This document shows positions 1 to 60,849 of a stretch of DNA of 60,849 nucleotides, one piece after another (within the stretch, counting starts at the first letter, position 1; each line of letters starts with the position of its first letter). Made by a program: the position numbers and the translations under genes. This stretch comes from a virus (Duplodnaviria > Caudoviricetes). The stretch covers positions 1 through 60,849 of the IMG/VR virus record IMGVR_UViG_3300007734_000735; one strand, written 5' to 3'. Under the pieces are notes generated by a model, which was not told the DNA's origin, did no database searches, and worked only from the letters and a program-made list of their open reading frames with translations.

Positions 1-81
1 CCTTTGTTGAAGTATTGACCTTTGCGCTTGAATTGACGAGTTACCGTGTAGGTATCGTCCCAAGCCAAGTAAATCTCAACG
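1..81. repeat. Terminal direct repeat (copy 1), circular-permutation/assembly overlap
   Basis: 1-81 equals 60760-60840 with one mismatch (position 24, G vs T). Confidence 0.95.
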
Positions 82-242
82 CTGTATCCATTTGATACTG
101 GAAGAGTTATTGTGCGAGTTGCTTTGCCATCATTTGTGCGCCACACAACAACGCGACCACCTGAAATGGCAAAAACATTTTGTATGCCGATTTGTTTTAA
201 CAATTCGTCCTCGTTGAAAGGACGGTATTTTTCTTCTGTCAT
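1..242 (-). CDS. Hypothetical early protein, 5' part; continues across the junction to TAA at 60668-60666
   Basis: ATG at 242 after GAGAGGAG RBS; MTEEKYRPF...QYFNK continues in frame as GTVEGVYCE...KVSA* when joined at the repeat. Confidence 0.8.
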   Translation of the reverse strand, partial: MTEEKYRPFNEDELLKQIGIQNVFAISGGRVVVWRTNDGKATRTITLPVSNGYSVEIYLAWDDTYTVTRQFKRKGQYFNK

Positions 243-267
243 TTTGTCTCCTCTCTAAGACAATCTG

Positions 268-287
268 AGTATATCATAACTAGGGTT
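268..287 (-). promoter_or_regulatory. Early promoter: AACCC box plus extended -10
   Basis: AACCCTAGTTATGATATACT on minus strand. Confidence 0.65.
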
Positions 288-600
288 AGTTATTCCTGTT
301 AATCCTGACTTGCGACACAGGAATTCCTTTTTCCTCGGCAAACTTCTTTTTTGCCTTGGCAAGCGCTGAACGCTTTTCTTTAGATTCAGCAGTCAAGATT
401 AAGAAGGCAACAACATTCGCCCACCCTTGAGCCTCTTCCGCAGTTTCAGCGGCGTAAGTAGCCAACCATTCAGCGGCGCCATGTAAGTCTCCGACAGACG
501 GTGCTTGAGGCACTAAACCTTCGTGAAGGAATCTATCGACTGAATCTTGGTCAGAAGTGATTCTGTTTCCCCACTCAAATTCTTTGTAATCAAGACTCAT
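286..600 (-). CDS. Hypothetical protein
   Basis: 104 aa ORF, TAATG-coupled to upstream gene. Confidence 0.75.
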   Translation of the reverse strand: MSLDYKEFEWGNRITSDQDSVDRFLHEGLVPQAPSVGDLHGAAEWLATYAAETAEEAQGWANVVAFLILTAESKEKRSALAKAKKKFAEEKGIPVSQVRINRNN

Positions 601-734
601 TACTTGAACCTCCCTATTTTTAATGCGCTTTGGAATTCCTTCTCAAATTCGACTGCAAAACACTTCACGCAGACTTGTTCAGGAAAGACTTCAAACTGAC
701 CGATAGAAACTCCGCACTTCACGCAGACCTCCAT
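600..734 (-). CDS. Small CxxC...CxxC zinc-ribbon protein
   Basis: MEVCVKCG...CVKC; RBS GAGAGGAG and promoter box upstream. Confidence 0.65.
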   Translation of the reverse strand: MEVCVKCGVSIGQFEVFPEQVCVKCFAVEFEKEFQSALKIGRFK

Positions 735-761
735 GGGGCATCTCCTCTCTCTTACATACCA

Positions 762-780
762 AGTGTACCAAACTGGGGTT
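762..780 (-). promoter_or_regulatory. Early promoter (leftward of divergent pair)
   Basis: AACCCCAGTTTGGTACACT. Confidence 0.65.
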
Positions 781-877
781 GTAAAAGCCAATCCGTGATT
801 AGGCTCAAACCCGTGTCAAATTGTGGCGTGTCGGGTCAGAGTTGAGCGGGGCTGGCTCAAGTTTGGAGGTATTACCA

Positions 878-896
878 AACCCCCATTTGGTATAAT
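878..896 (+). promoter_or_regulatory. Early promoter (rightward of divergent pair)
   Basis: AACCCCCATTTGGTATAAT. Confidence 0.7.
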
Positions 897-919
897 TGGT
901 AATGAGAGAGAGGAAACCC

Positions 920-1441
920 ATGGCGGGTACAAAACCTAGAGACAGTCAGAAACAACGCCTATACGATGCTCAGAGGCTCGCTGGCTTCTATGACACGGGC
1001 GAAGTCATGACAATCAAACAGGCGCAGAAATTCGTAAATCAAGTTTTATCACATAAGAAAACTAAGAAACTCTTTGAACAGTACAGATTCCAGTTCAGTA
1101 CATTCCCATCAAAAATAGTGGTCGAGGCTGGTAGCGGAAACCATGCCACGATGAGAAGTCGAAACTGGGAATTGGTTCGACTAATCCGATTGACCAAGGC
1201 TGGTCGAAATAAATTCATCATCCTTCATGAGATTGCCCATCACATAACTTGGGGACGAGAATCCCATGGAGCAGAATTCGCCGATGTCTTACTTCAATTC
1301 ACTACGAGGTATCTCGGGAAGCCCAATGCTGACAGACTGGCAAACGCCTTCAATGTAAAGAGAGTTCGAGTAATGACTAAGACCAAGAAAGCGAGAGTGC
1401 CACGAAAGCGAGAAATTACATCCGCTAAACTTGTGGCATGA
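920..1441 (+). CDS. Zincin (SprT-like) metallopeptidase-family protein
   Basis: ILHEIAHH...HGAEF motif; ATG 920 after GAGAGGA RBS. Confidence 0.7.
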   Translation: MAGTKPRDSQKQRLYDAQRLAGFYDTGEVMTIKQAQKFVNQVLSHKKTKKLFEQYRFQFSTFPSKIVVEAGSGNHATMRSRNWELVRLIRLTKAGRNKFIILHEIAHHITWGRESHGAEFADVLLQFTTRYLGKPNADRLANAFNVKRVRVMTKTKKARVPRKREITSAKLVA

Positions 1442-1734
1442 AAAAAGTCCGAGACATCTTGAGCCGTATGGTCGCGGTTTTTACTGTCGGCGCTCTAGGA
1501 ACTCTAGGTGCTGGTGCTGTCTTTGGTGTCGATGAGATTATCGCTTTATCAATGGCTGGATTGCTGGCAGTTGCTTCAGTCGCAGAAAGATTAGCCCGCG
1601 AATATCTTGATGACGGAAAATTAACTATTGAAGAAATCAACGATGCTTTTAATCCACTAAGCAAAAATCAAGATTATCTTTCTAGTCCTTCGAGCGACGA
1701 AGAGGGTAAGTCAAAACCCAAACGCCAAAAGTAA
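1438..1734 (+). CDS. Small membrane protein with EF-hand-like DDGKLTIEEI
   Basis: Two hydrophobic segments; ATGA overlap with upstream gene. Confidence 0.7.
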   Translation: MKKVRDILSRMVAVFTVGALGTLGAGAVFGVDEIIALSMAGLLAVASVAERLAREYLDDGKLTIEEINDAFNPLSKNQDYLSSPSSDEEGKSKPKRQK

Positions 1735-1849
1735 TTAGGATTGCATAGCCAACGATATTTTTAGCAACACCATCAACAAGAATCCAAGCAACAAACATTC
1801 CAAGCATTGTCCATATCTGTCCAATGATGTCATTCAAAAAGTTTTTCAA
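1682..1849 (-). CDS. 55 aa two-TM membrane protein (not in ORF track)
   Basis: AGGAG RBS, TTG overlapping stop of 1846..4128; MKNFLNDIIGQIWTMLGMFVAWILVDG...YPLRRSKD. Confidence 0.65.
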   Translation of the reverse strand: MKNFLNDIIGQIWTMLGMFVAWILVDGVAKNIVGYAILITFGVWVLTYPLRRSKD

Positions 1850-4128
1850 TTTGGTCTCCTATATCCAATACCACCGATAGCAGTAGCAATTGTAGTCGTA
1901 GCGATATTGCCAACGATTGTCGCGGCAATAACTGTTTTACTTGCTTCTTCGCGTTCTTCAGGAGACATGTCTGCTCCAAGGTTTCCAATAGCGAAGAGCA
2001 ATTGTGCGGGGCTTTCAAAGATGGCTGAAACAATATCTGTCACCGAGGTGAGCAGTTCTAAAGCGACAGCGACTTCGGCTGTAATAACAACCTCATTGCC
2101 ATTCTCATCTTGGCGAACTTCAACAGGTTGCTCGGCAGGTAAATCCTTTAGCGTGATTCCCGCTTCGGCGATTGATTCAACAGTTACGGCTTCACCGTTT
2201 GCTGATTCAATAAGCACATCTGCAACAAACTCTCTCTCAGCGGAAGTAAACTTTCCATCAGATGCAAGAGTCTCTGAAAGATTATTGACCTCGGCTTGAG
2301 TTATCTTGCCATCAGCCTTAAGGACAGAGACGACAAGATTTTGCTCGGCTGTGTTAAGGGAACCACTCTCGCTCAAAGTCTCAATCAAGGCTGTTGCCTC
2401 GGCTTGAGTTACTTTGCCATCTTCCATCAATGAATCAACTACCGCTTCAACATCAGCGGGTGTAATCTTTCCATCTTGAGTAATGTCATTTACTAATTCG
2501 GAGGTTTCAGATGATTCTGTGGACGGACTTTCTTGCTCTTGGTTTACTGGGGCTGGTTCTAGTGGGTTTTCGGCTGGTGGCTCCTCCGCAGGGGCTTCCT
2601 CCGAAGGTGGCTCGATTGGTTCGGGCGTTAGAGGTTCTACTGGTTCTTCTACTGGTGGTAATGGTTCTAATGGTGCGGGGTCAATAGGTGGTAGTGGTTC
2701 GGGTGTGGGACTTGTCGGGTCAATTTCCGCTGGGGGTGCAACGGGTTCAGGTGCAGGTTCTTCAACGGGCGGAGCAGTTGGCTCAGGCTCGGGGAGCGGT
2801 ACAGGTTCAGGGGCAGGTTCGATTGGCGTTACAGGATTTGGATTTGGCTCAGGTTGAGGAATCGGATTCGGTGTGGGTTCAGGAACAGGAACGGGCTGTG
2901 GTTGAGGCAAAGGGATGGGTTGAGGCTGTGGCACGGGAGTCGGCTCTACCGCTGGGGTATCGACTGGATTCGGAAGAGGGGTTGGTACGGGATTTGGTAC
3001 AGGTGACGGAATTGGAGTTGGGGTAGGTGATGGCTCTTGGGTTGGCTGTGGCGTTGGCGCTATTGGCGCTGTTGTACTGGTATCAGGTGAAGGAGTAGGC
3101 GATGGGACAGGTGTGGGTTCAGGTGTGGACGGCGCAGGTGTTGGGGTCGGTTGAGGTTGAGCAGTCGGAGTTACAGAAGGTTGCGGGCTTGGAGTCGGTG
3201 AAGGCGATGGTTCCGATGTTGGTTGAGGTGAAGGACTCGGTTGAGGTTGAGGCTCTGAGGTCGGCGCTGGTGTGGGAGAAGGTGAAGGTGCAACAGTTGG
3301 AGTCGGTGTTGCACTCGCAGACGGTGACGGCGAAGGAGAAGGTTCAGATGTCGGAGATGGAGAAGGAGTTGGCTCTATCGAAGGGCTGGGGCTGGGTGCT
3401 GGGGTCGGCTCAACAATCGCCTGAGCAGTTACAACAGGAGCAACATAAACTCGAGTAAGACCCGCTTCTGCCAAAGTAACTACACGACCATCAGGTAAGC
3501 GAACGCCTGTTCGAGTATTCAATCCCGCTTGAACATCTGAAAGATAAGTAATTGTTAAAGTGCTGTCAGGATTTATTGATGCAGTAACAACAATTGTTGA
3601 TAGAGGATTGGCTGAAGCATTTTGTCCATAAGGACGAACGGCTAAATCAACTTGGAATCCCGCTTGGCTTGAACTAATAATCAAATGCTCATCAGGCGCT
3701 CTCCATCCAACAGGATAAGAATTTGATGGATTTGGATTATTAGGATTTAGAACTACCCAGTCATAAGCATTGACGGAAATTGAAGGCGTATTGGGATAAT
3801 TGCTGAAATTATTATCCATCTGACCAAAAACAATTGTTGAGTTTGTAGTTGCATAGACAGCGTTGTAAGTAGTGCCTTGAAAATTCACCGCTGTTGGCAA
3901 TGCCACTTGGTAAGAGACATCATCGCCTCCGCAGGTATCTTGGACGATTACTGGGGTTGAGGTCGTGGGCGCAGTTCCCGATTCTGAAGGCGCCAAGACA
4001 GTTGCCGCGCTAGAGGCTGTAGCCACGGATTGAGCCGTAGTCACGCATGAGGCTGAGGCTGAGTCGGTAGGTAAAACTGTCCACCAAAAGATGAGTAGGC
4101 AGACCGTGATTATGCGGAAAAAGCGCAA
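1846..4128 (-). CDS. Exported/surface protein: signal peptide, beta-rich domain, long Pro-Ser/Thr/Glu linker, DGK(I/V/F)T repeats, C-terminal hydrophobic segment
   Basis: 760 aa ORF composition. Confidence 0.75.
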   Translation of the reverse strand: MRFFRIITVCLLIFWWTVLPTDSASASCVTTAQSVATASSAATVLAPSESGTAPTTSTPVIVQDTCGGDDVSYQVALPTAVNFQGTTYNAVYATTNSTIVFGQMDNNFSNYPNTPSISVNAYDWVVLNPNNPNPSNSYPVGWRAPDEHLIISSSQAGFQVDLAVRPYGQNASANPLSTIVVTASINPDSTLTITYLSDVQAGLNTRTGVRLPDGRVVTLAEAGLTRVYVAPVVTAQAIVEPTPAPSPSPSIEPTPSPSPTSEPSPSPSPSASATPTPTVAPSPSPTPAPTSEPQPQPSPSPQPTSEPSPSPTPSPQPSVTPTAQPQPTPTPAPSTPEPTPVPSPTPSPDTSTTAPIAPTPQPTQEPSPTPTPIPSPVPNPVPTPLPNPVDTPAVEPTPVPQPQPIPLPQPQPVPVPEPTPNPIPQPEPNPNPVTPIEPAPEPVPLPEPEPTAPPVEEPAPEPVAPPAEIDPTSPTPEPLPPIDPAPLEPLPPVEEPVEPLTPEPIEPPSEEAPAEEPPAENPLEPAPVNQEQESPSTESSETSELVNDITQDGKITPADVEAVVDSLMEDGKVTQAEATALIETLSESGSLNTAEQNLVVSVLKADGKITQAEVNNLSETLASDGKFTSAEREFVADVLIESANGEAVTVESIAEAGITLKDLPAEQPVEVRQDENGNEVVITAEVAVALELLTSVTDIVSAIFESPAQLLFAIGNLGADMSPEEREEASKTVIAATIVGNIATTTIATAIGGIGYRRPN

Positions 4129-4229
4129 TTTCGACCCTTTGAACGAGGGTCACTAAGGACACGACAGGCTCTTATTGTACCTTGAGCCATAATCATGCTA
4201 AACTGGGGTTGTAAATGAGAGGAGACCCA

Positions 4230-5078
4230 ATGAGCGTGACCAAAGAGTTCGCAGTCAAGATTGATACAGAGTTATCATCTTGGTATAACAAGCGTTGGGA
4301 TTTAGTCAGCAAGTTAGAGAGTGCTGAAGATACAAAGAAGTTTTATGAAAAGCATTATCCAACGAGAGTTGAAGAAATCAATAAGGCTATTGAGAAGATT
4401 GCTGAAATCGAATTAGAAATCAGCGCGGTCAATATCGAGATTTCAAAGTTAAACAAGATTTACAACCAAGACCCATGGACAAGAGCCTTTTTAGTAATCA
4501 ACAGCAACGGTCATGTTCACAGTTCAATGGATTGCAACACATGCTTCCCAACTACTCGCTATAACTGGTTAGTCCAGTACAGCAACGACGATGAAAAAAC
4601 TATTGTTGAGGATGCGGGTCAGGATGCTTGCACAATCTGCTATCCATCTGCTCCAGCCGATGTCTTGAACCGTCCATCACGAATTGTCACAGCGGACAAG
4701 ATTGCTAAGGCTCAAGCCAAGGCTGAGAGAGATGCAAAGAAGGCAGAGCGAATTGCGAAGGAAAAGGCAAACGCTCCAACAGCATCAGGTGAGTTCTTGA
4801 CTTACAAAGAGGGCAAGTACACAAGAGTTATTAAGACAGAGCGCACAGCCATTATCGAGTGGGCTGGATTGCAATGGACAATCAATCAAAAGATTGTCAC
4901 TCATTACTTCGATGGACACCCACACAACAAAGAATCAATCAGGGTTCAGAAAGAAAAAATCATCGAGGCTCAAAAGATTGCTGACCTGATTGTAAGAAAT
5001 CTTGCAGAAAAGAACGGCGTTTCATTTGACCAACAGTTGAAAATACTGAATAATAAGTATAAGAAAAGGGGGTACTAA
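4230..5078 (+). CDS. Hypothetical protein with H/C metal-binding motifs
   Basis: GHVHSSMDCNTC...ACTICYP; ATG 4230 after GAGAGGAG. Confidence 0.75.
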   Translation: MSVTKEFAVKIDTELSSWYNKRWDLVSKLESAEDTKKFYEKHYPTRVEEINKAIEKIAEIELEISAVNIEISKLNKIYNQDPWTRAFLVINSNGHVHSSMDCNTCFPTTRYNWLVQYSNDDEKTIVEDAGQDACTICYPSAPADVLNRPSRIVTADKIAKAQAKAERDAKKAERIAKEKANAPTASGEFLTYKEGKYTRVIKTERTAIIEWAGLQWTINQKIVTHYFDGHPHNKESIRVQKEKIIEAQKIADLIVRNLAEKNGVSFDQQLKILNNKYKKRGY

Positions 5079-5728
5079 TGAACCAAGTCGAAACATTGCT
5101 TGCTGAGTTAAAAGAAGGCATGACTGTTCCTTTGAATCCTGATTTAGAGCCTTATATTGAAGATGGAGCCATAGGTCGCCAGTTGCGCCACCCGCTTGTT
5201 TATCAAGTGCCGTTATGGAGCAATGGTCATGCCAATGCTTTGTACGAACAAAAAATCAAAGCGGTCAAAGATGCCTTAGCAAATGAAAAATACTCCAGTT
5301 ATATTTTCTTGCATGAGCGTCCATATCGCCTTAATGCTTTTACTTTGATTCAAAGCAAGTTATCCGATACCCAGTATTGGTCTTTGCTATCTGATATATG
5401 GACAGATACAGAAAACCAATGGCAAGGTCTCGATAATTGGAAGCAGTTGCTTTCATCAAATCGCCCAAGCCGTCATTACTTAATGAATGAAGAAGAATTC
5501 AATCTTCTGCAATCTTTGCCCGAGAATGTGGTCATCTATCGTGGATGCCAGCCAAAGGTAAATGAAAATGGTTTGTCTTGGACTTTGAATAAAAAGAAAG
5601 CAGAATTCTTTGCTAATCGATTTGGCAAAGAGGGAATCATCTTGGAGAGGACGATTTCTAAGAATGACATCGTGGCAGTTCTTTTAGGTCGCGGTGAATC
5701 CGAGGTTATATGGGAGGAAAAGAAATGA
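5078..5728 (+). CDS. Putative ADP-ribosyltransferase-fold protein (R-S-E type)
   Basis: IYRG...GLSWT...GESEVI motifs in ART order. Confidence 0.5.
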   Translation: MNQVETLLAELKEGMTVPLNPDLEPYIEDGAIGRQLRHPLVYQVPLWSNGHANALYEQKIKAVKDALANEKYSSYIFLHERPYRLNAFTLIQSKLSDTQYWSLLSDIWTDTENQWQGLDNWKQLLSSNRPSRHYLMNEEEFNLLQSLPENVVIYRGCQPKVNENGLSWTLNKKKAEFFANRFGKEGIILERTISKNDIVAVLLGRGESEVIWEEKK

Positions 5729-5862
5729 AGTGTTATACCTGCGGTAGTGAATTAAGACTGACAATGGTTAAAGGAAAAACATATTGCTTCAGATGCGAGG
5801 TTGATGCTTCCATGGAGCAGTACGGAATAATTAGACAAACCAAAGAGAGGAGCGCATCATGA
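5725..5862 (+). CDS. Small zinc-ribbon protein
   Basis: MKCYTCG...YCFRC; ATGA overlaps on both sides. Confidence 0.65.
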   Translation: MKCYTCGSELRLTMVKGKTYCFRCEVDASMEQYGIIRQTKERSAS

Positions 5863-6008
5863 TAGAGAAGCGATTAGCAAGAAAAGGAATCCGCCTGACC
5901 GCTAAGGGACGACGCTGGGCAGACAATTTTGAGGGCGCTGTGATAGCGCTGGCAATTGTGGCTATATTCGGCATTGTGGGGTCAATAGAGACAGGGCGGT
6001 GGTTGTAG
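5859..6008 (+). CDS. Small membrane protein
   Basis: RBS GAGAGGAG; C-terminal hydrophobic helix. Confidence 0.6.
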   Translation: MIEKRLARKGIRLTAKGRRWADNFEGAVIALAIVAIFGIVGSIETGRWL

Positions 6009-6160
6009 TGATACTTCCACCATGGTTAAGACGCAAACAGGCTCTACGAGTCTCTGAAGCCTCCCTTGCCCGCATACGCGCCCGCGAGCGCGAGCGCCTT
6101 CTATCTGAGGAAGCCGACAAACGACACGCTCAAAAGAAGTTGAATAACCAACCCAAGTAG
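6008..6160 (+). CDS. Small basic hypothetical protein
   Basis: GTG start coupled to upstream TAG; 50 aa. Confidence 0.45.
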   Translation: MILPPWLRRKQALRVSEASLARIRARERERLLSEEADKRHAQKKLNNQPK

Positions 6161-6168
6161 GATATACT
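6150..6168 (+). promoter_or_regulatory. Early promoter
   Basis: AACCCAAGTAGGATATACT. Confidence 0.65.
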
Positions 6169-6196
6169 GGTCTTGTAAGCGAGAGAGAGGCTCACG

Positions 6197-6415
6197 ATGA
6201 AAAAACAAGAAATCAAAGTTGGTGGGATTTACAACCTCAAGTATTACAAGACATACACAGTTCCAGTAAGGGTTGTCAAAATTGGAACCTACAAGGCAAT
6301 AATCGAATATGTAGACAAAGAAACCTTCGAAGTAAAGCCTGTTCCAAATCCAGCAGTATTTGGAGCGGTTACAGAAGCCGTTCCTTTTAACCAAATCCTT
6401 ACAGAATATGCTTGA
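6197..6415 (+). CDS. Hypothetical early protein
   Basis: Own promoter box and GAGAGAGG RBS. Confidence 0.75.
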   Translation: MKKQEIKVGGIYNLKYYKTYTVPVRVVKIGTYKAIIEYVDKETFEVKPVPNPAVFGAVTEAVPFNQILTEYA

Positions 6416-6421
6416 TTATTA

Positions 6422-6440
6422 AACCCCAGTAGGGTATACT
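6422..6440 (+). promoter_or_regulatory. Early promoter
   Basis: AACCCCAGTAGGGTATACT. Confidence 0.7.
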
Positions 6441-6469
6441 GGTTATACAAGGTCGAGAGAGGACTGAAA

Positions 6470-6640
6470 ATGACTAAATTCGCCGTCAAATATGAAATCG
6501 AAGTTATCGTCGAAGCGCCTATTGCAAATTGGGCGTCTCAAAAAGTAACCGCACAATTCAATAAGTTCGATTACAGCAATTTTGATTCTGTAACTTCTTT
6601 CAAAAAAATCTCAACAACTGAAGTCAAGGAGGAAATCTAA
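6470..6640 (+). CDS. Hypothetical early protein (56 aa, not in ORF track)
   Basis: Promoter box 6422-6440, RBS GAGAGGA, MTKFAVKYEIEV... Confidence 0.7.
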   Translation: MTKFAVKYEIEVIVEAPIANWASQKVTAQFNKFDYSNFDSVTSFKKISTTEVKEEI

Positions 6641-6898
6641 ATGACTCAAAAAATAATCATCAAGGCGACAAACATCGCTCCTTACGGCAAGGGCTGGCAG
6701 ATTAACGCGTTCGTAAATGGCGTTGAGACTGAAGCAACTTGGTATGGAGTTGGTAAGGAATATGCGATTGGTCAAGCAAAAGCAACAATTGAAACCTATG
6801 GAAAATTAAACAACGAGCCATACAAGGCTGAGGATGCAATCTTTACCGAGGCTCAAAGACAAAAAGTATTGGCTCAATTCGAAAAGGTGGGTGCATAA
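6641..6898 (+). CDS. Hypothetical protein
   Basis: GGAGG RBS, abuts neighbours. Confidence 0.75.
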   Translation: MTQKIIIKATNIAPYGKGWQINAFVNGVETEATWYGVGKEYAIGQAKATIETYGKLNNEPYKAEDAIFTEAQRQKVLAQFEKVGA

Positions 6899-7312
6899 AT
6901 GACAACAGCAGTTAAAACAAAGAGCGCTTACGACATTCTTATCGAGGCATCAGAAGCCGCTGAAGTGGCAGTCAAGGCTTGCCGACCAACACCAATCATT
7001 GTTGGTTCTCCATCAACACCGCTTAGCAATGATGTAGACCCAAGCCAGCAAACTTGGTTTGTTGAAGGCGGGGTTTGCGGATTCGCTTCCGTGGTTATCA
7101 AACCAGCGCGAGGAACAATTGTTGCTGAATTAAAAAAGCGCAAGATTGGTCGCGCTCACTATGGTGGAGGATATTCCTTCAGTTCGTGGCAACTAGCACC
7201 AAGCATCCGTCAAGACCAAAGTTACGAAAGAGCAGTTGCCGCCGCTAGGGGAGCGGTAGAGGTTCTTAAAAAGTACGGCGTCAATGCTTATGTAGATGCA
7301 AGAATTGACTAA
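6899..7312 (+). CDS. Hypothetical protein
   Basis: 137 aa, GGVCGFA motif, followed by hairpin. Confidence 0.75.
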   Translation: MTTAVKTKSAYDILIEASEAAEVAVKACRPTPIIVGSPSTPLSNDVDPSQQTWFVEGGVCGFASVVIKPARGTIVAELKKRKIGRAHYGGGYSFSSWQLAPSIRQDQSYERAVAAARGAVEVLKKYGVNAYVDARID

Positions 7313-7324
7313 GTAACAAAAAAA

Positions 7325-7364
7325 ATTCACCCGCCAGTCTTATACCTTTCGCTGGCGGGTGAAT
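7325..7364. terminator. Hairpin, probable terminator
   Basis: ATTCACCCGCCAG / CTGGCGGGTGAAT 13-bp inverted repeat with A-tract on 5' side. Confidence 0.65.
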
Positions 7365-7644
7365 CTGTAAGCAATGAGGTACCATTCCTATCGGGTACCC
7401 AAAGTTCGGTGGCGTTGATGCTTTGTTGCGCGTCCGTCCTCTCTCTAGCGTGACTTATCTGCTCCGCCACCGAACGCCCAACTCCAGTTAAAAATACCCT
7501 TGACAACCATTCATCTGAATCTGATACCTTTAATGCAGGTTCGCAAAACACCTACACCTCAAAAGCGAGGTCGGTCAGATACCGACAACATTGAAGCGCT
7601 ACATCCAGTAGTGACAAAGAGTTCGCTCCGAACTATGGAGGATT

Positions 7645-8097
7645 ATGCGATTCTATGAAAAAGTTATTTCCAAACCGATTCCAGTTGCGATTCTCGTATT
7701 GGGATTCATTCTCGTAAATCCGTTTCACATTCCGCCTGACCCAGTTGCTCAAGCGGTTGAAGTGGAAGCGCCCGTATTAGTCGAGCGCACACCTGAAGCA
7801 TCAAAGGTCTATGCCAAAACTCAATTGTCTAAATTCGGTTGGGACAATCCTACTCAATGGGAATGTTTGCTCTCGCTGTGGACAAAGGAATCAAATTGGC
7901 GTCCCGATGCTTACAATAAAACACCCGTTTACCAAAACGGTGAGAAACTTCATGCTGGGGGTATTCCTCAGATTTTAGGGCTTGACCCTGACACCACAGT
8001 TGAACGACAAATTAAACGAGGATTGATTTATCTCGAATCTCGTTACGGCTCACCATGCTCGGCGTGGCGCTTTTGGAGTTCAAACTTTTGGTACTAG
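7645..8097 (+). CDS. Membrane-anchored lytic transglycosylase (SLT/lysozyme-like)
   Basis: N-terminal TM; WTKESNW catalytic Glu, GIPQ, YLESRYGSPCSAW. Confidence 0.8.
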   Translation: MRFYEKVISKPIPVAILVLGFILVNPFHIPPDPVAQAVEVEAPVLVERTPEASKVYAKTQLSKFGWDNPTQWECLLSLWTKESNWRPDAYNKTPVYQNGEKLHAGGIPQILGLDPDTTVERQIKRGLIYLESRYGSPCSAWRFWSSNFWY

Positions 8098-8106
8098 CCT
8101 CGCCAC

Positions 8107-8376
8107 ATGGGTGAGGAAAACAAGAAACCTTCATTGATTGACGATGCGCTCGCCGAAATCGGGCGCATCGCCTTTCTTGACCCTTCAATCTGTACGGGCT
8201 GGGTTCTAGTCTCAGAGTGGATGGGCGAAGGAAGAAAAGAGTATTGGACACTCACACTTGCCGATGATGATAACCCTGACTGGCGACATAAAGGATTAGT
8301 TCATCACGCTCTAGCAACATGGGAGGCAGATGATGACATTGGATTCAAAGACAATTCTGACAAACCAAAAGATTGA
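8107..8376 (+). CDS. Hypothetical protein
   Basis: 89 aa ORF in operon. Confidence 0.7.
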   Translation: MGEENKKPSLIDDALAEIGRIAFLDPSICTGWVLVSEWMGEGRKEYWTLTLADDDNPDWRHKGLVHHALATWEADDDIGFKDNSDKPKD

Positions 8377-8470
8377 GCAAGACCGAAAAAACCTTTTGAA
8401 GAAACTGCTTGAAGAGCGCTATGGAATCTCGACACGCGAAAGCAATGAATCAGCCGAATCCAGTAAATAG
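8330..8470 (+). CDS. Small hypothetical protein
   Basis: GGGAGG RBS; 46 aa; fills the gap. Confidence 0.45.
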   Translation: MMTLDSKTILTNQKIEQDRKNLLKKLLEERYGISTRESNESAESSK

Positions 8471-8487
8471 TCTGTCACAATTACAAC

Positions 8488-8865
8488 ATGGGTTTAAGTT
8501 CTTTTGTTGATGAGGCTCCGTGCCGTAACTCTGACCCATGGCTTTTTGACCAATATCACATTGATTTAGCAATGCCCGCTTTACAAACATGCAAAGGCTG
8601 TCCTTTTTGGCAAAACTGTAACGATTTAGTTGAGCCTCAGAGTAATTTCTTTGATGGAGTTTGTGCTGGCAAAGTATGGCGCAATGGTCGCGTTTTGGCT
8701 AAGTTAGATTCTGCTTTCCCAAACCGTTTGATAGTTGGAGAGGAATTAGATGAAGAAGCCATGGCAGTTCGAGGGAGCGAGTTGCTCGGGAGTGGATACG
8801 GATTATTACTTCCCCGAGAAGAACAAAATCAGCCAAGAGAATTTATTAGCGAAGAAGATTTGTAG
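8488..8865 (+). CDS. WhiB-like Fe-S protein (divergent)
   Basis: C-x3-DP...CKGCP...C...GVCAG. Confidence 0.65.
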   Translation: MGLSSFVDEAPCRNSDPWLFDQYHIDLAMPALQTCKGCPFWQNCNDLVEPQSNFFDGVCAGKVWRNGRVLAKLDSAFPNRLIVGEELDEEAMAVRGSELLGSGYGLLLPREEQNQPREFISEEDL

Positions 8866-9019
8866 CACTTGCGTATGGAAATCAGAATGTCTGACCTATG
8901 CGCTACATTTCAAAGTGCTTGGTATTTGGGGTGGAACAACCTTAAAACAAAGAGATGCAATAAGAAAAAAACTAAACATAATAGCCAAACCAATGACTAA
9001 CGAGAGGCATGTAGCATGA
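8750..9019 (+). CDS. whiB: WhiB family transcription factor
   Basis: C...YYFP...CSTC...C...GIWGG motif. Confidence 0.9.
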   Translation: MKKPWQFEGASCSGVDTDYYFPEKNKISQENLLAKKICSTCVWKSECLTYALHFKVLGIWGGTTLKQRDAIRKKLNIIAKPMTNERHVA

Positions 9020-9459
9020 GCGCACCAATCACAATCACAGGAAATCTAGTTGCTGACCCTGAATTAAAATTCACACAAAACGCAAAAGCGTTAGCAACAT
9101 TCACAGTAGTTTCATCAAAGTCCGTCAAGAAGCCTGACGGAACTTGGGAAAACACCGACACAACTTTTTGGGACATCAAGGCATGGGGCAAGACCGCTGA
9201 GAATGTTGCAGATGCACTTCGCAAAGGAGTTGCCGTCATCGTCTCAGGAACAGCCGTTCAAGAATCTTGGGAAGATAAAAACACAGGGGCAAAGCGTTCA
9301 AAGATTACGGTTACAGCATGGAGCGTAGGAGCAGACCTCAAGCGTCACACATATTATGTGCCAGTATCCGAGCGCTCAGATTCATCATTCAACCCACCAA
9401 GCCCAGTAGCAGAGTTAGACCCATGGAGTGTGCCTCTTTCAGATGTGGCACCTTTCTAA
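9016..9459 (+). CDS. ssb: Single-stranded DNA-binding protein
   Basis: GNLVADPEL OB-fold start; C-terminal DVAPF. Confidence 0.92.
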   Translation: MSAPITITGNLVADPELKFTQNAKALATFTVVSSKSVKKPDGTWENTDTTFWDIKAWGKTAENVADALRKGVAVIVSGTAVQESWEDKNTGAKRSKITVTAWSVGADLKRHTYYVPVSERSDSSFNPPSPVAELDPWSVPLSDVAPF

Positions 9460-9506
9460 CCCATGTTGTATGCTAGGGGTTGAAAATACTCTGAAGGGGG
9501 TAGGAA

Positions 9507-9806
9507 ATGGCGTGGACTGATTATTTCGTATCCAACATCGTTGGGTCGAAAGTAGTTGTATCTGCACTAGGTAAGCCGTATGTTTCTCATGAGGTTGCTC
9601 TACGCGAGTATGTCGAAATTGAAATGACCGAGCAACCTTATGAACTTCCGTTCAAAATTGTTTTCCGCTCATTCGACGCACTTGGCGCAGAGTTAGAAAA
9701 CAGAATTTACGGTTATGCTGGTACAAAAGATATGGCTCGTAAACTTGCCATCGAAGTTGCTAACTTGCGTTTGAATTCTCGCGAGTTTGTCTTTGACGGA
9801 GAATAA
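9507..9806 (+). CDS. Hypothetical protein
   Basis: 99 aa ORF with upstream box/promoter. Confidence 0.7.
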   Translation: MAWTDYFVSNIVGSKVVVSALGKPYVSHEVALREYVEIEMTEQPYELPFKIVFRSFDALGAELENRIYGYAGTKDMARKLAIEVANLRLNSREFVFDGE

Positions 9807-9838
9807 AGGCTAAATTCTCGTAGCGCTATAATCGACGG

Positions 9839-9991
9839 GTGTATGACGACTTTATCCCTGATGATGGCGTTATTTCCGTTCTGAGCAGTTTTGCTATTCA
9901 GTCCCATGAGTTATTCATGGAGTTGAAAAACGCAGGATTTGACGAAGAGCAAGCACTTAAAATTGTCGTCGGATTAGCGCAAAAAGAGTAG
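9839..9991 (+). CDS. Small protein, probably leaderless (50 aa)
   Basis: TATAAT 6 nt before GTG; HELFMELKNAGFDEEQALKIV. Confidence 0.6.
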   Translation: MYDDFIPDDGVISVLSSFAIQSHELFMELKNAGFDEEQALKIVVGLAQKE

Positions 9992-10005
9992 GCGAGAGGC
10001 AACAC

Positions 10006-11421
10006 ATGGCAGAAAGACCTGACCTACAAGAGTTTGGCTCAACTGGTTTACGCCGTTCAGGTGGAACAGTTTATGAAGAATTTCTCGTCAATCTTAGAGG
10101 CATACGCGGTGCAAAGACTTACCGCGAAATGGCAGACAATGACCCAACAATCGGGTCAATGTTGTTTGCAGTTGAAAAAGTTATTACTCGTCTTGAATGG
10201 CGTGTAGACCCATATAGCGATGATTCAGCAGACGGTGAAGTAAATGCTAAAGATAAAGAAGTGGCGGCATTTGTCGAGTCGTGTATTCATGACATGTCCG
10301 ATTCATGGGATGCAACACTTTCACAAATTCTTTCAATGCTTGTATTTGGATTTTCTTATCACGAAATTGTTTACAAAGTCCGTAAGGGTGATGGCAATGA
10401 CCCAAAGAAGCGCTCAAAGCATAATGACGGAAAAATTGGTTGGCGCAAAATGCCTATCCGCGCACAAGAAACTTTATTCCGTTGGGAAATCGATGCAGAC
10501 GGTGGAATTCAAGCCATGTTGCAAGTGGACCCATCAACAGGTGGAATACATACAATTCCAATTGACAAGGCTTTGCTTTTCCGTACAGTAACAACAAAGA
10601 ATAACCCTGAAGGTCGCTCCATTCTTCGTAATGCTTATCGTCCTTGGTTTTTTAAGCGTCGCATTGAAGAAATTGAAGCAATCGGTATTGAGCGTGATTT
10701 AGCAGGATTGCCAGTTGCATACCTACCTCCTGAATATCTTTCTTCATCTGCATCAGCCGAACAACAGGCAGTATTAGCATCAATTCAAAGCATCGTTACA
10801 TCTATCAAGCGTAATGAACAAGAAGGCATTGTGATGCCAGCGATGTACGACGATGCTGGACATAAGATGTTTGACTTGCAGTTGCTTTCATCAGGTGGTT
10901 CTCGTCAGTTCGACACAGACAAGATTATCAATCGCTATGACCAGCGCATGGCAATGTCAATCCTTTCAGACTTTATTCTTCTCGGTTCAGACAGAGTTGG
11001 TTCTTACGCTCTCGGCGCATCCAAGATGGATTTATGGTCAATGGCAGTTGATTCAATTGCTAAGAACATCGCTGAGGTAATGAATCAGTACGCTATTCCT
11101 CGTTTGATGAAGTTGAATGGAATGGACATCTCTCGCGCTCCGTACTTAACTTACGGCGAAGTAAGCCATGTTGATTTAACTGAAATCTCAGACTTTGTAA
11201 CTAAGTTGGCTCAGGCTGGCGTTCTCATGCCTGACCCTAAGTTGGAAGATTATCTTCGCGAGTTGGCAGGTCTACCTCCAGCAGAACACGATGGAACAAA
11301 CTTTGGTATGCCTCCTATGCCTGAAGGTGCAGATAGCGCTGAATTTGATGCACCTCCATCTATGGAAGAAGAGTTAGAGATTCCTGAAGGAGCAGAACCG
11401 CTAGACGGCGATGTGGATTAA
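10006..11421 (+). CDS. Portal protein (Mu gp29/DUF935-like)
   Basis: NPEGRSILRNAY, GIERDLAGLP, GSYALG motifs; size and position. Confidence 0.88.
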   Translation: MAERPDLQEFGSTGLRRSGGTVYEEFLVNLRGIRGAKTYREMADNDPTIGSMLFAVEKVITRLEWRVDPYSDDSADGEVNAKDKEVAAFVESCIHDMSDSWDATLSQILSMLVFGFSYHEIVYKVRKGDGNDPKKRSKHNDGKIGWRKMPIRAQETLFRWEIDADGGIQAMLQVDPSTGGIHTIPIDKALLFRTVTTKNNPEGRSILRNAYRPWFFKRRIEEIEAIGIERDLAGLPVAYLPPEYLSSSASAEQQAVLASIQSIVTSIKRNEQEGIVMPAMYDDAGHKMFDLQLLSSGGSRQFDTDKIINRYDQRMAMSILSDFILLGSDRVGSYALGASKMDLWSMAVDSIAKNIAEVMNQYAIPRLMKLNGMDISRAPYLTYGEVSHVDLTEISDFVTKLAQAGVLMPDPKLEDYLRELAGLPPAEHDGTNFGMPPMPEGADSAEFDAPPSMEEELEIPEGAEPLDGDVD

Positions 11422-11423
11422 AA

Positions 11424-12431
11424 ATGCCTTTACACTTTGGCGGAGACGGAAAGCGTCGTAATCCATTAACGGTAGAGGAACAGGCGTTAGCCCGCGTTCT
11501 CTACGATGCTATTCGTAAATCAACTAACACAATTAAGGTTGAAGAGTTAGCGCGTATTATTAAGCGCCTTGACCCTGATTCTTTGAATCGACTTCTTAAT
11601 GCAATATCTGTTGCTGGAAACAGAAAACAGATTGAGGATGCTTTGATGGCATCTATTGACATAGGCGGGCAACAAGCAGTTCAACAGATTCAATCTATTG
11701 CGCCTAAATTAGCCTTACCTGCATTTATTCCTAAGCCTGTAAAAATTACAAACAAGGCTCCTATGGCTAACATGGATTTTACAAAGATTCCTTCTTGGGC
11801 AAGCCCAACGCCACCTCCAGTTACATTCTCATTGTCATTTAATAAAACAAACCCAAACTCTTTAGCCTTTGCATCTAAAAGAGCAGGGCAGTTGATTACT
11901 AGCATTGATGAATTAACCCGCATAGCAATTCGCAAGATTATTATTGATTCATTTAATGAGCAGTTGGATTATCGTGCTACCGCTCGTCGCATTAAAAACA
12001 TCATTGGATTACATCCCAAGTGGGCAGATGCAGTAACAAAGTTTGAAAAGCGTGAGTTAGAGCGTTTAATTAAAAGCGGAATGAAAGAGGCAAAAGCCCG
12101 CCAAGCATCTGCCGCGTCTGCATCTAAATATGCTGACAGATTACGCGGTGCAAGAGCCACGATGATTGCTCGAACCGAGATTCAGATTGCACAAAACGAG
12201 GGACGCTACGAAGGCTGGAAACAAGCCGATGAAGCAGGTCTCATAGACCCGAGTTCAATGAAGATGTGGAAAACAGCCGAAGATGAGCGCACCTGCGATA
12301 TTTGCGCCCCCCTTGATGGTGAGATTGTTCCTTGGAACGGTTTGTTCTCTATCGGGCTTGAGTTGCCTACTGTTCACCCTAATTGCCGTTGCCAAATGTT
12401 GATTCTTCCTCCTGATAGGGGAACGCTATGA
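11424..12431 (+). CDS. MuF / SPP1 gp7-like minor head protein
   Basis: IARTE...W.T..DERTC..C...HPNCRC. Confidence 0.9.
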   Translation: MPLHFGGDGKRRNPLTVEEQALARVLYDAIRKSTNTIKVEELARIIKRLDPDSLNRLLNAISVAGNRKQIEDALMASIDIGGQQAVQQIQSIAPKLALPAFIPKPVKITNKAPMANMDFTKIPSWASPTPPPVTFSLSFNKTNPNSLAFASKRAGQLITSIDELTRIAIRKIIIDSFNEQLDYRATARRIKNIIGLHPKWADAVTKFEKRELERLIKSGMKEAKARQASAASASKYADRLRGARATMIARTEIQIAQNEGRYEGWKQADEAGLIDPSSMKMWKTAEDERTCDICAPLDGEIVPWNGLFSIGLELPTVHPNCRCQMLILPPDRGTL

Positions 12432-14794
12432 CCCTAGTAATTAAATTTGAACCTGGGCTTCGTCCAGTATTGAAGCATGAGCAACATGACCAAGCCACCC
12501 ACGGCTCATGGGCTAACGGTACTTCTGAATCTTCTCTAATCTCGACTGATACACAAATTGCATTTGCTGAAGGGGCAATCAAAGCAACGGATAACATCTT
12601 GAGTCCAAGTGCCTATAAATCTCAGTTAGAAGGCAATCTTAATAGAACATATCCAAAAATTTATTTAGAAGAAGCGGTGAATAACCCCGCTTATCAGGAT
12701 GCTCTTCAAACACATCTTAAAAGTATTGGGTTTCCTGAAACGGTTAAGGTCTTTTCTAGTAGCGCTCAAGAAGGCGAATACTTCCATGGTTCTGTTGCAC
12801 CTTTGTGGGATTCAGGAGCAGTTGGTTATGAGAGTGAAGAATCACCAAAAGAATTTTTGGTAAACCGCTCAGACATTATTGGACTTGGAAAAGTAGCAGA
12901 TAGTGGAGTTTGGTTTAGAAATTCAAAGACAGTCAAAAAGCACCAAGAACACGACCAAAAGACGCACGGTAACTGGGCTACGGGCGGAGAAATGGAGAGT
13001 TGGAATCCCAACGACCCAATTCCAGCAAGTCCTCGAAACGCTGGAGGAATGACTCAGAAGATTTGGGATAACTGGGAACACGGTGTAGATGGAAATCAAT
13101 ATGTTGAGTTGTATCGCCAATACGCGGGAGAAGCACTTGGAATTGCCGTACCTAAAAGCAGTATGGATGTTGGCGGTAACTTAAATTATTTAACACAGCG
13201 GGGCTTTGGTGGCTCTTCAACGGATACGGTTAGAAAACAAGCCGAAACAATCTTGCAAACAATTGCGAATGGTAAACCTGAGCAACCAGCCTTGTATCGA
13301 GGAATGACCGCTACGGATGCAGATGGTCAAGCCTTATTAAATAGCATCACAAAACTCAAGGCTGGAGATACGCTGGATATGCCTTTAGTTTCAACAACTC
13401 GTTCTTTAGGAGTTGCAACATGGTACGCCACAGACCGCTCAACAAGCGGAACAGGCAATGTAATTATGAAAATCCAACCTGGAGCAAAAGGCGTATCTCT
13501 ATCTAAAGAGACAAGCCGTTATCCACAAGACTACGAAGTTATCACAAGCGGTAAATTTGAAGTGGTAAGCGTAAATACGATTCAGAGTTCTTATTGGCAA
13601 CGAGGCGTCCTTGAGCCTCGCAAAATTAGTTACACGGATGGCTCTGAGTCGCACTATGAAGTTGCTACCTACAGCCCTCGTAGATACAGCCCTGAAGAGG
13701 CAAAGACCATTTATGAAACAGTTACTAGCGGTAAATACAAATCCCTAGAAACCCCTACTTTCAAAATAACCAACGATAGGCACAATAATTACCCTGACCG
13801 ACCTAAACTATCCACATGGGAAAAACAACCAGCGAGGGAGTTTACCGTGGTGGAGGTTAAGTTCATTGAGCCTCATGTTGTTAGAAAGGCTGAGTCCAAA
13901 GATTACGGATTAACCTTTGATTCGTTATTTAATAACATCCCATTCATTCGTGAAGAAGATATGGAAAAGCACCAACAAGGTCTACACGACCAGCGTACTC
14001 ACGGTTCATGGGCTATGGGCGGGGCTGGGGCTGATATTACTGACGAGTTAGATAAAGTGTTTTTTAACAATAAGTTGAATGTCAAAGAGAGTAAAATTTT
14101 TCCTGGAAGTTTAAGAATACCTACTCAAGCGGAAATTGCTCGCGCTGGCATGAATGACGAAACAATCAAACTAATCGAGGAAATGTCTCAAAAACAAATT
14201 GAAAGCGGGCAAGCATACGGAGACAACGCTCTAAAGATTATTGCTGAACGCCAAGGGTTTACTGGCAAACCAAAAACAGTTGCAACTATAGAAGATTTAC
14301 AGAAGATTCAAAGCACCGAGGCTGGCATTTTGGTATATCGCGGAGTTACTGATTATTCAAGAGCGCAAGCATCAGGCGGTGGTTCAGTTCAACCAACTTA
14401 CACAGCCGAACAAGCATTGACTGATTTTAGAGAAGGTGAGTATTTTGGTGGCTGGGGCGTGTTTGGGAATGGAACCTATACAACTCAACGAATAGATGAG
14501 GCTGTTTCCTATTCAGAAACTATGGATTTAGATAATGGAAAACTTGGTAATGGTCGTGTAATGGCAATGCTAATTCCTAAAAATGCAAAGGCGCCTAGCG
14601 AAACTCTTGTAAAAAGTATTGTAAAAGATATGGTTTATGGCGGAGAACCCAGCCATCGCAATAACATTGGCAGAAGGCTTGCCTCCATGGGTTATCAGTA
14701 TTACGATGCTGGTCATGTTCAAAATGATAAATATGGAACTTATGTAATCCTTGATAGGTCAATGCTTACAGTTGCAGAAAAGGCGGTGGGTTGA
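12428..14794 (+). CDS. Tagged polyprotein 1: three KH..HDQxTHGxW modules, two with ART-like domains
   Basis: Tags at 12473, 12938, 13967; ALYRGM..VSTT..QDYEV and LVYRGV..FGNGTY..YVILDR. Confidence 0.7.
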   Translation: MTLVIKFEPGLRPVLKHEQHDQATHGSWANGTSESSLISTDTQIAFAEGAIKATDNILSPSAYKSQLEGNLNRTYPKIYLEEAVNNPAYQDALQTHLKSIGFPETVKVFSSSAQEGEYFHGSVAPLWDSGAVGYESEESPKEFLVNRSDIIGLGKVADSGVWFRNSKTVKKHQEHDQKTHGNWATGGEMESWNPNDPIPASPRNAGGMTQKIWDNWEHGVDGNQYVELYRQYAGEALGIAVPKSSMDVGGNLNYLTQRGFGGSSTDTVRKQAETILQTIANGKPEQPALYRGMTATDADGQALLNSITKLKAGDTLDMPLVSTTRSLGVATWYATDRSTSGTGNVIMKIQPGAKGVSLSKETSRYPQDYEVITSGKFEVVSVNTIQSSYWQRGVLEPRKISYTDGSESHYEVATYSPRRYSPEEAKTIYETVTSGKYKSLETPTFKITNDRHNNYPDRPKLSTWEKQPAREFTVVEVKFIEPHVVRKAESKDYGLTFDSLFNNIPFIREEDMEKHQQGLHDQRTHGSWAMGGAGADITDELDKVFFNNKLNVKESKIFPGSLRIPTQAEIARAGMNDETIKLIEEMSQKQIESGQAYGDNALKIIAERQGFTGKPKTVATIEDLQKIQSTEAGILVYRGVTDYSRAQASGGGSVQPTYTAEQALTDFREGEYFGGWGVFGNGTYTTQRIDEAVSYSETMDLDNGKLGNGRVMAMLIPKNAKAPSETLVKSIVKDMVYGGEPSHRNNIGRRLASMGYQYYDAGHVQNDKYGTYVILDRSMLTVAEKAVG

Positions 14795-15660
14795 TGCTTA
14801 CTCCAGTCCAGTCTCAGCGCTATGCCCAATTGGTAAACAACTTTAAGGAAAAAGAATTCTATGCTTACCATGAGCATCTTCTCGCGGGCGGGAGAGTTGA
14901 AGATTTCTTTGACAAGATGGAAAAGCACGGTACCCATGACCAAAAGACACATGGTTCATGGGCTGATAGTAATTCTTATGATGAGGTCGAGGCAAAGAAT
15001 GAAATCCTTATGGATGAATGGCGAAAAAAATATGGGATATTGAGTGAGTATTTAGAATCCAAAGGCTTGACCCGCTCATGGAATGAAATTCAAGCCGACC
15101 CCAAAGCAAAAAAGATGCAAGAGGCAGTTGATGCAATTTGGAAAAAAATGCAAACAAATCAGAATAAATTTTATGATGAACATTTTGAAAAGAATGAAAC
15201 TGAGGATTTTGATAGGTTAAGAGATAAATATGTTGTTGCCGACACGCCAACTTTGAAAATGAACAAGCAATTGCGTGAGGGTGGGGGACTTACCCAAAGA
15301 GTTAAAGATGCTGACGCCTTGTGTGCCATGGGGGTCGTTAAAGAACGAGTTGGTGTTTACAGGGGAGCATTTCTTCCAAAAGAACTAATCGATACAATTA
15401 AAGTTGGAACTTCATTTACCGATAAAGGTTTTCAGTCTACCGATGTAGATAAATCTTCTGCTCAGTTTTATGCAAGAAGTAGAAAAGAAGGTGGGGCGCA
15501 GGGAGAACTTGTTTTATTCCGTTATACATTAGAAAAGGGATTAAACGCCATTGATGTTAGTTATGGAGAGGTTGTAGTTCAACGAAATGCAACGATAACT
15601 GTAACTAAAAAAACTAAAAGTGGCGAATATACAATTATTGATGCGACGGTGAATAAATGA
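14791..15660 (+). CDS. Tagged VIP2-like ADP-ribosyltransferase
   Basis: Tag at 14923; MNKQLR, VYRG, DKGFQSTD, GEVVVQR. Confidence 0.75.
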   Translation: MMLTPVQSQRYAQLVNNFKEKEFYAYHEHLLAGGRVEDFFDKMEKHGTHDQKTHGSWADSNSYDEVEAKNEILMDEWRKKYGILSEYLESKGLTRSWNEIQADPKAKKMQEAVDAIWKKMQTNQNKFYDEHFEKNETEDFDRLRDKYVVADTPTLKMNKQLREGGGLTQRVKDADALCAMGVVKERVGVYRGAFLPKELIDTIKVGTSFTDKGFQSTDVDKSSAQFYARSRKEGGAQGELVLFRYTLEKGLNAIDVSYGEVVVQRNATITVTKKTKSGEYTIIDATVNK

Positions 15661-16397
15661 ATAAAGAATTACGCGTCACAATGGATGTTGAAGATTTCCT
15701 TTCAATGTTTTCACAAGTTGATTCTTTTGAGAAGCATCAAGAACATGACCAGCAAACTCACGGCAATTGGGCTTCAGGTAATTATGAGAATCTTGCCGAT
15801 TGGTTTAAAGATGAAGTAAAAGTCTTTGCGTCCGAGACAGATAAAGAAGTTTATTTCATGACTAAACTATTTAGCCAACGCCTCAAAGGTTTCACAGAAA
15901 TGGCTTATCCTGAGTTCTCGGGAGCAATAAATAATTATGAAAGTCGTCTTGGTTATGACATGAATGAGGCTTTGCGTGACCCTCAAATAAGTGAAGATGG
16001 CTATAAATCAACTATTGATTTACTTGATAAGGCGATAGAGACCGCTCCTGCATTGAGTGAAGAGTTGGTTGCTTACCGAGGAGTTAAAGGCAACGGATTA
16101 AAGTTTTTTGAAAATCTTAAAGTTGGAGATACTTACCAAGACAAAGGCTACACATCGACAACAATTGATGCTGGAGTTGCTCAACAATTTGGCGGACAAC
16201 AACCGTATTATGACGGTTTAGTTTTCCGTATGAAGTTACCCGCTGGTACAAAAGGAATCTTTCCTGCGGGCTATCACGAACCTGTAAACGGTTGGACACC
16301 ATCTACGACTGAGGCTGAGTTCTTATTACCGAGAGATAGTAAATTTACTATTGTTGCCCAGCGTGGCAAGGTTTGGGATGTAGAGTACAAACCATGA
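15657..16397 (+). CDS. Tagged VIP2-like ADP-ribosyltransferase (ExE motif)
   Basis: Tag at 15732; MNEALR, AYRGV, DKGYTSTT, EAEFLLPR. Confidence 0.85.
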   Translation: MNKELRVTMDVEDFLSMFSQVDSFEKHQEHDQQTHGNWASGNYENLADWFKDEVKVFASETDKEVYFMTKLFSQRLKGFTEMAYPEFSGAINNYESRLGYDMNEALRDPQISEDGYKSTIDLLDKAIETAPALSEELVAYRGVKGNGLKFFENLKVGDTYQDKGYTSTTIDAGVAQQFGGQQPYYDGLVFRMKLPAGTKGIFPAGYHEPVNGWTPSTTEAEFLLPRDSKFTIVAQRGKVWDVEYKP

Positions 16398-18985
16398 ACC
16401 TAGAGAAGTTCCAACACGCATCCTTGAACGGTCTTTCACTTGTACTGGAAAAGCACGGCTCCCACGACCAAAAGACGCACGGTAACTGGGCAAACCTCAC
16501 AGTTGATGGGCAAACAGTTGAAGGCAAAACCATCACGGGCTTGATAGATAAGTTAAGCGAGAAGAAAACTCCAGGATTTAGTATCGACATCCGCACTAAG
16601 CAATCTGCCAAAGATGGCTTTATTGCCTCTGATGTAGGAGCCGAGAGAGTGCTTGATTTCGCCCCTCTGAAGGCTTCTAGGGCGAGTTTGAGGACTGCTT
16701 TGAAGGATTACATCAACGACCATGCTGAGTTGCTTGATAACAAGGGTAGTTTCTTTGGCGCTTGGGTAGAGCAAGGAAAACTTTACTTAGATGTCTCAAG
16801 AAGGTATAATTCTCGGTCAGAGGGTGTACGAGCAGGATTTAGAAACGAACAAAAAGCAATCTACGATGTAGTCAATGACTCGTACATTTACATGAAGGAT
16901 GAGGTCGATGAGCGAACAAACAAAGCCCGTCTTGGTGGAAACTCCGAAGCCAGTCAAGGAAATGACGGAGAAGGAGAAGGACGCCTTCGTGGACGAAATT
17001 TTGCAAGCGATAGAGGGCAATCTCTAAATCGCCATGTCTGCCTTGGCAGATACACAGTACAAAAACACCGAGAAGGCGAGCATGACCAAGCCACACATGG
17101 CAATTGGGCTGGGGATAGATACCCTGTTGATTCAGTTAAGAGCGCTAGAGATGGCGCAAAAGAATACGCTTTCAAAAAAGGCTTAAAACCTGACGAAACA
17201 ATTGATTACACAAAGGTTGTTGCTAATCGCGAACGAGCATCACGCATTGCTGACATCTATGAAACTTTGCCAAAGAAAGATGTTGAAGCAATTGATGAGT
17301 ATGAGGCGCTGGCATCTGAAGTAGAAGAGCAATTCGACTTTATGACCAAGACTCTTGGGGTCAAGGTTGAGTTCGTTGCTACTGACCCATACAGGACATC
17401 TCAGGAAATGTTTCAAGATGTCAGCCGTGGAAACCTTAAAGTTTTGCAAACAGAGACAACAGGCGCACATCCACTTTTCTCAGATGCTCAAAACAATAAA
17501 TTCCGAGCAGTTCACGATTACTTTGGACACGCGGCTACTGGTCGCGGATTTGGTCAAGATGGCGAAGAGTCCGCATGGGTACATCACTCTCAAATGTTTA
17601 CAGAGAAGGCTCGAGCGGCTCTAACTACTGAGACCCGAGGACAAAATTCATTCTTCAATAATCGCGGAAAACAGTTCGCTGACCAAAAGGTTGCCTTGCT
17701 TCCCGAAGAGTTTTGGGCTGTCCCAGCAACATTTCAGAAGATTAAAGTTATTCGTTTTGCCGCTGGATTGAAGCCAGTAATTAAGCACGAACAACACGAC
17801 CAATCTACTCATGGTAGTTGGGCGCGAGGCAATACGGCTGAAGAGGACGCCTTAATTAACGAAATGGAAGGCGTTGGTCCTTCGCTACAAGATTTAGAAA
17901 ATGCTCTGACCCCCGCCGAACAGCCTGACTACACCGACCTAAAAGATTATGTTAAGAATGATGCGGGTATGTACGAGGCAGCAATTGAGGGAATTGAAGA
18001 AAGAATGAAAGAGCGTTATCAGAATTTAACCGAGGATGAATACAATAAAATAAAAGAACGAGAATTAGATATAATGGTTGAAGAATACATTGATAATGAT
18101 GATGGAACCATTGCACAATTATGGCAAGAGCAAAACGGTACTGAGGAATTTAACGCTGAAGAGTTACATCCTTTCTTTGATGAGGTTTATGCCATGAGCC
18201 ATGATGTCTTAAATGCTCAGGGTGAAGTTGCCACAACTCTTAGTTCATCAACAAATAACATTTATCTTGATGGTGAAAGATTAGTTGTAACTGGCGAAAT
18301 TATGGATGATGCTGGTAATTGGGCTGGAGAGTTCCAACGCGGTTTCTTCAAAAGCCAAGATAGAGAAGGCAACGAAATTTGGGCTGTTGAGCATGACTTA
18401 TTCAAAATGGATGATGAATACGCAGGAGTTGGATTTGGCTCAAAGTTTATAGCCCGACAAGAGGCTTGGTATACCGCTGTGGGAATAGGCAGAATTGATG
18501 TAGGCACCGCTTGGGATGGCGCTCGACATTGGGCTAAATCAGGGTATGACTTCGACGAAAGAGGTATGCGCCAAAATGTAAATGAATTGATAAAGGGAAG
18601 AGCATTTAATCCTGATGATTTTGCTGAAGGTTCAGCAAACCGCCTTGAGTTTGATTCTTTAATTTCAAAAATGGTTACTGATTACGACCCAAGTTCGAGG
18701 TCATTTAATTCAACAAAACCAATTAGATTAGATGATTTTCCTATCCCAAACGATTTCTTGATGATTGGCTATAAAGATAGAGTTCAAATAGGCACTAATC
18801 AAATTACAGGAAAGCCTGTCTATTCATGGGCTGGTGCAAGATTGCTGAACAATCTCAACATGAAGTACCAAAAGGGCTTAAGCAAGGAAGGTCGTTCAAT
18901 CACTCAGGGTCCAATTGACCGCGATGGCGATGGCTTGGTTTATGACGGCACCGCTCGCGAAAAGCCCGCTCCTACGGTAAACTAG
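16394..18985 (+). CDS. Tagged polyprotein 2: two unassigned domains plus C-terminal GNAT acetyltransferase
   Basis: ATGA-coupled start 16394; tags at 16451, 17063, 17783; YAGVGFGSKF...GARHWAKSGYDF. Confidence 0.7.
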   Translation: MNLEKFQHASLNGLSLVLEKHGSHDQKTHGNWANLTVDGQTVEGKTITGLIDKLSEKKTPGFSIDIRTKQSAKDGFIASDVGAERVLDFAPLKASRASLRTALKDYINDHAELLDNKGSFFGAWVEQGKLYLDVSRRYNSRSEGVRAGFRNEQKAIYDVVNDSYIYMKDEVDERTNKARLGGNSEASQGNDGEGEGRLRGRNFASDRGQSLNRHVCLGRYTVQKHREGEHDQATHGNWAGDRYPVDSVKSARDGAKEYAFKKGLKPDETIDYTKVVANRERASRIADIYETLPKKDVEAIDEYEALASEVEEQFDFMTKTLGVKVEFVATDPYRTSQEMFQDVSRGNLKVLQTETTGAHPLFSDAQNNKFRAVHDYFGHAATGRGFGQDGEESAWVHHSQMFTEKARAALTTETRGQNSFFNNRGKQFADQKVALLPEEFWAVPATFQKIKVIRFAAGLKPVIKHEQHDQSTHGSWARGNTAEEDALINEMEGVGPSLQDLENALTPAEQPDYTDLKDYVKNDAGMYEAAIEGIEERMKERYQNLTEDEYNKIKERELDIMVEEYIDNDDGTIAQLWQEQNGTEEFNAEELHPFFDEVYAMSHDVLNAQGEVATTLSSSTNNIYLDGERLVVTGEIMDDAGNWAGEFQRGFFKSQDREGNEIWAVEHDLFKMDDEYAGVGFGSKFIARQEAWYTAVGIGRIDVGTAWDGARHWAKSGYDFDERGMRQNVNELIKGRAFNPDDFAEGSANRLEFDSLISKMVTDYDPSSRSFNSTKPIRLDDFPIPNDFLMIGYKDRVQIGTNQITGKPVYSWAGARLLNNLNMKYQKGLSKEGRSITQGPIDRDGDGLVYDGTAREKPAPTVN
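16908..17027 (+). CDS. Nested out-of-frame 39 aa protein (candidate immunity)
   Basis: GAGGT RBS then MSEQTKPVLVETPKPVKEMTEKEKDAFVDEILQAIEGNL*; host frame there is a G/R-rich linker. Confidence 0.5.
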   Translation: MSEQTKPVLVETPKPVKEMTEKEKDAFVDEILQAIEGNL

Positions 18986-18989
18986 CCTT

Positions 18990-19136
18990 ATGAAGAGACA
19001 AGAGAGATTAGACGCCTTATCGAAACTCCATGCCTCCATGCCTGTTGAGATGGAAGGTTTGCCTGACGATAACGAGGTCGCTTTCTTGGATAAGGTAGTA
19101 GAACAAAAACTAACTACGGTTCAGGAAACTAAATAA
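18990..19136 (+). CDS. 48 aa protein, probably leaderless (candidate GNAT antitoxin)
   Basis: TAAACT 6 nt before ATG; MKRQERLDALSKLH... Confidence 0.55.
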   Translation: MKRQERLDALSKLHASMPVEMEGLPDDNEVAFLDKVVEQKLTTVQETK

Positions 19137-19167
19137 CAGTTGTAAATCTATCCGCTATCATTGCAAC

Positions 19168-21375
19168 ATGGCGGATATAGCCCCAAAGTTAATTTCTTTA
19201 AGCGTTGAGAAACTACTCGCGCTTCATGAGCGTATTCATAAGTCTGAAGCCTCTTCAGCAACAATCGAGGTTCACCACACAATTCTCAATGAGTTGGCTC
19301 GTCGCAAGATGGAGGCTCCCAAAGATAATTGGGACGACTTTGAAATTCTTGTTGATTCCATTAACGATGTAGACCTGACATCCTTTGGCTCATCCTTGCC
19401 AGCCGAAATGGTTGCAGAAGTTATTAAATCTAGCGGTAGCAATGTCGGCAATGTGCAGACTTTCCTCACCTCGCAAGGTTATGAAATGCGAATTGAGCCG
19501 ATTGAACTAGACCCTATCGAGAAGATGATTCGCGAAGAAGATGGCGAGTTCACAGTTTATGATTCAACGGGACGACGCAGATTTGGCACTTATCCATCAA
19601 AGAAAAAGGCTGAAGAGCGCCTTGCACAAATTGAAAGATTTTCTAAAGCAGATAACACTCCACCCAAGGCAGTTCGCTCCGCCGCTCGTCGCGCACTTGA
19701 TTGGATTGGCGAAGGTAAGGCTGGTGGAGGATTTACTTCAGTTGGTCGCGCCCGCGCATCGCAGTTGGCTTCAGGAGAATCTGTCTCGTTAGAAACTCTC
19801 AAGCGAATGAAATCTTTTTTCTCACGCCATGAAGTAGATAAGAACGCGCTTGGATTTAGCCAAGGAGAAAAGGGTTATCCATCTCCAGGTCGCGTTGCTT
19901 GGGATGCTTGGGGCGGAGATGCAGGATTCGCATGGGCTGAGTCCATGGTTGCTCGCGCCGAAAGAGAAGAAGAAGTTGCAAAACATAATCCTGGCAAACA
20001 CGACCAAAAAACTCATGGCTCTTGGGCTGATGGCATTGCAGATGCAATCAACAACGGCGAACACCCAATGGTTGAAAAAGAAAATGTTTCGGCGTTTCTA
20101 CTTAAAGCATCAACCCGCACAGACCACCCTGACTTAACTGAATTGAGCATTGAAGGAACATTGCTCTACGGCGATGAAGGTATGGGAATTGCCCGTAAGG
20201 ACATGCCGCAAATTCCTGGCAAAGAACGCGCTCGTTTCTTAGAAGAGATTGAAAAGAGCGATGGCATTACAGTTGAAAAAGAGAAGGTAGACCCAACAAC
20301 CTTAAAACCAATTCAAAAAGAAATCTCTGCCGCTCGCTCAGGTGCTATCTATAAGAAGTTTCAAGAGGATGGCGAGATTCCAAAGAACGAACGCATACTT
20401 ATTTCTAAAGATGGTTTTGTAATCGATGGACACCATACATGGGGCGCCGCGGTTGCTTTTGCTTTTGATAATCCTGGAACTGAGTTGCCTGTCTATCGTT
20501 TATCTGTCACAGCAAAAGAAGCGTTAGCCATCTCATCAAAGTGGTCGAAGGATAATGGTTTTGAGGGTCAAGCAATTGACGCGAAAGAGCCAGCCAAGAA
20601 AAACCTCACATGGCAAACACTTACAAAGCATGGAAATCATGACCAGCGCACCCATGGCTCATGGGCGAATAACATGGTTTCAGACATTGAACCTGAGCAG
20701 GGACAATCAAAAGAAGCCATTGCACTTGCTCGCGCAGTTCGAGAAAAAGCAGTTGCGGCTGAGCCAGTAATCACAAAATTAGTTGAAGGTATTGCAGAGC
20801 AATCAGGTGCAAAACTTGAAGGTCTTTCACAACGCATTAAATCAACAGATTCTCTTGCACGAAAGATTGACCAAGATGCCGAGCAGGGATACCAAGGAGA
20901 TAGAAAGAAAGCGGCTGAAGAAATCTCTGATGCAAACCGTTACACAATCTCAGTCAATGACACAGATTATTTAGATACACTAAATTCTGCTGTTACTGCA
21001 TTTGAGGCAACTGGGTGGAAAGTCCGAGTTAAAAACTTTTGGCAGTCAGGCGACCCTTACGATGGTGTGAACATCAAGGCAGAGCGTGATGGCATTAAAG
21101 TTGAGTTGCAGGTACACACTCCAAAGTCATACCAAACCAAAGAAAAAGCCCTTCACGACATTTACAAGGAATACAGAAAATCTATCGATGATGCAGTCCG
21201 TCGTAGCAATTGGGACAAGATGGTAAGCATTGCTAAGCGGGTTCCTCGCCCAGCCAATTACGCTACCGTTCTTGGAATTGGTTCATTAGTTATTCAGCAA
21301 TTTGAGACCGCTCAACAGGCTGGCTTGATAAAATCAACTGGGGTTGGTAAACTATCCCATGAGGGGAGGGCATAA
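19168..21375 (+). CDS. Tagged polyprotein 3: small head-associated domains, ParB/Srx-like domain, RelA/SpoT small alarmone synthetase
   Basis: Tags at 19981, 20626; VIDGHHTW; RIKSTDSLARKI..DANRY..YDGVN..VELQVHT..H. Confidence 0.8.
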   Translation: MADIAPKLISLSVEKLLALHERIHKSEASSATIEVHHTILNELARRKMEAPKDNWDDFEILVDSINDVDLTSFGSSLPAEMVAEVIKSSGSNVGNVQTFLTSQGYEMRIEPIELDPIEKMIREEDGEFTVYDSTGRRRFGTYPSKKKAEERLAQIERFSKADNTPPKAVRSAARRALDWIGEGKAGGGFTSVGRARASQLASGESVSLETLKRMKSFFSRHEVDKNALGFSQGEKGYPSPGRVAWDAWGGDAGFAWAESMVARAEREEEVAKHNPGKHDQKTHGSWADGIADAINNGEHPMVEKENVSAFLLKASTRTDHPDLTELSIEGTLLYGDEGMGIARKDMPQIPGKERARFLEEIEKSDGITVEKEKVDPTTLKPIQKEISAARSGAIYKKFQEDGEIPKNERILISKDGFVIDGHHTWGAAVAFAFDNPGTELPVYRLSVTAKEALAISSKWSKDNGFEGQAIDAKEPAKKNLTWQTLTKHGNHDQRTHGSWANNMVSDIEPEQGQSKEAIALARAVREKAVAAEPVITKLVEGIAEQSGAKLEGLSQRIKSTDSLARKIDQDAEQGYQGDRKKAAEEISDANRYTISVNDTDYLDTLNSAVTAFEATGWKVRVKNFWQSGDPYDGVNIKAERDGIKVELQVHTPKSYQTKEKALHDIYKEYRKSIDDAVRRSNWDKMVSIAKRVPRPANYATVLGIGSLVIQQFETAQQAGLIKSTGVGKLSHEGRA

Positions 21376-22081
21376 TAAATTGCGATACTTTGTAAACTTT
21401 TACCGTAATAAGCCACATACTCTATGGCGTTTTGATGTTGAGCCTGACCGTGTTCTCGAAGAGCGCTGGGATGGCTTGTCATGGACTCCCACGACCTACA
21501 TCGCCGAGTACCTCATAGATGGCGAAGCAAACATTGATGAGATTACTCCTGAGTTGGCTATGAAAACTTTTCCAGTTGCTTTCAATGATGTTGCTAAATC
21601 TATTGGCGCTTATGAAGTTTCTAAGGCTGAGGGCGAGAAGCGATACACACTAGGGGCTATGTACATCCCTGACCGCCTTGATGCACACAATGAGTGGACA
21701 GATGCCGAGGAGTTGCAAAGAGCAGTTTGGGATTATGTCCGCAGTAATGACCGCCGTATTCGACTACAACACAATCGCGAAATTGTTGCAGGTGAATGGG
21801 TTGAAGTTATGTCATTCCCATACGAATTAACAGTTCCAATTACAACCCCAAGTGGAATTATGGTCAATCACACTTATCCTGCGAACACGGTTTTCCTTGG
21901 TGTTATTTGGGAGGAATGGGCATGGGAGAAGATTCAACGCGGAGAGATTCTTGGCTATTCAATTGGTGGACGAGCAGAGCGCCTATATGTGGACATGGAA
22001 AAGAACGACCCAACTGTTACCGATGTGCATGTTGATACAATTATGAAACCATCGAAAAAGAAGCCAAAGGAAGCCAAATGA
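21359..22081 (+). CDS. XkdF-like prohead serine protease with extra N-terminal domain
   Basis: YIPDRLDAH..EELQRA..LQH..WEKIQRGEILGYSIGG; start uncertain (ATG 21359 or TTG 21380). Confidence 0.8.
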   Translation: MRGGHNKLRYFVNFYRNKPHTLWRFDVEPDRVLEERWDGLSWTPTTYIAEYLIDGEANIDEITPELAMKTFPVAFNDVAKSIGAYEVSKAEGEKRYTLGAMYIPDRLDAHNEWTDAEELQRAVWDYVRSNDRRIRLQHNREIVAGEWVEVMSFPYELTVPITTPSGIMVNHTYPANTVFLGVIWEEWAWEKIQRGEILGYSIGGRAERLYVDMEKNDPTVTDVHVDTIMKPSKKKPKEAK

Positions 22082-22482
22082 AAGACAAAAAGATTCTCAA
22101 AGAACTCCGCAATGGTCCTATGAAAAACATGAAGGACGAGGAGTACGCCATGATTGAAGAAGAAGTCAATCAAAAGGGAATCAAAGGTCTTAAAGGTTAC
22201 GCCAAGTCAATGATTGAAAAGGCTATGCGAGATATGGCTTATTCAATGAAAAAGGCTCTTTCTGTTTCAACAGGTGACATGGTTTCTTGGAATTCATCAG
22301 GTGGCATGGCTACAGGCAAGATTGTCCGTATTGTGCGTGAGGGCAAAATCAATGTTCCTGATTCAAGTTTTGAGATTGAAGGAACCGAAGATGACCCAGC
22401 CGCTTTGATTCAGTTGTACCGCGATGGCAAGCCAACTGAGACAAAAGTTGGACATAAGGTTTCAACACTAAAAAAAGCCTAA
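22078..22482 (+). CDS. Tudor/SH3-like (DUF2945-type) head-region protein; -1 frame extension to 22715
   Basis: GDMVSWNSSGG..GKI..GTEDDPA..VGHK.STL. Confidence 0.7.
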   Translation: MKDKKILKELRNGPMKNMKDEEYAMIEEEVNQKGIKGLKGYAKSMIEKAMRDMAYSMKKALSVSTGDMVSWNSSGGMATGKIVRIVREGKINVPDSSFEIEGTEDDPAALIQLYRDGKPTETKVGHKVSTLKKA

Positions 22483-22711
22483 GCCTAGACAAACATCTAG
22501 GCACCGTTCACGACCAAAAAACTCACGGTGGAAAATACAACACCGATGATGCTGAGGGTGAGGATAGTTCTGAACCAAAGAACTTCAGGGGCAAAAAGCC
22601 AAAGGTAAGTTACGACGAAAACGACACAGACGGTGAGTTCGACAATAACGCCGATGACCCAAAATGGATGGATGACATGGACATCTTGAGACCACCTGCT
22701 AGAAACAAGCG

Positions 22712-22975
22712 ATGAAAACAATTATTGATAGCACAATTGAGATTCTGAGTTCAATGAATCTCAAGGCAAATAAGGTCACAACGCCTCCTGGCTATGCAGG
22801 AATTCAAATTGATTTACCCAACGACTCCCAAGCCTTTTTTGTGTGGAGCAAAATGGATGACGATGACTTCCATTTCAGGACAGCGCGTTTTTGGGCAAAC
22901 GACAATCCTTTTTCAATGTGGATTTGTCCAAACTTGCCCGAGGCTCTAGCCCAAACGAGGGTTTTAATAAACTAA
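22712..22975 (+). CDS. Hypothetical protein
   Basis: 87 aa; ATGA overlap with the frameshift-extension stop. Confidence 0.65.
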   Translation: MKTIIDSTIEILSSMNLKANKVTTPPGYAGIQIDLPNDSQAFFVWSKMDDDDFHFRTARFWANDNPFSMWICPNLPEALAQTRVLIN

Positions 22976-23078
22976 CAAAAGGGTCAAATTACGCTTGTGG
23001 TATTCTTCGTATGTTTAGACCCGATGTAATTTCTTAGCGCGTTGCTAAGGGACTATATCTATTTCGTTAGGAGTCACA

Positions 23079-23876
23079 TTGGCTGGTCGTACTCGTAAGA
23101 TGGTGAATTTAGCCATCGAGGAAACTAGCGGGGTAGACCATCCCGCTCATCTACACGAAGGTTGGCTTGTAATGAAGTCAGCCGAAGAATCTGAAGTTCA
23201 GAGGGTTTTAGACGAATCGCTCACCGAGGAGGACTCCACAATGGAGGATACATCTACCACGGCTACTGAAGAGCAGGTTGTAAATCCTACTGAGGAACTA
23301 ACCATCGCTAAGGCTCGCATCTCTGAACTTGAAGAGGCATTAGCCAAGGCTTCTGCGGACGCTGAAATGTCCGAAGAAGATAAGAAAAAGAAAAAGATGG
23401 AAGAGGAATCCTCTGAGGAGATGGACTACATGAAGTCCGCACCTGAGTCAGTCGTCAAAATGATTGAGAACTTCCGCAAGCAAGCAGAAGAAGCAACCGC
23501 AGAACTTAAAAAAGAACGCGATGCTCATGCTGATGCAGAAGCAGTTGAAAAAGCAAAGAGTTGGGCAAACCTCAATCTCGATGCAGAAAAAGTTGGTCCA
23601 GCACTACGCCGTCTATCAAATGTAGACGCAGAACTAGCAAAGTCAGTTGAAGAACTACTTGCTTCAGTCAATGCACAGGCTGAATCAGCACAAATTTTTG
23701 CGGAAATCGGCAAATCCGCAGACTTCAAATCAGGAAATGCTTATGAGCGTATGACTACGCTTGCTAAGTCAGCCGTTGAAGAGGGTGTAGCAAAGTCATT
23801 CGAGCAAGCGCTCGCTGATGTTGCTACAAAGAACCCTGACCTTTACAGCCAATACCTATCCGAGAAAGGTGCCTAA
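23079..23876 (+). CDS. Capsid scaffolding protein
   Basis: EETSGVDHPA..LVMKS start, acidic coiled coil, C-terminal NPDLY; upstream of capsid genes. Confidence 0.75.
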   Translation: MAGRTRKMVNLAIEETSGVDHPAHLHEGWLVMKSAEESEVQRVLDESLTEEDSTMEDTSTTATEEQVVNPTEELTIAKARISELEEALAKASADAEMSEEDKKKKKMEEESSEEMDYMKSAPESVVKMIENFRKQAEEATAELKKERDAHADAEAVEKAKSWANLNLDAEKVGPALRRLSNVDAELAKSVEELLASVNAQAESAQIFAEIGKSADFKSGNAYERMTTLAKSAVEEGVAKSFEQALADVATKNPDLYSQYLSEKGA

Positions 23877-23879
23877 ACC

Positions 23880-24275
23880 ATGGCATACGAAATCTCCAAT
23901 TACTCGGTAAAGGTCACTCTCGTTGCAGCGGCAGACCTTTCCAGTAAGCAGTACACATTCGTCAAGTTGGATTCAGATGGCAAAGTTGCGGCTGCTTCAG
24001 GCGCAACTGACATCCCAATTGGCGTACTACAAAACGCTCCAACCGCAGGACAAGAAGCAGAAGTGCTTGTTGTTGGCGGTACAAAGGTTGTCGCTGGTGC
24101 GGCAATTGGCGAGGGCGCACTTGTTGGAACAGGTGCTACAGGCAAGGCAGTTGCTCTTGTTGCTGGTACAGATACCACCAAGTATGTTGTTGGAACACTT
24201 CTAACCGAATCTGCGGCAGATGGAAACATCGTCACAGCCGTCATCAACTGCGCTAATCCAGGCAGAGCGGCATAA
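23880..24275 (+). CDS. Capsid decoration/cement protein (DUF2190-like)
   Basis: Small Ala/Gly/Val-rich protein between scaffold and MCP. Confidence 0.75.
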   Translation: MAYEISNYSVKVTLVAAADLSSKQYTFVKLDSDGKVAAASGATDIPIGVLQNAPTAGQEAEVLVVGGTKVVAGAAIGEGALVGTGATGKAVALVAGTDTTKYVVGTLLTESAADGNIVTAVINCANPGRAA

Positions 24276-24290
24276 GGGGGAACATAACAA

Positions 24291-25268
24291 ATGCCACAGC
24301 CACACATTAACTCCGTCCATGTGGACGCAATTCTGACTAACATCTCAGTTGCATACCTACAAAATCAGGACAATTTCATTGCAGACAAAGTATTCCCAGT
24401 AATTCCTGTGGATAAGAAGTCTGACAAGTATTTCACTTACACCAAGAACGATTGGTTCCGCGATGAGGCTCAACGCCGTGCGCCTGGAACTGAATCTGCT
24501 GGTGGCGGATACAACCTATCAACAGGCACATACTCAGCAGATGTATGGGCTTTCCACAAGGATGTAGACGACCAAACAACTGCAAACGCAGACGCACCTT
24601 TGAACCCTCTTCGTGAGGCAACAGAGTTCGTAACTCGTCGCTTGATGCTCCGTCGTGAACTTCAGTTCGTAACTGATTTCTTCACAACAGGTGTATGGGC
24701 AGACGATGTAACTGGCGTCTCAGGCGCTCCATCTTCAGGTCAGACAAAGCAATGGTCAGACTACACAGCATCAGACCCAATTTCAGACATCGAAGCGGCA
24801 AAGGCTGAGATTCTTGGAAACACAGGTATGGAAGCAAACACTCTTGTTCTTGGATACGATGTATTCAAGTCACTCAAGAATCACCCTGACTTGGTAGACC
24901 GTATCAAGTACACATCGGCTCAGACAATTACAACAGACATGATTGCGGCAATGTTCGACATTCCTCGCGTCATGGTTGCTAAGGCTGTCAAGGCTACAAA
25001 CAACGAGGGTGCATCAGAGGCTTACGGCTTTGCTTATGGCAAAGGCGCACTTCTAACACATGTTGCTCCAAACCCAGGACTACTAACTCCTTCTGCTGGA
25101 TACACATTCTCATGGACTGGCGTATCAGGCGGACTTGGACAGACAATTGGAACATCACAGTTCCGTATGGAATCAATCAAGGCGGACCGTATCGAAGCAG
25201 AAATGGCTTTCGATAACAAGGTAATTGCATCTGACCTCGGTTATTTCTGGAACACAATCGTCGCTTAA
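24291..25268 (+). CDS. Major capsid protein
   Basis: LTNISVAY..FIADKVFP, W.D..SDPI.DI; followed by terminator. Confidence 0.88.
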   Translation: MPQPHINSVHVDAILTNISVAYLQNQDNFIADKVFPVIPVDKKSDKYFTYTKNDWFRDEAQRRAPGTESAGGGYNLSTGTYSADVWAFHKDVDDQTTANADAPLNPLREATEFVTRRLMLRRELQFVTDFFTTGVWADDVTGVSGAPSSGQTKQWSDYTASDPISDIEAAKAEILGNTGMEANTLVLGYDVFKSLKNHPDLVDRIKYTSAQTITTDMIAAMFDIPRVMVAKAVKATNNEGASEAYGFAYGKGALLTHVAPNPGLLTPSAGYTFSWTGVSGGLGQTIGTSQFRMESIKADRIEAEMAFDNKVIASDLGYFWNTIVA

Positions 25269-25278
25269 TTAAGTCGAT

Positions 25279-25316
25279 AGAAGGGGGGAGTCTTTGTGGC
25301 TCTCCCCTTCTTTCTT
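25279..25316 (+). terminator. Intrinsic terminator after MCP
   Basis: AGAAGGGGGGAG...CTCTCCCCTTCT hairpin plus T-rich tail. Confidence 0.7.
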
Positions 25317-25331
25317 AGAAAAGGAAAATAA

Positions 25332-25676
25332 ATGGCATTAGTAAACAGACTTTCCAAGGGCGAAGTAGCAGTTGGAGCATTACAGGTCGGAAGCAACGAC
25401 ACCGTTTACGGAATCGAATTCGGTACAGTTGAAATTGACCCCGCTTCAATCAACGCAACAACCCGTGGTGGAACAACCTTTACTTTGACAGGTGCGGCGA
25501 CAACCGACATCATCATCGTAAACCCACCATCAACTTTGAATGATGACTTGATTTTCTGCGGAGCCGCAGTTACAGCCGCAGATACAGTCACCGTTTATCT
25601 TTACAACCCAACCGCAGGTTCAATCAACCAAGCGGCGGCAACATTCTCATACTGCTGGATTGACACAACAGCGTAA
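25332..25676 (+). CDS. Virion structural protein
   Basis: Beta-rich 114 aa after MCP. Confidence 0.7.
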   Translation: MALVNRLSKGEVAVGALQVGSNDTVYGIEFGTVEIDPASINATTRGGTTFTLTGAATTDIIIVNPPSTLNDDLIFCGAAVTAADTVTVYLYNPTAGSINQAAATFSYCWIDTTA

Positions 25677-25677
25677 G

Positions 25678-25905
25678 ATGAAAGCACAAATTCTAAAAGC
25701 AATGATTTCTGACGGAAAATTGCTTCAAAGTGGTGACATCGTTGATGTCTCAGGTTGGCGTCATGCCAAAACTCTTGCAAGCAATCGTTACATCAAATTG
25801 ATTGACGAAACAGCAAAAGTTGAAAAACCAGCAGTTGAAGCAGTCATTGAAGAACCAGTTGTTGAAGAAAAACCAAAGATAAGTAAGAAAAAAGTCACAG
25901 AATAA
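25678..25905 (+). CDS. Small head-region protein
   Basis: MKAQILK...; GDIVD motif shared with 35215 ORF. Confidence 0.65.
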   Translation: MKAQILKAMISDGKLLQSGDIVDVSGWRHAKTLASNRYIKLIDETAKVEKPAVEAVIEEPVVEEKPKISKKKVTE

Positions 25906-25907
25906 TT

Positions 25908-25943
25908 GAAAGGGACGATTCGCTACAATGAGTCGTCCCTTTC
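25908..25943 (+). terminator. Hairpin, probable terminator
   Basis: GAAAGGGACGATT...AGTCGTCCCTTTC. Confidence 0.55.
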
Positions 25944-25960
25944 CATTCTAAGGAGTTTTT

Positions 25961-26233
25961 ATGTCGTTAGGTCATGAGAGAGTTTCTGTAGGCACAACTG
26001 CCACGCTACTTTCATCAAACTATGCTGGAAAAGATGGTCAAACCATCTCAGTACAGAATCCATCAGCAAGCGTTTCTGTGTATCTAGGCGGAGAAGGCGT
26101 GACTACAACAAGTTACGGCTATGTCCTTGGTACCAACTCAGACATGAGTATTGACCTTGCAGATGGAGAAAAACTTTACGGTGTAGTTGCTTCAAGCACT
26201 CTAACCGTAAATGTCTTGCGCCAAGGAGTTTAA
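25961..26233 (+). CDS. Virion structural protein
   Basis: AAGGAG RBS; beta-rich 90 aa. Confidence 0.7.
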   Translation: MSLGHERVSVGTTATLLSSNYAGKDGQTISVQNPSASVSVYLGGEGVTTTSYGYVLGTNSDMSIDLADGEKLYGVVASSTLTVNVLRQGV

Positions 26234-26235
26234 TC

Positions 26236-26781
26236 ATGGCGTTGCCGTCATCCTTATCAACAGCCACAATTGTTGGCACCTATGTTGATTTAATCGGCAA
26301 CCCAGTTCGCGGTTCTTTGACCTTTGCTCCTCAGACAATACTCAAAGAGACAACCCAAAACATTATTATTATGCCAGTTCACATTGTTAAGACTCTCGAT
26401 GCAACTGGCTCCTTTACTATTACCTTGCCAGTCACAAGCGATACCGATGTGGCTCCACAGCCATTCATTTATGACCTCACGGAGAATTTCTCGGGCGGAC
26501 GCGAGTTGCAAATTGCACTTCCCCTCTCAGTTGCAGGAACCACACAAAACCTTGCAGACCTGCTTCCAGCAGTCGATAGCGCTACAGCGGCGTCTTATGT
26601 CACTACTGACCAGTATCAGGCTCTATTAGCCCGTTACACCGATGCTGAGGGCATCCGAGTGATTGTGGTAGATGCTGAGGATTATGAGGCTAATGCTTTG
26701 GCTTATGCAACAGCAACAACTACAGCAGCAACTGAAATTGCATCTTTTACAGTCAAATCCTTATTGTTGATGGGAGTCTAA
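26236..26781 (+). CDS. Virion structural protein, paralog of 26980
   Basis: Shared GTYVD..G...G.F..TLP.T.D.DV.P.PF.YD..E.F.GGR. Confidence 0.75.
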   Translation: MALPSSLSTATIVGTYVDLIGNPVRGSLTFAPQTILKETTQNIIIMPVHIVKTLDATGSFTITLPVTSDTDVAPQPFIYDLTENFSGGRELQIALPLSVAGTTQNLADLLPAVDSATAASYVTTDQYQALLARYTDAEGIRVIVVDAEDYEANALAYATATTTAATEIASFTVKSLLLMGV

Positions 26782-26782
26782 A

Positions 26783-26980
26783 ATGGCAGAGCCGTATGTA
26801 CCTATTGCTGATTTGACAACCTATAGCGCTTTATTGACTGAGTTGGAAGTTGCTACAGATGGCGCAGAGACAAATGCAGATAACCTTGATGCAGCACAGA
26901 CTTCAGCGCTTGCGTCAAAAAACACGGCTGAGTCTGCTCTTGCTCAAAAGTTTAATTTATTCTTGTTAGTAGGTGCGTAA
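26783..26980 (+). CDS. Small structural protein
   Basis: 65 aa; ends LFLLVGA. Confidence 0.65.
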   Translation: MAEPYVPIADLTTYSALLTELEVATDGAETNADNLDAAQTSALASKNTAESALAQKFNLFLLVGA

Positions 26981-27657
26981 TGGCTCTTGGTGCAAATCTA
27001 ACCACGGTTACAATTACTGGCACTTATGTTGATTACGAAGGAACTGCCATTGCTGGTCAGATTCGCTTTAGCACATCAGAGGTTCTACGCAATGGAACAG
27101 ATGACCAAATGGTTGCACCTTCAGTTGTAGTTGTCCCTTTGGTCAGCGGGTCTTTTTCTGTTACTTTGCCAGCCACAAACGACCCTGATGTAGTACCAAA
27201 CCCTTTCCTTTATGATGTTGAAGAGTCTTTTGCTGGGGGTCGCTCATACACAATTAGCATCCCTTATGACAGCGCTGGGTCTTTAGATTTAGCAGACATC
27301 AGCCCTAACCCAAGTTTAGATACAACCTATGTTCAGTTGATTGACCAAACCACTTGGAATACTCTTGAAACAAACATTGATACTTTAGACACTCAAATCA
27401 ATCAAACAACAGACAAGATTCTTGCTTCAGGCAAATACTGGTACATCCCATCTCAATACGCAACTTACACAGCCCTTGATACGGCTTTTGCGACATACAC
27501 CGCTCTCACAGCGGCGTCTTATGAGTTGGATGGCTCAGACATCGCAACCTTTACATCATCGGCGCAAGGTTATGCCTCAACAGCATCGGCAAGTGCCACC
27601 ACAGCCACAAATAACGCATCCGCTACAATAAACCCATTGCTTCTCATCGGAGGATAA
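26980..27657 (+). CDS. Virion structural protein, paralog of 26236
   Basis: See 26236; ends PLLLIGG. Confidence 0.75.
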   Translation: MALGANLTTVTITGTYVDYEGTAIAGQIRFSTSEVLRNGTDDQMVAPSVVVVPLVSGSFSVTLPATNDPDVVPNPFLYDVEESFAGGRSYTISIPYDSAGSLDLADISPNPSLDTTYVQLIDQTTWNTLETNIDTLDTQINQTTDKILASGKYWYIPSQYATYTALDTAFATYTALTAASYELDGSDIATFTSSAQGYASTASASATTATNNASATINPLLLIGG

Positions 27658-27660
27658 CGC

Positions 27661-27987
27661 ATGGCAACAACCTATAAGGTGCTTGGGCAGTCCAAGCCAT
27701 CGGCAACTACGGCAACAACGCTGTATACTTGCCCATCAGCAACTCAAACTGTTATTTCTAGTTTGGTCGTAGCGAATCAGGGTTCAAGTGGTACTTTCCG
27801 TATCGCTATCCGTCCTAACGGAGCCTCTCTTTCAGGCGAACACTACATCGCCTATGACGCACCAATTGGCGCAAACTCTTTTATTTCGCTCACCCTTGGT
27901 TTAACAATTGATGCCTCTGATGTCGTAACTATTTACGCATCAAGCGCTGATATGTCCTTCAATGCTTTTGGAAGCGAGATTGCATAA
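27661..27987 (+). CDS. Virion structural protein
   Basis: MATTYKVLGQ..LYTCP..FGSEI. Confidence 0.7.
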   Translation: MATTYKVLGQSKPSATTATTLYTCPSATQTVISSLVVANQGSSGTFRIAIRPNGASLSGEHYIAYDAPIGANSFISLTLGLTIDASDVVTIYASSADMSFNAFGSEIA

Positions 27988-28838
27988 TGACGATTCTAAC
28001 TAATGCACAGCCTGAAGTAACGGCTAATAACACAGTTACTCTTACCAATAAGACACTAACTGCGCCAACAATCACAGACCCAACCATTACTGGTACTACA
28101 ACAAACATCAACACAACTAACCTAGTTGTTGAAGATAAGAACATCGTTATTAACGATGTAACAAGTCCGTCAGATGTAAACGCTGATGGTGGCGGTATCT
28201 CACTTAACGGTACAACCACAAAGACACTTAACTGGGTTGATGCAACAGATTCTTGGACATCTTCAGAAAACCTCAATCTTCTTACAGGAAAGACATTCAA
28301 GATTGCTGGAACAGATGTTCTAACAGCGTCAGCAGTTCTTGGCAAGGCTGTTCCTTCAGGAACAATTGTCGGAACATCAGATTCTCAAACACTTACAAGT
28401 AAGACATTGACTTCACCAACAATCAATGGTGGAACACTTGATGAAGTTATTCTTAATGCTCCGCAAGAGCGCACAACAATCACCGCTACTGCGGCAGGTT
28501 CAACAGTTCAGTTTGATGTTAAGACTCAAGGTGTTTTGTACTACACATCAAATTCAACAGGCAACTGGACTCTCAATGTGCGTGGAGATAGTTCAACAAC
28601 ATTGAACTCATTGATGACAACAGGAGATGCTCTAACTATTGTTTTTATGGCTACAAACTCAACTGCTTACTACGGAAGCGCACTAACAATTGATGGAAGC
28701 GCAGTAACTCCTAAGTATCAGAATGGTGTTGCTTTCTCTGCTGGTAGCGCATCAGCCATTGACATTTACACATACACAATCTTTAAGACAGCCAACGCAA
28801 CATTTACAGTTTTAGCAGGTCAGACTAAGTTCGCTTAA
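27987..28838 (+). CDS. Fibre protein
   Basis: TLTNKTLT.PTI repeats typical of phage fibres. Confidence 0.75.
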   Translation: MTILTNAQPEVTANNTVTLTNKTLTAPTITDPTITGTTTNINTTNLVVEDKNIVINDVTSPSDVNADGGGISLNGTTTKTLNWVDATDSWTSSENLNLLTGKTFKIAGTDVLTASAVLGKAVPSGTIVGTSDSQTLTSKTLTSPTINGGTLDEVILNAPQERTTITATAAGSTVQFDVKTQGVLYYTSNSTGNWTLNVRGDSSTTLNSLMTTGDALTIVFMATNSTAYYGSALTIDGSAVTPKYQNGVAFSAGSASAIDIYTYTIFKTANATFTVLAGQTKFA

Positions 28839-28850
28839 TAGGAGTCTTAA

Positions 28851-30284
28851 ATGTCACCAATTTTAGGTTCACGCGGTATCAGTCCACGCGGATACGGTTT
28901 TGCAGGAGCAGGTAAGCCAAATGCTCCAGTAAGCGTCTCTGCAACAGATGTCGGTACTTCACGCGCTTACAACAATGGTGCGGCTACTGTTTCTTTCACT
29001 TCAGGTGGAGATAATGGTGCGCCAATTACTTCGTTTACAGCAACTTCTAGTCCTGGTGGGTTTACAGCAACAGGGGCATCTTCTCCACTAACTGTTACTG
29101 GTTTACAGTCAAATACTTCTTACACATTTACCGTGACTGCGACTAACTCAGTTGGAACATCAGACGCCTCAACTGCTTCAGCCTCTATGACAGCGACAAC
29201 AGTTCCACAGGCTCCTACAATTGGAACAGCAACGGGTGGCAACGCTTCTGCATCTGTTACCTTCACAGCAGGTGCAACAGGCGGTAAAACTGTTTCTACA
29301 TTTACAGCAACTTCCTCTCCAACTTCAATAACAGGAACAAGTGGAACTAGCCCAATTACAGTTTCAGGACTTGCAAATGGAACTGCCTACACATTTACAG
29401 TTACAGCAACCAACGCTAATGGAGTATCAACGGCATCGTCGGCTTCTAACAGCGTAACCCCTGCTGTTCCTCCCTATTCTCTCTCAACAACATTTACTTC
29501 CTCGGGAACATTTACAGTACCAGCGGGTAAAAACTTAATTGCAATTCAAGCGATTGGTGCTTCAGGCGGTGGCGGCGGTGGCGGAGGACACGGTGGCGGC
29601 GGTGGTGCTGGTGGTGGCGCTGGTTCAACTATTTCTGTACGCAATATCTCAACAAGCCCAGGCACAAGTTATACAGTCACAATCGGCGCACAAGGTAATG
29701 GAGGTGCTGGTGGTGTTTCAACTGCTGTTGGTTCTACTGGAAATGCAGGTGGAGTTTCAAGTTTTGGAAATATAGTTACCATTAACGCTGGACAAGGTGG
29801 TGGCGGTAGCGTAGGTACTTCAGGCTCGGGTACGGCGGGTGCAGGAGGAACAACTCCTACATCCAATCTTGGGACAATCGATGTAGCCTCAGCAGGAGCA
29901 AATGGAGCGGCTGGTGTTAGCACGAATACTGCTGGTAATGCTGGGGGAAATACAAGCGACTTAACCTCGGCAGATGCCAATATAAGCACACTTACGCAAA
30001 TTGGTGGTGGTGGCGGTAGCGGTGGCGGTGGCAGATTTAGCAATGTTGGTGGTAATACAAATAACCCTGGTGGAGCGGGTGGTTCTTTTGCTGGTGGTGC
30101 AGGTGGCGCTGGCAATGCAACAGGAAATGGCGCTGGTGCGGCGGGTACTGCTGGAGGAGCAAGTATTGGTTTTCGAGGTAGCGGTGGTGGCGGTGGCGGT
30201 GGCGGCACAGGATTGTTCGCCTATAACAATGGCGGCGCAGGTGGAGATGGACAACAAGGCAAAATTTTGGTGTGGGTAGCCTAG
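28851..30284 (+). CDS. Fibre/adhesin: two Fn3 domains plus glycine-rich domain
   Basis: Two P..P...A..GN..A.V.F..SP.TV.GL.NG..YTFTVTATN repeats; FTSSGTFTVP then poly-Gly. Confidence 0.8.
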   Translation: MSPILGSRGISPRGYGFAGAGKPNAPVSVSATDVGTSRAYNNGAATVSFTSGGDNGAPITSFTATSSPGGFTATGASSPLTVTGLQSNTSYTFTVTATNSVGTSDASTASASMTATTVPQAPTIGTATGGNASASVTFTAGATGGKTVSTFTATSSPTSITGTSGTSPITVSGLANGTAYTFTVTATNANGVSTASSASNSVTPAVPPYSLSTTFTSSGTFTVPAGKNLIAIQAIGASGGGGGGGGHGGGGGAGGGAGSTISVRNISTSPGTSYTVTIGAQGNGGAGGVSTAVGSTGNAGGVSSFGNIVTINAGQGGGGSVGTSGSGTAGAGGTTPTSNLGTIDVASAGANGAAGVSTNTAGNAGGNTSDLTSADANISTLTQIGGGGGSGGGGRFSNVGGNTNNPGGAGGSFAGGAGGAGNATGNGAGAAGTAGGASIGFRGSGGGGGGGGTGLFAYNNGGAGGDGQQGKILVWVA

Positions 30285-30299
30285 AAAGAAAAAATAATA

Positions 30300-30623
30300 A
30301 TGACACATAAAAATTATGCTTTTATTAAAAATAACAATGTAGTCAATGTTGTTGTCTTTGACGACCCTACCGAAGAACTTTTGCAAATTTTCAAAGATGA
30401 GTTTGAACTTGATTTAATTATTGAGGCAACTCCAAAAACTTGCATCAATGGGACTTTTGATGGTGATAATTTTTGGGCAATTCAACCGTTTCCTTCTTGG
30501 ATTAAGGATGAAAATACGATAGAGTGGAAAGCACCAATTGTAAAACCTAATGATAATTTTGATTATCAATGGAATGAGCAAGAATTAAAGTGGGTGAAAA
30601 TAGATTTACCTTTAATTGATTAG
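30300..30623 (+). CDS. Fibre-associated protein
   Basis: YAFI..NVVNV..QPFPSW..W.AP..YQWNE; AT-rich. Confidence 0.65.
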   Translation: MTHKNYAFIKNNNVVNVVVFDDPTEELLQIFKDEFELDLIIEATPKTCINGTFDGDNFWAIQPFPSWIKDENTIEWKAPIVKPNDNFDYQWNEQELKWVKIDLPLID

Positions 30624-30636
30624 AAAGAGAGAGAGA

Positions 30637-31332
30637 ATGAAAATAATTTTTACGGATACTGTTGGTATTTCGGAAGAATACAAACCGCAACTCGCTTCTA
30701 AATTATTACCTGATTGGTATAAGAACACAGAATCTTACAAAGATAAAATTAAAAAACCCGCTGGCGACGGAACAACAACAGCAACAATTAAAAAATGTAT
30801 GCCTGTTTTTGATGTGATGAACGCAGGTTATTTTTTAGTAACTCATACAGATGTTTATGTTTCTCAACGGAAAAACGATAAAGGAGAAACGCAAGCGTGG
30901 TATGAATGGGGTGCTTTTTCTCCACTTGCTTTTCACGATAAATTTCAGGCTGTTTTACATCCAAAAGTAGATGCAGATATACCAAAGTATTTTAATCCGT
31001 GGGGTATAAAAACACCAAAAGGTTATTCTACTTTTTTTACAAGTCCAGCGCATCACGATAATGTTTTTGAGGCGCTCCCAGCAATTGTTGATACAGATAA
31101 ATACTTTGCCCCAGTAAACATCGTGTTTACTTTGGGAAATAAAAATTTTGAAGGTTTAGTTCCAGCAGGAACTCCAATTTGTCAAGTAATTCCTTTTAAA
31201 AGAGATAACTGGAAAATGGAAATAGGCAAAGAAAAAGACATAGAAATTGCAAAAAACGTGTCAAGTTTAATTCAAAGTAAATTTTTTGATGCGTATAAAA
31301 CAATGTTTAGACAAGAAAAACAGTACAAATAA
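30637..31332 (+). CDS. Conserved phage protein (possibly DUF6065-like beta-fold)
   Basis: PDWYK, TIKKCMP, PWGIKTPKGYS, AIVDTD, GTPICQVIPFKR. Confidence 0.55.
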   Translation: MKIIFTDTVGISEEYKPQLASKLLPDWYKNTESYKDKIKKPAGDGTTTATIKKCMPVFDVMNAGYFLVTHTDVYVSQRKNDKGETQAWYEWGAFSPLAFHDKFQAVLHPKVDADIPKYFNPWGIKTPKGYSTFFTSPAHHDNVFEALPAIVDTDKYFAPVNIVFTLGNKNFEGLVPAGTPICQVIPFKRDNWKMEIGKEKDIEIAKNVSSLIQSKFFDAYKTMFRQEKQYK

Positions 31333-31370
31333 TAGTCAGGTACAATAAAGCCCTGAACTAAGGAGTCCAA

Positions 31371-31583
31371 ATGGCAGGTACAACATCTAAAGGATTTAGA
31401 TACCCAACCGCAGGTGATAATCCTGCTGTTCATACGGACTTCCTCAACCTTGCCACCGATGTCGATACTGAACTCAATGACTACCTGACTACCGCTTCAG
31501 CGGCGTCTACTTATGCCACCCTTACTGGGTCGGCTACAGATGACTCAGTTCGCACAATTAACTTCATGCTCGGCGGTATGTAA
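31371..31583 (+). CDS. Small structural protein
   Basis: AAGGAG RBS; GFRYP..D...LATDVD; ends FMLGGM. Confidence 0.65.
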   Translation: MAGTTSKGFRYPTAGDNPAVHTDFLNLATDVDTELNDYLTTASAASTYATLTGSATDDSVRTINFMLGGM

Positions 31584-32029
31584 TGACCTTTACCTACTCA
31601 GGCGACCCAACTACAAGTACCCGTAATAAGGTGCGTTTTCTCATCAATGACACAGAATCAACTGATGTCTTGTTTACTGATGAAGAGTTGGATTACCTCA
31701 TTTCTGAGTGGGGTACAAATGTCTATGAAATCTGCCGTGCGGCGTGTGAAACTTTAGTCTCACGCTTTAGCCGTTTGGCAGATTCGACTTCAAAGAGCGT
31801 CGGAGACATCTCGGTTTCTGAGTCTTACACAGCAAAGAGCCAGCAGTATCAAGACCTTGCTAACTCATTTCTTGACCGCAAGATGCGTAAAGCGCCTCCA
31901 ACCATGAAGGCTAATGCCAACAGTTTGCTATCAACTGACGATAGAAATGTTACTGATTTCAATACAGATTTCTACGCTGGCATCCACGATAACCCAAACA
32001 GCAACTACGAACAACGCGTTCCTGAGTAG
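31583..32029 (+). CDS. Head-tail adaptor
   Basis: FTYSGDP..VRFLI.DT..FTDEEL..SVGD.SV. Confidence 0.8.
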   Translation: MTFTYSGDPTTSTRNKVRFLINDTESTDVLFTDEELDYLISEWGTNVYEICRAACETLVSRFSRLADSTSKSVGDISVSESYTAKSQQYQDLANSFLDRKMRKAPPTMKANANSLLSTDDRNVTDFNTDFYAGIHDNPNSNYEQRVPE

Positions 32030-32037
32030 GAGTAGAC

Positions 32038-32376
32038 ATGGCTGACGCTATCTATTCCAAAGTCGCGGAGTTCATGACTGATACGGTTGTTTTCACACCC
32101 AAGGCATCAGTTGATAAGTACAACAAACCTACCTTTGGCGCATCCAATACAAATGTGACAGCAACAGGTCGTCTTATCTACGACACGATTAAGTCTAAAG
32201 ATGTTCAGGGTACTGAGGTCGTAGACATCGGGCGATTCATCACAAATGGGCCACAGACAACAATTACTGTTGGTCATAGAATGGTTGTCGGGGCGGACAC
32301 TTTTTCTATAAATGCAGTAGATAACATCGCAGATGAAAACGGAGCGCATCACACCGTCATTCGATTTGGGCGGTAG
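32038..32376 (+). CDS. Head closure/stopper protein
   Basis: DKYNKP, position in neck cluster. Confidence 0.7.
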   Translation: MADAIYSKVAEFMTDTVVFTPKASVDKYNKPTFGASNTNVTATGRLIYDTIKSKDVQGTEVVDIGRFITNGPQTTITVGHRMVVGADTFSINAVDNIADENGAHHTVIRFGR

Positions 32377-32378
32377 TC

Positions 32379-32783
32379 ATGGCTAATGTTTATACATTCA
32401 CCCTTACAGGTGATGTCGAGTTGCAAGCCGTTCTTCGAGCAGCACAACGAAATGCTCCCAAAGCAGTTGCCCAAGCAATTTATGAAGAGGCACAAGTTAT
32501 TTTTAATAAGTCACAGATTCTCGTCCCAGTTGATACAAGCGCCCTTCGTGGCTCGGGTGATGTAAGCGCCATCCAAGGCTCAGGTCAGGGCGTTTATGTG
32601 GACATCTTCTACGGTGGTCCAGCAGCCCCTTACGCGCTTTATGTCCATGAGATTATCGGCAACTACCATAAGGCACCGACACAGGCTAAATACCTTGAAC
32701 AGCCATTCATGGAATCTCTAGCCCAAATCCAAAATAACATCTCGCGTAGAATAATCCACATTCTAAAAAGTAGGAGCATTTAA
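32379..32783 (+). CDS. Neck/tail completion protein (HK97 gp10-like)
   Basis: VPVDTSALRGS, YALYVHE, AKYLE.P. Confidence 0.8.
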   Translation: MANVYTFTLTGDVELQAVLRAAQRNAPKAVAQAIYEEAQVIFNKSQILVPVDTSALRGSGDVSAIQGSGQGVYVDIFYGGPAAPYALYVHEIIGNYHKAPTQAKYLEQPFMESLAQIQNNISRRIIHILKSRSI

Positions 32784-33208
32784 TGGCAACAATTCTTGAA
32801 TCAGTAGGTGACTACTTGCAGAACACCGCAAGTGCATTTGGCGAACACTCAAGCCAAGGTACTTTGGGAACCAGTCTATTTCTTGGCACACTCCCTGAAA
32901 CTCCCGATGCCTGTGTAGCCGTCTATGAGAACTCAGGCAGTTCCCCAGCCTTCACTATGGGCGCAGGTGGTATCCGTATTGACTACCCAATGATTCAGAT
33001 TATCTGCCGAGCAGGGCGCGAAGATTACCCAACGGCTAGAGACAAAGCCGACACAATTAGAATTTTGCTCGCGTCGGTGCTTGAAACTACCGTCTCAGGG
33101 GTGCATATTATGCGTATTGAACCTATGGGTTCAGTCAATCAGTTAGGAGTAGACCCGAAGTACCGCCCACTAATCTCGGTGAATTTCCGATGCCTAGTGA
33201 GGATGTAA
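32783..33208 (+). CDS. Tail terminator
   Basis: LF.G.LP..PD..VAVYE..G, QIICRA, LGVD...R. Confidence 0.75.
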   Translation: MATILESVGDYLQNTASAFGEHSSQGTLGTSLFLGTLPETPDACVAVYENSGSSPAFTMGAGGIRIDYPMIQIICRAGREDYPTARDKADTIRILLASVLETTVSGVHIMRIEPMGSVNQLGVDPKYRPLISVNFRCLVRM

Positions 33209-33375
33209 CTAAGGAGTCTGCTCCACTAGAGAGAGTGGTAGACCCGTATGGCAGAAACGCAACAACCGATGAGTTCCAGCGATGCTGGAAATGTGACAGG
33301 CTCCTCTTCGAGAGCGCAACGCGCCCGTGGAGTATCCGCTGTCCCCGTTGTAAATCCAAAAATAAATCAGGATGA
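33190..33375 (+). CDS. Mu Com-like zinc-finger protein
   Basis: RCWKCDRLLF...IRCPRCKSKN. Confidence 0.7.
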   Translation: MPSEDVTKESAPLERVVDPYGRNATTDEFQRCWKCDRLLFESATRPWSIRCPRCKSKNKSG

Positions 33376-33631
33376 GTTCGTTTCAGCACTTGATGAATTA
33401 GTTGGCGTTTGGAAAGTTCAGGACGGTTGCTCTGTAAGAAGGATTACAAATGAGTTGCCCGAACCAGCACGGACTAAATTCAAAGAAGCAATGAAGAATG
33501 AAAAGATTAACTCGGCTCGCCTAGTTGAATTGTTAGCAACTTTTGACATTGCGGTAGGCTCTGATGTTATGCGTAGACATCGTAGAAGGTTATTTGGCAA
33601 AGACGGATGTAAGTGTCCAATTGAACATTGA
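33248..33631 (+). CDS. Hypothetical protein (start uncertain)
   Basis: C-terminal VMRRHRRR..GCKC; precedes phosphoesterase. Confidence 0.55.
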   Translation: MAETQQPMSSSDAGNVTGSSSRAQRARGVSAVPVVNPKINQDEFVSALDELVGVWKVQDGCSVRRITNELPEPARTKFKEAMKNEKINSARLVELLATFDIAVGSDVMRRHRRRLFGKDGCKCPIEH

Positions 33632-34814
33632 TGACGCTTTAGACAATCTGTTAAAAACTACAGAAGTTGCCTCAGTTCAAAAAACTGAGCCACGACAAAG
33701 ACAAGCCGAGTGGACGCCTGGAGTTACATGGATGGGCGACGAAGGCACGATAACTACACCTCCAGTTGAGGGTGAGTCTCATCCCGATTGGTCGGGAGTA
33801 TTAAGAATGTGGGGCTTAGACCCTGAACACTTTGCAGTTGTAGAACCAGTTCTTTTCAATGTGTGGGGCGATACTTTAGGAATTCTTAATCGCCAATGGA
33901 AAGGCAAAGTAGTTCGCAAAGGGCGACAAGAAACTGCCGACATTGAATCTCTTATTGCAGAAATTAAAAAACATAAACCTCGCGAAAGAAAAGAAATTGA
34001 GGGCGGGGCAAGTCTTGTTGTTTGTGCCTCTGACTGGCAAGTAGGTAAAAGAGATGGCGATGGTCTCAAAGGATTAGTAGGGCGTTGGCTTCAAGCAATT
34101 CATGATGTTGAGTTCAGATTAAAAGAATTAAAAAAGTTGGGTCGTCCGATTGACTCAATTACAGTCCTTTGCCTTGGTGACTTGGTTGAAGGATGCGATG
34201 GTCACTATGACATTCAGACTTTCACAGTTGAAGTTGATAGGCGTGACCAAGTAAAGATTGCTAGACGCCTTTTGAGAGATGCTCTCATCCGTTGGTCAAA
34301 AGTTGTCCCTTCAATTACTGTTGCGGCGATTGGTGGAAACCATGGAGAAAACCGTAAAAACGGAAAGTCGTTTACGACGCTTGGCGATAATGACGATGTT
34401 GCTCTAGTTGAGTCCGTTGCTGAAATCTTCCAAGCAAACCCTGAAGCCTACGGTCATATTAAGTTTGCAATCCCAACCGATGAGTTGAGTTTGACTCTTG
34501 AGATTCATGGAAAAATTATCGGAATCACCCACGGACACCTTGCTCGCTCGGGACAGGGAGTTGAAGGTAAGTTGCGTAGGTGGATTGCTGACCAAACGCT
34601 AGGTCGTCAGAAAATTGGCGATTGCGACATTTTGGTGACTGGTCACTATCATTCATTCAAACTAGCGGATTGGGGAGGAGTCAAATGGCTACAAGCACCA
34701 GCCCTTGACGGGGGAAGCGTGTGGTGGAGACAATCAACGGGGGAGATTGCCGATGTGGGAGTTCTGACATTCCTAGTCTCGAGCGAGGGAGTGACGGACA
34801 TCCAACTTTTATGA
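33564..34814 (+). CDS. Calcineurin-like metallophosphoesterase (true start likely near 33621)
   Basis: SDWQ, LGDLVEG, GGNHG, THGH, GHYH motifs. Confidence 0.85.
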   Translation: MLCVDIVEGYLAKTDVSVQLNIDDALDNLLKTTEVASVQKTEPRQRQAEWTPGVTWMGDEGTITTPPVEGESHPDWSGVLRMWGLDPEHFAVVEPVLFNVWGDTLGILNRQWKGKVVRKGRQETADIESLIAEIKKHKPRERKEIEGGASLVVCASDWQVGKRDGDGLKGLVGRWLQAIHDVEFRLKELKKLGRPIDSITVLCLGDLVEGCDGHYDIQTFTVEVDRRDQVKIARRLLRDALIRWSKVVPSITVAAIGGNHGENRKNGKSFTTLGDNDDVALVESVAEIFQANPEAYGHIKFAIPTDELSLTLEIHGKIIGITHGHLARSGQGVEGKLRRWIADQTLGRQKIGDCDILVTGHYHSFKLADWGGVKWLQAPALDGGSVWWRQSTGEIADVGVLTFLVSSEGVTDIQLL

Positions 34815-35092
34815 ACGACCCTAGAGACATTGCTTTATATGCCGCTGAGTTGGTCTCAGGGGAGCGTCAGGACGCTTATGGGCATCCCTTGGATAACTTT
34901 ACTAGGGCGGCTCAAATATGGTCTGTAATCCTCGGCTGTGAGGTTTCTGCCGAGCAAGTCAGCCTTTGCATGGTCGGTATGAAGATTGCCCGTGAAGTTA
35001 ATCAGACCAAGCCCGATACAGTCGTCGATGGAATCGGTTACTTCTTAACCTTAAATATGATTCAAGAAGAAAGAATCCGACGCACTATCTAA
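34811..35092 (+). CDS. DUF6378-like (nucleotide diphosphohydrolase-like) protein
   Basis: GERQDAYGHP..NF..A..WS..K.AR...D..GY. Confidence 0.7.
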   Translation: MNDPRDIALYAAELVSGERQDAYGHPLDNFTRAAQIWSVILGCEVSAEQVSLCMVGMKIAREVNQTKPDTVVDGIGYFLTLNMIQEERIRRTI

Positions 35093-35214
35093 ATTTACTA
35101 TGCGATACACTATGAGCAATGTGCGCTAGTCGCCCGAGTTGTCGTCTTACCTTCGTGTCCGTGTGACCTAGACGGTGTACTTGGGCTACCCATGCGCCGT
35201 CATAGGAGGTAAGA

Positions 35215-35535
35215 ATGGCTCGCTATCGAGTTCTACAGGGTATCGATTACCCACCCAACAAACGCGCCGAAGCGGGCGATGTTGTTGAAGATTTACCAGC
35301 CACATCTATTAAGTGGCTTACTGAAATTGGCGCAATTGAAGATGCCAATAAACCTGCTAAAGCAAAAATTGAAGAACCTATAGTTGAGCCTGTCAAAGAA
35401 GAACCAATTGTCGAGGCTCCAGTTGAGCCTGTTGTTGAGGCAGAGGGTTTTGACCCTAATGCTACAGATGGCGACGGCGATGGATTTGTTCAAGATGGAA
35501 CTCCACACCAACGCCCAGTTGAGGAGACTGAATAA
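35215..35535 (+). CDS. Small acidic virion-region protein with DGDGDG motif
   Basis: AGGAGG RBS; DGDGDGFVQDGT. Confidence 0.7.
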   Translation: MARYRVLQGIDYPPNKRAEAGDVVEDLPATSIKWLTEIGAIEDANKPAKAKIEEPIVEPVKEEPIVEAPVEPVVEAEGFDPNATDGDGDGFVQDGTPHQRPVEETE

Positions 35536-36260
35536 TGCCTACATTTGCACATGGTAAAAATGTTAATGTTTTTATTAACCAATATGATTTTTCTACTTAC
35601 TTTAATGATGTAAGCGCAACAAGCACAGTTGAGACCGCTGAGGTTTCAGCCTTTGGCTCAAGTGCCAAAGAATACATCGTCGGTTTAATCGATGGAACAG
35701 TTTCTTTAAGTGGAATGTTTGACGGAACTGCAACAGGTACAGATGTAGTTTTCTCAGCAGTTCTTGGTTCAACTACAAAACAAAATGTCATTGTCGCCCC
35801 ATCAGGTCACTCTAATGGAGCAACCGCAATTGTCCTTGAGGCAGATGACACCTCATACGAAGTTTCAGGAGCAGTTGCCGACGTTGTACAAACAAGCGTT
35901 GAATTCCAGTCAAGCGACGGAGTTGAACACGGAAAGATTCTTTCTTCAGGTTCAACAATTACAGCAACAGGAAATGGAACATCTGTTGATAACACAGCCG
36001 CATCTACCAATGGTGGAGTAGGCTTTTTAAGCGTTCCAACTAATACTCGTAATGGCAACATCACAGTCAAGGTTCAGCAGTCAGCCGACAACTCAACCTT
36101 TTCTGATTTGATTACCTTTACGGTGGTTTCCAGCACAGCCAAGACTTTTCAAAGAGTTGAGGTTACTGGAACCGTAGCAAGATACCTGCGCGTGAACTAC
36201 ACGGTTGCAGGTTCCACAGGTAGCGCCACCCCAGTAGTGGCTTTCGCAAGGAGAAACTAA
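35535..36260 (+). CDS. Tail tube-like protein with C-terminal extra domain
   Basis: N-terminal half paralogous to 36260 (MPTF.HGK, ETAE...FG...K.YIVGL.D). Confidence 0.7.
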   Translation: MPTFAHGKNVNVFINQYDFSTYFNDVSATSTVETAEVSAFGSSAKEYIVGLIDGTVSLSGMFDGTATGTDVVFSAVLGSTTKQNVIVAPSGHSNGATAIVLEADDTSYEVSGAVADVVQTSVEFQSSDGVEHGKILSSGSTITATGNGTSVDNTAASTNGGVGFLSVPTNTRNGNITVKVQQSADNSTFSDLITFTVVSSTAKTFQRVEVTGTVARYLRVNYTVAGSTGSATPVVAFARRN

Positions 36261-36676
36261 TGCCTACATTCACACACGGTAAAGCCACCGTATTCAAGGT
36301 GGACAATTCAGGTGGGTCTTTAACAGACATCAGCAATGTGCTGACAGATGTTTCATTCCCACAGACAATCGAAACAGCCGAGACTACAAGTTTTGGTTCA
36401 AACGCAAAGACCTACATTGTGGGTTTGAGCGATGCAACCGTTTCAGTATCAGGTAACTTTGATACAACAGTTGATGCACACCTCAGCGGGGTTCTAGGAC
36501 AAGCGGCAACTTTGTCGTTTGAGTACGGACCTGAAGGTTCAACAGCAGGAGATGCAAAGTACACAGGCGAGTGCCTCATGACTTCTTACGAGAAGAGTGG
36601 CGCAGTTGGCGATGTTGTAACTTTCTCAGCAGAGTTCCAAGTTACAGGTACCGTTACACGCGGTACTTACTCATAA
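36260..36676 (+). CDS. Major tail tube protein
   Basis: ETTSFG..AKTYIVGL.D, YTGEC..TSY, FSAEFQVTG. Confidence 0.8.
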   Translation: MPTFTHGKATVFKVDNSGGSLTDISNVLTDVSFPQTIETAETTSFGSNAKTYIVGLSDATVSVSGNFDTTVDAHLSGVLGQAATLSFEYGPEGSTAGDAKYTGECLMTSYEKSGAVGDVVTFSAEFQVTGTVTRGTYS

Positions 36677-36735
36677 TTCATAATTAAATAACAACTTAAT
36701 AAGTCGTGACCAACCTAGTGTCCAAGGAGAAATAA

Positions 36736-37095
36736 ATGAGTCTAAAAGAAGCAATTTTCAGTAGCGATGACATCACAAAGGAACTCGTAGAAATCCCTGA
36801 ATGGGGAGTAACTGTCGAGGTTCGTTCGATGACAGCAAACGAAAGAGCAAAACTCGGAGAAAGCGCTGCTAAAGGCGACAAGACCGATGTTGGCGCAATG
36901 TATGCACTAACTGTTATTGCAACTGTTTATGACCCTGAAACTGGTCTGCCAGTCTTTACAGCACAAGATAAAGAAGCCATCCTTTCTAAGAATGGTGCAG
37001 TTATCGAACGCCTTGCAACTAAGGCTCTCGGCAACTCAGGTCTGTCTGAAAAGGCGGTAGACGAAGCACAAGCACGATTTCCTGAAGAATCCTGA
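36736..37095 (+). CDS. Tail assembly chaperone (G)
   Basis: EIPEWG..VEVRSMT..ER; upstream of tape measure. Confidence 0.8.
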   Translation: MSLKEAIFSSDDITKELVEIPEWGVTVEVRSMTANERAKLGESAAKGDKTDVGAMYALTVIATVYDPETGLPVFTAQDKEAILSKNGAVIERLATKALGNSGLSEKAVDEAQARFPEES

Positions 37096-37273
37096 GCGTA
37101 GGTTTCTTTTTGAACTTGCTGAAGAATTAGGTCGGACGGTGGGCGAACTTCTTTACGGGAGTCCAGCCCACCGCCCCCTATCTAGTATGGAATTAACCGA
37201 ATGGTCTGCTCTTTATATCCTAAGAGGGAAAGAGCGGGAAAAAGCGGAAAGAAAGGCTAAGGCAAGAAGATAA
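37082..37273 (+). CDS. Tail assembly chaperone frameshift extension (T-like)
   Basis: +1 frame LKNPERRFLFELAEELGRTVGEL..SSMELTEW; TAATG overlap with tape measure. Confidence 0.7.
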   Translation: MKNPERRFLFELAEELGRTVGELLYGSPAHRPLSSMELTEWSALYILRGKEREKAERKAKARR

Positions 37274-40200
37274 TGGCTGAAGTTCCGCAGATGGAGATGC
37301 GGGCGCGAGTTAGCGCCGATACCGCACAATTTACCCGAGGGATGCAACAAGCATCTCAGGCTGTTGAAGGTTTCTCTAAAACAACAGGTCGTTTGAACTC
37401 AGCCATGATTGGCTTGGGTGTTGTTGCAGGTGGCGCTGGCGCTGCAATGATTGCTTTTGGTATCAAATCATTTAACGCCGCCTCTCGCGTAGATGAGTTG
37501 AATTACGCTATTGATGCGATTGGTAAATCTACAGGACTTGGTGGACAGGCACTTGCAGATGAAGCCTTAGAAGTTAAAAACATGGGTATCGAGATGGAGA
37601 TTGCCCAAAAATCAGTATTAAAGTTTGCACAGAATAACCTTGAATTAGGTAAAGCATCTGACATCGCTCGTATTGCTCAGGACTTAGCAATTATCAGCGG
37701 AGAGAACTCAACAGATACATTTAACAAATTGACTCACGCCGTTATTACAGGACGAAGCGAAGTTCTCAAGTCTGTTGGTATTCAAGAAAACGCTGGTCAA
37801 ATGTATGCAAGATTTGCAAAAAGCATCGGCAAGACAACAAAACAATTAAGTTATCAGGAAAGACAACAGGCTGTCCTTCAGGGCGTTATGGCAGAAGGCG
37901 TTAAAGTCTTTGGTACTTACGAAGCGGCGATGAAATCTCCAGGTAAGACTTTGCGCTCGTTTGCTCGTTTGCACAATGAGTTGCAAGTAGCCATGGGTAA
38001 TGTGTTACTCAAAGCCTTTGGACCAATAATTTTAGCAACTTACGACTTTGAAAAAGCCGTCACTAAGGCAGTTGAGAAAAACGAAGCGCTTCAAGCGGTT
38101 CTTGGTGCCTTGCAAGCCGTCTTTACAAAATTGACTCAACCTCTCACAGATTTTGTAAAAAAGATTACAGATGCCGTTAAAAGCATGGACATTATGTATA
38201 AGAGCGCTGATGATGCGAGAAACGGTTTGAAGAGAGTTATACCCGATACGAAGGCTCTTGCTGAAAAATTTGAAATGTTATTACCTCCAATTGCTGCTGC
38301 CACCGCTGGACTTGCAACTTTTGCTGGAAGAGGTTTACTACAGAATCTTCCTATTCTTGGCAATGTACTTTCTAAATTAAGAGTATTCCCAGTCATGATG
38401 GTTGTTTTAGCGCTTACCTCAACTCAAGTTCGTAAAGCATTGGTAAATCTATTTACAGCCTTCAAGCCATTAGTCCCAGTTATTGTTGAAATTGGCAAAG
38501 TAATGGGAACGGCGAGCGCTATTGGAGTTGCTATCCTTGCAAAAGCCATCAATATCTTGGCAGCCATTGTCCGTGGAGTGATTGGATTTGTTCAAACAAA
38601 TATAAATTTATTCAAGACTTTAGGGGGTGTGGTTGCCTTTGTTGCACTCACCTATGGTGGTTATCGCCTTGCTATTTTGCTTGCTATGGGCGCTCAAATT
38701 GCCTACAACGGTGTCATGATTGTTGCACAAACAATTACCAAGGGGCTTCGAATTGCAGTTGCAATGTTAAATGCCACTATGTTGCTAAACCCAATACCTT
38801 TAATTATTGGTCTTGTCATTGCTTTAATTTCAGCCTTTGGCTATCTCATGGCAACAAATGAGGACTTTAGGCAAGTTGTCAAAAAAGTCTTTAATTTTGT
38901 CCTAAAAGTAATTATTTATGCTTTTGCAAGTATTGTTAGTGCAATTGGTATGTGGATTCAAGGTATTGCCTTCCTGATTAGAGTCTTTGGTTTCTTTGTT
39001 GAGGCAGTCGTGAAGGTTTTTGAATTTGTACTTGACATAATTCTTACTGTTATTTCTTCAGTCCTCAAAGGCTTCAGATTCCTCATCGATGGTTTTGTAT
39101 CACTTATGGAGAGCCAAGGCATTTTCTACGATGTGGTCAAATTTGTCTTTAATGCCGTAATCAAAATTATTACTCTTGTTATTAGCGGAATCATCAACAT
39201 TTTTGCTCGTTTAGTTGGAGGAGTTGCTGACTTACTCGGAGTATTTAACTTCCTCTTCAAAGGCGTAAGGTCAATTTTCTTATCAATCTTAGATGCTATT
39301 TCAGGAGTCGGCAATGGTATTTTCAAAATACTTGAAAATGTAGCCTCGGGAATTGGTAAGTTTTTAGGACAGGTATTTGACGCTGTTACTGGGTGGGTTC
39401 GCAATTTATTAAGTATATTCTCTAAGATTCCTGGGATTGGACCATTAGTAGCAAATGCCCTAAATGCTGGACTTGATGCTACAAAAAAGGCAATTACAGG
39501 AATTGCAAGTTTAGGCGTAGACCTTGGAAAATCTGTTTTCAACGGCGTCGTCAATGGAGTCAAAGCAACTGTCAATGGAATCTCTAATATCGGAACCAGC
39601 ACAGAAAATACTTTAAGAAAAGTTGAAACGACATTATCTAAATTTTCTGCAAAAGTGGTTGAGTTTGGTAAAGAAGATAACGGCGCAAAAATGATTTCCT
39701 TGTTAGTCAAAGGCGCGAAGGGTGCTTCAAGCGGACTCACAACCGTTATCGATGCTATTCAAAAGGTTATAGACGCACCTTTGTCTAATACTGTTGGTGA
39801 ATTTATTGATGGCATTGCCGAGAAGGTTGATAAAGCGGGAGAGATGGTCATGGGTCTTGCAGCGACCATGATGGAGTTTGCAGACAAAACAGATTTTGCT
39901 GGCATTGTTGGCGACAAAATTGGTGGGTTTATAGACAAGATTAAAGAAAGCCTGAAAGAAGGTCTTGGTTTTGGAGACATTCTCAAAGAAGAACAAAAAA
40001 AGTATTCAGAAGCGGTAACAAAAGATGACGGAACTGCGGCTGCCCAAGATGCCGAGACAATGGCAAACCGCTTAAAGACTATCCGTGAAGCCATGCAAGC
40101 GGGTATTGAATCCATCAAGGGTGTTCTTGATGATTTACAACAAGCGGCTAAGGATTTTGCAGATAGCCTCAAGGACACAATCGTAGGTTTTGCAGGTCTT

Positions 40201-40716
40201 AAAGGCGTTGAGTTACCTGATGGATTTATACCAAAGGCTAAGTCCCTTATTGATAATATGTCAAAAAGACTTGACAAGAGCAAAGAGTTCGCTGGACAGA
40301 TTTACAAACTTCAGAACATGGGATTAGACGCCGATGCCCTGAAAGCAATTATCGAAGAAGGACCAATCAAAGGAGCGCAACTCGCGGCTTCTATTCTTGG
40401 TGGTGGTCAGTCAGCAATTGATGAGATTAGCCGTTTACAAAAAGAAATCCAGTTCACAGGCGCAGTAATTGGTGAGTACGGCGCAAGGGTCGGATTTGGT
40501 GAAAAGATTGCTATAGCCTCGAATCAATTACGCGACTTACAAAATGCAAGCCTAAATACCTCATCAACTGGTAATCAAACATTTATCGAGCAAGGTGCCT
40601 TCCAAGTGTATGTAGATACCGCTGGTGCAACCAATGAAGAAGAAAGAGCAAGCATTATCACTAAGCGCATTGAAGAAACCTTTGCGACCTTAGCCCGACA
40701 GTTAGCGAGTAAATAG
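37273..40716 (+). CDS. Tape measure protein
   Basis: 1147 aa helical, amphipathic repeats, position. Confidence 0.9.
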   Translation: MAEVPQMEMRARVSADTAQFTRGMQQASQAVEGFSKTTGRLNSAMIGLGVVAGGAGAAMIAFGIKSFNAASRVDELNYAIDAIGKSTGLGGQALADEALEVKNMGIEMEIAQKSVLKFAQNNLELGKASDIARIAQDLAIISGENSTDTFNKLTHAVITGRSEVLKSVGIQENAGQMYARFAKSIGKTTKQLSYQERQQAVLQGVMAEGVKVFGTYEAAMKSPGKTLRSFARLHNELQVAMGNVLLKAFGPIILATYDFEKAVTKAVEKNEALQAVLGALQAVFTKLTQPLTDFVKKITDAVKSMDIMYKSADDARNGLKRVIPDTKALAEKFEMLLPPIAAATAGLATFAGRGLLQNLPILGNVLSKLRVFPVMMVVLALTSTQVRKALVNLFTAFKPLVPVIVEIGKVMGTASAIGVAILAKAINILAAIVRGVIGFVQTNINLFKTLGGVVAFVALTYGGYRLAILLAMGAQIAYNGVMIVAQTITKGLRIAVAMLNATMLLNPIPLIIGLVIALISAFGYLMATNEDFRQVVKKVFNFVLKVIIYAFASIVSAIGMWIQGIAFLIRVFGFFVEAVVKVFEFVLDIILTVISSVLKGFRFLIDGFVSLMESQGIFYDVVKFVFNAVIKIITLVISGIINIFARLVGGVADLLGVFNFLFKGVRSIFLSILDAISGVGNGIFKILENVASGIGKFLGQVFDAVTGWVRNLLSIFSKIPGIGPLVANALNAGLDATKKAITGIASLGVDLGKSVFNGVVNGVKATVNGISNIGTSTENTLRKVETTLSKFSAKVVEFGKEDNGAKMISLLVKGAKGASSGLTTVIDAIQKVIDAPLSNTVGEFIDGIAEKVDKAGEMVMGLAATMMEFADKTDFAGIVGDKIGGFIDKIKESLKEGLGFGDILKEEQKKYSEAVTKDDGTAAAQDAETMANRLKTIREAMQAGIESIKGVLDDLQQAAKDFADSLKDTIVGFAGLKGVELPDGFIPKAKSLIDNMSKRLDKSKEFAGQIYKLQNMGLDADALKAIIEEGPIKGAQLAASILGGGQSAIDEISRLQKEIQFTGAVIGEYGARVGFGEKIAIASNQLRDLQNASLNTSSTGNQTFIEQGAFQVYVDTAGATNEEERASIITKRIEETFATLARQLASK

Positions 40717-42287
40717 TGGCTACTACAGTATTAAGACCTAACGCAAACTGGAACAACGATTCTCTTTTTACTATCTCAGGAGGCTCAGGGTCAGTTCACG
40801 CAGCCTTGGCGGACAATAGCGATTCAACTTTCATTACACGTACAAGTAATACAGTTCCAGCATCTTATGAGGGCGAGTTTGGTACAACAACACTTGCGGC
40901 AACAGAGAAAGTTACTTCTGTAAATCTACGCGCAAGAATTGCAGTTGGAACAGCGGGTAATGCTCAGTTTAGCCTTGGCGTGATTACAGACCGTAACGGC
41001 AGAACTGTTTATTATTCAGTTCCAATAACCAAACAAAATACTTTGGCTCTCTCCACGGTTGATTTTGCATTGAATCTGACAAGCGCTCCGAACGGCGCGG
41101 CGTGGACTCAGACCCTCATCGATAACTTAGTATTTAAGTTCACAGATAACGCAACAGCGTCGGGTGATAAAACTAGCGTTTATGAAGTTTATGCCGATGT
41201 TGTTACTACGACTCAACCTACAGTAACAGTCACCGCTCCTTCAGGCTCAATTACAACAACTTCCTTTCCGTCGGTGGTGTGGACATACGCCGATACAGAA
41301 GGTGACGCGCAATCTGCTTACGAGATTAAGATTTTTGATGCAACTACTTATGGCGCAACAGGATTTGACCCCAACACATCAACACCCTCAGTTGAAACTG
41401 GCATTGTTGCCTCCAGTAATAATGGACAAACTCTTGAGGCTGACCTAGCCAACAGCACCTCATATCGTGCTTATGTACGAGTTGCTCAATTAGCAAATGG
41501 TATAAATTATTTTAGTGAATGGGCATTTTCGTCATTTAGTTTAGCCCTAAATGCTCCAGCCAATCCAACGGTATCGGCATTTTTTGTAGCCGAAACTGGC
41601 TCTGTTGCGATAACTCTTTTTGGTCGTACAAATGTTCTAAGTGCTAATCAAGCATCGTTAGAAACAAATGGTGACGGGTGGGTTGCTTTAACAAATTGCT
41701 CAGTTGCTCGTTCAACATCTCAAGCATCTGATGGTTCTGCTTCACTAGCCGTAACTGCAACGGCAACAGGAGACGCTGTTGCAACTACAACTACTGCAAC
41801 CGCTTTCGCCGTAACGCCATCCACAGAGTTTTCCGCTACCGCTGAGTTCAGAGCCAATACAACGGTTCGCTCCACAGCAGTTGGTATTGTGTGGAGAAAC
41901 TCAGCAGGAACCACACTTTCGACATCCTTTGGAACTGCCGAGACCGACTCAGCGAGCGCATGGAATCAATGCACGGTTACAGCAACGGCACCTGCTACGG
42001 CCGCAACTGCTTTAGTTGCAGTCAAAGTTATCTCTGCTGGCTCTAGCGAGGTTCATTATGTAGACAAAATTGCTTTTCACGCTGGCGATGAACCCTTTTG
42101 GACTCGAGGAGGATTTAGTGCATTTTCTTTTGATGTCGAGCGCTCAGATGATTCAGGTACAAGTTATACAGCAATTCGTAACAGCCCCGTGAGCGCGAAC
42201 AATTCTCAAATTGCAACACTAACTGACTTTGAAGTTCCTTTAGATACAACGGTTACTTATCGTGCGAAAGCGAGGGCTGAAATCTAA
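40716..42287 (+). CDS. Minor tail protein (carbohydrate-binding-like domain)
   Basis: Ser/Thr-rich; NQASLET..W..galactose-binding-like segment. Confidence 0.7.
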   Translation: MATTVLRPNANWNNDSLFTISGGSGSVHAALADNSDSTFITRTSNTVPASYEGEFGTTTLAATEKVTSVNLRARIAVGTAGNAQFSLGVITDRNGRTVYYSVPITKQNTLALSTVDFALNLTSAPNGAAWTQTLIDNLVFKFTDNATASGDKTSVYEVYADVVTTTQPTVTVTAPSGSITTTSFPSVVWTYADTEGDAQSAYEIKIFDATTYGATGFDPNTSTPSVETGIVASSNNGQTLEADLANSTSYRAYVRVAQLANGINYFSEWAFSSFSLALNAPANPTVSAFFVAETGSVAITLFGRTNVLSANQASLETNGDGWVALTNCSVARSTSQASDGSASLAVTATATGDAVATTTTATAFAVTPSTEFSATAEFRANTTVRSTAVGIVWRNSAGTTLSTSFGTAETDSASAWNQCTVTATAPATAATALVAVKVISAGSSEVHYVDKIAFHAGDEPFWTRGGFSAFSFDVERSDDSGTSYTAIRNSPVSANNSQIATLTDFEVPLDTTVTYRAKARAEI

Positions 42288-42712
42288 TGGCTGTTTTATC
42301 ATCAGGCTATACAACTACAGAACCAATTCAAATTGTTAATCCCGCTGAATGGTCATTTACTGCTGTTGAAAGTCCAACTATTCGAGTTACTCAACTAAGG
42401 GTTCAACAACCACTTAATTCTTCAATTGTTGAGTCTTACGGAGTTTTCAAACCTCTAGGTGCATCCAAAACTATTGTTGTGGCTACAAGCATTTATGGAA
42501 TTGATGGCTCTTATGAGTTCACTACGCAAGGTGAGACAGAATGGGATGATTTGTACCCAGTTCTCACCTATCAAGGAATCCTCCATGTCCATGACCCACT
42601 CGGACGCCAAAAATATGTTCGCTTCGTAGATAGAACTTGGACAGAAGTGGGAGACATTGACAATTTGATTCGTAACGCAAAGGTTAATTACTATGAGGTT
42701 GAGGCTCCTTGA
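42287..42712 (+). CDS. Distal tail-like protein
   Basis: Position; DPLGRQKYV. Confidence 0.6.
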   Translation: MAVLSSGYTTTEPIQIVNPAEWSFTAVESPTIRVTQLRVQQPLNSSIVESYGVFKPLGASKTIVVATSIYGIDGSYEFTTQGETEWDDLYPVLTYQGILHVHDPLGRQKYVRFVDRTWTEVGDIDNLIRNAKVNYYEVEAP

Positions 42713-43830
42713 TGTATCCCGTATCTGACGCTTTTTTATCGTCAGTTCGTAAGTCTCATATTAGTCATGTCAAGATTGAGATTTATGACATGGCTAACAA
42801 TGAAATTATTAGCACCGCTCAACCAATTTCAGGCGAAGTCACAATTGACTCACGCCGAGACATCAGGCGTCAATGTTTAATTGAGTTCGTAGACAGAGAT
42901 GGCTCTTTGGTACCAACCAATAATCGCTCCTCCGTCCTTTTGCCGTACAACCGCGAAATCAGAATTTATCGAGGTGTTCAGTTTGCAGATGGCACCGAAG
43001 AGTTAGTGCCTCTCGGAGTTTTTATTTTAACAAGCGTCGAAATAACGGATACTCCCGAGGGGGTAAAAATTACTGTGCAAGGCTCAGACAGAAGCCTACG
43101 CGTAATACGAGCAAAATTTACAAGCCACGACTTTTATATTGAGGATGCAACCGCCAAAGAAACGGCGATAGCAAACATTCTCAAAGATAGATACCCAACA
43201 GTCCAAGTAATGTTTCCTGCTACGAATCAAGTCACAGACATTATTTATCCAACTATTGACCAGTCATCAAACCCTTGGAAAGAATGTCTCAAAATTGCTG
43301 AGTCGGCTGGTATGGATTTGTACTTTGATGAGACGGGTGTAGCCCGTATGCGCCCAATTCCTGACCCCGACAGCGGACTTCCATTAGTTACCTATGAGGA
43401 CAACACCGAATCTGTTTTGACTTCTTTGAGTCGCTCACTTTCCAGCGATGAATCTTTCAATCATGTAATTTACACAGGAGAGGGAACAAATCTTTCAATC
43501 GGCGTTATTGGTGAGGCTAAGGATGAGAACCCCGCATCTCCGACTTATGTTGAAACCTACGGCTCAGTTCCAATTTTCAAGTCATCGCCCTTTATCTTGA
43601 CAGTTGCCGAGGCAGAGGAAGCAGCAATTGCTGAACTCCGAAAAGTAATTGGAGCGCTTGAAAAAATTTCATGGGACCAAGTGGTCAATCCTGCTCACGA
43701 TGTTTATGACTTGGTAAAGATAACTCGTACTCCATCGGGAGTTGATGCCACATTGATGCTTGACTCAATTACAATACCATTGGCTCCACAGAACACAATG
43801 AACGCAATCGGTAGAAGCAGGAGATTCTGA
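42712..43830 (+). CDS. Baseplate hub / Tal-like minor tail protein
   Basis: MYPVS..F, VPLGVF, DLYFDETG. Confidence 0.7.
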   Translation: MYPVSDAFLSSVRKSHISHVKIEIYDMANNEIISTAQPISGEVTIDSRRDIRRQCLIEFVDRDGSLVPTNNRSSVLLPYNREIRIYRGVQFADGTEELVPLGVFILTSVEITDTPEGVKITVQGSDRSLRVIRAKFTSHDFYIEDATAKETAIANILKDRYPTVQVMFPATNQVTDIIYPTIDQSSNPWKECLKIAESAGMDLYFDETGVARMRPIPDPDSGLPLVTYEDNTESVLTSLSRSLSSDESFNHVIYTGEGTNLSIGVIGEAKDENPASPTYVETYGSVPIFKSSPFILTVAEAEEAAIAELRKVIGALEKISWDQVVNPAHDVYDLVKITRTPSGVDATLMLDSITIPLAPQNTMNAIGRSRRF

Positions 43831-44075
43831 TGGACTTAAATTATCTCGTCAATCAAATAAAAGGCGAAACCAACATACCGACTCTTAGGCTCCGTCAGGC
43901 TTATGTAGTTGCCTACCATAACAGCCCCAAAAGAGTTGATATTCAAATAGCAGGAGATACAAATACTCTGCCTTCAGTAAAGTACATACATAGTTATGCG
44001 CCACAAGTGGGGGATACCGTTTTTATCCTCACAAATGGGTCTGATATTTTGTGTCTTGGAGATATAGCAACCTAG
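43830..44075 (+). CDS. Minor tail (spike-like) protein
   Basis: SYAPQVGDTV..LG. Confidence 0.6.
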   Translation: MDLNYLVNQIKGETNIPTLRLRQAYVVAYHNSPKRVDIQIAGDTNTLPSVKYIHSYAPQVGDTVFILTNGSDILCLGDIAT

Positions 44076-44123
44076 GTTCATAAACCATAGGTTAGAATTT
44101 ACTTACCTTAGATTAGGAGAAAA

Positions 44124-44405
44124 ATGGACAAGAAATTACAGGCAATGCTTGCCTCATACGGACGCTCATTTTTAGCGGCTGTCACTACAGCATTTATGAT
44201 TACAGGTGGCGACCTACTCGCACTTGATGGAGATTCACTCAAGGCAATTTTGGCGGCTGGACTTGCAGCGGTTCTTCCCGTTGCAATCAGAGCGGCTAAC
44301 CCTAAAGACCCTGCATTTGGCAAGATTGCAGATGGAGTTACTGAAACAGTTGTAAGCAAACTTACAAAAAAGGCGCCAGCAAAAAAGGCAACGGATAAAA
44401 AATAA
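44124..44405 (+). CDS. Holin
   Basis: SYGRSFL, two TM segments, NPKDPAFG; precedes endolysin. Confidence 0.75.
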   Translation: MDKKLQAMLASYGRSFLAAVTTAFMITGGDLLALDGDSLKAILAAGLAAVLPVAIRAANPKDPAFGKIADGVTETVVSKLTKKAPAKKATDKK

Positions 44406-44929
44406 TGTCAGTTGAAACAGTCTTAGCAGCAGCAAAAGCCGAGGTAGATGCGGGTTATCGCGAAGGCGTTAACAACGACACTAAGTTTGGCAAGTGGTTT
44501 GGTATGAACAATCAACCATGGTGCGCTATGTATGTTTCTTGGTGTTTCAAAGAGGCTGGACTATCAGACATCATCGCTGCTCAATCTAAAAAAGGTTTTG
44601 CTTCATGCGATGTCGGACTCAAGTGGTTTGCTAAAAAAGGTCAGGTAGTCCCTGTTGGTCAAGCAAAGGCTGGAGACATTGCGTTCTTTCAGTTCGATGA
44701 TGACGCACAAGCAGACCATGTTGGAATTGTTTTGAAGAACGACGGCAAAGGAACTCTTTGGGTTTACGAAGGCAATACCAGCGGGGATACAAAAGGAAGT
44801 CAATCAAATGGTGATGGCGCTTTCCTTAAAAAGCGAGCCTATAAACTCATTATGGGAATTGCACGACCAGCATATCCAGCAGTTGTAGTCGCCTCAAAGA
44901 CTGCTGACGAAGCGCGAAAGAAAGCATAA
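44405..44929 (+). CDS. CHAP-domain endolysin
   Basis: PWCAMYVSW, GDI.F, DHVGIV, EGNT. Confidence 0.88.
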   Translation: MSVETVLAAAKAEVDAGYREGVNNDTKFGKWFGMNNQPWCAMYVSWCFKEAGLSDIIAAQSKKGFASCDVGLKWFAKKGQVVPVGQAKAGDIAFFQFDDDAQADHVGIVLKNDGKGTLWVYEGNTSGDTKGSQSNGDGAFLKKRAYKLIMGIARPAYPAVVVASKTADEARKKA

Positions 44930-44931
44930 AC

Positions 44932-45216
44932 ATGGCTACCGAGGAAATTCAACCAACATTAGGAGAAGTAATGAGACGGCTCGACGACCTCACAATGGAA
45001 GTCAAGCAGATGAATCTTAATGTTGGTCAGACTTATCTTCGGAAAGATGTATATGATGCAGATACCGAGAAATTTGCTCAGGCGATGGAACACATAACTG
45101 ACCGACTTGAAAAGATGGAATCACGCTCAGAGTGGGTCATCCGCACAGTCGGCGGTTTATTCATCATGTCAGTTGTCGGTGCTTCCATGTATGTTGGACA
45201 AATAATCGGCATCTGA
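44932..45216 (+). CDS. Coiled-coil protein with C-terminal TM (lysis cassette)
   Basis: TLGEVMRRL; C-terminal hydrophobic helix. Confidence 0.65.
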   Translation: MATEEIQPTLGEVMRRLDDLTMEVKQMNLNVGQTYLRKDVYDADTEKFAQAMEHITDRLEKMESRSEWVIRTVGGLFIMSVVGASMYVGQIIGI

Positions 45217-45219
45217 GAT

Positions 45220-45249
45220 TTGACATAACCAACAGGGGTTGTGTACCCT
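45220..45249 (+). promoter_or_regulatory. Sigma-70-like promoter with inverted box in the spacer
   Basis: TTGACA-18 nt-TACCCT containing CAGGGGTT. Confidence 0.6.
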
Positions 45250-45271
45250 CTCGGATGAGAGGAGAACAACC

Positions 45272-45820
45272 ATGTCAAATGTACAACCCGAAATCGACGA
45301 GTTCGACAATCCCGCTCTATCTTCAATATCAGCGGAAAATGAGGGCTTCAAGGTTGATGACGACCAAAAGGCTGATTGGGCATTACGCAAATTAGCAGTC
45401 ATTCGCCGTAAGCAAGCCGAGAACAAAAATATCTATGACGCAGAGGTTATCCGTATCGCGGAATGGCTCTCAGCGGTCAATACAGCCCTTGACAAAGATG
45501 CCTTGTACTTTGAGGCAGTCCTTACCCCATACGCTCTCACAGAGCGCTCCAACGGGCGCAAATCGCTAGTTCTGCCCCACGGCACAGTCAAAACTACGGC
45601 TGGTCGTCCAAAGATTGAAATTGAGAACGAAGTTGAGTTCTTAGCATGGGCGGAAAAAAGTGAGCCTGAGTTGATTCGCATTAAAAAAGAAATTGACAAA
45701 AAGGTTCTAAATACTTTACTTACCGATTCAGGTGATGTAATATCAACCCAAGGCGAAATTGTTCCATCGGTTCGAGTTATTCCAGCCGAGACCTCAGTTT
45801 CGTTCGTCATAGCAGATTGA
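45272..45820 (+). CDS. Mu Gam-like host-nuclease inhibitor
   Basis: ADWALRKL..coiled coil..KSLVLPHG..IKKEIDK. Confidence 0.75.
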   Translation: MSNVQPEIDEFDNPALSSISAENEGFKVDDDQKADWALRKLAVIRRKQAENKNIYDAEVIRIAEWLSAVNTALDKDALYFEAVLTPYALTERSNGRKSLVLPHGTVKTTAGRPKIEIENEVEFLAWAEKSEPELIRIKKEIDKKVLNTLLTDSGDVISTQGEIVPSVRVIPAETSVSFVIAD

Positions 45821-45831
45821 GAGAGGAACTC

Positions 45832-46512
45832 ATGACAGACACAACAGCACTTCCAATTGCTCAAGCAATGAGCGCAATTATGAAAGATGTTGGAGCCATT
45901 GCAAAGAAGGACAAGAACACTTCACAGGGATTTAATTTCCGTGGGATTGATTCAGTCGTTAATGCAGTATCTCCAGCACTTCAAAAGTACGGCGTAATCG
46001 TTGTTCCTTCAGTTGAAGATTACGAATACACCACAGTTGAAATCGGACGCAACCGAACAGCCATGGGTCATGTGAAAGTAAAAGTCACATACACATTTAT
46101 CGGTGCTAATTCTGATGCAATCAAAGCCACGGTAGTAGGTGAGGCAATGGATTCAGGAGACAAGGCAACTGCGAAGGCAATGTCTGTGGCTTTTCGAACT
46201 GCTTTACTTCAAGCGCTCTCACTCCCAACGGATGAGCCTGACCCTGACGCAACGAGTTATGAGCGTTCAAGTGCCAAAGATGTCTTAGCGCCAAGTGCAA
46301 TCTTGACAAAGATTACACAAGCAACATCTATCGATGCGCTCGCTGAAATTGGTCAGTACATCACCACTCACAAAGATGGATACAACGCGGAATTACTCGA
46401 GCAATTTCGTTTGAAGTTTAAGGAACAACAGGCGAACTTAATCGTACCTAAATTGGAAGAGGACACCAATGAGACAACAACAGAGGAGCCAATCGTTACT
46501 GTTAATGCCTGA
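45832..46512 (+). CDS. erf: ERF family single-strand annealing protein
   Basis: FNFRGIDSV, GEAMDSGDKATAKAMSVAFR, DPD. Confidence 0.85.
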   Translation: MTDTTALPIAQAMSAIMKDVGAIAKKDKNTSQGFNFRGIDSVVNAVSPALQKYGVIVVPSVEDYEYTTVEIGRNRTAMGHVKVKVTYTFIGANSDAIKATVVGEAMDSGDKATAKAMSVAFRTALLQALSLPTDEPDPDATSYERSSAKDVLAPSAILTKITQATSIDALAEIGQYITTHKDGYNAELLEQFRLKFKEQQANLIVPKLEEDTNETTTEEPIVTVNA

Positions 46513-46864
46513 GTTGCCTTACGACCAAACTTCAGGACATAGCGGTACAGATACTTCGAAGGCAAGAGCATTACGCGCCGATAGGTCAGGTCAGACTGCA
46601 CGAAATCAAAAGGCGGCACTTGACCTTCTTGCTCAACGATTAGCGTTAGGCATGACATGGAAAGAGTTCAGCGAGGTTACTGGACTTCACCATGGAAGCG
46701 CTTCGGGTGTATTGTCCGTTCTTCATAAGACGGAGCGGATTGCACGGCTCAAAGAGACGCGTAATCGATGCAAGGTCTATGTATCGTTGGACTGGATTCA
46801 AAACCGAGAAACAGAAAAGCAGGGCGTCAAAAAAAGTTGCCCTCATTGCGGAGGTCATTTGTGA
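46505..46864 (+). CDS. HTH DNA-binding protein
   Basis: GTDTS..RA, GMTWKE...LHHGSASGVLS.L; C-terminal CPHC. Confidence 0.6.
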   Translation: MPELPYDQTSGHSGTDTSKARALRADRSGQTARNQKAALDLLAQRLALGMTWKEFSEVTGLHHGSASGVLSVLHKTERIARLKETRNRCKVYVSLDWIQNRETEKQGVKKSCPHCGGHL

Positions 46865-47577
46865 GCATCAGATGGATTACAAAAGTTTGGTCTGATTCGC
46901 CATACGACGGGACTCGACTTTTGATTCATCTTGCGCTGGCAGACATCTCTCATGATGATGGGCGTTTTTTTGCATCTCAAAAAATGCTTGCAAGTAAGGG
47001 ACGCTGTTCTGTTGAATATGTTCGCAAAGTCATCAATCAGATGGTTGAAGAGGGACATATCAAGATAATCAGCAAGGGTAACTCTCGAGGTAAGGCTACG
47101 ACTTATCAATTATTGTGGAAGAAACTACCCAACTCTGTTGGGGAGGCGCTACCTATTGAAGATGACGAACTCCCCAACTCAGATACCCTCGACTCCCCAA
47201 CTTTGGAGGTCTCACTCCCCAACTCCACTCCGCAGCATCCGTCCTATACACCCGTCCTATCTACAACAAAGAGCGACGAAACTGCTATCGCAGTTATCGC
47301 GCTCGCTGAAGTAGTTGCTAGACGATGGTGGGAAAAGCAAAGAGTCAAACCTTTAGGCAAAGGGGCGTGGCACTCCCTCCTTCAGATAACTAAGGCAGCC
47401 GAAGCCCGAGGTTATAGCGAGCAACAGATTGAGTTGGCACTTGATTACATCGGGACAGTTCCCACAATGCGTCAAATGGATTTAGTTCTCAGAGGTGTAG
47501 GAATTAAGACCAAACATGAAACTGGAGCAATTAGGGCAATTGAGTTATCAGAAAAGTTACGGCATGAAACTTCCTGA
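46861..47577 (+). CDS. Replication initiator (N-terminal winged HTH)
   Basis: GTGA start; LALAD..DDG..F.SQ..LA...S...V; internal iterons. Confidence 0.75.
   Translation: MSIRWITKVWSDSPYDGTRLLIHLALADISHDDGRFFASQKMLASKGRCSVEYVRKVINQMVEEGHIKIISKGNSRGKATTYQLLWKKLPNSVGEALPIEDDELPNSDTLDSPTLEVSLPNSTPQHPSYTPVLSTTKSDETAIAVIALAEVVARRWWEKQRVKPLGKGAWHSLLQITKAAEARGYSEQQIELALDYIGTVPTMRQMDLVLRGVGIKTKHETGAIRAIELSEKLRHETS
47124..47225. repeat. Iteron-like repeats, putative replication origin
   Basis: ACT(A/C)CCCAACT at 47124, 47169, 47192, 47214, plus inverted GTTGGGGAG at 47137. Confidence 0.7.
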
Positions 47578-47956
47578 CATCGCGCTTCTTCTTGGTTATA
47601 TTGGCATCTATGACCTTCGAGTTCAGGTTGATGAATTAAAGGTTCGTGCATGGGCTGAATCATTAGATTTTGACTTGCCACTTGAGGAGGCTAAGAAAAT
47701 TGTTTCTTGGCACTACGCTAACTCTGACCAAGCAATCAATCCCAGTCACCTAAATCGTCAATGGCGAGTTCGTGTTACCTCGGAAAAAGAGCGCCTTAGA
47801 GGTGAAGCGATAACCCGTGAGTTCGAAGAGGCAAAACAAAGGGCTTTGTCGTATGAGCAAGCCCAAAAGTATTTAGAAGAGATTCGTAAAAACTTTAATA
47901 AGGGGAACGATGCTTTACTGGAAATTGATAATGGGAAGTTGGCATCTGACTTATGA
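47564..47956 (+). CDS. Putative helicase loader/inhibitor
   Basis: D.R......AW..L.....A...V..HY; follows initiator. Confidence 0.55.
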   Translation: MKLPDIALLLGYIGIYDLRVQVDELKVRAWAESLDFDLPLEEAKKIVSWHYANSDQAINPSHLNRQWRVRVTSEKERLRGEAITREFEEAKQRALSYEQAQKYLEEIRKNFNKGNDALLEIDNGKLASDL

Positions 47957-48055
47957 GGATATTGCGATTTGTAGATTGGTGGTACAGGTGGCGACGCAAA
48001 CGAGCGCAAAGGTTTGCCCTGCTTGCATGGACGCCATCGCGGACTCGAGACTTCA

Positions 48056-48442
48056 ATGGCTAAACCTAAACCTTTCAAAGTTAGTGACGAAACCCGATTT
48101 ACGGTTCTAGGGCGTAACGGCTACAAATGCGAAAAGTGTGGCGAGGACTTTTTATGGGGCGTATCAGTTCACCATAGACGACCTCGAATGATGGGAGGCT
48201 CAAAGAATGAGTTGCTCCATCAACCTGCAAACTTGATTGCATTATGTGGCTCAGGAACTACTGGGTGTCACGGCTGGGTTGAATCTCATCGGGATAAAGC
48301 CCGTGAGTTAGGTTATCTGATTATGAAAGTTGAATCAGCCGAAGATATACCATTTTGTGACAATTCGGGCAAATGGTGGAAAATAGACAATTTAGGACAA
48401 AAAGAGCAACTTGACACAAATGGGGCAAACTTTGATGCTTAG
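48056..48442 (+). CDS. HNH endonuclease
   Basis: CEKC..HHRRPR..NLIALCG..GCH. Confidence 0.85.
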   Translation: MAKPKPFKVSDETRFTVLGRNGYKCEKCGEDFLWGVSVHHRRPRMMGGSKNELLHQPANLIALCGSGTTGCHGWVESHRDKARELGYLIMKVESAEDIPFCDNSGKWWKIDNLGQKEQLDTNGANFDA

Positions 48443-48445
48443 CCC

Positions 48446-48856
48446 ATGGATTGTTTATGTCGCATCGAAGAAGCAGAACAAGTTGTTTATCGACTTGAGT
48501 ACAACCAGCGTCCTTGGACGACCAACGCTGAACGCGCTGGGAACCGATGGGAAAGAGCAACACTCACGAAAGAGTGGAGACTCGGTTTTCAACTTTTGGC
48601 TAAAAGTGAGAGGATACCTCCTATGGCGTGGATTAGCGTCACAGTTGAACCTCATCAGAAAGGTGGTCGCCTTCAAGATGTAGGTGCATGTAATCCATCT
48701 GTCAAGGCAGCGATTGATGGAATTGTAGATGCAGGAGTTTTACCTGACGACTCTTCACAGTATGTGAAATCGTTAATTTATTTACCACCAAGGAATGATA
48801 AAAATTCATTGGTTCTTTACATACGAGGAGTAGAAAAAGAGAGGAAGTTTAGATGA
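48446..48856 (+). CDS. RusA-like Holliday junction resolvase
   Basis: D......KAAIDGIVDAGVLPDDS. Confidence 0.7.
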   Translation: MDCLCRIEEAEQVVYRLEYNQRPWTTNAERAGNRWERATLTKEWRLGFQLLAKSERIPPMAWISVTVEPHQKGGRLQDVGACNPSVKAAIDGIVDAGVLPDDSSQYVKSLIYLPPRNDKNSLVLYIRGVEKERKFR

Positions 48857-49059
48857 ACACAGAATTCTTTTGGACAGCAGTTGCACTTGCTTTTGCAGGT
48901 TTAATTATTCTGCCGTTTTATCTAGCGATGCTCATTGCCTACGATAAATCAAAATCAAAAACAACATTAGAGTTTTTGGCAACAGCCAATCACATTGAAA
49001 AGAAAGTTAAATTCGATGAAGCAGTCGAACGCCTGTTCGAAGAGGGAGTAACAGAATGA
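48853..49059 (+). CDS. Small membrane protein
   Basis: N-terminal TM; ATGA overlaps. Confidence 0.65.
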   Translation: MNTEFFWTAVALAFAGLIILPFYLAMLIAYDKSKSKTTLEFLATANHIEKKVKFDEAVERLFEEGVTE

Positions 49060-49355
49060 CAACAGTAATGGAAGCAACGGAGTTAGACGGTAAGGGTCTT
49101 GACGAGGTAAAGATTTTGACTGATGCTATTCGTACTCATCAATCACAAATTCAAGATTTAGGTAAACGACGCAAGCAGTTGATTTTGCGCCTTCGTAAAC
49201 AGCGCATCACATATCGTGAGATTGCTGAAGCCATGGGAGTATCAGAGCAGTTGATTTACAAAATCATCCGCAATGACATTTCGAGAGAGCCTGAGTTCGA
49301 TTCTCAAGGCAATCTTGTTCGCAGACGAGGACGCCCAGCGAAACCAACTTTGTAA
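49056..49355 (+). CDS. HTH DNA-binding protein with AT-hook-like RRGRP
   Basis: TYREIAEAMGVSEQLIYKI. Confidence 0.75.
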   Translation: MTTVMEATELDGKGLDEVKILTDAIRTHQSQIQDLGKRRKQLILRLRKQRITYREIAEAMGVSEQLIYKIIRNDISREPEFDSQGNLVRRRGRPAKPTL

Positions 49356-50446
49356 TGAAGTTTATTGAACTTTTTGCTGGTATCGGAGCCTTTCGCCTAG
49401 GACTTGAGAACACAGGTCATGAGTGCGTGTGGGCTAACGAATGGTTAGAGAGACCGAGGAAAATCTATGCCCGAAATTTCGGAGAACAACCCGACGGAAG
49501 AGACATTCGAACTATTTCCGTTGGAGACATTCCAAACGCAGACCTCCTTGTTGGAGGATTTCCTTGTGCCACTTTTAGCATTGCAGGTAAACGAACGGGA
49601 TTCTCTTTGGAGGACACAAGAGGCACTCTTGCTTTTGAAATGTTTCGACTCGCTCGGGATAAAGGAATACCGTACCTTCTCTTTGAAAATGTCAAAGGAC
49701 TCCTCAACCACGACGGAGGAAGAACCTTCGGAATCATCTTGGAAGTCTTGGATGGGATGGGGTATGACTGTCAATGGGAGTTGCTTGACAGCCAAAATTT
49801 TGGAGTCCCACAGCATCGAGAAAGGGTTTTCCTTATCGGACATCTTAGAGGAGAACCCCGACCAAAAGTATTTCCTATCGGAATCACAGGTAGAGAGAAT
49901 GATGAGCCGTACCAAGGCAAACAAGGAAGAAGGCAGGGGCTTTTCTCCGACATTTCTCCAACGCTCGATGCCCATTATTACAAAGGGGGAGCATCTCGAC
50001 CTTATGTAATGGATGATGTACCTGAGTTCGAAGTGGCTCAATGGCGTCGGGGTTATTTCCGCCCATATAAGTCACAGGGAGTTCCGACTCTTACAGCCAA
50101 TATGGGTACAGGCGGACACAATGTTCCTTTTGTAAAACCTATTATGGATGTTGCCCGATTCAACAAGAGTCCAAACGGGCGCATGATTAAAGATGATAAC
50201 GACCCGATGTACACAGTTACCGCTCAAGATAGGCACGGAGTTGTTATTGGAGATGAAGAATCAGTTTCAATAAGAAAACTCACACCGCTTGAGTGTGAAA
50301 GATTGCAAGGTTTCCCCGATGGATGGACAGAGTTCTACGACGACGGAAAGAAGGTTTCAGATGCCGAACGATATGAGCGGTGCGGACGAACAATCAGCAT
50401 CCCAGTTGTGGAAGCGATTGGAAGAAAACTTCATGAGTTCTACTGA
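49355..50446 (+). CDS. C5 cytosine DNA methyltransferase family (possible carboxymethyltransferase)
   Basis: FAGIG, GFPC, ENV, QHRER, LTPLECERLQGFP; motif X reads CGRT instead of GNS. Confidence 0.9.
   Translation: MKFIELFAGIGAFRLGLENTGHECVWANEWLERPRKIYARNFGEQPDGRDIRTISVGDIPNADLLVGGFPCATFSIAGKRTGFSLEDTRGTLAFEMFRLARDKGIPYLLFENVKGLLNHDGGRTFGIILEVLDGMGYDCQWELLDSQNFGVPQHRERVFLIGHLRGEPRPKVFPIGITGRENDEPYQGKQGRRQGLFSDISPTLDAHYYKGGASRPYVMDDVPEFEVAQWRRGYFRPYKSQGVPTLTANMGTGGHNVPFVKPIMDVARFNKSPNGRMIKDDNDPMYTVTAQDRHGVVIGDEESVSIRKLTPLECERLQGFPDGWTEFYDDGKKVSDAERYERCGRTISIPVVEAIGRKLHEFY
49467..50009 (+). CDS. Nested alternative-frame ORF, probable MTase beta-type subunit
   Basis: 180 aa open +1 frame with SLSDILEENPDQKYFLS; GAGGA upstream. 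Confidence 0.6.
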   Translation: MPEISENNPTEETFELFPLETFQTQTSLLEDFLVPLLALQVNERDSLWRTQEALLLLKCFDSLGIKEYRTFSLKMSKDSSTTTEEEPSESSWKSWMGWGMTVNGSCLTAKILESHSIEKGFSLSDILEENPDQKYFLSESQVERMMSRTKANKEEGRGFSPTFLQRSMPIITKGEHLDLM

Positions 50447-51083
50447 AGCATTTTCTTTTGACACGATAGACAACTTTGATGACCACATTGCTAAGTCAAT
50501 ACCCAACTACCATTTATTAGCAGATGCTATTCGTGACCTATCAACTTTCTTTGCTAAAAAGGATTACACGGTTGTTGATTTAGGATGCTCGACAGGCGCA
50601 CTTCTTGAAAGCATACCTTTCACGGGTGAGAAACTAGGCATTGATATATCAAGCAATCTTTTACCTGAGAGCCACGACAATGTTCAATTCGTTTGCAAGG
50701 ACTTACGCTCATTTCGCAATCTTGGTAACACCCCATCCCTAGTTCTTTCAATCTTCACATTGCAGTTCCTCCCATTGGAGGACAGACAAAATATCTTAGA
50801 TTTGGTTTATGAAGAGTTAGCCGAAGGTGGCGCTTTTATATGGGCAGAGAAATGTTATGAAGAGGACGGAGATATGGAGCATATTTTTAATTTTGCATAT
50901 TATGACTTCAAGGGTAAGCATTTTAGTTCAGACGAGATAATGAGCAAAGAACGAGATTTACGCCCATTGATGAAAACTAAGACAGCCGAGCAAAATCTTG
51001 CTATGGCAGTTGAAGCAGGTTTTGAGAAAGGCGCTTGTTTTTGGAAGTTCTTTAATTTTGAAGCATGGTTGTTTATTAAATGA
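50433..51083 (+). CDS. cmoA: CmoA-like carboxy-SAM synthase
   Basis: FDDHIAKSIPNY, VDLGCSTG, FTLQFL..DR, GG.FI.AEK, FFNF. Confidence 0.75.
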   Translation: MSSTEAFSFDTIDNFDDHIAKSIPNYHLLADAIRDLSTFFAKKDYTVVDLGCSTGALLESIPFTGEKLGIDISSNLLPESHDNVQFVCKDLRSFRNLGNTPSLVLSIFTLQFLPLEDRQNILDLVYEELAEGGAFIWAEKCYEEDGDMEHIFNFAYYDFKGKHFSSDEIMSKERDLRPLMKTKTAEQNLAMAVEAGFEKGACFWKFFNFEAWLFIK

Positions 51084-52267
51084 AAGCCAACATTAAGGTA
51101 GGACAAGTTGCGTCAGTTCCAATTAACTCGCTTGAGGCTTACCCAACCAATCCGCGCCGTGGAGACATCGATGCAATTGCACAATCCCTTAAAGCGCACG
51201 GGCAATACCGCCCTATCGTCGTCCAGTATGGTACGAATTTTATCCTTGCTGGCAATCACACCTACAAAGCGGCGAAGAAACTTGGCTGGAAGAAAATTAA
51301 GATTACTTATATTGAAGTTGATGAGACGACAGCCCGAAGAATAGTTCTAGCCGATAACCGCTTGACCGACCTTGCAGGATATAACGAGCCACTTCTGAAG
51401 AGTTTGCTTCAAGCCTTGCCTGAGTTGGATGGCACAGGTTTTAGCGCCTCTGAAGTTGAGACCCTTGACAGATTGACTAGCGGTGAGGATAAATCCAACA
51501 TAGGGGGCAATAGGAACCTTCCAAGTGAACCTGAAGTAAAGATAGGGGCATGGAAGTTTATAGTTGAGAGCGAGGCTTACAAGGCTTGGAAAGAGCAGTT
51601 ATACAGCGAGGCACCGACAAAACAAAAAGCCATCAAACTTATCAAGGAGCGCCTTGGCTTTCCTGAGCGCAAACCAGTTGAGCCTGAGCCAAAAGGAGAG
51701 AAGAGCGATACCAGCATTGAGGATGTTGAAACAGTTGGCATCAATAAGATAAAGATTCACCCTATGAACCCGCGTGAGGGCGATATAGGCTCGATTATTG
51801 AGTCCCTGACACACATGGGTCAATACCGACCTATCGTGGTAAATAAACGGACACAGCACATAGTTTCGGGAAATCACACATATCAAGGGGCAGTTCAATT
51901 AGGATGGGAAAAAATTGCGGTTCATTGGATTGATGTCGATGAGATTGAGGAAATTAAAATCCTTATCGTTGATAACCGAACCAGCGACCTTGCAACCTAC
52001 GACCCACAGGAGTTGAACAAACTTCTCACGACAACAAACCTTAGAGGCACGGGTTTTAGCCCTGAAGAAGTGGCTGAGATTCTCGCGGGGGGAAAATCCA
52101 AGCCAGGGCATATTCCTGTGGGTCGCTCTACAATTCGAGTTGGCGAACACTCAATGAGAGTTCATACTGAAGATTTGAATGAATGGGCTAACGCTATCTA
52201 TAACTGGAAAGACATCGCGCAGTTACTCGGGCTACCACTTGAAGCATGTTCGATAGAGGTAGAATAA
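51080..52267 (+). CDS. Tandem double ParB/Srx-like domain protein
   Basis: Two copies of P.NPR.GDI..I..SL...GQYRPIVV...GNHTY..A..LGW..DNR. Confidence 0.8.
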   Translation: MKANIKVGQVASVPINSLEAYPTNPRRGDIDAIAQSLKAHGQYRPIVVQYGTNFILAGNHTYKAAKKLGWKKIKITYIEVDETTARRIVLADNRLTDLAGYNEPLLKSLLQALPELDGTGFSASEVETLDRLTSGEDKSNIGGNRNLPSEPEVKIGAWKFIVESEAYKAWKEQLYSEAPTKQKAIKLIKERLGFPERKPVEPEPKGEKSDTSIEDVETVGINKIKIHPMNPREGDIGSIIESLTHMGQYRPIVVNKRTQHIVSGNHTYQGAVQLGWEKIAVHWIDVDEIEEIKILIVDNRTSDLATYDPQELNKLLTTTNLRGTGFSPEEVAEILAGGKSKPGHIPVGRSTIRVGEHSMRVHTEDLNEWANAIYNWKDIAQLLGLPLEACSIEVE

Positions 52268-52271
52268 ACCT

Positions 52272-52400
52272 ATGGAGAAAAAGATTGGTAAGCGTTGGCT
52301 CGTATGGGGTCGAACAAGCGGACTCGCCATTGGATTCACTATTTCGAAATATAACTTTTATGTTGAATTAGGGTTTTGGTACATAGGGATGGAATTTTAA
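52272..52400 (+). CDS. 42 aa protein, probably leaderless
   Basis: TAGAAT 6 nt before ATG; TAATG coupling to TerS. Confidence 0.55.
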   Translation: MEKKIGKRWLVWGRTSGLAIGFTISKYNFYVELGFWYIGMEF

Positions 52401-52912
52401 TGACAACCGTAGTTGAAAAGAAGAAACCAACAGCAAAGCCAAAGAGTAATGCTGGACGCAAGACAGCATTGCTTGATGTCACTAAGGAGCAAACTCTTCT
52501 TGATTACATCAGAATTGGAACACCTGTTCGAAAGGCAGTCACCGCTTCAGGGATAGCAGAAAAAACTTTCTATAACTGGATGAGTCGAGGATTGGCAGAG
52601 CGTGAGCGCTTATCAATGTCGATGACAGCAAAATCTAATCCAACTGAAGTTGTATTTCTGCAATTTTTACAGCGTGTTGAGCAAGCAAGAGCAGAGGCGA
52701 TTACTAAAAAAGTTGCAGTTATTGCTAAGAGCGGTAACGATGGTGATTGGAGAGCGGCGGCGTGGTGGTTAGAGCGTCAAGTTCCCGAGGAGTTTGGCAA
52801 GACAGAAAAGTTTGAAATCGGTGGCAACAATGGAGACCCAATTAAAATCCAAGTTGAAATGGGCGACTTAGAAGATAAGATTGCAAAAGTTCTAGCGATT
52901 CGTAAGAGGTAA
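52400..52912 (+). CDS. terS: Terminase small subunit
   Basis: GRKT..HTH..TFYNW; WRAAAWWLER..PEEFG; upstream of TerL. Confidence 0.8.
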   Translation: MTTVVEKKKPTAKPKSNAGRKTALLDVTKEQTLLDYIRIGTPVRKAVTASGIAEKTFYNWMSRGLAERERLSMSMTAKSNPTEVVFLQFLQRVEQARAEAITKKVAVIAKSGNDGDWRAAAWWLERQVPEEFGKTEKFEIGGNNGDPIKIQVEMGDLEDKIAKVLAIRKR

Positions 52913-52914
52913 AA

Positions 52915-54513
52915 ATGGGTGAACGGCTCGTAGACCTCGTTCTCAATGCCACGCCTGAAGAGCGAACAAAGATTTATCTTTCACTAACAGATGATGAGAA
53001 GTACGCGCTATCGGTCATCCTTGATGCTGAGTTAGAAAACCCATGGGCGCGTTGGGAGAATGACCCCATTGGATTTATTGAAGATGGTCTAGGAGAATCG
53101 TTGTGGTCAAAGCAACGAGACATCCTTGAATCGATTCGAGATAACAAAAGAACCGTAGTCCCAGCATGTCACGCGCCTGGAAAATCTCACCTAGCCTCAA
53201 GAGCCGTTGCATGGTGGATTGCAGTTCATCCTCCTGGGACAGCCATCGCGATTACTACAGCATCAACTTTCAAACAGGTTCGAAACATTATGTGGGCGCA
53301 GATTCGAAAAGTTCACATGAATCATGAACTTCCTGGGGAAATCCTCACGACTGAGTGGAAGATGGAAGGCACCGTAGTTGCATACGGATTCCGCCCTGCT
53401 GATAACAATGAGGCGGCGGTTCAGGGTATTCACGCACCTCACCTTTTGATTGTGGTCGATGAGGCTGGAGGTATCTCGGACAAGATTGGTGGCGCACTTG
53501 AAGCGCTCATGACAGGTGGACACACACGCCTTCTTGTACTGGGAAACCCACCTACTGACCAAGAGCAGACTTGGTTTGAAAGAATCTGTGCAAGTCCGCT
53601 TTACAACATCTTGCCCATTAGCGCTTTTGAAACACCAAACTTCACGGGTGAGGAAACTGGTCAATGTCGCTCATGCCCATCCCATGTCGAGGCTCACGAA
53701 GTTGCCACGCACTTAGTAGATAAAACTTGGGTCGATGATGTCATTAGCGAGTTCGGAGAAGATTCTCCATTTGTTGAAGCCCGTGTTCATGCACGATTCC
53801 CACAAACGGGAACAGGCAAGGTTATTCCCTACCATTGGGCGGAGTTGGCTACACAAAACGAAGAGATGCTGGAAAGCGCAGTTATCCGATTGGGTGTGGA
53901 TATTGCATCCGATGGTGGAGATGAATTCGTTATCGCTAAGGCTGATGGATATGTCGCCTCGATTATTCATCGCAGTTCAGGCAAGGTCAATGCAAACGCT
54001 GTAGATGTCGCGGGCGTGGTCATTGCTGAGATTGAAAAGGCAGTTGCTATCCACAAAGACAGAGGCGTATCTGATTTAGTACGCGTCAAGATTGACACGA
54101 TTGGAGTTGGCTGGGGTGTCGTATCACTTTTGGATAGATGGGTAAAAGAGCGCCAATTGCGAGCGTTGGTTATTGGTGTCAATGTAGCCGAGAAACCTAA
54201 AGACCAAACCAAGTTTAAGAATCAAAGAGCCGAAATGTGGTGGAACGCTCGAAACCTTTTGCAACCTCGAGATGATAAACAAGAATTACGCCTTGATGTG
54301 GATAGACAGGTTTTGGCACAGTTGGCAGGACCAACCTATAAATCTGATTCTTCAGGTCGCATACAGATTGAAGCCAAGGCTGATATGAAACGGCGTGGAG
54401 TTCACAGCCCTGACCGCGCTGAAGCAATACTTTTAGCCGTGTACGAAAACAAGAACATTATTCCTGCTGTTGCGCCTATCTCGATTGGACAAACAAATCC
54501 ATGGACAATGTAA
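52915..54513 (+). CDS. terL: Terminase large subunit
   Basis: Walker A HAPGKS, Walker B IVVDEA, LGNP, GVDIA, SPDRAEA. Confidence 0.92.
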   Translation: MGERLVDLVLNATPEERTKIYLSLTDDEKYALSVILDAELENPWARWENDPIGFIEDGLGESLWSKQRDILESIRDNKRTVVPACHAPGKSHLASRAVAWWIAVHPPGTAIAITTASTFKQVRNIMWAQIRKVHMNHELPGEILTTEWKMEGTVVAYGFRPADNNEAAVQGIHAPHLLIVVDEAGGISDKIGGALEALMTGGHTRLLVLGNPPTDQEQTWFERICASPLYNILPISAFETPNFTGEETGQCRSCPSHVEAHEVATHLVDKTWVDDVISEFGEDSPFVEARVHARFPQTGTGKVIPYHWAELATQNEEMLESAVIRLGVDIASDGGDEFVIAKADGYVASIIHRSSGKVNANAVDVAGVVIAEIEKAVAIHKDRGVSDLVRVKIDTIGVGWGVVSLLDRWVKERQLRALVIGVNVAEKPKDQTKFKNQRAEMWWNARNLLQPRDDKQELRLDVDRQVLAQLAGPTYKSDSSGRIQIEAKADMKRRGVHSPDRAEAILLAVYENKNIIPAVAPISIGQTNPWTM

Positions 54514-54881
54514 ACCGCTCCGACTTTGATTTAGATTTACGGTACGGGCAAGAAGGTGAGTCCTACATTAAATCTATACTAAACATAGAGACTGTAGAGG
54601 TAAAGCGAGATAAGCGCTGGAAAAATACTGGGAACCTTTTTATCGAAGTTTGGTGCTGGAGCGATAACAATTCTAAATGGTATCCATCAGGATTGCAGAC
54701 GAGCAAAGCAACGCATTGGGCTTTCGTGCTGGAGGAGATGGCATTTATTTTGCCTACCGAGCAGTTGAAGAAAACCGTTGAGAAGTACGGGCATCCGATT
54801 GAATGTTCGATTCCGCCTAATTACTCAAAGGGCTATCTCATCAAGGTTACTGATTTACTTCAGGTGGCAAGAGGGTTTTAA
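54501..54881 (+). CDS. PD-(D/E)XK-like nuclease-fold protein
   Basis: VEVKRD...TGNLFIE...PSGL..SKA.HW. Confidence 0.6.
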   Translation: MDNVNRSDFDLDLRYGQEGESYIKSILNIETVEVKRDKRWKNTGNLFIEVWCWSDNNSKWYPSGLQTSKATHWAFVLEEMAFILPTEQLKKTVEKYGHPIECSIPPNYSKGYLIKVTDLLQVARGF

Positions 54882-55047
54882 CCCCAGTTTTTTTCCACTC
54901 CTGAATTATCTCTACGCCTTTTTCAAAACCATGCTCGTTGAGCAATATCTGACATTGCCTCAAGGTGAGACCTGTGTGTGGATGAGAGGACGAGAGGATT
55001 CCCGTTCCAAACTCATCCACAAGTTCGTTGAGTATCTCGTCGCTCAA
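54847..55047 (-). CDS. Hypothetical protein
   Basis: 66 aa, end of minus-strand operon. Confidence 0.6.
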   Translation of the reverse strand: MSDEILNELVDEFGTGILSSSHPHTGLTLRQCQILLNEHGFEKGVEIIQEWKKTGVKTLLPPEVNQ

Positions 55048-55439
55048 GAAAAGACACTCTCAGGCTGGATGTCATAAACAGATTCATAGAGCAGTTGTCC
55101 GCTTTCCCAATCTGACCAGTCGCCATCGCTGGAGATTTTGATATTGTCGCCAAAGATTTTCTTAGCAAGAATTAGTGAAGCAGTCACCGCTGTGTCGTAA
55201 GGCTTTTGAGCAGTCTTGCAGAAGTTGAAATCAACCCCGTCAGCGCTCACGAAGAATGATTCATGAGCATTGGCTCCGACTCCGTTGAATACAATTTTGT
55301 CATCGCCATACTCTTCATCGGCAATCTCGATTCCTGCCTCTTGAGCAGTAGCCACTAATTGCTTAACACCTTCAGCGAATTCAATGAACTTTTCTCGGGA
55401 TGGTTCCTCAATAAAGTTCCAGTAATGTGTGTACCCCAT
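55044..55439 (-). CDS. Conserved phage protein (MGYTHYW)
   Basis: HESF, FCKTAQKPYD..V, SSDG. Confidence 0.75.
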   Translation of the reverse strand: MGYTHYWNFIEEPSREKFIEFAEGVKQLVATAQEAGIEIADEEYGDDKIVFNGVGANAHESFFVSADGVDFNFCKTAQKPYDTAVTASLILAKKIFGDNIKISSDGDWSDWESGQLLYESVYDIQPESVFS

Positions 55440-55440
55440 T

Positions 55441-55797
55441 TTATGCAACCTCTTTCTCTAGGCATCGGTTTCTCCACCAAGCACCCTCAAGAGTTTTTGC
55501 TGGAGTTAGAACATTGATAAATGATTTAGGAGCCTCGTAGTAATAAGGCTGTTCTGATTCGCCCATGACCTTAACAGCCATGGAACCATTCTTGCGTCGA
55601 GTTAGAAACACACACGCAAAGATTGAGTTGTCATCTAGTTTCTTGAGGGCTACATAGAAAGCCTTTTGACCTCCTACATTCTTGCCTTCAAAAACTTTTA
55701 CTGGCTCGTAAACACCGTCATAAGTAGTTTTGAGATACCAGTTAATAAATTTCTTGGTGCTGATATTGCTACCAACCTGAGTTACATCCCACCCCAT
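55441..55797 (-). CDS. Hypothetical protein
   Basis: MGW start, K.M.ES..PYYY.AP, WRNRC. Confidence 0.75.
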   Translation of the reverse strand: MGWDVTQVGSNISTKKFINWYLKTTYDGVYEPVKVFEGKNVGGQKAFYVALKKLDDNSIFACVFLTRRKNGSMAVKVMGESEQPYYYEAPKSFINVLTPAKTLEGAWWRNRCLEKEVA

Positions 55798-56169
55798 TTA
55801 TGCCACCGCCTTTTCTTTGATGATGTTTTCAACAGTTTGAGCGTGTTGCTTGAAGATTGATTTGAACAATTCTTCTTCGCCAACAATCCACTTGCCAATA
55901 TCCTTGATGCCAAATTCGCGCTTGTCGTATCTATCTCCAGCCTTGCCATTCTTTAAGATAGATACATAACTGACCTTGATGTATGGCTCAGGAATATAAG
56001 CGCCATCTTCCCAAACGCTTTGAATGTACACATAGTTTAAGTAAAACTCCTTGTCAAAGATTTTGACCTTGACTGGGTTTTCCTCAGTTGAGAAACTTAA
56101 ACTTGTGTTTGCTTCATGATGAACAGTTGTAACAGTCTTGCCACTAGATTCAATTTGATATTTACTCAT
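55798..56169 (-). CDS. Hypothetical protein
   Basis: 123 aa in operon. Confidence 0.7.
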   Translation of the reverse strand: MSKYQIESSGKTVTTVHHEANTSLSFSTEENPVKVKIFDKEFYLNYVYIQSVWEDGAYIPEPYIKVSYVSILKNGKAGDRYDKREFGIKDIGKWIVGEEELFKSIFKQHAQTVENIIKEKAVA

Positions 56170-56381
56170 TAGTTGCTCACCCCAATTCCGAATTCTTCAC
56201 GGACAGCCTGTTGAGTTGCTCTTTTGATTTCGCCAACAGCCCACTCAAAGTTTTCTTTGTTAGCGATGTTTTCTACATGAACACCAGTTTCTTTTGTGCC
56301 GTAGTAGATTTCATAGATGCCATAGCCTTCAACTTTGTAAAGGCGATACTGACCAATCTTCTTGACTGCTTTCTGAGCCAT
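56169..56381 (-). CDS. Hypothetical early protein
   Basis: Own promoter box and GAGAGGAG RBS. Confidence 0.75.
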   Translation of the reverse strand: MAQKAVKKIGQYRLYKVEGYGIYEIYYGTKETGVHVENIANKENFEWAVGEIKRATQQAVREEFGIGVSN

Positions 56382-56408
56382 TTCGTTCTCCTCTCTAAGA
56401 ACAAGTCC

Positions 56409-56428
56409 AGTATATCACAACTGGGGTT
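56409..56428 (-). promoter_or_regulatory. Early promoter
   Basis: AACCCCAGTTGTGATATACT. Confidence 0.7.
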
Positions 56429-56434
56429 AATAAT

Positions 56435-56848
56435 CTAGCAAGTCTGACTTTGACCCTTTGGCTTGCCGTCCCACAAGAACGCGCTAGAGAAAGAGTTCAA
56501 ACTGACACCGTAGCCTGAGAAAGATGGCTGAATCTTCTTGCGCTGGATTGGATGAGTCTTTGTGATGTACTCACCTGCTACATCCCAGTTGCGAACCTGA
56601 TATTCAGGGGAATCAACTGGCACCACATTTTGATGCGCCCAACCAGTTACCTCGACGACCTTCTTGCCAATCTCCTGAATCCACACAGAGAACTCGCTGA
56701 CCTTGACCACTTTGAAAAACTCAATGTTGGTTTGGTCGTAGCCCCATGATGAGTAAAGGATGTCGCCTACCTTTGGCTTAACCCAAAGACCGTTATCAAC
56801 TTTTTGCCCGTTTATCTCAACAACTGTTGCGATGTTATCTACACTCAC
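56435..56848 (-). CDS. Hypothetical protein
   Basis: VGDILYSSWGYDQTNIEFFKV motif. Confidence 0.75.
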   Translation of the reverse strand: MSVDNIATVVEINGQKVDNGLWVKPKVGDILYSSWGYDQTNIEFFKVVKVSEFSVWIQEIGKKVVEVTGWAHQNVVPVDSPEYQVRNWDVAGEYITKTHPIQRKKIQPSFSGYGVSLNSFSSAFLWDGKPKGQSQTC

Positions 56849-57003
56849 TTTGCCACCTCTTCCTTGATAAAGATTGCTTGAATTCTGTACTTACCGCCGA
56901 CCCATGCAGTAGCGGTGATTGCGTAAGCCCTAGCCTCGCCGATTGTTGCAAACTGATACTTTTGCTTTTGACCTTTTATCTCTACTTCGTAGACTTTCTT
57001 CAT
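56845..57003 (-). CDS. Small early protein
   Basis: MKKVYEVEI; GAGAGGA RBS and promoter box. Confidence 0.7.
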   Translation of the reverse strand: MKKVYEVEIKGQKQKYQFATIGEARAYAITATAWVGGKYRIQAIFIKEEVAK

Positions 57004-57027
57004 TCTGTCCTCCTCTCGGACAACACC

Positions 57028-57047
57028 AGTATAACACAACGGGGGTT
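57028..57047 (-). promoter_or_regulatory. Early promoter
   Basis: AACCCCCGTTGTGTTATACT. Confidence 0.7.
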
Positions 57048-57133
57048 AGAAATCATCCCCAAATAGGGCTAAATTTGTCCCTAAATTTAGGGCTAAATAA
57101 TTCGAACAGATGTTCGCCTGATACCCTTAGCGC

Positions 57134-57553
57134 ATGACCCTTACGCCAGCAGTCTCCAAACTTTTGAAGGCATCCTGCCCAACCGCGACTCAGGATGTAA
57201 GGGCTAACCTTGAGAACCGTGCCAAAGCCATAGAAACGGCTTCCTACGGTCCCTTGAACCCTTCCGAGCCTAATGATGACTACTGGGCGAAGATGGGGGC
57301 TGAATGGGGCGTTAGCGCCGAGGAAGCAAAGAAACAGCGGTGTGGAAATTGCGCCGCCTTTATCCAAACCTCAGCGATGCTCGAATGTATCGAGGGGGGT
57401 TTAGCCCAAGGCGATACCCGCCAAACCGCGTGGGATGTCACCGAGGCTGGGGAGTTGGGTTACTGCGAAGCGTTCGATTTCAAGTGTGCTTCAAGGCGCA
57501 CCTGTAGGGCTTGGATTGTCGGAGGTCCAGTCACAGATTCAAATGCAAAGTAA
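57134..57553 (+). CDS. Cys-rich protein (HiPIP-like Cys pattern), probably leaderless
   Basis: RCGNCAAF..GYC..F.C...RTC.AW; TACCCT 6 nt before ATG. Confidence 0.65.
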   Translation: MTLTPAVSKLLKASCPTATQDVRANLENRAKAIETASYGPLNPSEPNDDYWAKMGAEWGVSAEEAKKQRCGNCAAFIQTSAMLECIEGGLAQGDTRQTAWDVTEAGELGYCEAFDFKCASRRTCRAWIVGGPVTDSNAK

Positions 57554-57687
57554 TGCCAAAGAAAAAAAGAGGCGCCTTTAATCCAATGCAGATAAAAGAT
57601 GGTTGGATTGTTCGTATGTCTAAGGATGGACGCATCCTTGCTAAAATTGAGCGTTACTTGCCGAGGCATCCAAAGAAAGTTGTTTGA
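57553..57687 (+). CDS. Small basic protein
   Basis: TAATG and TGATG coupling; 44 aa. Confidence 0.55.
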   Translation: MPKKKRGAFNPMQIKDGWIVRMSKDGRILAKIERYLPRHPKKVV

Positions 57688-57881
57688 TGACCGACACAAT
57701 CGTTCGTCTGCCAATACAGCCGAACCAGTTGTGTGACAGATGCCCAGCCATGGCTAAAGTTCGAGCAACATTTTTATCGGGCGAATTGCACTTTTGTGGG
57801 CATCACGCAAAAAACCTCAAGGACTCTCTTGTATTGAAAGCCCTTGAGGTTTATGACCCCGAAGCGTTATTTAATTTATAG
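57687..57881 (+). CDS. Small zinc-finger protein (actinobacterial CDRC..A..LxFCGHH type)
   Basis: CDRCPAMAKVR...ELHFCGHH. Confidence 0.7.
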   Translation: MTDTIVRLPIQPNQLCDRCPAMAKVRATFLSGELHFCGHHAKNLKDSLVLKALEVYDPEALFNL

Positions 57882-58058
57882 CGCGTCGAGAAATGTGCTG
57901 ATAGTTGCTGATAGAACTATGAGTACGGTAGAGATAATTCCTGCAAGTCCCCACAAATAACGCAATTCAGGAAACTTCGCTGGCTCTCTTTGTGGCACGA
58001 TTACTTTTGGTTGCATAATGTCTGCAAACTTCTTATCTACATCTTGCTGATTTTCCAT
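57876..58058 (-). CDS. Small membrane protein
   Basis: GAGAGGA RBS; C-terminal TM. Confidence 0.65.
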   Translation of the reverse strand: MENQQDVDKKFADIMQPKVIVPQREPAKFPELRYLWGLAGIISTVLIVLSATISTFLDAL

Positions 58059-58108
58059 GTGTTCCTCTCTTGTTGTAAGGATTTACAACTGGAGTTAGGA
58101 TACAGCAA

Positions 58109-58669
58109 TTAGTCTTTAATTACAATATGAAACGGTGGGGCAGAATCGGTGTTATATTCACAGGCAATGTCGAGAGCCTTGGTAGCCCACTTCCGTGCCT
58201 CCGCCCGAGTTATTAAATCTCCAGTAAGACAAGCCAAGGCACCAAGAGCAATAGCCCCACCTGAGCCAAGTCCGTAGATACCGCGAGAATCTTGTACCCA
58301 TGAGTAATCAGAACCGACTTCATAAATCTTGCCGTTGTAGATAATAAGAAATTCTGATTCATGGCTGGATTGTCCTTCCGTAGTTTTTTCGTAACCCGCA
58401 TCAGCAAAAGCCTTACGCATTGCTGGCATGAGAAAGCCAGTTATGAAATGGGCGTCATCTTTTGCAACATAAGTTTTAGGAAGTTTGAGTTGTGATTGCA
58501 AAATGTTTATTGCTCGCAAATCCCCTGCACATGCAATCGTAAAGTTTTCGTGTTCAATAATTTTTGAATGACCTTTCGCCATTCGATAAATTGTAGAATC
58601 ATCTGCAATACGAGTATCGGCACCCAAGAGCGCCCAGTTTCTTCCTTGGATACCAACGAGAGTTGTCAT
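58109..58669 (-). CDS. Proteasome beta/HslV-like Ntn protease
   Basis: MTT N-terminal Thr, GADTR, K, AG, GSG. Confidence 0.8.
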   Translation of the reverse strand: MTTLVGIQGRNWALLGADTRIADDSTIYRMAKGHSKIIEHENFTIACAGDLRAINILQSQLKLPKTYVAKDDAHFITGFLMPAMRKAFADAGYEKTTEGQSSHESEFLIIYNGKIYEVGSDYSWVQDSRGIYGLGSGGAIALGALACLTGDLITRAEARKWATKALDIACEYNTDSAPPFHIVIKD

Positions 58670-58679
58670 GCCCGACAGT

Positions 58680-59606
58680 CTACAAGTCGGGAATAACAAC
58701 CTCGGTTTGAACCGCCGTAAGTGCAAGCATGGCGTTGCGCCATACCTCGGGAGTTCCCGTGTCAGGCAAGTAACCGCCCGCTCCACCTAGAAGGATGGGC
58801 ATGTCATGGAACTGCTCTCTAACGGCTCGGAGTGACCTCCAATAGCCCGCTGGTGTGTAAGCAAGTTCGCTCAATGGGTCATCTTTGAGACCATCTGCCC
58901 CACATGCTACAAAAATCATCGTAGGCTCGAATTCAGCGCAAGCCTCAAAGAAAGATTCAGTCGCAGTCATTAAATCTGCATCATCTGAATCACGGGTCAG
59001 CGGAAAGTTATAGGCACGGTTTTTGTAATCCGAGATTAAACCTGTTCCTGGAAAAATTCCGTATTGGTGAACAGAAAATGTCATGACATTTTTGTTAGCC
59101 TTGAGCAACATCTCAGTACCGTCGCCATGGTGTGCATCAATATCAAAGATTGCTACGCGCTCGCCTAGTTCAGTTGCCTTTGTCGCGGCGATAGCGAAAT
59201 CTGCAAAGATACAAAACCCGCTGGAGTAATCGCGCATGGCGTGATGCTTTGCACCTGCCAAGTTGATAGCAAGCAAAGTTTTCTTATCAAGCAAAACATC
59301 TAGGGCTGTCAATGTCCCGCCAACAAATAACTTTGCTAGTTCGCCGAGGTCATGACGCTGACCATCCCATTCATCTGATTCACCTTTGATAGTGACATCA
59401 TGAACATAGATAGGGTCATGCACCAAGAGAAGGTCATCGGTATGTGGCATCTCAGGATGGATTTCATCTACATTGAGACGACGCTTCTGAGCCTCCAACA
59501 TAATCTGATTACGCCCATGCAGAAATCGTCGCCCCTGTGTAGGGTGCGACTTATCGAAAATCCAGTTCGCATATTCGGGCGAATGAACAAGAATTGCGTG
59601 TTCCAT
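58680..59606 (-). CDS. Zn-dependent histone deacetylase-family (AcuC-like) enzyme
   Basis: GAKHHA, SGFC, DIDAHHGDGT, SVHQ..FPGTG, GAD...DPL, GGY. Confidence 0.9.
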   Translation of the reverse strand: MEHAILVHSPEYANWIFDKSHPTQGRRFLHGRNQIMLEAQKRRLNVDEIHPEMPHTDDLLLVHDPIYVHDVTIKGESDEWDGQRHDLGELAKLFVGGTLTALDVLLDKKTLLAINLAGAKHHAMRDYSSGFCIFADFAIAATKATELGERVAIFDIDAHHGDGTEMLLKANKNVMTFSVHQYGIFPGTGLISDYKNRAYNFPLTRDSDDADLMTATESFFEACAEFEPTMIFVACGADGLKDDPLSELAYTPAGYWRSLRAVREQFHDMPILLGGAGGYLPDTGTPEVWRNAMLALTAVQTEVVIPDL

Positions 59607-59773
59607 CAATCTTCATACCTCTCTTTGAGTGGATAAAGATAACCGCCCATTGCGACATCTGCACCAGTTTTAATAACAACATCATCGGCTGAGAGTTCGA
59701 CCTTTGCATCAGGGAAAAACTGCACAATCCATTTTTGTAAATCTTCTTTTGTTTCTACTTCAGCAATGTCCAT
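59606..59773 (-). CDS. Small hypothetical protein
   Basis: GAGAGGA RBS; TGATG coupling to deacetylase. Confidence 0.6.
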   Translation of the reverse strand: MDIAEVETKEDLQKWIVQFFPDAKVELSADDVVIKTGADVAMGGYLYPLKERYED

Positions 59774-59802
59774 TTCCCATCCTCTCTATTATTAACCCCA
59801 GT

Positions 59803-59946
59803 TTACTCTAAAGTTTGAACCTTATCAACATTCCACTTTTCTTCAGCGAATTTAGATTCAGCAACCTCGTAAGCATGTTCTAAATCCTCAGCCTCAATCT
59901 TGACTATCTTTTCTTGAGATAACCACACTTCAAATTTAGGTGTCAT
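59803..59946 (-). CDS. Small hypothetical protein
   Basis: MTPKFEVW...; ATGA coupling. Confidence 0.55.
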
Positions 59947-60098
59947 TTTCTTTCCTTCAAAACAATCTTTGCTGCTCGCAGATTCAGTTCATCTTCAGCA
60001 GTATTTAGGGCTGGCAACATCTGAAGAGCCTTTACCATATTCTTCAAAGCCCAAGTTGGTTGATTGCCAACAATCTTTTTTGCTTCTTCTATTGTCAT
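59943..60098 (-). CDS. Small hypothetical protein
   Basis: [14 protein letters not shown]; GGAGG RBS. Confidence 0.65.
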
Positions 60099-60337
60099 AC
60101 CGCTACCTCCGATTTCATTTTCTTCCAACGCTTGTATTCCGTTGATGCCACTAAGATTCCATAACCGTTATGTATTTCTTGAGCGCCATCCCATAATTCT
60201 TTAGCGATGGCTCCACGACCTTCGTAGCCCTCATCTATAAATTTCTCAAAGTTGCCCCATTGGTCACAAAGAATCCAACCACGCTGGGGATTGCCACTTC
60301 TTGTGTTTGGAGCCTTGATGTAAGTAAGGAATTTCAT
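60095..60337 (-). CDS. Hypothetical protein
   Basis: [18 protein letters not shown]. Confidence 0.7.
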
Positions 60338-60666
60338 TATGCACCCGCCTTCTCTAGTAATTTGAATCCAAGGTCAGCGCAGATATAAGCGCGACCATCA
60401 ATCTCAACCTCATCGCCTATTGAAAGAGATGTGTGAGTTCTAGTTGGAGACAACAAGGATTCGATTTTTTGCCACAGATTGATTTCCGCTGGTGAAGCGC
60501 CAAAGTCAGCAAGTTCACCTTGAAGGTTAGTCACCTTGTAGATTGCCTCGCAGATTCTAAAGTCATCGCTGACTTGCTTTGGCAGTTCTAGTTCAACGCT
60601 ACTAATAAAGCGTCCGCGTTCGGGCTGGTCGCCAAACGCTTTCCAAGTGATTTTGATTTTAGTCAT
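60337..60666 (-). CDS. Hypothetical protein
   Basis: MTKIKITW; HTSLSIGD.VEIDG..Y.C...GF. Confidence 0.7.
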   Translation of the reverse strand: MTKIKITWKAFGDQPERGRFISSVELELPKQVSDDFRICEAIYKVTNLQGELADFGASPAEINLWQKIESLLSPTRTHTSLSIGDEVEIDGRAYICADLGFKLLEKAGA

Positions 60667-60759
60667 TATGCACTCACCTTTCCGAACTCTACATTTCTGA
60701 AGCAAGATGCTTGGTAGGCAACCTCGCCTATATTTTCACAGTAGACACCTTCTACCGTG

Positions 60760-60840
60760 CCTTTGTTGAAGTATTGACCTTTTCGCTTGAATTGACGAGT
60801 TACCGTGTAGGTATCGTCCCAAGCCAAGTAAATCTCAACG
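60760..60840. repeat. Terminal direct repeat (copy 2)
   Basis: Matches 1-81; last 9 nt of the window diverge. Confidence 0.95.
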
Positions 60841-60849
60841 GTTTGTAAG

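Follow-up and report, generated by a model that had tools for sequence, protein, structure and literature searches.

Nucleotides 20626 to 21583 of the window, as we call the whole 60,849-nucleotide stretch of phage DNA that was analysed, probably form a toxin-immunity cassette, in which an Apk2tox-like alarmone synthetase is followed by an IapK-like inhibitor and which lies within the gene for a head polyprotein and its protease. Computation supports this reading by homology for each of the two halves, by covariation between them, by the swap of the cassette at its site and by a predicted interface. The features of the region are listed in Table 1; the 68-residue domain that opens the protease ORF is called the N-domain below.

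Table 1. Features of the polyprotein 3-protease region, in window coordinates
Feature	Position	Strand	Basis
Polyprotein 3 ORF (735 aa)	19168-21375	+	ORF list and translation
Polyprotein 3, modules 1-2	19168-20625	+	ORF and translation
Polyprotein 3, module 3 (last): small alarmone synthetase of the toxSAS type, Apk2tox-like	20626-21375	+	Similarity searches and motifs
Promoter-like site: TTGATA 21325-21330; 17-nt spacer with box AACTGGGGTT 21336-21345; TG; TAAACT 21348-21353	21325-21353	+	Scan, conservation
Shine-Dalgarno GAGGGGAGGG 21361-21370; tandem stops TAA TAA 21373-21378; likely TTG start 21380-21382	21361-21382	+	Sequence, aligned starts and RBS of relatives
N-domain, putative IapK-like immunity domain (68 aa; beta-beta-beta-beta-alpha-beta-alpha)	21380-21583	+	Profile, model, co-occurrence
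Linker NDVAKSIGAYEVSKAEGE, predicted disordered, contains VAKS and VSKA	21584-21637	+	Full-length model
XkdF-type prohead protease domain (PF14550, Peptidase_S78_2)	21614-21982	+	48.7 bits versus cut-off 24
Lysine-rich C-terminal tail of protease ORF, including stop codon	21983-22081	+	Translation

The last module of polyprotein 3 resembles alarmone synthetase toxins

Cargo modules in the window are separated by a linker of the form KHxxHDQxTHGxWA, present in 11 copies. In polyprotein 3, module 1 (aa 1-272) is fused straight to the protease in many relatives, sharing the reading frame of the protease in 23 loci (including L035, L036, L038, L039, L051-L056 and L058-L065). Module 2 (aa 273-486) starts with the linker KHNPGKHDQKTHGSWA and is, as we presume by eye, ParB-like. 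A Pfam scan assigned no family to module 1, to module 2 or to polyprotein 3 overall, and 8 of 9 other cargo pieces were without a Pfam family as well; two modules of polyprotein 1 we take, by eye, to resemble R-S-E ADP-ribosyltransferases.

The third module runs from the linker KHGNHDQRTHGSWA (20626-20667) to the TAA codon at 21373-21375. The sequence-only reading had recognized alarmone synthetase motifs at the end of polyprotein 3, and RIKSTDSLARK, DANRY, YDGVN and ELQVHT were all found there. Residues R70, K72, D102, R105, Y106, Y145, G147, N149, E160, Q162 and H164 were invariant in 16/16 aligned modules, and individual motif residues presumably have the catalytic roles that we give them. 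Similarity searches agreed with the motifs: phmmer against PDB sequences returned 8vx3, 'SaSAS', with E 1.3e-11 over residues 524-697 (174 residues), and tblastn returned 104 records, which were C-termini of MuF proteins from Streptococcus, Pasteurella and other phages, with a best E of 2e-20 and an identity of about 36% across residues 533-701. The Pfam profile PF04607 (RelA_SpoT) remained below its cut-off (14.4 bits versus 27, E 0.046), though 111 of its 113 positions were aligned. A megablast search of 19168-22481 against the phage collection, in which near relatives may be missing, gave no match.

These findings support the assignment of 20626-21375 as an intact synthetase of the toxSAS type, whose nearest sequence relatives are the (p)ppApp-synthetase toxin domains of Apk2 from phages of Streptococcus and Pasteurella. 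Its product would most likely be (p)ppApp, the synthesis of which would drain ATP. SaEAS, a PDB relative of the module, makes (p)ppApp as well as (p)ppGpp (PMC12691689, partial text).

The domain preceding the protease appears to be a relative of IapK

The ORF that follows polyprotein 3 runs from RYFVNFYRNKPHTLWRF through EERWDGLSW to YLIDGEANIDEITPELA, and then through VAKS and VSKA into the PF14550 domain. This order, about 70 residues followed by the VAKS/VSKA sites and a protease domain, had been described beforehand from the letters of the sequence and was recovered in every part. The further proposal that the first 70 or so residues are probably an immunity domain gained support from homology to IapK, from co-occurrence with the synthetase and from the predicted complex. 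IapK is a tested immunity protein, an inhibitor of Apk2 (PMC12226406, partial text).

When a 106-sequence profile of the N-domain was aligned with a 10-sequence profile of IapK, hhalign gave a probability of 94.1% (E 1.2e-7) over 60 columns, corresponding to IapK 1-62 of 69; with a smaller profile, of 19 sequences, the probability was 74.5% (E 2.7e-5). A local HMM gave positive scores, of 6.6-20.3 bits, to 10/10 IapK sequences. The two proteins are also equal in size and both come directly after a synthetase. Pfam scans assigned no family to the N-domain, to IapK or to the second small domain that occurs at this site (B-ext, see below), and a search of the window with Tis1_ImmP (PF24154), at E up to 10, was empty.

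The model of the N-domain had a pLDDT of 94. In a structure comparison with 48,161 chains, Tis1 (6ox6_B) ranked third with 58 residues aligned at an rmsd of 3.7 and a Z of 4.0, a weak value that was tied with unrelated chains and lies in the range (Z <8) that can mean a common arrangement. Foldseek found nothing in the PDB at E up to 0.001, and PDB profile searches with the N-domain or IapK did not return 6OX6. In the Atlas, a neighbour cluster carried Tis1_ImmP on 11% of its members with a score of 0.87, which we regard as a lead only. PDB sequence searches with N-domain profiles or IapK stayed at chance level; the best-scoring likeness, to fucose-lectin blades (E 0.0022 and 0.19), came from a W-D-x-x-W strand motif and was set aside as a local resemblance; the multi-repeat propeller proteins P0125, P0184, P0207 and P0208 among the N-domain matches reflected the same motif.

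The N-domain travels with the synthetase and not with the protease

The survey set comprised 81 sources, namely the window and 80 loci, which had been gathered with the N-domain-protease protein as query, so that the fused form is enriched in the sample. The N-domain was found in 40 of the 81 sources, the synthetase module in 39 and both together, with the N-domain downstream of the synthetase, in 38. In the two N-domain sources without a synthetase, L014 and L030, the contig ends just upstream and the synthetase could not be scored. The sole synthetase without a clear N-domain, in L076, is followed by an ORF with a marginal match (E 0.0078). Among the 81 sources, no case of the N-domain on an XkdF protease lacking an upstream synthetase was seen wherever the synthetase could be scored; the sequence-only reading had named such a case as one that would speak against it.

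Thirty-seven of the 40 copies of the N-domain are fused to the protease ORF, and those of L037, L038 and L051 are free-standing. Four arrangements were seen. In the window and most loci, the synthetase is followed by a stop codon and then by the N-domain-protease ORF. In the loci L029 and L031, as in the protein P0147 of the library, synthetase, N-domain and protease follow each other in a single frame without a stop, which does not bear out the earlier idea that the antitoxin is made separately. L037 has a protease-synthetase fusion followed by a free gene for a 78-aa N-domain. Finally, L038 and L051, in which the synthetase is fused to the end of MuF, encode, in this order, a MuF-synthetase-ART polyprotein, a free N-domain and a protease with a different N-terminus. 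Five library proteins carry the N-domain fused to ADP-ribosyltransferase polyproteins. The fusion of the N-domain to the protease is thus not obligatory. A large search with the N-domain gave 124 representatives of at most 160 aa among the best 150, a count that we do not use as evidence for free-standing genes because several of these plainly break off at a contig edge or run into junk sequence.

Close relatives, with proteases 83-86% identical, could be compared at the site of the cassette. L026 has nothing at the site, and its second polyprotein module reads through in frame to the protease. L019 and L025 carry a Zeta_toxin module there, with the unrelated small domain B-ext on the protease. 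Zeta_toxin (PF06414) was confirmed in 5/5 tested modules (E 1e-23 to 1e-25); this second cassette of Zeta and small domain shows fusion to the protease in 8/10 cases, and in L036 and L039 the ORF after Zeta is a free-standing B-ext. As the loci belong to related phages, the co-occurrence counts do not represent independent events, and the independent evidence lies in the four arrangements and the cassette swap. The N-domain travels with the synthetase, not with the protease, and the sequences are most simply read as the outcome of an insertion of a toxin-immunity cassette into a polyprotein-protease gene.

The N-domain is predicted to cover the catalytic cleft of the synthetase

A structure prediction of the complex, which had been proposed as a check on the immunity function, placed the N-domain over the active site of the synthetase. 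The score was 0.89 in 3/3 runs, compared with 0.45 for the best of 3 controls; the mark was reached by 58/80 solved complexes versus 2/110 mismatched pairs, in a calibration that is only rough, the models having been built from our own alignments, and a high score may lean on the solved Tas1-Tis1 complex instead of this pair. The runs shared at least 80% of their contacts, with a partner pLDDT of at least 92. The predicted interface comprises D102, K136, D143, Y145, N149, Q162, K172 and Y180, which are all invariant or nearly so.

Start site, linker and a promoter-like element

The listed start of the immunity-protease ORF is TTG 21344. From sequence comparison, its start is most likely TTG 21380, which aligns with ATG starts in relatives and is separated by 4 nt from the stop of polyprotein 3; an alternative, ATG 21359, is CTG in L001, L002, L003 and L012. 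In the full-length model, residues 70-86 have a pLDDT <50 and form a linker of about 17 residues between the N-domain and the protease; residues 191-233, in the tail, also have a pLDDT <50. The edge of the protease, xSKA...(K/R)(Y/F)TLG, is conserved across proteases of all architectures. The XkdF protease, which is surrounded by portal, MuF and major capsid genes, is about 53% identical to Arthrobacter phage proteases, and these bear different N-terminal domains.

The sequence-only reading had also placed a promoter for the immunity-protease ORF in the last part of the synthetase coding sequence; the string that it quoted, AACTGGGGTTGGTAAACT, is located exactly at 21336-21353. The site matches the consensus at 9/12 positions and has an extended TG. 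Its -35, an AAC-N4-GTT element and TGNTAnnnT are conserved in L001-L003, L007, L009-L013, L015-L018, L020, L022 and L023 and occur in variant form in L037 and L046, and nucleotide conservation peaks at 21301-21405. The box AACTGGGGTT has 6 exact copies in the window and 15 with at most one mismatch, versus 3.5 +/- 1.75 expected; the geometry of box, -10, RBS and start is repeated at 4201 and 59794(-). On the other side, the region contains 6 sites of such quality versus 5.1 +/- 2.0 in shuffles, which equals chance. The conservation of the elements and the presence of the box at other gene starts speak for the claim, the number of sites does not, and an internal promoter for the immunity-protease ORF is plausible. 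Among RNA runs, just one metatranscriptome matches 0.05 of the sequence words, in the form of contigs, from which transcription starts cannot be read.

Discussion

Relation to known systems

A gene layout of Apk2, IapK and Aph1 has been described for phages (PMC12226406, partial text), and in the Streptococcus and Pasteurella MuF phages an ORF of about 70 aa and an HD phosphohydrolase come next after the toxin, which conforms to this layout. Apk2-type MuF polymorphic toxins belong to temperate phages and are reported for S. pneumoniae, M. haemolytica, P. multocida and B. caccae (PMC12226406, PMC11699363 and PMC5576092, each in part). The window shares with this system a synthetase, about 36% identical, that precedes an IapK-homologous sequence of about 70 aa, a position in the head-morphogenesis region between MuF and the protease, scaffold and capsid genes, and an N-domain predicted to bind the catalytic cleft. 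Unlike in Apk2, however, MuF (PF04233) is a separate ORF (11424-12428) that is not fused to the toxin, and the toxin forms module 3 of a polyprotein, which in relatives is itself fused to the protease; unlike IapK, the immunity sequence is the N-terminus of the protease and not a free gene. A search of the window with Streptococcus phage Aph1 gave no match at E up to 1, which shows little, the search having had no positive control; with no Aph1-like hydrolase found in the window, the known layout with two immunity proteins is incomplete here. The scanned ORFs, which were part of those of the window, comprised no integrase or repressor, so that a temperate lifestyle is not evident.

With Tas1 (Apk1)-Tis1, a pair of the type VI secretion of Pseudomonas aeruginosa (6OX6), the cassette would have in common a (p)ppApp-type synthetase and a small neutralizer of the active site; it differs by the absence of a sequence-level match and by delivery through a phage head and not a secretion system. 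Polyvalent proteins, for which RelA/SpoT domains have been recorded, also fused to MuF (Iyer, Burroughs and Aravind 2017; PMC5512222, in part), similarly have several effector domains per polypeptide beside head genes. In the window, unlike in these, the modules are split by the repeated KHxxHDQxTHGxWA linker and the series ends in a prohead protease and embeds a putative immunity domain, of which the part of PMC5512222 covered makes no mention. The toxSAS modules FaRel, FaRel2, PhRel and CapRel likewise combine a toxic synthetase with an adjacent or fused neutralizer (PMC11782079 and PMC12691689, partial texts), and the one-frame forms of L029 and L031 recall the fused CapRel. The neutralizer of the window differs from theirs in being IapK-like and not a hydrolase, a Panacea domain or a pseudo-zinc-finger, and its setting is a virion cargo, not a chromosomal defence module; a PDB search with the synthetase module returned none of the four at E up to 1. 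We found no description of a prohead protease with a fused immunity domain in the literature covered, many subscription papers and the supplements of PMC5576092 and PMC5512222, whose lists of architectures may contain such cases, being outside its scope.

Proposed function of the cassette and alternatives

According to the reading that we prefer, the toxin half would be carried as the last cargo module of polyprotein 3, and the 68-aa domain would bind across the catalytic cleft and silence the synthetase in the producing cell. The internal stop and restart of the cassette, together with its position just upstream of the protease, would cause the immunity half to be translated as the N-terminus of the XkdF protease, joined to it by a flexible linker. 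Translation would restart at TTG 21380 behind a strong Shine-Dalgarno sequence, and the conserved promoter-like site may supply an additional immunity-protease transcript. We infer the toxicity and the product of the synthetase, its packaging and injection, and the fate of the immunity domain.

We considered the possibility, which is the mechanism put forward in the sequence-only reading, that fusion to the protease serves to disarm the inhibitor at a given time. The N-domain would enter the prohead on the protease, bound to the synthetase, and be cut or degraded at maturation, leaving an uninhibited toxin for injection. Such a role would fit the frequency of the fusion (37/40 copies), the fact that the second, unrelated cassette of Zeta and small domain is also fused (8/10) and the linker of about 17 residues with pLDDT <50. 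It would also fit the covalent bond between polyprotein and protease in many relatives, which suggests a joint entry of cargo and protease into the head as the normal case. Yet the query had enriched the sample for fusions, the N-domain is free-standing in L037, L038 and L051 and sits on ADP-ribosyltransferase polyproteins in five library proteins, and the VAKS/VSKA strings lie on a protease edge that is conserved regardless of the domain upstream. We therefore regard timed removal of the N-domain as possible though rather doubtful. With similar caution we put forward, as a tentative generalization, that the prohead protease is a carrier of cognate inhibitors, whether of the synthetase or of the Zeta kinase. 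The toxin would be inactive until it and the inhibitor are in the prohead and would become armed only in the sealed, ATP-free capsid, once the inhibitor has been destroyed or expelled with the protease.

The N-domain might instead be mainly a non-covalent link that recruits polyprotein 3 to the protease and replaces the bond broken by the stop codon. L026 and many others do have polyprotein and protease in one frame, and in the window a stop separates the two, which the predicted complex would rejoin. We consider this unlikely, however, since free-standing N-domains (L037, L038, L051) could not tether anything to the protease, in L029 and L031 no stop has broken the bond, the homologous protein IapK has proved an inhibitor when tested (PMC12226406, partial text), and the predicted interface lies on invariant residues of the catalytic cleft, as expected of an inhibitor. 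If, on the other hand, the 68 residues were a pro-peptide of the protease, or a split-off C-terminal regulatory piece of the synthetase, they would have no immunity function and their linkage would be due to shared ancestry. All loci are from related phages, in which linkage could be inherited, L029, L031 and P0147 read as one protein, and Tis1_ImmP of Pfam found no match. Such an explanation is nonetheless very improbable: the N-domain stays with the synthetase when off the protease (L037, L038, L051), both halves are lost or swapped together in L026, L019 and L025, the homology to IapK has a probability of 94%, and the domain is predicted to fold independently (pLDDT 94). An inhibitor that forms a cassette with the synthetase thus remains the reading that we favour.

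Significance

To our knowledge, the phage-borne (p)ppApp synthetase toxins with immunity of the IapK/Tis1 type described so far are all fusions to MuF in temperate phages. The cassette proposed here would extend the same toxin-immunity pair to a head polyprotein with several toxins in a freshwater phage, probably one of actinobacteria, as an exchangeable unit whose place is taken in relatives by a Zeta-toxin cassette. Its immunity half would be synthesized in one piece with the protease that matures the head, which offers a testable route by which a virion may be loaded with active toxin while the producing cell is protected. It also provides a rule for finding immunity domains, which would be sought at the N-terminus of the protease or in the ORF after the last module. 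If the protease does act as a carrier of inhibitors, this would answer how a phage-delivered polymorphic toxin sheds its tight-binding immunity protein before injection.

Organization of the head region

The window is a complete virus record of 60,849 bases, and the features of its head region are listed in the table together with the repeats and cassettes discussed below. The modules of the large ORFs each open with a KHxxHDQxTHG(S/N)WA linker (general spacing, KH(x2-4)HDQxTHG(S/N)WA), of which 11 copies are present, all on the + strand and all within 12485-22529. Variants were observed in two related loci (KHPGHPDQKVHAGG in L037, KHYSGQHSQQSHAGGG in L038). The prohead protease may cut at these linkers. 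The eleventh copy (LDKHLGTVHDQKTHGG) lies in a stop-to-stop frame (22458-22715, +) just past the Tudor-like ORF, in a different reading frame. No ATG, GTG or TTG start yielding 40 aa was found there; the frame could be a frameshift product, use an unusual start or be a remnant.

The protease is about 53% identical to Arthrobacter phage proteases, which, with the WhiB-like gene, points to an actinobacterial host. Parts of the window occur in lake, river and freshwater metagenomes, which together with the WhiB-like regulator and a G+C content of about 44% suggests that the host belongs to the low-G+C freshwater Actinobacteria. Among the ORFs scanned in the window, none was recognized as an integrase or repressor. 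The early region holds a 309-aa ORF (58683-59609, -) with a histone-deacetylase domain (PF00850, E 1e-55), which is unusual for a phage. A 760-aa ORF (1849-4128, -) without a match to any PHROG or Pfam family sits where G+C is raised (0.50) and GC skew is strong.

Features of the head region and repeated elements (window positions unless a locus is named)
Feature	Position	Strand	Remark
WhiB-like regulator gene	8488-8862		
Portal	10006-11418		first in the head region
MuF (PF04233)	11424-12428		after portal
Large ORFs, ~9 kb	12428-14794, 14791-15660, 15657-16397, 16373-18985, 19168-21375		between MuF and protease ORF
ADP-ribosyltransferase (PF03496)	15657-16397		one of the large ORFs
ORF with XkdF protease domain (PF14550)	21380-22081		after the large ORFs
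Tudor-like ORF	22078-22482		after protease ORF
ORF of unknown function	23079-23876		PHROG family of unknown function; no Pfam family
Major capsid protein	24291-25268		after ORF 23079-23876
Linker motif copies	12485, 12950, 13985, 14935, 15744, 16463, 17081, 17795, 19999, 20638, 22509	+	starts of modules in cargo ORFs
Box AACTGGGGTT, exact copies	771, 4201, 21336, 56419	+	
Box AACTGGGGTT, exact copies	54880, 59794	-	
Zeta_toxin + B-ext cassette	L019:2140-3293, L025:8835-10000, L037:4901-6096		also L036, L039, downstream of protease

The synthetase module and the start of the protease ORF

The last module of polyprotein 3 (ORF 19168-21375) had been read from the sequence as an alarmone synthetase. 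This call was supported by a phmmer match to SaSAS (8vx3; E 1.3e-11 across 174 residues) and by tblastn, which found 104 phage records, the best being MuF C-terminal domains of Streptococcus and Pasteurella phages (about 36% identity, best E 2e-20). The Pfam RelA_SpoT model gave 14.4 bits on the module, under threshold. All strings named in the sequence-only reading are in the window, and none of the residues in the four synthetase motifs varies among 16 aligned modules, down to 35% identity. Sequence comparison makes TTG 21380 the most likely start of the protease ORF. This codon follows GAGGGGAGGG by 9 nt and lines up with the ATG starts of relatives; the in-frame ATG 21359 reads CTG in four relatives.

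The N-terminal domain accompanies the synthetase rather than the protease

The protease ORF begins with a 68-aa domain (21380-21583), hereafter N-dom, which was proposed to be an immunity partner of the synthetase. A search with the protease protein gave 80 related loci, on which five elements were mapped by tblastn and local HMMs. Among the 81 sources (window included), N-dom was found in 40, the full synthetase module in 39 and both in 38. The proposed pairing was thus seen in 38 of the 40 N-dom sources; the other two sequences (L014, L030) start only 158 and 295 nt upstream of the protease domain, too close for the synthetase to be scored. L076 has the synthetase, with a marginal N-dom-like match in the next ORF (E 0.0078), and the remaining 40 sources have neither.

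Since the sources are related phages, these counts are not independent, and the weight rests on four different arrangements. In the window and most loci, the synthetase is followed by a stop and then by the N-dom-protease ORF. All three parts form a single frame in L029, L031 and the library protein P0147. In L037, the synthetase is fused to the C-terminus of the protease; N-dom comes next as a separate 78-aa gene that has an RBS of its own. L038 and L051 carry a polyprotein (MuF end, synthetase, further module), then N-dom as a free gene, and then a protease with a different N-terminus; the further module shows RSE-type ADP-ribosyltransferase motifs, as read by eye. Because N-dom is kept with the synthetase in L037, L038 and L051, all outside the N-dom HMM seed, it appears to track the synthetase and not the protease.

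A single protease ORF of L037 (5818-7674) has a Zeta partner domain at its N-terminus and the synthetase, after a KHPGHPDQKAHAGG linker, at its C-terminus. With the free N-dom gene after this ORF, two toxin-immunity pairs flank the protease.

N-dom resembles IapK and is predicted to bind the synthetase

Apk2 toxins consist of MuF and a (p)ppApp synthetase and are followed by IapK and then by the hydrolase Aph1; IapK binds the Apk2 toxin and occludes its acceptor site (PMC12226406). A Bacteroides counterpart is named BcTis1 in PMC11699363. In the phages with the best synthetase matches, a 68-72-aa ORF comes after the MuF gene, and then an HD phosphohydrolase.

An N-dom profile of 19 sequences matched an IapK profile of 10 sequences at 74.5% (E 2.7e-5). 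A large HMMER search returned 242 N-dom representatives at E <=0.001, 76 of them at E <=1e-10, and enlarging the profile with 87 full-length relatives from this search raised the match to 94.1% (E 1.2e-7, 60 columns). The local HMM scored positive on 10/10 IapK sequences. N-dom by itself gave a predicted fold of pLDDT 94, for which Foldseek found no significant match; exhaustive alignment placed Tis1 (6ox6_B), the immunity protein of Tas1, third of 48,161 chains (Z 4.0, rmsd 3.7, 58 residues), a match weak by score but specific in kind. Pfam Tis1_ImmP matched neither the window nor IapK. On account of the IapK profile match, the weak Tis1 fold match and the lack of a Tis1_ImmP match, we class N-dom as IapK-like and only distantly Tis1-like.

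Complexes were modelled from the alignments of 16 synthetases and 19 N-dom sequences. The score was 0.89 in 3/3 runs, with 0.45 for the best of three controls; the mark used is reached by 58/80 solved complexes and 2/110 mismatched pairs. The model may be influenced by the solved structure of Tas1-Tis1. The runs shared at least 80% of contacts, with a partner pLDDT of at least 92, and the modelled interface takes in D102, K136, D143, Y145, N149, Q162, K172 and Y180, all invariant or nearly so. The modelling supports binding of the synthetase by N-dom.

Exchange of cassettes at one site

The proteases of L026, L019 and L025 are 83-86% identical to that of the window. In L026, which has neither synthetase nor N-dom, the second module of polyprotein 3 continues in frame directly into the protease. 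The same site in L019 and L025 is filled by a Zeta_toxin module (PF06414; matched in 5/5 modules tested, E ~1e-23 to 1e-25), and the protease N-terminus is an acidic extension of ~70-90 aa, B-ext, which is unrelated to N-dom and matched no Pfam family. Of 13 Zeta-bearing loci, 10 have B-ext. In 8 it is fused to the protease; in the other two, L036 and L039, a protease-Zeta fusion precedes it and it stands as an ORF of its own. The HMM seed included 7/10 copies but not those of L036 and L039. B-ext could be a new antidote acting on a Zeta-type kinase. As the synthetase comes with N-dom and Zeta with B-ext, two unrelated toxin modules each bring their own small partner, which is the protease N-terminus whenever the cassette is upstream of the protease. 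In many further relatives, the N-terminal module of polyprotein 3 is fused straight to the protease. The ground state looks like a polyprotein-protease gene into which the cassettes were inserted.

A promoter-like site within the synthetase 3' end

The cassette had also been credited with its own promoter. A TTGATA-17-TAAACT sequence with an upstream TG (21325-21353) matches the consensus at 9/12 positions; such matches are no commoner in the region than in shuffles. The box AACTGGGGTT in its spacer is real as a repeat, with 6 exact copies and 15 with at most one mismatch versus 3.5 +/- 1.75 expected. The copies lie mostly in promoter-like intergenic regions, usually with TAAnnT directly after. 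The copies at 4201 and 59794(-) share the geometry of the one at 21336: TAAAT or TAATAA comes next, then an RBS and a start codon. A phage regulator probably binds this box.

Relatives keep TTGNNN, AAC-N4-GTT and TGNTAnnnT, with a perfect TGNTATAAT in L016, L022 and L046; in L018-L023, the synthetase frame ends inside or just past the site. The site is absent in L040, L028, L029, L044 and L032. In L002 and L007-L012, the place of the box before N-dom is taken by AACCCCAGTT, its exact reverse complement, and the synthetase tail has Pro instead of Gly as a result. Nucleotide identity to the window is 0.78-0.85 over 21301-21405, the level of the catalytic motifs, versus 0.54-0.71 on either side; part of this peak may reflect the synthetase C-terminal tail predicted to contact N-dom (residues 221-232) and the RBS. 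The conserved elements and the repeated box thus speak for the promoter and the match count does not; on balance, we slightly favor an internal promoter at 21325-21353.

What the fusion to the protease may mean

In a full-length model, N-dom (pLDDT 80-90) is separated from the protease domain by residues 70-86 (DVAKSIGAYEVSKAEGE) with pLDDT below 50. Because all protease architectures keep an xSKA...(K/R)(Y/F)TLG edge, VAKS and VSKA are part of the N-terminal border of the protease itself and may be processing sites. N-dom was also fused to ADP-ribosyltransferase polyproteins through a KH..HDQ..HG linker in 5/30 proteins scanned, these being the longest among the best 150 HMMER matches, all >125 aa. 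Furthermore, it is joined to a cysteine-bearing domain of 150-190 aa with a GKLxCFxWWCxEC motif, which matched no Pfam family and stands after N-dom in P0094, P0101 and P0107 and before it in P0084. N-dom is evidently fused to whatever comes after the cassette, which speaks for a protease fusion that follows from cassette position, although the phage could still exploit it.

We consider it probable that an Apk2tox-like synthetase would ride as head cargo and that an IapK-like domain would keep it inactive while it is in the producing cell. This domain would form the front of the protease, made by coupled restart and possibly also from an internal promoter. That N-dom is a pure tether is improbable, and a role other than immunity even more so, as both fit the data poorly. 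The parts of the arrangement are already known (toxSAS, IapK/Tis1, XkdF protease, polyvalent cargo proteins). In the literature covered, we found no report of a toxin-immunity cassette that is exchangeable, sits in a polyprotein-protease gene and has its immunity half on the protease. The fusion might, in addition, time toxin release within the maturing head. This is rather doubtful but would be the interesting point of the fusion.

Follow-up and report, generated by a model that had tools for sequence, protein, structure and literature searches.

A Probable Programmed −1 Recoding Site Adds a Tagged Acidic Tail to a Tudor-Domain Protein in a Phage Head-Assembly Operon

The A7 run at 22470-22476 of an uncultured phage genome is very probably a programmed −1 recoding site and not a sequencing error. 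The run joins the end of a short Tudor-domain gene to an overlapping reading frame that has no start codon of its own and encodes a KH..HDQ..HG tag followed by an acidic tail. The two-frame layout is real, conserved and coding. The machine that slips, the ratio of the two products and the role of the tail we infer. That recoding of some programmed kind takes place at the run is very likely in our judgment; that the site is a ribosomal −1 frameshift cassette is a narrower claim, which we favor with less assurance. The window, i.e., the whole stretch of 60,849 bases that was analyzed, is a virus record rated complete by CheckV.

The Recoding Junction and Its Operon

The recoded gene sits in the head-assembly operon, between the prohead protease gene and the scaffold-like genes (Table 1). 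The stop of the protease gene overlaps the start of the Tudor gene (ATGA). A blastn search with 21344-23100 found nothing among cultured phages, and PHROGs holds a family for neither ORF 22078-22482 nor the −1 tail. Farther upstream, ParB-like and RelA/SpoT-like parts were considered for ORF 19168-21375 and set aside, there being no Pfam support at E values up to 0.01.

Table 1. Positions of the genes and junction elements in the window.
Feature	Position	Strand	Remarks
Portal gene	10006-11421		
MuF-like gene	11424-12431		Pfam Phage_Mu_F
Tagged effector modules, five ORFs with ten other tags	12428..21375	+	3′ of portal and MuF; ADPrib_exo_Tox in 15657-16397
XkdF-like prohead serine protease gene	21344..22081	+	Pfam Peptidase_S78_2, E 9.3e-13; PHROG head maturation protease
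Tudor gene, zero-frame ORF, 134 aa	22078..22482	+	Pfam Hva1_TUDOR
AAGG, weak Shine-Dalgarno-like element, possible 5′ stimulator	22456..22459	+	Ends 10 nt before slip site
Slippery heptamer A_AAA_AAA, zero frame (cta AAA AAA gcc)	22470..22476	+	Same in 10 related loci
−1 frame extension, 81 codons plus TGA	22470..22715	+	Aligns with C-terminal halves of in-frame homologues
Zero-frame stop TAA	22480..22482	+	One codon past heptamer; TAA or TGA in relatives
Hairpin GCCUAGA-N6-UCUAGGC, predicted 3′ frameshift stimulator	22483..22502	+	7 bp, 6 nt past heptamer
Eleventh tag KHLGTVHDQKTHG, −1 frame	22491..22529	+	Matches KH-x(2-4)-HDQ-x-[TS]HG
Next gene, 87 aa, no family	22712..22975	+	ATG overlaps −1 frame stop (ATGA)
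Scaffold-like acidic protein gene	23079-23876		
PHROG "head scaffolding" protein gene	23880-24275		
Major capsid protein gene	24291-25268		

The elements on which the original prediction was built are all present. The end of ORF 22078-22482, CTA AAA AAA GCC TAA, is read directly in the sequence, and its A_AAA_AAA fits the X_XXY_YYZ rule for slippery heptamers in the zero frame. The −1 frame is closed by the TAA at 22455-22457, 4 codons upstream. It has no start before the tag, as had been claimed: the first ATG, GTG or TTG lies 198 nt past the start of the run, and the tag lies at +39 nt. The frame reads GFNTKKSLSLDKHLGTVHDQKTHGGKY and then an acidic peptide, upstream of which the −1 reading is ...KKSLSLDKHLGTVHDQKTHGGKY. 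Its TGA, at 22713-22715, overlaps the ATG of ORF 22712-22975. The trans-frame product would be ~212 aa long (131 + 81).

Runs of seven A are under-represented: they number 14 in the window against 46 expected, and 100 of 100 shuffles had at least 14. Of the 14, the run at 22470-22476 alone links a long frame with a stop within 3 codons to another frame that stays open for 81 codons. The A7 run at 46829 lies within a 97-nt overlap of two ORFs, each with its own start. A scan of the window for a paralogue of the −1 tail found none, and no Rfam family matches at the shift site.

Two-Frame and In-Frame Relatives

Viral contigs were scanned with the 134-aa protein, which gave 217 confirmed relatives, and the best 80 of the 217 were classified. 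Of these 80 loci, 46, from 37 dataset prefixes, show the two-frame layout, the tag lying in the −1 frame. Ten of the 46, from 10 dataset prefixes, carry the window-type cassette, that is, A7, then GCC or GCA, then TAA or TGA. The other 36 have A9 or A10, one codon and a stop; 21 of these junctions read AAG-stop, which puts a canonical A_AAA_AAG in frame, 11 read AAT TAG, 2 read AAC TAG and 2 read AAA TAG. All 46 loci place the zero-frame stop 1-2 codons past the run, the first −1 ATG, GTG or TTG at least 180 nt past it, and the tag at +33 or +39 nt. At the far end of the −1 frame, the stop overlaps, abuts or lies no more than 11 nt from the start of the next gene in 28 of 29 junctions examined; the exception is L035, where no following ORF was found. 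Conservation in related phages, named beforehand as a check on the prediction, is thus borne out, the 36 A9/A10 loci needing the same −1 shift as the 10 contigs with A7-GCC/GCA-stop.

In a further 14 of the best 80 loci, more distant ones, the Tudor domain, tag and tail lie in a single frame. Three of these (L028, L049 and L057) are in frame through A10, 7 have A9 plus an extra base downstream, and 4 have no A run; that is, 11 of the 14 lack a slippery run or have the indel outside it. The three A10 cases show that run length can differ at the DNA level. In-frame fusions in relatives had been put forward as evidence that would tell against a frameshift. Such fusions do exist, but the frameshift reading stands, the fused forms being more distant. 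When the two pieces from the window or from any of 13 relatives are aligned with the in-frame homologues, they cover them exactly, with the joint at TLKK. The in-frame relatives point to the fused protein as the functional product.

The remaining loci are varied. L061 has the A7 cassette and the hairpin with a different 123-aa tail. Some relatives do without the tail: L019 has none, and in L053-56, which have A6G-TAG, the −1 stretch is only 12-16 aa long and runs into the next gene. L020 ends 5′ of the site, and 13 of the 80 loci have other architectures.

A tree of the Tudor core (65 rows, 207 columns, midpoint root; L055, L056, L020 and L071-83 left out) puts the in-frame forms at the base. 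The two-frame forms make up a single group of 52 rows, within which L028 falls. Two state changes suffice, on a tree of modest support (9 of 54 inner branches starred). The two-frame layout therefore appears to have arisen from a fused gene and to have been kept through much divergence.

Candidate Stimulators and the Slipping Machine

The predicted hairpin downstream of the heptamer has an energy of −10.8 kcal/mol (z −4.07), and 0 of 200 shuffles were as stable. It is found in 12 of 12 A7-type sequences, L061 included, with 98.8% of cells paired. None of the 5 third-codon positions in the hairpin arms varies, whereas 53 of 68 do so farther downstream (Fisher p 0.001). The hairpin overlaps coding sequence, so part of this conservation could reflect the protein. 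Compensatory changes were sought in the 12 A7-type sequences; there is no covariation and no pair changed on both sides, because 6 of the 7 pairs never vary. A consensus structure prediction for the A9/A10 lineage (16 sequences) gave 0 pairs. The upstream AAGG is invariant in 11 of 12 A7-type sequences though it spans synonymous sites; it is a weak element and lies within coding sequence.

The proposed mechanism is as follows. Most ribosomes would stop at the TAA after GCC, yielding the 134-aa protein of helices plus Tudor barrel. A fraction would slip back one base on A_AAA_AAA and translate 79 more codons. In the window, the shift would most likely be ribosomal, with the hairpin 6 nt downstream as its stimulator and the AAGG 10 nt upstream as a possible second one, as in dnaX. 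Shifted ribosomes could also couple into the next gene, since the −1 ORF ends in an ATGA overlap. In the sister lineages, A9 or A10 followed by a stop, without conserved structure, would fit RNA-polymerase slippage, shifting on A_AAA_AAG, or both. To summarize, a hairpin in the A7 loci and no structure in the A9 loci suggest a ribosomal shift here and RNA-polymerase slippage in the sisters.

The dnaX genes offer the nearest known cassette. In the available part of PMC5009743, E. coli dnaX is described as having A_AAA_AAG, a 3′ stem-loop and a 5′ Shine-Dalgarno stimulator, and in some other bacterial dnaX genes the shift is required for the long product, with the zero-frame stop immediately past the site. 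The same part has A_AAA_AAA as less shift-prone than A_AAA_AAG in E. coli, a point against the ribosomal reading. The window site is like E. coli dnaX (tau/gamma) in its A-rich zero-frame heptamer, its 3′ stem-loop a few nt downstream and its possible 5′ Shine-Dalgarno-like element, and it is like the "reversed" dnaX genes in that the zero-frame stop comes immediately past the slip site and shifting yields the longer product. In E. coli dnaX, the spacings are 10 nt on the 5′ side and 6 nt on the 3′ side. The window site is unlike dnaX in its heptamer, A_AAA_AAA and not A_AAA_AAG, and in its gene, which encodes a phage head-module Tudor protein.

The same protein would be made if RNA polymerase slipped on the A7/T7 run, adding one A to some transcripts, with standard translation of these giving the fusion. 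For the window, we consider this unlikely, though it is the alternative that fares best. Runs of nine A or T are documented substrates of efficient polymerase slippage (PMC5009743, in the part available), and 36 of the 46 two-frame relatives have A9 or A10 with no predicted pairs in the 16 sequences folded. Thermus thermophilus dnaX and IS elements, which slip on nine A/T, resemble the A9/A10-stop of the sister lineages. They are unlike the window, which has A7, below a homopolymer of about 9 or more A/T, plus the hairpin. The hairpins known to stimulate transcriptional slippage are on the upstream side, within the nascent RNA. The A7 lineage alone has a stable hairpin, frozen at synonymous sites, and it lies 6 nt downstream, within the 5-9 nt at which a ribosomal stimulator is expected. 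In addition, an RNA-library contig that bridges the site (see below) reads A7, though contigs drop minority forms.

Coding Status of the Extension and Length of the Run

The 47 two-frame sequences, window included, reduce to 36 distinct extensions, none of which contains a stop or a frame break. Over 630 pairs, pN averages 0.223 and pS 0.712, a pN/pS of 0.31, and the variable columns by codon position number 48, 45 and 80 of 92. These values point to purifying selection on the −1 extension. The motifs common to the extensions are the tag, DDSEGEDxSEPKN, a second DDSE.EF and DDP[KR]WMDxMD. Translation of the −1 frame by frameshifting, as originally proposed, is thus supported by conservation, by the start-less −1 ORF and by the pN/pS value.

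The selection values bear also on the idea of a contingency locus, in which A-run length varies in the phage population and the tail is switched by mutation of the DNA, not by recoding. Nearly identical sequences do occur with A9 and with A10 (L030 vs. L028), and L028 is nested in the two-frame clade. Nevertheless, we regard the idea as very improbable. Of the 52 loci that have seven or more A in a row at the junction with the tag behind them, 46 are in the −1 frame and only 3 are in frame by length (A10), and no +1-frame variant was seen. An unexpressed tail would not keep such a pN/pS, or stay without a stop in 36 distinct sequences, and the hairpin would have no role.

Support for A7 was checked in four sequencing runs at the level of assembled contigs, which drop minority transcripts and A-run heterogeneity in all four runs compared; no indel was seen at 22470-22476. 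Only two contigs span it with 31 nt or more to either side, and one of these may come from the window's own source run. The RNA-library contig, from a different study (X18 record 5, 22155-22765), bridges the run as A7, with 29 substitutions and 0 gaps. In a third study, one DNA contig changes over to an A9-type relative at the run. Contigs X4 and X6 lack the 31 nt on one side of the run or both and were left uncounted.

A homopolymer error in sequencing or assembly had been named as the alternative to a frameshift; the true genome would then have A8 and a single 213-aa gene. The window record was assembled from a metagenome, and L028, L049 and L057 are in frame with one more A, L028 being otherwise near-identical to the two-frame L030. 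Against this, A7-GCC/GCA-stop recurs in 10 contigs from 10 dataset prefixes and in the gapless, independent RNA-library contig, and 36 A9/A10 loci are out of frame in the same direction. Together, these in practice exclude an error. Moreover, random errors would not give a stop 1-2 codons past the run in all 46 loci or a dedicated hairpin after A7.

As to a decaying split gene, the tail of which would be an untranslated relic or the product of a non-canonical start or of reinitiation, the missing tail of L019 and the short ones of L053-56 do show that the tail is not universally required, but we give the idea hardly any weight: the frames are intact and under apparent purifying selection in 36 distinct sequences, no ATG, GTG or TTG precedes the tag in any of the 46 loci (in the window, the −1 codons from the zero-frame stop to the tag are also free of CTG, ATT, ATC and ATA), the −1 stop and the next gene are tightly coupled, and an untranslated tail would leave 230 nt of non-coding sequence in an operon whose genes are elsewhere joined through ATGA overlaps.

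The Protein Products

The zero-frame ORF matches Pfam Hva1_TUDOR (PF11160) at 33.5 bits, against a gathering cut-off of 24.1. An AlphaFold2 model was made of a natural in-frame homologue, L049 (201 aa, 38-row alignment). In the model, three N-terminal helices precede a six-strand barrel (pLDDT 82-91), and the tag and tail are disordered (pLDDT about 40). Foldseek against the PDB returned generic Tudor, PWWP and CAP-Gly barrels, and 4p5n weakly, all at E values of 4e-3 or worse. Against predicted viral structures, it returned XkdF, prohead protease and Hva1 TUDOR proteins at E values from 1e-9 to 5e-11. Sequence searches of the PDB with the ORF and with the tail gave nothing meaningful. A complex prediction of the protease with the tail scored 0.00, which is no answer and counts neither for nor against binding.

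Two distant Tudor-domain matches only were found by tblastn, in Limnohabitans phage DC31 and Roseobacter phage CRP-811. In DC31, the Tudor domain runs in frame into coiled-coil, scaffold-like sequence; in CRP-811, it lies inside an 816-aa protein annotated as a major capsid protein. Neither has the tag. These contexts thus indicate that the Tudor module is a regular part of phage head-assembly polyproteins.

The tail carries two acidic DDSEGE-like motifs and has a basic end, W-M-D-x-M-D-I-L-R-P-P. The original prediction took the extension for an eleventh tagged module. This is right in that a tag plus its module behaves as a unit. L053, L059, L064 and L069 have an extra tag and a module of 100-150 aa inserted between the helical N-terminus and the Tudor barrel, and tag plus module therefore acts as a unit there. 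It is not right as to content, for what follows the tag in the window is a 60-residue disordered acidic tail and not an enzyme domain. The longer zero-frame ORFs of L053, L059 and L064 were considered as protease-Tudor fusions; Pfam shows no protease domain in them. Our best guess is that the extension is a procapsid-directed, scaffold-like tail, handled at its tag like the ten cargo modules, by cleavage or by loading. It may direct the long form into the procapsid.

The KH..HDQ..HG Tag

KH-x(2-4)-HDQ-x-[TS]HG turned up 11 times in a six-frame scan of the window, each time on the + strand and between 12.4 and 22.6 kb; the ten other tags claimed at the outset are therefore there. The strict pattern gave 0 matches in 100 shuffles of the window. 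The tag is no chance match. All 11 copies share its residues K, H, H, D, Q, T, H and G without change. The [SN]-W-A that follows HG is absent from the eleventh copy (HGGKY), W-A being present in the other ten; in A9-type relatives, the tag continues as HGAWANGK or HGDWR.

A profile of the 11 tags matches 630 protein cluster representatives at E values up to 0.001, and 194 at 1e-10 or better; a 7059-aa protein has 20 stretches matched by the profile. A Pfam scan of 16 of 150 listed matches gave a family at E values up to 1e-5 for 9 and none for 7. The nine comprise 4 ADP-ribosyltransferases, 2 GNAT proteins, 1 NUDIX protein and 2 DUFs. P0005 (2201 aa) has 8 ADP-ribosyltransferase domains interleaved with 9 tags at a spacing of 219-269 aa. 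Small tagged proteins often have two tags, the first within a few residues of the N-terminus and the other close to the C-terminus. From these matches, the tag is a widespread and strongly conserved separator in phage polyvalent effector arrays, and it may be a processing or loading signal for proteins carried in the capsid.

In literature on phage Tudor/Hva1 proteins and phage ADP-ribosyltransferases, no description of the tag or of the frameshift was found. The arrays resemble the polyvalent phage proteins of Iyer et al. (2017, PMC5512222, in the part available) in that the tag parts ADP-ribosyltransferase, NUDIX, GNAT and further modules beside MuF and portal genes; the available portion of the main text of that article makes no mention of a KH..HDQ..HG motif.

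Related Cases in Other Phages

Among phage structural genes, T7 gene 10A/10B and the major head protein gene of Lactobacillus phage A2 have a −1 frameshift near the 3′ end; tail chaperones have the G/GT shift. As in these, a minor, C-terminally extended form of a virion-module protein would be made beside a major short form. The present case differs in that the window gene is neither a capsid nor a tail-chaperone gene and the extension is a disordered, tagged tail. The internal proteins of T4 carry capsid-targeting sequences, and a short N-terminal signal on each tagged module would be alike; by this analogy, the tag may have a packaging role. Capsid genes are also mentioned as frameshift cases in the available part of PMC10885494.

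Significance

The frameshift is a new example of a known recoding trick, and the tag is apparently undescribed. Gene callers overlook the tail, and a 230-nt "gap" results in these phages. Annotating the gene as recoded corrects dozens of metagenomic phage genomes. One junction occurs in an A7-plus-hairpin version and in an A9 version without structure, together with natural in-frame controls. It is thus a compact system for asking when a phage uses the ribosome and when the polymerase.

A wider scheme may be sketched, one that we hold to be doubtful as a whole. The tag would be a general loading or processing signal for carried, injected phage proteins, and the Tudor gene would be the head-assembly end of the system. 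Recoding would set the dose of tagged tails and so tie the handling of cargo to the procapsid, with two lineages using two machines. If such dosing by two machines is true, the locus offers a natural comparison of both recoding routes at one place. To know if the tag serves for cleavage or for packaging would reveal how injected effectors are loaded and released by phages.

The Gene Following the −1 Frame

A conserved gene starts at or adjoining the −1 frame stop in 28 of the 29 junctions listed; at the related viral locus L035, no following ORF was found. Given this position, and since the window sequence shows no strong ribosome-binding site for it, the gene may depend on shifted ribosomes for its expression.

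Variant Junctions and Hairpins

In three loci (L028, L049, and L057), an A10 run brings the tail in frame. L028 is near-identical to L030, a two-frame locus with an A9 run, apart from the run itself. Either the length of the run is truly polymorphic, or the assemblies differ. Locus L061 (245–616) has an A7 run, stop, and hairpin identical in kind to the window's, and its −1 frame encodes a 123-aa tail that is unlike the window's and lacks the tag. From its sequence, this tail could also be initiated independently at an internal ATG (position 386).

Many A9-type loci (L021, L023, L024, L027, and others) carry the hairpin CCAUGAC-N7-GUCAUGG about 23 nt past the A9 run. The tag codons themselves (His-Asp ... 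Ser-His-Gly) build it; across the A9-type group it is not conserved, and structure prediction on 16 sequences gave no consensus.

A7 runs are strongly under-represented in the whole window, with 14 found versus 46 expected from dinucleotide-preserving shuffles. One lies in an overlapping ORF pair, and since each ORF has its own ATG, the overlap may be of the ordinary kind and not a further site of recoding.

Features of the window and related sequences
Feature	Location	Strand	Remarks
Overlapping ORF pair	46469-46864 and 46768-47577	+	97-nt overlap around A7 run 46829-46835
Conserved gene	window 22712-22975	+	87-88 aa; family not known
Tag motif KH-x(2-4)-HDQ-x-[ST]HG-[SN]WA	window 12428-21375; proteins P0004-P0153
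Loci with inserted tag and module	L053:1883-2734; L059:2009-2734; L064:1847-2734; L069:1472-2422

The Tag as Separator and Cassette

A profile search (E up to 0.001) found the tag in 630 protein cluster representatives. Among these, the highest copy number is 20, within one 7059-aa protein, and P0005 alternates eight ADP-ribosyltransferase domains with nine tags. The tag is a separator widespread among phage polyvalent effector arrays. In four loci, an additional tag with a 100–150-aa module, of no known family, is inserted inside the Tudor gene, after the part for the helical N-terminus and ahead of that for the barrel; tag plus module thus behaves as an insertable cassette.

Follow-up and report, generated by a model that had tools for sequence, protein, structure and literature searches.

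Whether a phage can place a carboxymethyl group on the cytosines of its own DNA by means of a two-gene cassette is the question raised by a locus within IMG/VR record IMGVR_UViG_3300007734_000735, the whole 60,849-nucleotide stretch of which was analysed and is referred to here as the window. The 60.8-kb genome is complete (CheckV completeness of 100%) and represents a ~61-kb siphovirus related to Arthrobacter phages, and a search for its host over genome contigs returned one 2.2-kb MAG contig, which is uninformative. A sequence-only reading of the locus had proposed a natural pathway to 5-carboxymethylcytosine (5cxmC), with the caveat that a similar phage pathway might already be published. 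The caveat was justified, as the available text of Yang et al. (Nat Commun, December 2025; PMC12783734) describes a phage CmoA together with a DNA carboxymethyltransferase, CmoX, that carries Arg350 in place of Asn304 of M.HhaI, in Synechococcus phage S-B43. The features of the window on which the analysis rests are the following.

49056..49355, + strand: small HTH protein (HTH_23, 1.2e-8), whose stop codon shares 1 nt with the start of the methylase (TAATG)
49355..50446, + strand: candidate CmoX-like DNA cytosine-C5 carboxymethyltransferase, 363 aa, with an HhaI-like 'GFPC' backbone
49445..49447, + strand: Leu31 codon in motif II (NEW-L), Asp in Asn-type relatives
49565..49570, + strand: codons of the catalytic Cys71 and of Ala72, the latter where the PCQ motif has Gln
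50375..50389, + strand: motif X codons E341 R342 C343 G344 R345, with R345 in the place of HhaI Asn304 and SpCmoX Arg350
50433..51083, + strand: candidate CmoA-like carboxy-SAM synthase, 216 aa from ATG 50433
50961..50963, + strand: Arg177 codon of the CmoA homolog, a candidate carboxylate-binding Arg four residues past E173 (the E. coli Arg199 position)
51080..52267, + strand: ParB-like protein with two ParB_N domains (PF02195 in two stretches; phrog_8071, 1.3e-180)

The four genes for the HTH protein, the methylase, the CmoA homolog and the ParB-like protein overlap stop-to-start by 1, 14 and 4 nt, respectively, the CmoA start at 50433 preceding the methylase stop codon (50444-50446). Most related loci likewise carry the HTH gene upstream of the methylase. 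A tRNA-Cys called by ARAGORN at 49219-49316 falls within this conserved HTH ORF and was treated as a false positive. Membership of the ParB-like gene in the pathway is unsupported, as the protein is a full-length ortholog (38%) of Arthrobacter phage Laroye gp2, yet a search of Laroye and Ottawa for a PF00145 C5-methyltransferase gene found none. It is a backbone gene of the phage lineage and probably stands outside the pathway.

By profile matching, the ORF at 49355-50446 is a full C5-cytosine methyltransferase (C5-MTase) homolog. It matches PF00145 over residues 1-359 (1e-70; 239 bits against a cut-off of 22) and TIGR00675 dcm with 263.8 bits against a cut-off of 100.65. The catalytic motifs FAGIG (residues 7-11), P70-C71, E111-N112-V113 and Q153-R155-R157 are intact, the last within QHRER, and the corresponding FAGIG, PC, ENV and QxRxR are invariant or nearly so in the family alignment; we take FAGIG, GFPC, ENV and QHRER to be motifs I, IV, VI and VIII. 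Of the solved structures, M.HhaI is nearest both in sequence (1.9e-45 over residues 1-162, against 4.9e-11 for SpCmoX, PDB 8YF3) and in predicted fold (Foldseek 6.5e-23, TM 0.58). The target-recognition domain (178-296) has a predicted fold with pLDDT below 50 and could not be aligned to those of solved enzymes, so that no target motif can be proposed.

The altered motif X was confirmed by reading the DNA directly. Codons 50372-50389 (tat gag cgg tgc gga cga) encode Y340 E341 R342 C343 G344 R345 of the motif YERCGRT, and the Arg codon begins at 50387, where the sequence-only reading had placed it. HMMER alignment sets R345 opposite N304 in 'FGNSVV' of M.HhaI, and both MAFFT and BLASTP pair it with R350 of SpCmoX ('ERCGRTI' against 'ERVGRMV'). 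All 120 close homologs (at least 64% identity) retain GGFPCATFS and YER[CM]GRT, and the Arg is therefore not a chance variant. It is also accompanied by other changes. Asn-type relatives have GN in motif X in 97/97 cases and Gln after the catalytic Cys in 95/97, where the window methylase has G344-R345 and C71-A72 instead, and Ala follows the Cys in all 19 Arg-type GFPC enzymes. The motif II position is Leu in 18 of these 19, Asp in 85/97 Asn-type enzymes, and Ile or Val in 5/5 SPPC Arg-type enzymes, which have Ser, Lys or Ala after the catalytic Cys. Among 150 representatives of clusters at 50% identity, PC-A occurs with ER.GR (10 representatives) and PC-Q or PC-P with K..GN. The GFPC and SPPC Arg-type enzymes thus share five parallel shifts: Asp to a hydrophobic residue in motif II, Gln to a small residue in motif IV, and Lys to Glu, any residue to Arg, and Asn to Arg in motif X.

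The CmoA-like gene is listed as an ORF from TTG 50289, with the likelier start being ATG 50433, which is preceded by GGAAG. Its assignment, also anticipated from the sequence alone, is supported by matches to phrog_4752 (5.7e-69) and TIGR00740 (3.2e-29; 102.3 bits, below the equivalog cut-off of 193.3), by 36% identity to the assayed SpCmoA (1e-39), and by a comparison with solved structures, in which H. influenzae YecO (1IM8, 8.6e-21) and E. coli CmoA (4GEK, 3e-19) score best. The premise that CmoA makes carboxy-SAM (Cx-SAM) accords with the available text of PMC3663124, in which E. coli CmoA carries Cx-SAM and contacts it through Tyr39, Asp62, Gly64, Ser66, Asp89, Asp117, Phe137 and Glu164. 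The equivalent residues of the window protein (Y26, D49, G51, S53, D71, D90, F112 and E139) are each kept in 72/72 family members. The contacts Asn90, Asn132 and Ala70 are absent from the window homolog and likewise from SpCmoA. The position of the carboxylate-binding Arg199 of E. coli CmoA is occupied by Glu173, and four residues on lies R177, which is invariant in 72/72 family members. Active SpCmoA has the equivalent E188/R192 arrangement, and the CmoA proteins of PaBG and Yoloswag retain that of E. coli. On this pattern of conservation, R177 is proposed to substitute for the Arg199 carboxylate contact. Tyr200 was rejected as a CmoA residue, as the literature assigns it to CmoB.

The two genes are strictly linked. 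In IMG/VR, CmoA lies directly downstream of the methylase in all 80 loci with a close relative, complete in 67/67 where the contig leaves room and partial in 13/13 at contig ends. Across 114 unique related methylase ORFs drawn from 228 viral-contig loci, CmoA is present in the locus of 86/86 Arg-type enzymes (85 GFPC, 1 SPPC) and of 0/28 Asn-type enzymes, with partner CmoA proteins that are 26% to 89% identical to the window homolog. As the GFPC Arg-type enzymes all belong to a single clade, the 86 cases do not amount to 86 independent events. With alignment of the Arg, the CmoA neighbour and their co-occurrence, all three sequence-level predictions of the 5cxmC-pathway reading were borne out, the product itself being assigned by analogy.

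Taken together, the CmoA homolog and the Arg-type C5-MTase very probably act jointly to put a carboxymethyl group on phage cytosine, giving 5cxmC. By analogy with SpCmoX and SpCmoA, this two-gene DNA-modification cassette of a complete actinophage-like siphovirus genome would begin with the CmoA homolog converting SAM and host prephenate to carboxy-SAM. The C5-MTase homolog would then flip out the target cytosine, Cys71 would attack C6, and the carboxymethyl group of carboxy-SAM would be transferred to C5, yielding 5cxmC in phage DNA. Arg345 would hold the carboxylate of the cofactor as Arg350 does in SpCmoX, and Ala72 (for the Gln of PCQ), Leu31 (for Asp) and Glu341/Arg342 may reshape the pocket. 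The cassette would probably serve to protect the phage against host restriction.

The Arg signature may in principle have arisen separately in the window lineage, or have a single origin shared with SpCmoX through common descent or segment transfer, the pathway being the same in either case. An initial tree of GFPC Asn-types and SPPC Arg-types only had the Arg-type enzymes on one side of a branch, a result that is trivial with three groups, and it was discarded; the trees were extended with Asn-, Met- and Leu-type enzymes of the SPPC lineage. A single origin would account for the striking ER.GR string common to GFPC and SPPC Arg-types, and recombination between the lineages does occur, as seen in the chimera P0265, whose residues 1-170 share 79% identity with a GFPC Arg-type enzyme and whose residues 171-314 share 79% with an SPPC Arg-type enzyme. 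Against this, AU tests reject a single Arg-type clade (p = 1.9e-5 with P0265 and 5.6e-9 without it), and the GFPC Arg clade (SH-aLRT 99) is nested among GFPC Asn-type enzymes. Residues 1-165 of the window methylase are 44-62% identical to GFPC Asn-types and 27-32% identical to SPPC Arg-types; for residues 301-363 the values are 39-54% and 29-58%, the latter over only 19-55 aligned residues. Both protein ends are closest to GFPC Asn-types, which rules out a C-terminal swap from an SPPC CmoX, and the signature residues are spread over both halves of the protein. A single origin is accordingly judged unlikely, and the trees and AU tests suggest that the HhaI-like window lineage and the published SPPC-type CmoX each gained the carboxy-SAM signature on its own. 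If this two-origin reading is true, P0265 would suggest that the halves of the two lineages are exchangeable. P0121 (552 aa) and P0123 (443 aa), which are long Arg-type representatives, were checked for CmoX-CmoA fusion and showed none, their extra length being due to longer target-recognition domains.

In S-B43, 5cxmC is not where the pathway stops, as the available text of PMC12783734 reports virion DNA with the glycine amide only, 5cxmC not being found, and 2,251 ligases among 5,615 CmoX contigs. These observations, and the absence of an assigned function for about half of the window ORFs, leave some room for 5cxmC as a mere intermediate that an unrecognised phage or host enzyme, e.g., an amide ligase unrelated to CmoY, converts further. 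Searches of the complete genome for a PF00733 Asn-synthase (a search positive in 14/14 known genomes), for SpCmoY and for the TurkishDelight amidotransferase-ligase gave 0 matches, tblastn detected an SpCmoY-like gene in 0/80 related loci, and the cassette, flanked on both sides by conserved backbone genes, holds no third cargo gene. Further conversion is thus rather improbable and, as no amide ligase is encoded, 5cxmC is probably the final base. That the window enzyme is an ordinary SAM-dependent 5mC methylase, with CmoA employed elsewhere in support of tRNA modification or as a counter-defence drain on host SAM, is highly improbable even with motifs I, IV, VI and VIII intact, the weak use of both cofactors by wild-type M.MedI (Asn) noted in the available text of PMC12015181 and the suggestion in that of PMC12783734 that phage CmoA might deplete SAM, since the CmoA linkage is strict in Arg-type and nil in Asn-type relatives, five pocket residues have shifted in parallel in two lineages, SpCmoX with the equivalent Arg is reported to accept Cx-SAM only (PMC12783734), and family scans of the window ORFs revealed no CmoB homolog.

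We lean towards a view in which natural DNA carboxymethyltransferases arose at least twice. In this view, a GFPC-A lineage that lies outside the SPPC-defined CmoX and is common among actinophage-like viruses came to use carboxy-SAM by way of the five matching changes, and its end product in the genome is bare 5cxmC. The carboxymethyltransferase family is probably wider than published, and the natural spread of 5cxmC is likely underestimated, since a second lineage, large and well conserved, would fall outside a definition by SPPC and R350. The parallel change at five positions is a testable candidate for the minimal set of determinants that switches SAM to Cx-SAM use on the best-studied (HhaI-like) scaffold; if true, it would be a switching recipe found twice by nature, with a bearing on engineered carboxymethyltransferases for direct 5mC sequencing. 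A ligase-free system would also allow the biology of bare (unamidated) 5cxmC DNA to be studied.

Compared with known systems, the window CmoA homolog shares its fold family and SAM contacts, including Glu164 (window Glu139), with E. coli CmoA and H. influenzae YecO (4GEK, 4IWN, 1IM8), and differs from E. coli CmoA in the change of Arg199 to Glu with an invariant Arg four residues on (as in SpCmoA), a shorter N-terminus and no CmoB partner. The methylase has the GFPC, ENV and QxRxR motifs of the GCGC C5-methyltransferase M.HhaI (PDB 1MHT). M.HhaI uses SAM and has PCQ and FGN (Asn304) where the window enzyme has PCA and CGR, and the latter also has a two-residue insertion after motif IV and a target-recognition domain that cannot be aligned to that of M.HhaI. 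The engineered precedent invoked by the sequence-only reading, M.MpeI N374K, holds, as the available text of PMC12015181 describes Cx-SAM use by N-to-K variants of M.MpeI and M.MedI (N377K), in which the motif-X Asn gives way, as in the window enzyme, to a positively charged residue, there serving to bind the Cx-SAM carboxylate. The engineered enzymes are laboratory constructs with one or two mutations, which carry Lys and still use SAM, whereas the window enzyme has a natural Arg and four further co-varying changes.

The S-B43 CmoA-CmoX(-CmoY) system, as far as its published description is available, is the closest counterpart, with CmoA beside a C5-MTase homolog, the motif-X change of Asn to Arg within ER.GR, a small residue after the catalytic Cys, a ParB-domain gene nearby, and the same predicted product and anti-restriction role. 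SpCmoX, the base of the analogy, is only 28-34% identical to the window methylase and belongs to another C5-methyltransferase lineage. S-B43 is a T4-like cyanophage, and the window virus, unlike it, has cmoX followed by an overlapping cmoA and no CmoY ligase. The CmoX definition in the available text of PMC12783734 combines the 'SPPC' motif (S95 P96 P97 C98), which marks the 5,615 published CmoX, with R350; the window enzyme has the R350-equivalent Arg and the CmoA neighbour, but reads GFPC-A (G68 F69 P70 C71), in common with all 120 close homologs, and lies outside the SpCmoX clade. The 5cxmC pathway of CmoA with an Arg-type C5-MTase is already known, and what is new here is a separate enzyme lineage.

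The gene pair lies in a block 5′ of the terminase in which four genes overlap stop-to-start by 1, 14 and 4 nt, in order:

49056-49355, plus strand, small HTH protein
49355-50446, plus strand, C5-methyltransferase homolog
ATG 50433 to 51083, plus strand, CmoA homolog
51080-52267, plus strand, ParB-like protein with two ParB_N domains

A 98-nt tRNA-Cys called by ARAGORN (anticodon ACA, 49219-49316, plus strand) falls inside the conserved HTH ORF preceding the methylase and is probably a false positive. The methylase homolog is covered over its full length by PF00145 (1e-70) and TIGR00675 (263.8 bits) and retains the Cys71 nucleophile and the ENV and QxRxR motifs. Codons 50372-50389 translate to Y-E-R-C-G-R. 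Alignments place Arg345 opposite Asn304 of M.HhaI and opposite Arg350 of SpCmoX, an enzyme of Synechococcus phage S-B43, which bears out the motif-X Asn-to-Arg change and the residue equivalence proposed in the sequence-only reading. GGFPCATFS and YER[CM]GRT are kept in all 120 close homologs listed (at least 64% identity). The predicted structure averages a pLDDT of 72.6; confidence is good in the catalytic core, and residues 178-296, the target-recognition domain, score below 50. Enzymes of the Arg clade reach 552 aa and their target-recognition domains are 29-79% identical to that of the window enzyme, a divergence wide enough that target sequences within the clade probably differ.

The neighbouring gene had been described as CmoA-like, and this assignment is supported by the CmoA equivalog model (3.2e-29, under the model cut-off), phage family phrog_4752 (5.7e-69) and 36% identity to SpCmoA of S-B43 (1e-39); among solved structures, it matches H. 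influenzae YecO and E. coli CmoA best. All 72 family members retain the cofactor-contact residues of E. coli CmoA given by Byrne et al. (PMC3663124), with the exception of Arg199, which salt-bridges the carboxylate. This position is Glu173 in the window homolog, and Arg177, four residues further on and Glu in E. coli, is invariant in the family; the carboxylate-binding Arg may have shifted by one helical turn. SpCmoA, which is active biochemically, shows this same exchange (E188/R192), whereas the CmoA proteins of PaBG and Yoloswag, unlike that of the window, retain the E. coli arrangement.

In IMG/VR, 80 loci contain a close relative of the window methylase, and each has CmoA directly downstream, complete in the 67 with at least 700 bp following and partial in the 13 at contig ends. 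When the sample was widened by three more distant Arg-type queries and duplicates were removed, 114 unique full-length methylase ORFs were obtained, and CmoA was present within ~4-kb flanks of 86/86 Arg-types (85 with a GFPC motif IV, 1 with SPPC) versus 0/28 Asn-types, although the 86 are not independent events, as GFPC Arg-types form one clade. Partner CmoA proteins range from 26% to 89% identity to that of the window and in some loci lie 805 bp from the methylase, so the linkage outlasts deep divergence and partner exchange. It is looser in the SPPC lineage than in the GFPC lineage, with CmoA within ~4 kb in 10 of 16 SPPC Arg-type IMG/VR loci (L200-L214, L244) and not found within that distance in six (L202-L206, L213), where cmoA may lie elsewhere in the phage or host Cx-SAM may be used. 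In an SPbeta-like Staphylococcus phage locus (L084, 3968-5667), cmoA adjoins a C5-methyltransferase homolog annotated hhaIM, which has GSPCQSFT and a motif X, VVGGVIN, with neither Asn nor Arg, and is thus a third kind of CmoA-associated methylase.

The window is a whole IMG/VR virus record of 60,849 bp, 100% complete according to CheckV. Its genes include those for portal, capsid, tail, tape-measure, endolysin, Erf and RusA proteins and for both terminase subunits, small and large. The 53-56% identity of its large terminase to those of Arthrobacter phages, together with a weak WhiB-like match (phrog_472, 1.9e-8), suggests a possible actinobacterial host; the sole match in a search of genome contigs was a 2.2-kb MAG contig. 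The related Arthrobacter phages Laroye (L101, 88-14877) and Ottawa (L102) have three ParB-like domain genes ahead of the terminase, accompanied by a PAPS reductase in Laroye and an oxidoreductase in Ottawa, which suggests that this spot is a variable cargo region associated with DNA modification or packaging. Laroye gp2 is a full-length ortholog of the window ParB-like gene (38% identity), and no C5-methyltransferase was found in either phage, so ParB may be taken to belong to the backbone of the lineage, with cmoX-cmoA inserted as a cassette. Elsewhere, the window contains a 309-aa amidohydrolase of the histone-deacetylase family (58680-59609, minus strand; PF00850, 1.1e-55) in a minus-strand block of unassigned functions, and an ADP-ribosyltransferase-exoenzyme-like domain (15657-16397, plus strand; PF03496, 4.1e-16) inside the head-morphogenesis block. 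A 760-aa ORF (1846-4128, minus strand) without a match in the family search begins with a signal-peptide-like stretch and ends in a hydrophobic one, with a linker of ~300 aa rich in Pro, Thr, Ser and Glu, and accounts for a local G+C rise (0.50) and GC skew.

Nine positions cleanly separate 19 GFPC Arg-type from 97 GFPC Asn-type enzymes. Five of these change in the same direction in five SPPC Arg-types, and most SPPC Asn-types retain the ancestral residue there; a two-residue insertion past motif IV is specific to GFPC Arg-types.

Residues at the five shared positions (GFPC Asn-type; GFPC Arg-type; five SPPC Arg-types; three SPPC Asn-types)
31, motif II: Asp; Leu; Ile or Val; Asp, Asp, Trp
72, motif IV: Gln; Ala; Ser, Lys or Ala; Gln
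341, motif X: Lys; Glu; Glu; Lys, Lys, Leu
342, motif X: variable; Arg; Arg; Glu, Glu, Met
345, motif X: Asn; Arg; Arg; Asn

Of the in-silico evidence, this parallel signature argues most strongly that the two lineages adapted to one shared cofactor, and we infer structural roles for the four residues other than Arg345. The sequence-only observation of an Arg-type methylase beside a CmoA-like gene is upheld by codon reading, alignments and profile matches, and its interpretation as a 5-carboxymethylcytosine (5cxmC) pathway is supported by conserved motifs, CmoA linkage and the residue signature.

The caution that such a phage pathway might already be published proved justified, and the combination of CmoA with an Arg-type C5-methyltransferase is already known. 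In the one paper on natural 5cxmC that the literature searches turned up (Yang et al., Nat Commun 2025, PMC12783734), SpCmoA converts SAM and prephenate to Cx-SAM, and SpCmoX forms 5cxmC at GC sites with Cx-SAM as the only cofactor used. The crystal structure (8YF3) shows Arg350, in place of HhaI Asn304, touching the carboxymethyl group, and activity is lost in the R350N mutant; CmoY ligates glycine onto 5cxmC. The engineered N-to-K carboxymethyltransferases invoked earlier are likewise confirmed in PMC12015181. The complete window genome yielded no ligase of the Asn-synthase-like kind, no homolog of SpCmoY and no amidotransferase-ligase, nor was an SpCmoY-like gene found in any of the 80 related loci, so 5cxmC itself is likely the final base. 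PMC12783734 also reports 5,615 viral database candidates having both SPPC and R350, often adjoining CmoA, a ligase or a ParBc protein; with G-F-P-C in place of the S-P-P-C of SpCmoX, the window enzyme would be excluded by this filter as stated.

In sequence and fold, the window enzyme is far nearer to M.HhaI (1.9e-45; Foldseek rank 1, 6.5e-23) than to SpCmoX (4.9e-11; 8YF3 at rank nineteenth, 3.9e-15). Among 150 representatives at 50% identity, PC-A pairs with ER.GR and PC-Q or PC-P with K..GN, and mixed motif IV and motif X combinations were not seen. SpCmoX relatives for the tree were gathered from cultured phages.

SPPC-lineage enzymes by residue at the M.HhaI Asn304 position
Arg-type (SPPC then Ser, Ala or Lys): S-B43, S-CRM01, PaBG, Mcat8, TurkishDelight
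Met-type: Bacteroides LoVEphage, Flavobacterium tooticki6-1, Bacillus BMBtp14, Cellulophaga phi18:3
Leu-type: Melnitz-2
Asn-type (with PCQ): YongM, A-1(L), FNU2

The Met-types (L093-L096; GMSVPP) and the Leu-type (L091), with neither Asn nor Arg, have a small residue past the catalytic Cys (PCS or PCP), and none of their phages is among the 70 phage records in which CmoA was matched. P0265, a representative protein noted together with loci L200 and L215, is a natural or assembly chimera of the two carboxymethyltransferase lineages: its residues 1-170 (GFPCATFS) share 79% identity with the GFPC Arg-type P0126, and its residues 171-314 (TERLGRAVPP) share 79% with the SPPC Arg-type enzyme encoded at L200. 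A swapped C-terminus in the window enzyme itself is countered by its two ends, as the N- and C-terminal parts are each nearer GFPC Asn-types than SPPC Arg-types. In a 45-enzyme tree the window Arg clade (SH-aLRT 99) is nested among GFPC Asn-types, away from the SPPC Arg clade, so that two changes are needed to explain the Arg state. A single Arg-type clade was rejected by the AU test (lnL difference 142, p 1.9e-5), and more strongly when tree and test were repeated without P0265 and a long-branch outlier (lnL difference 179, p 5.6e-9). The window enzyme is a distinct variant within the known pathway, and its lineage probably arose independently of the published family.
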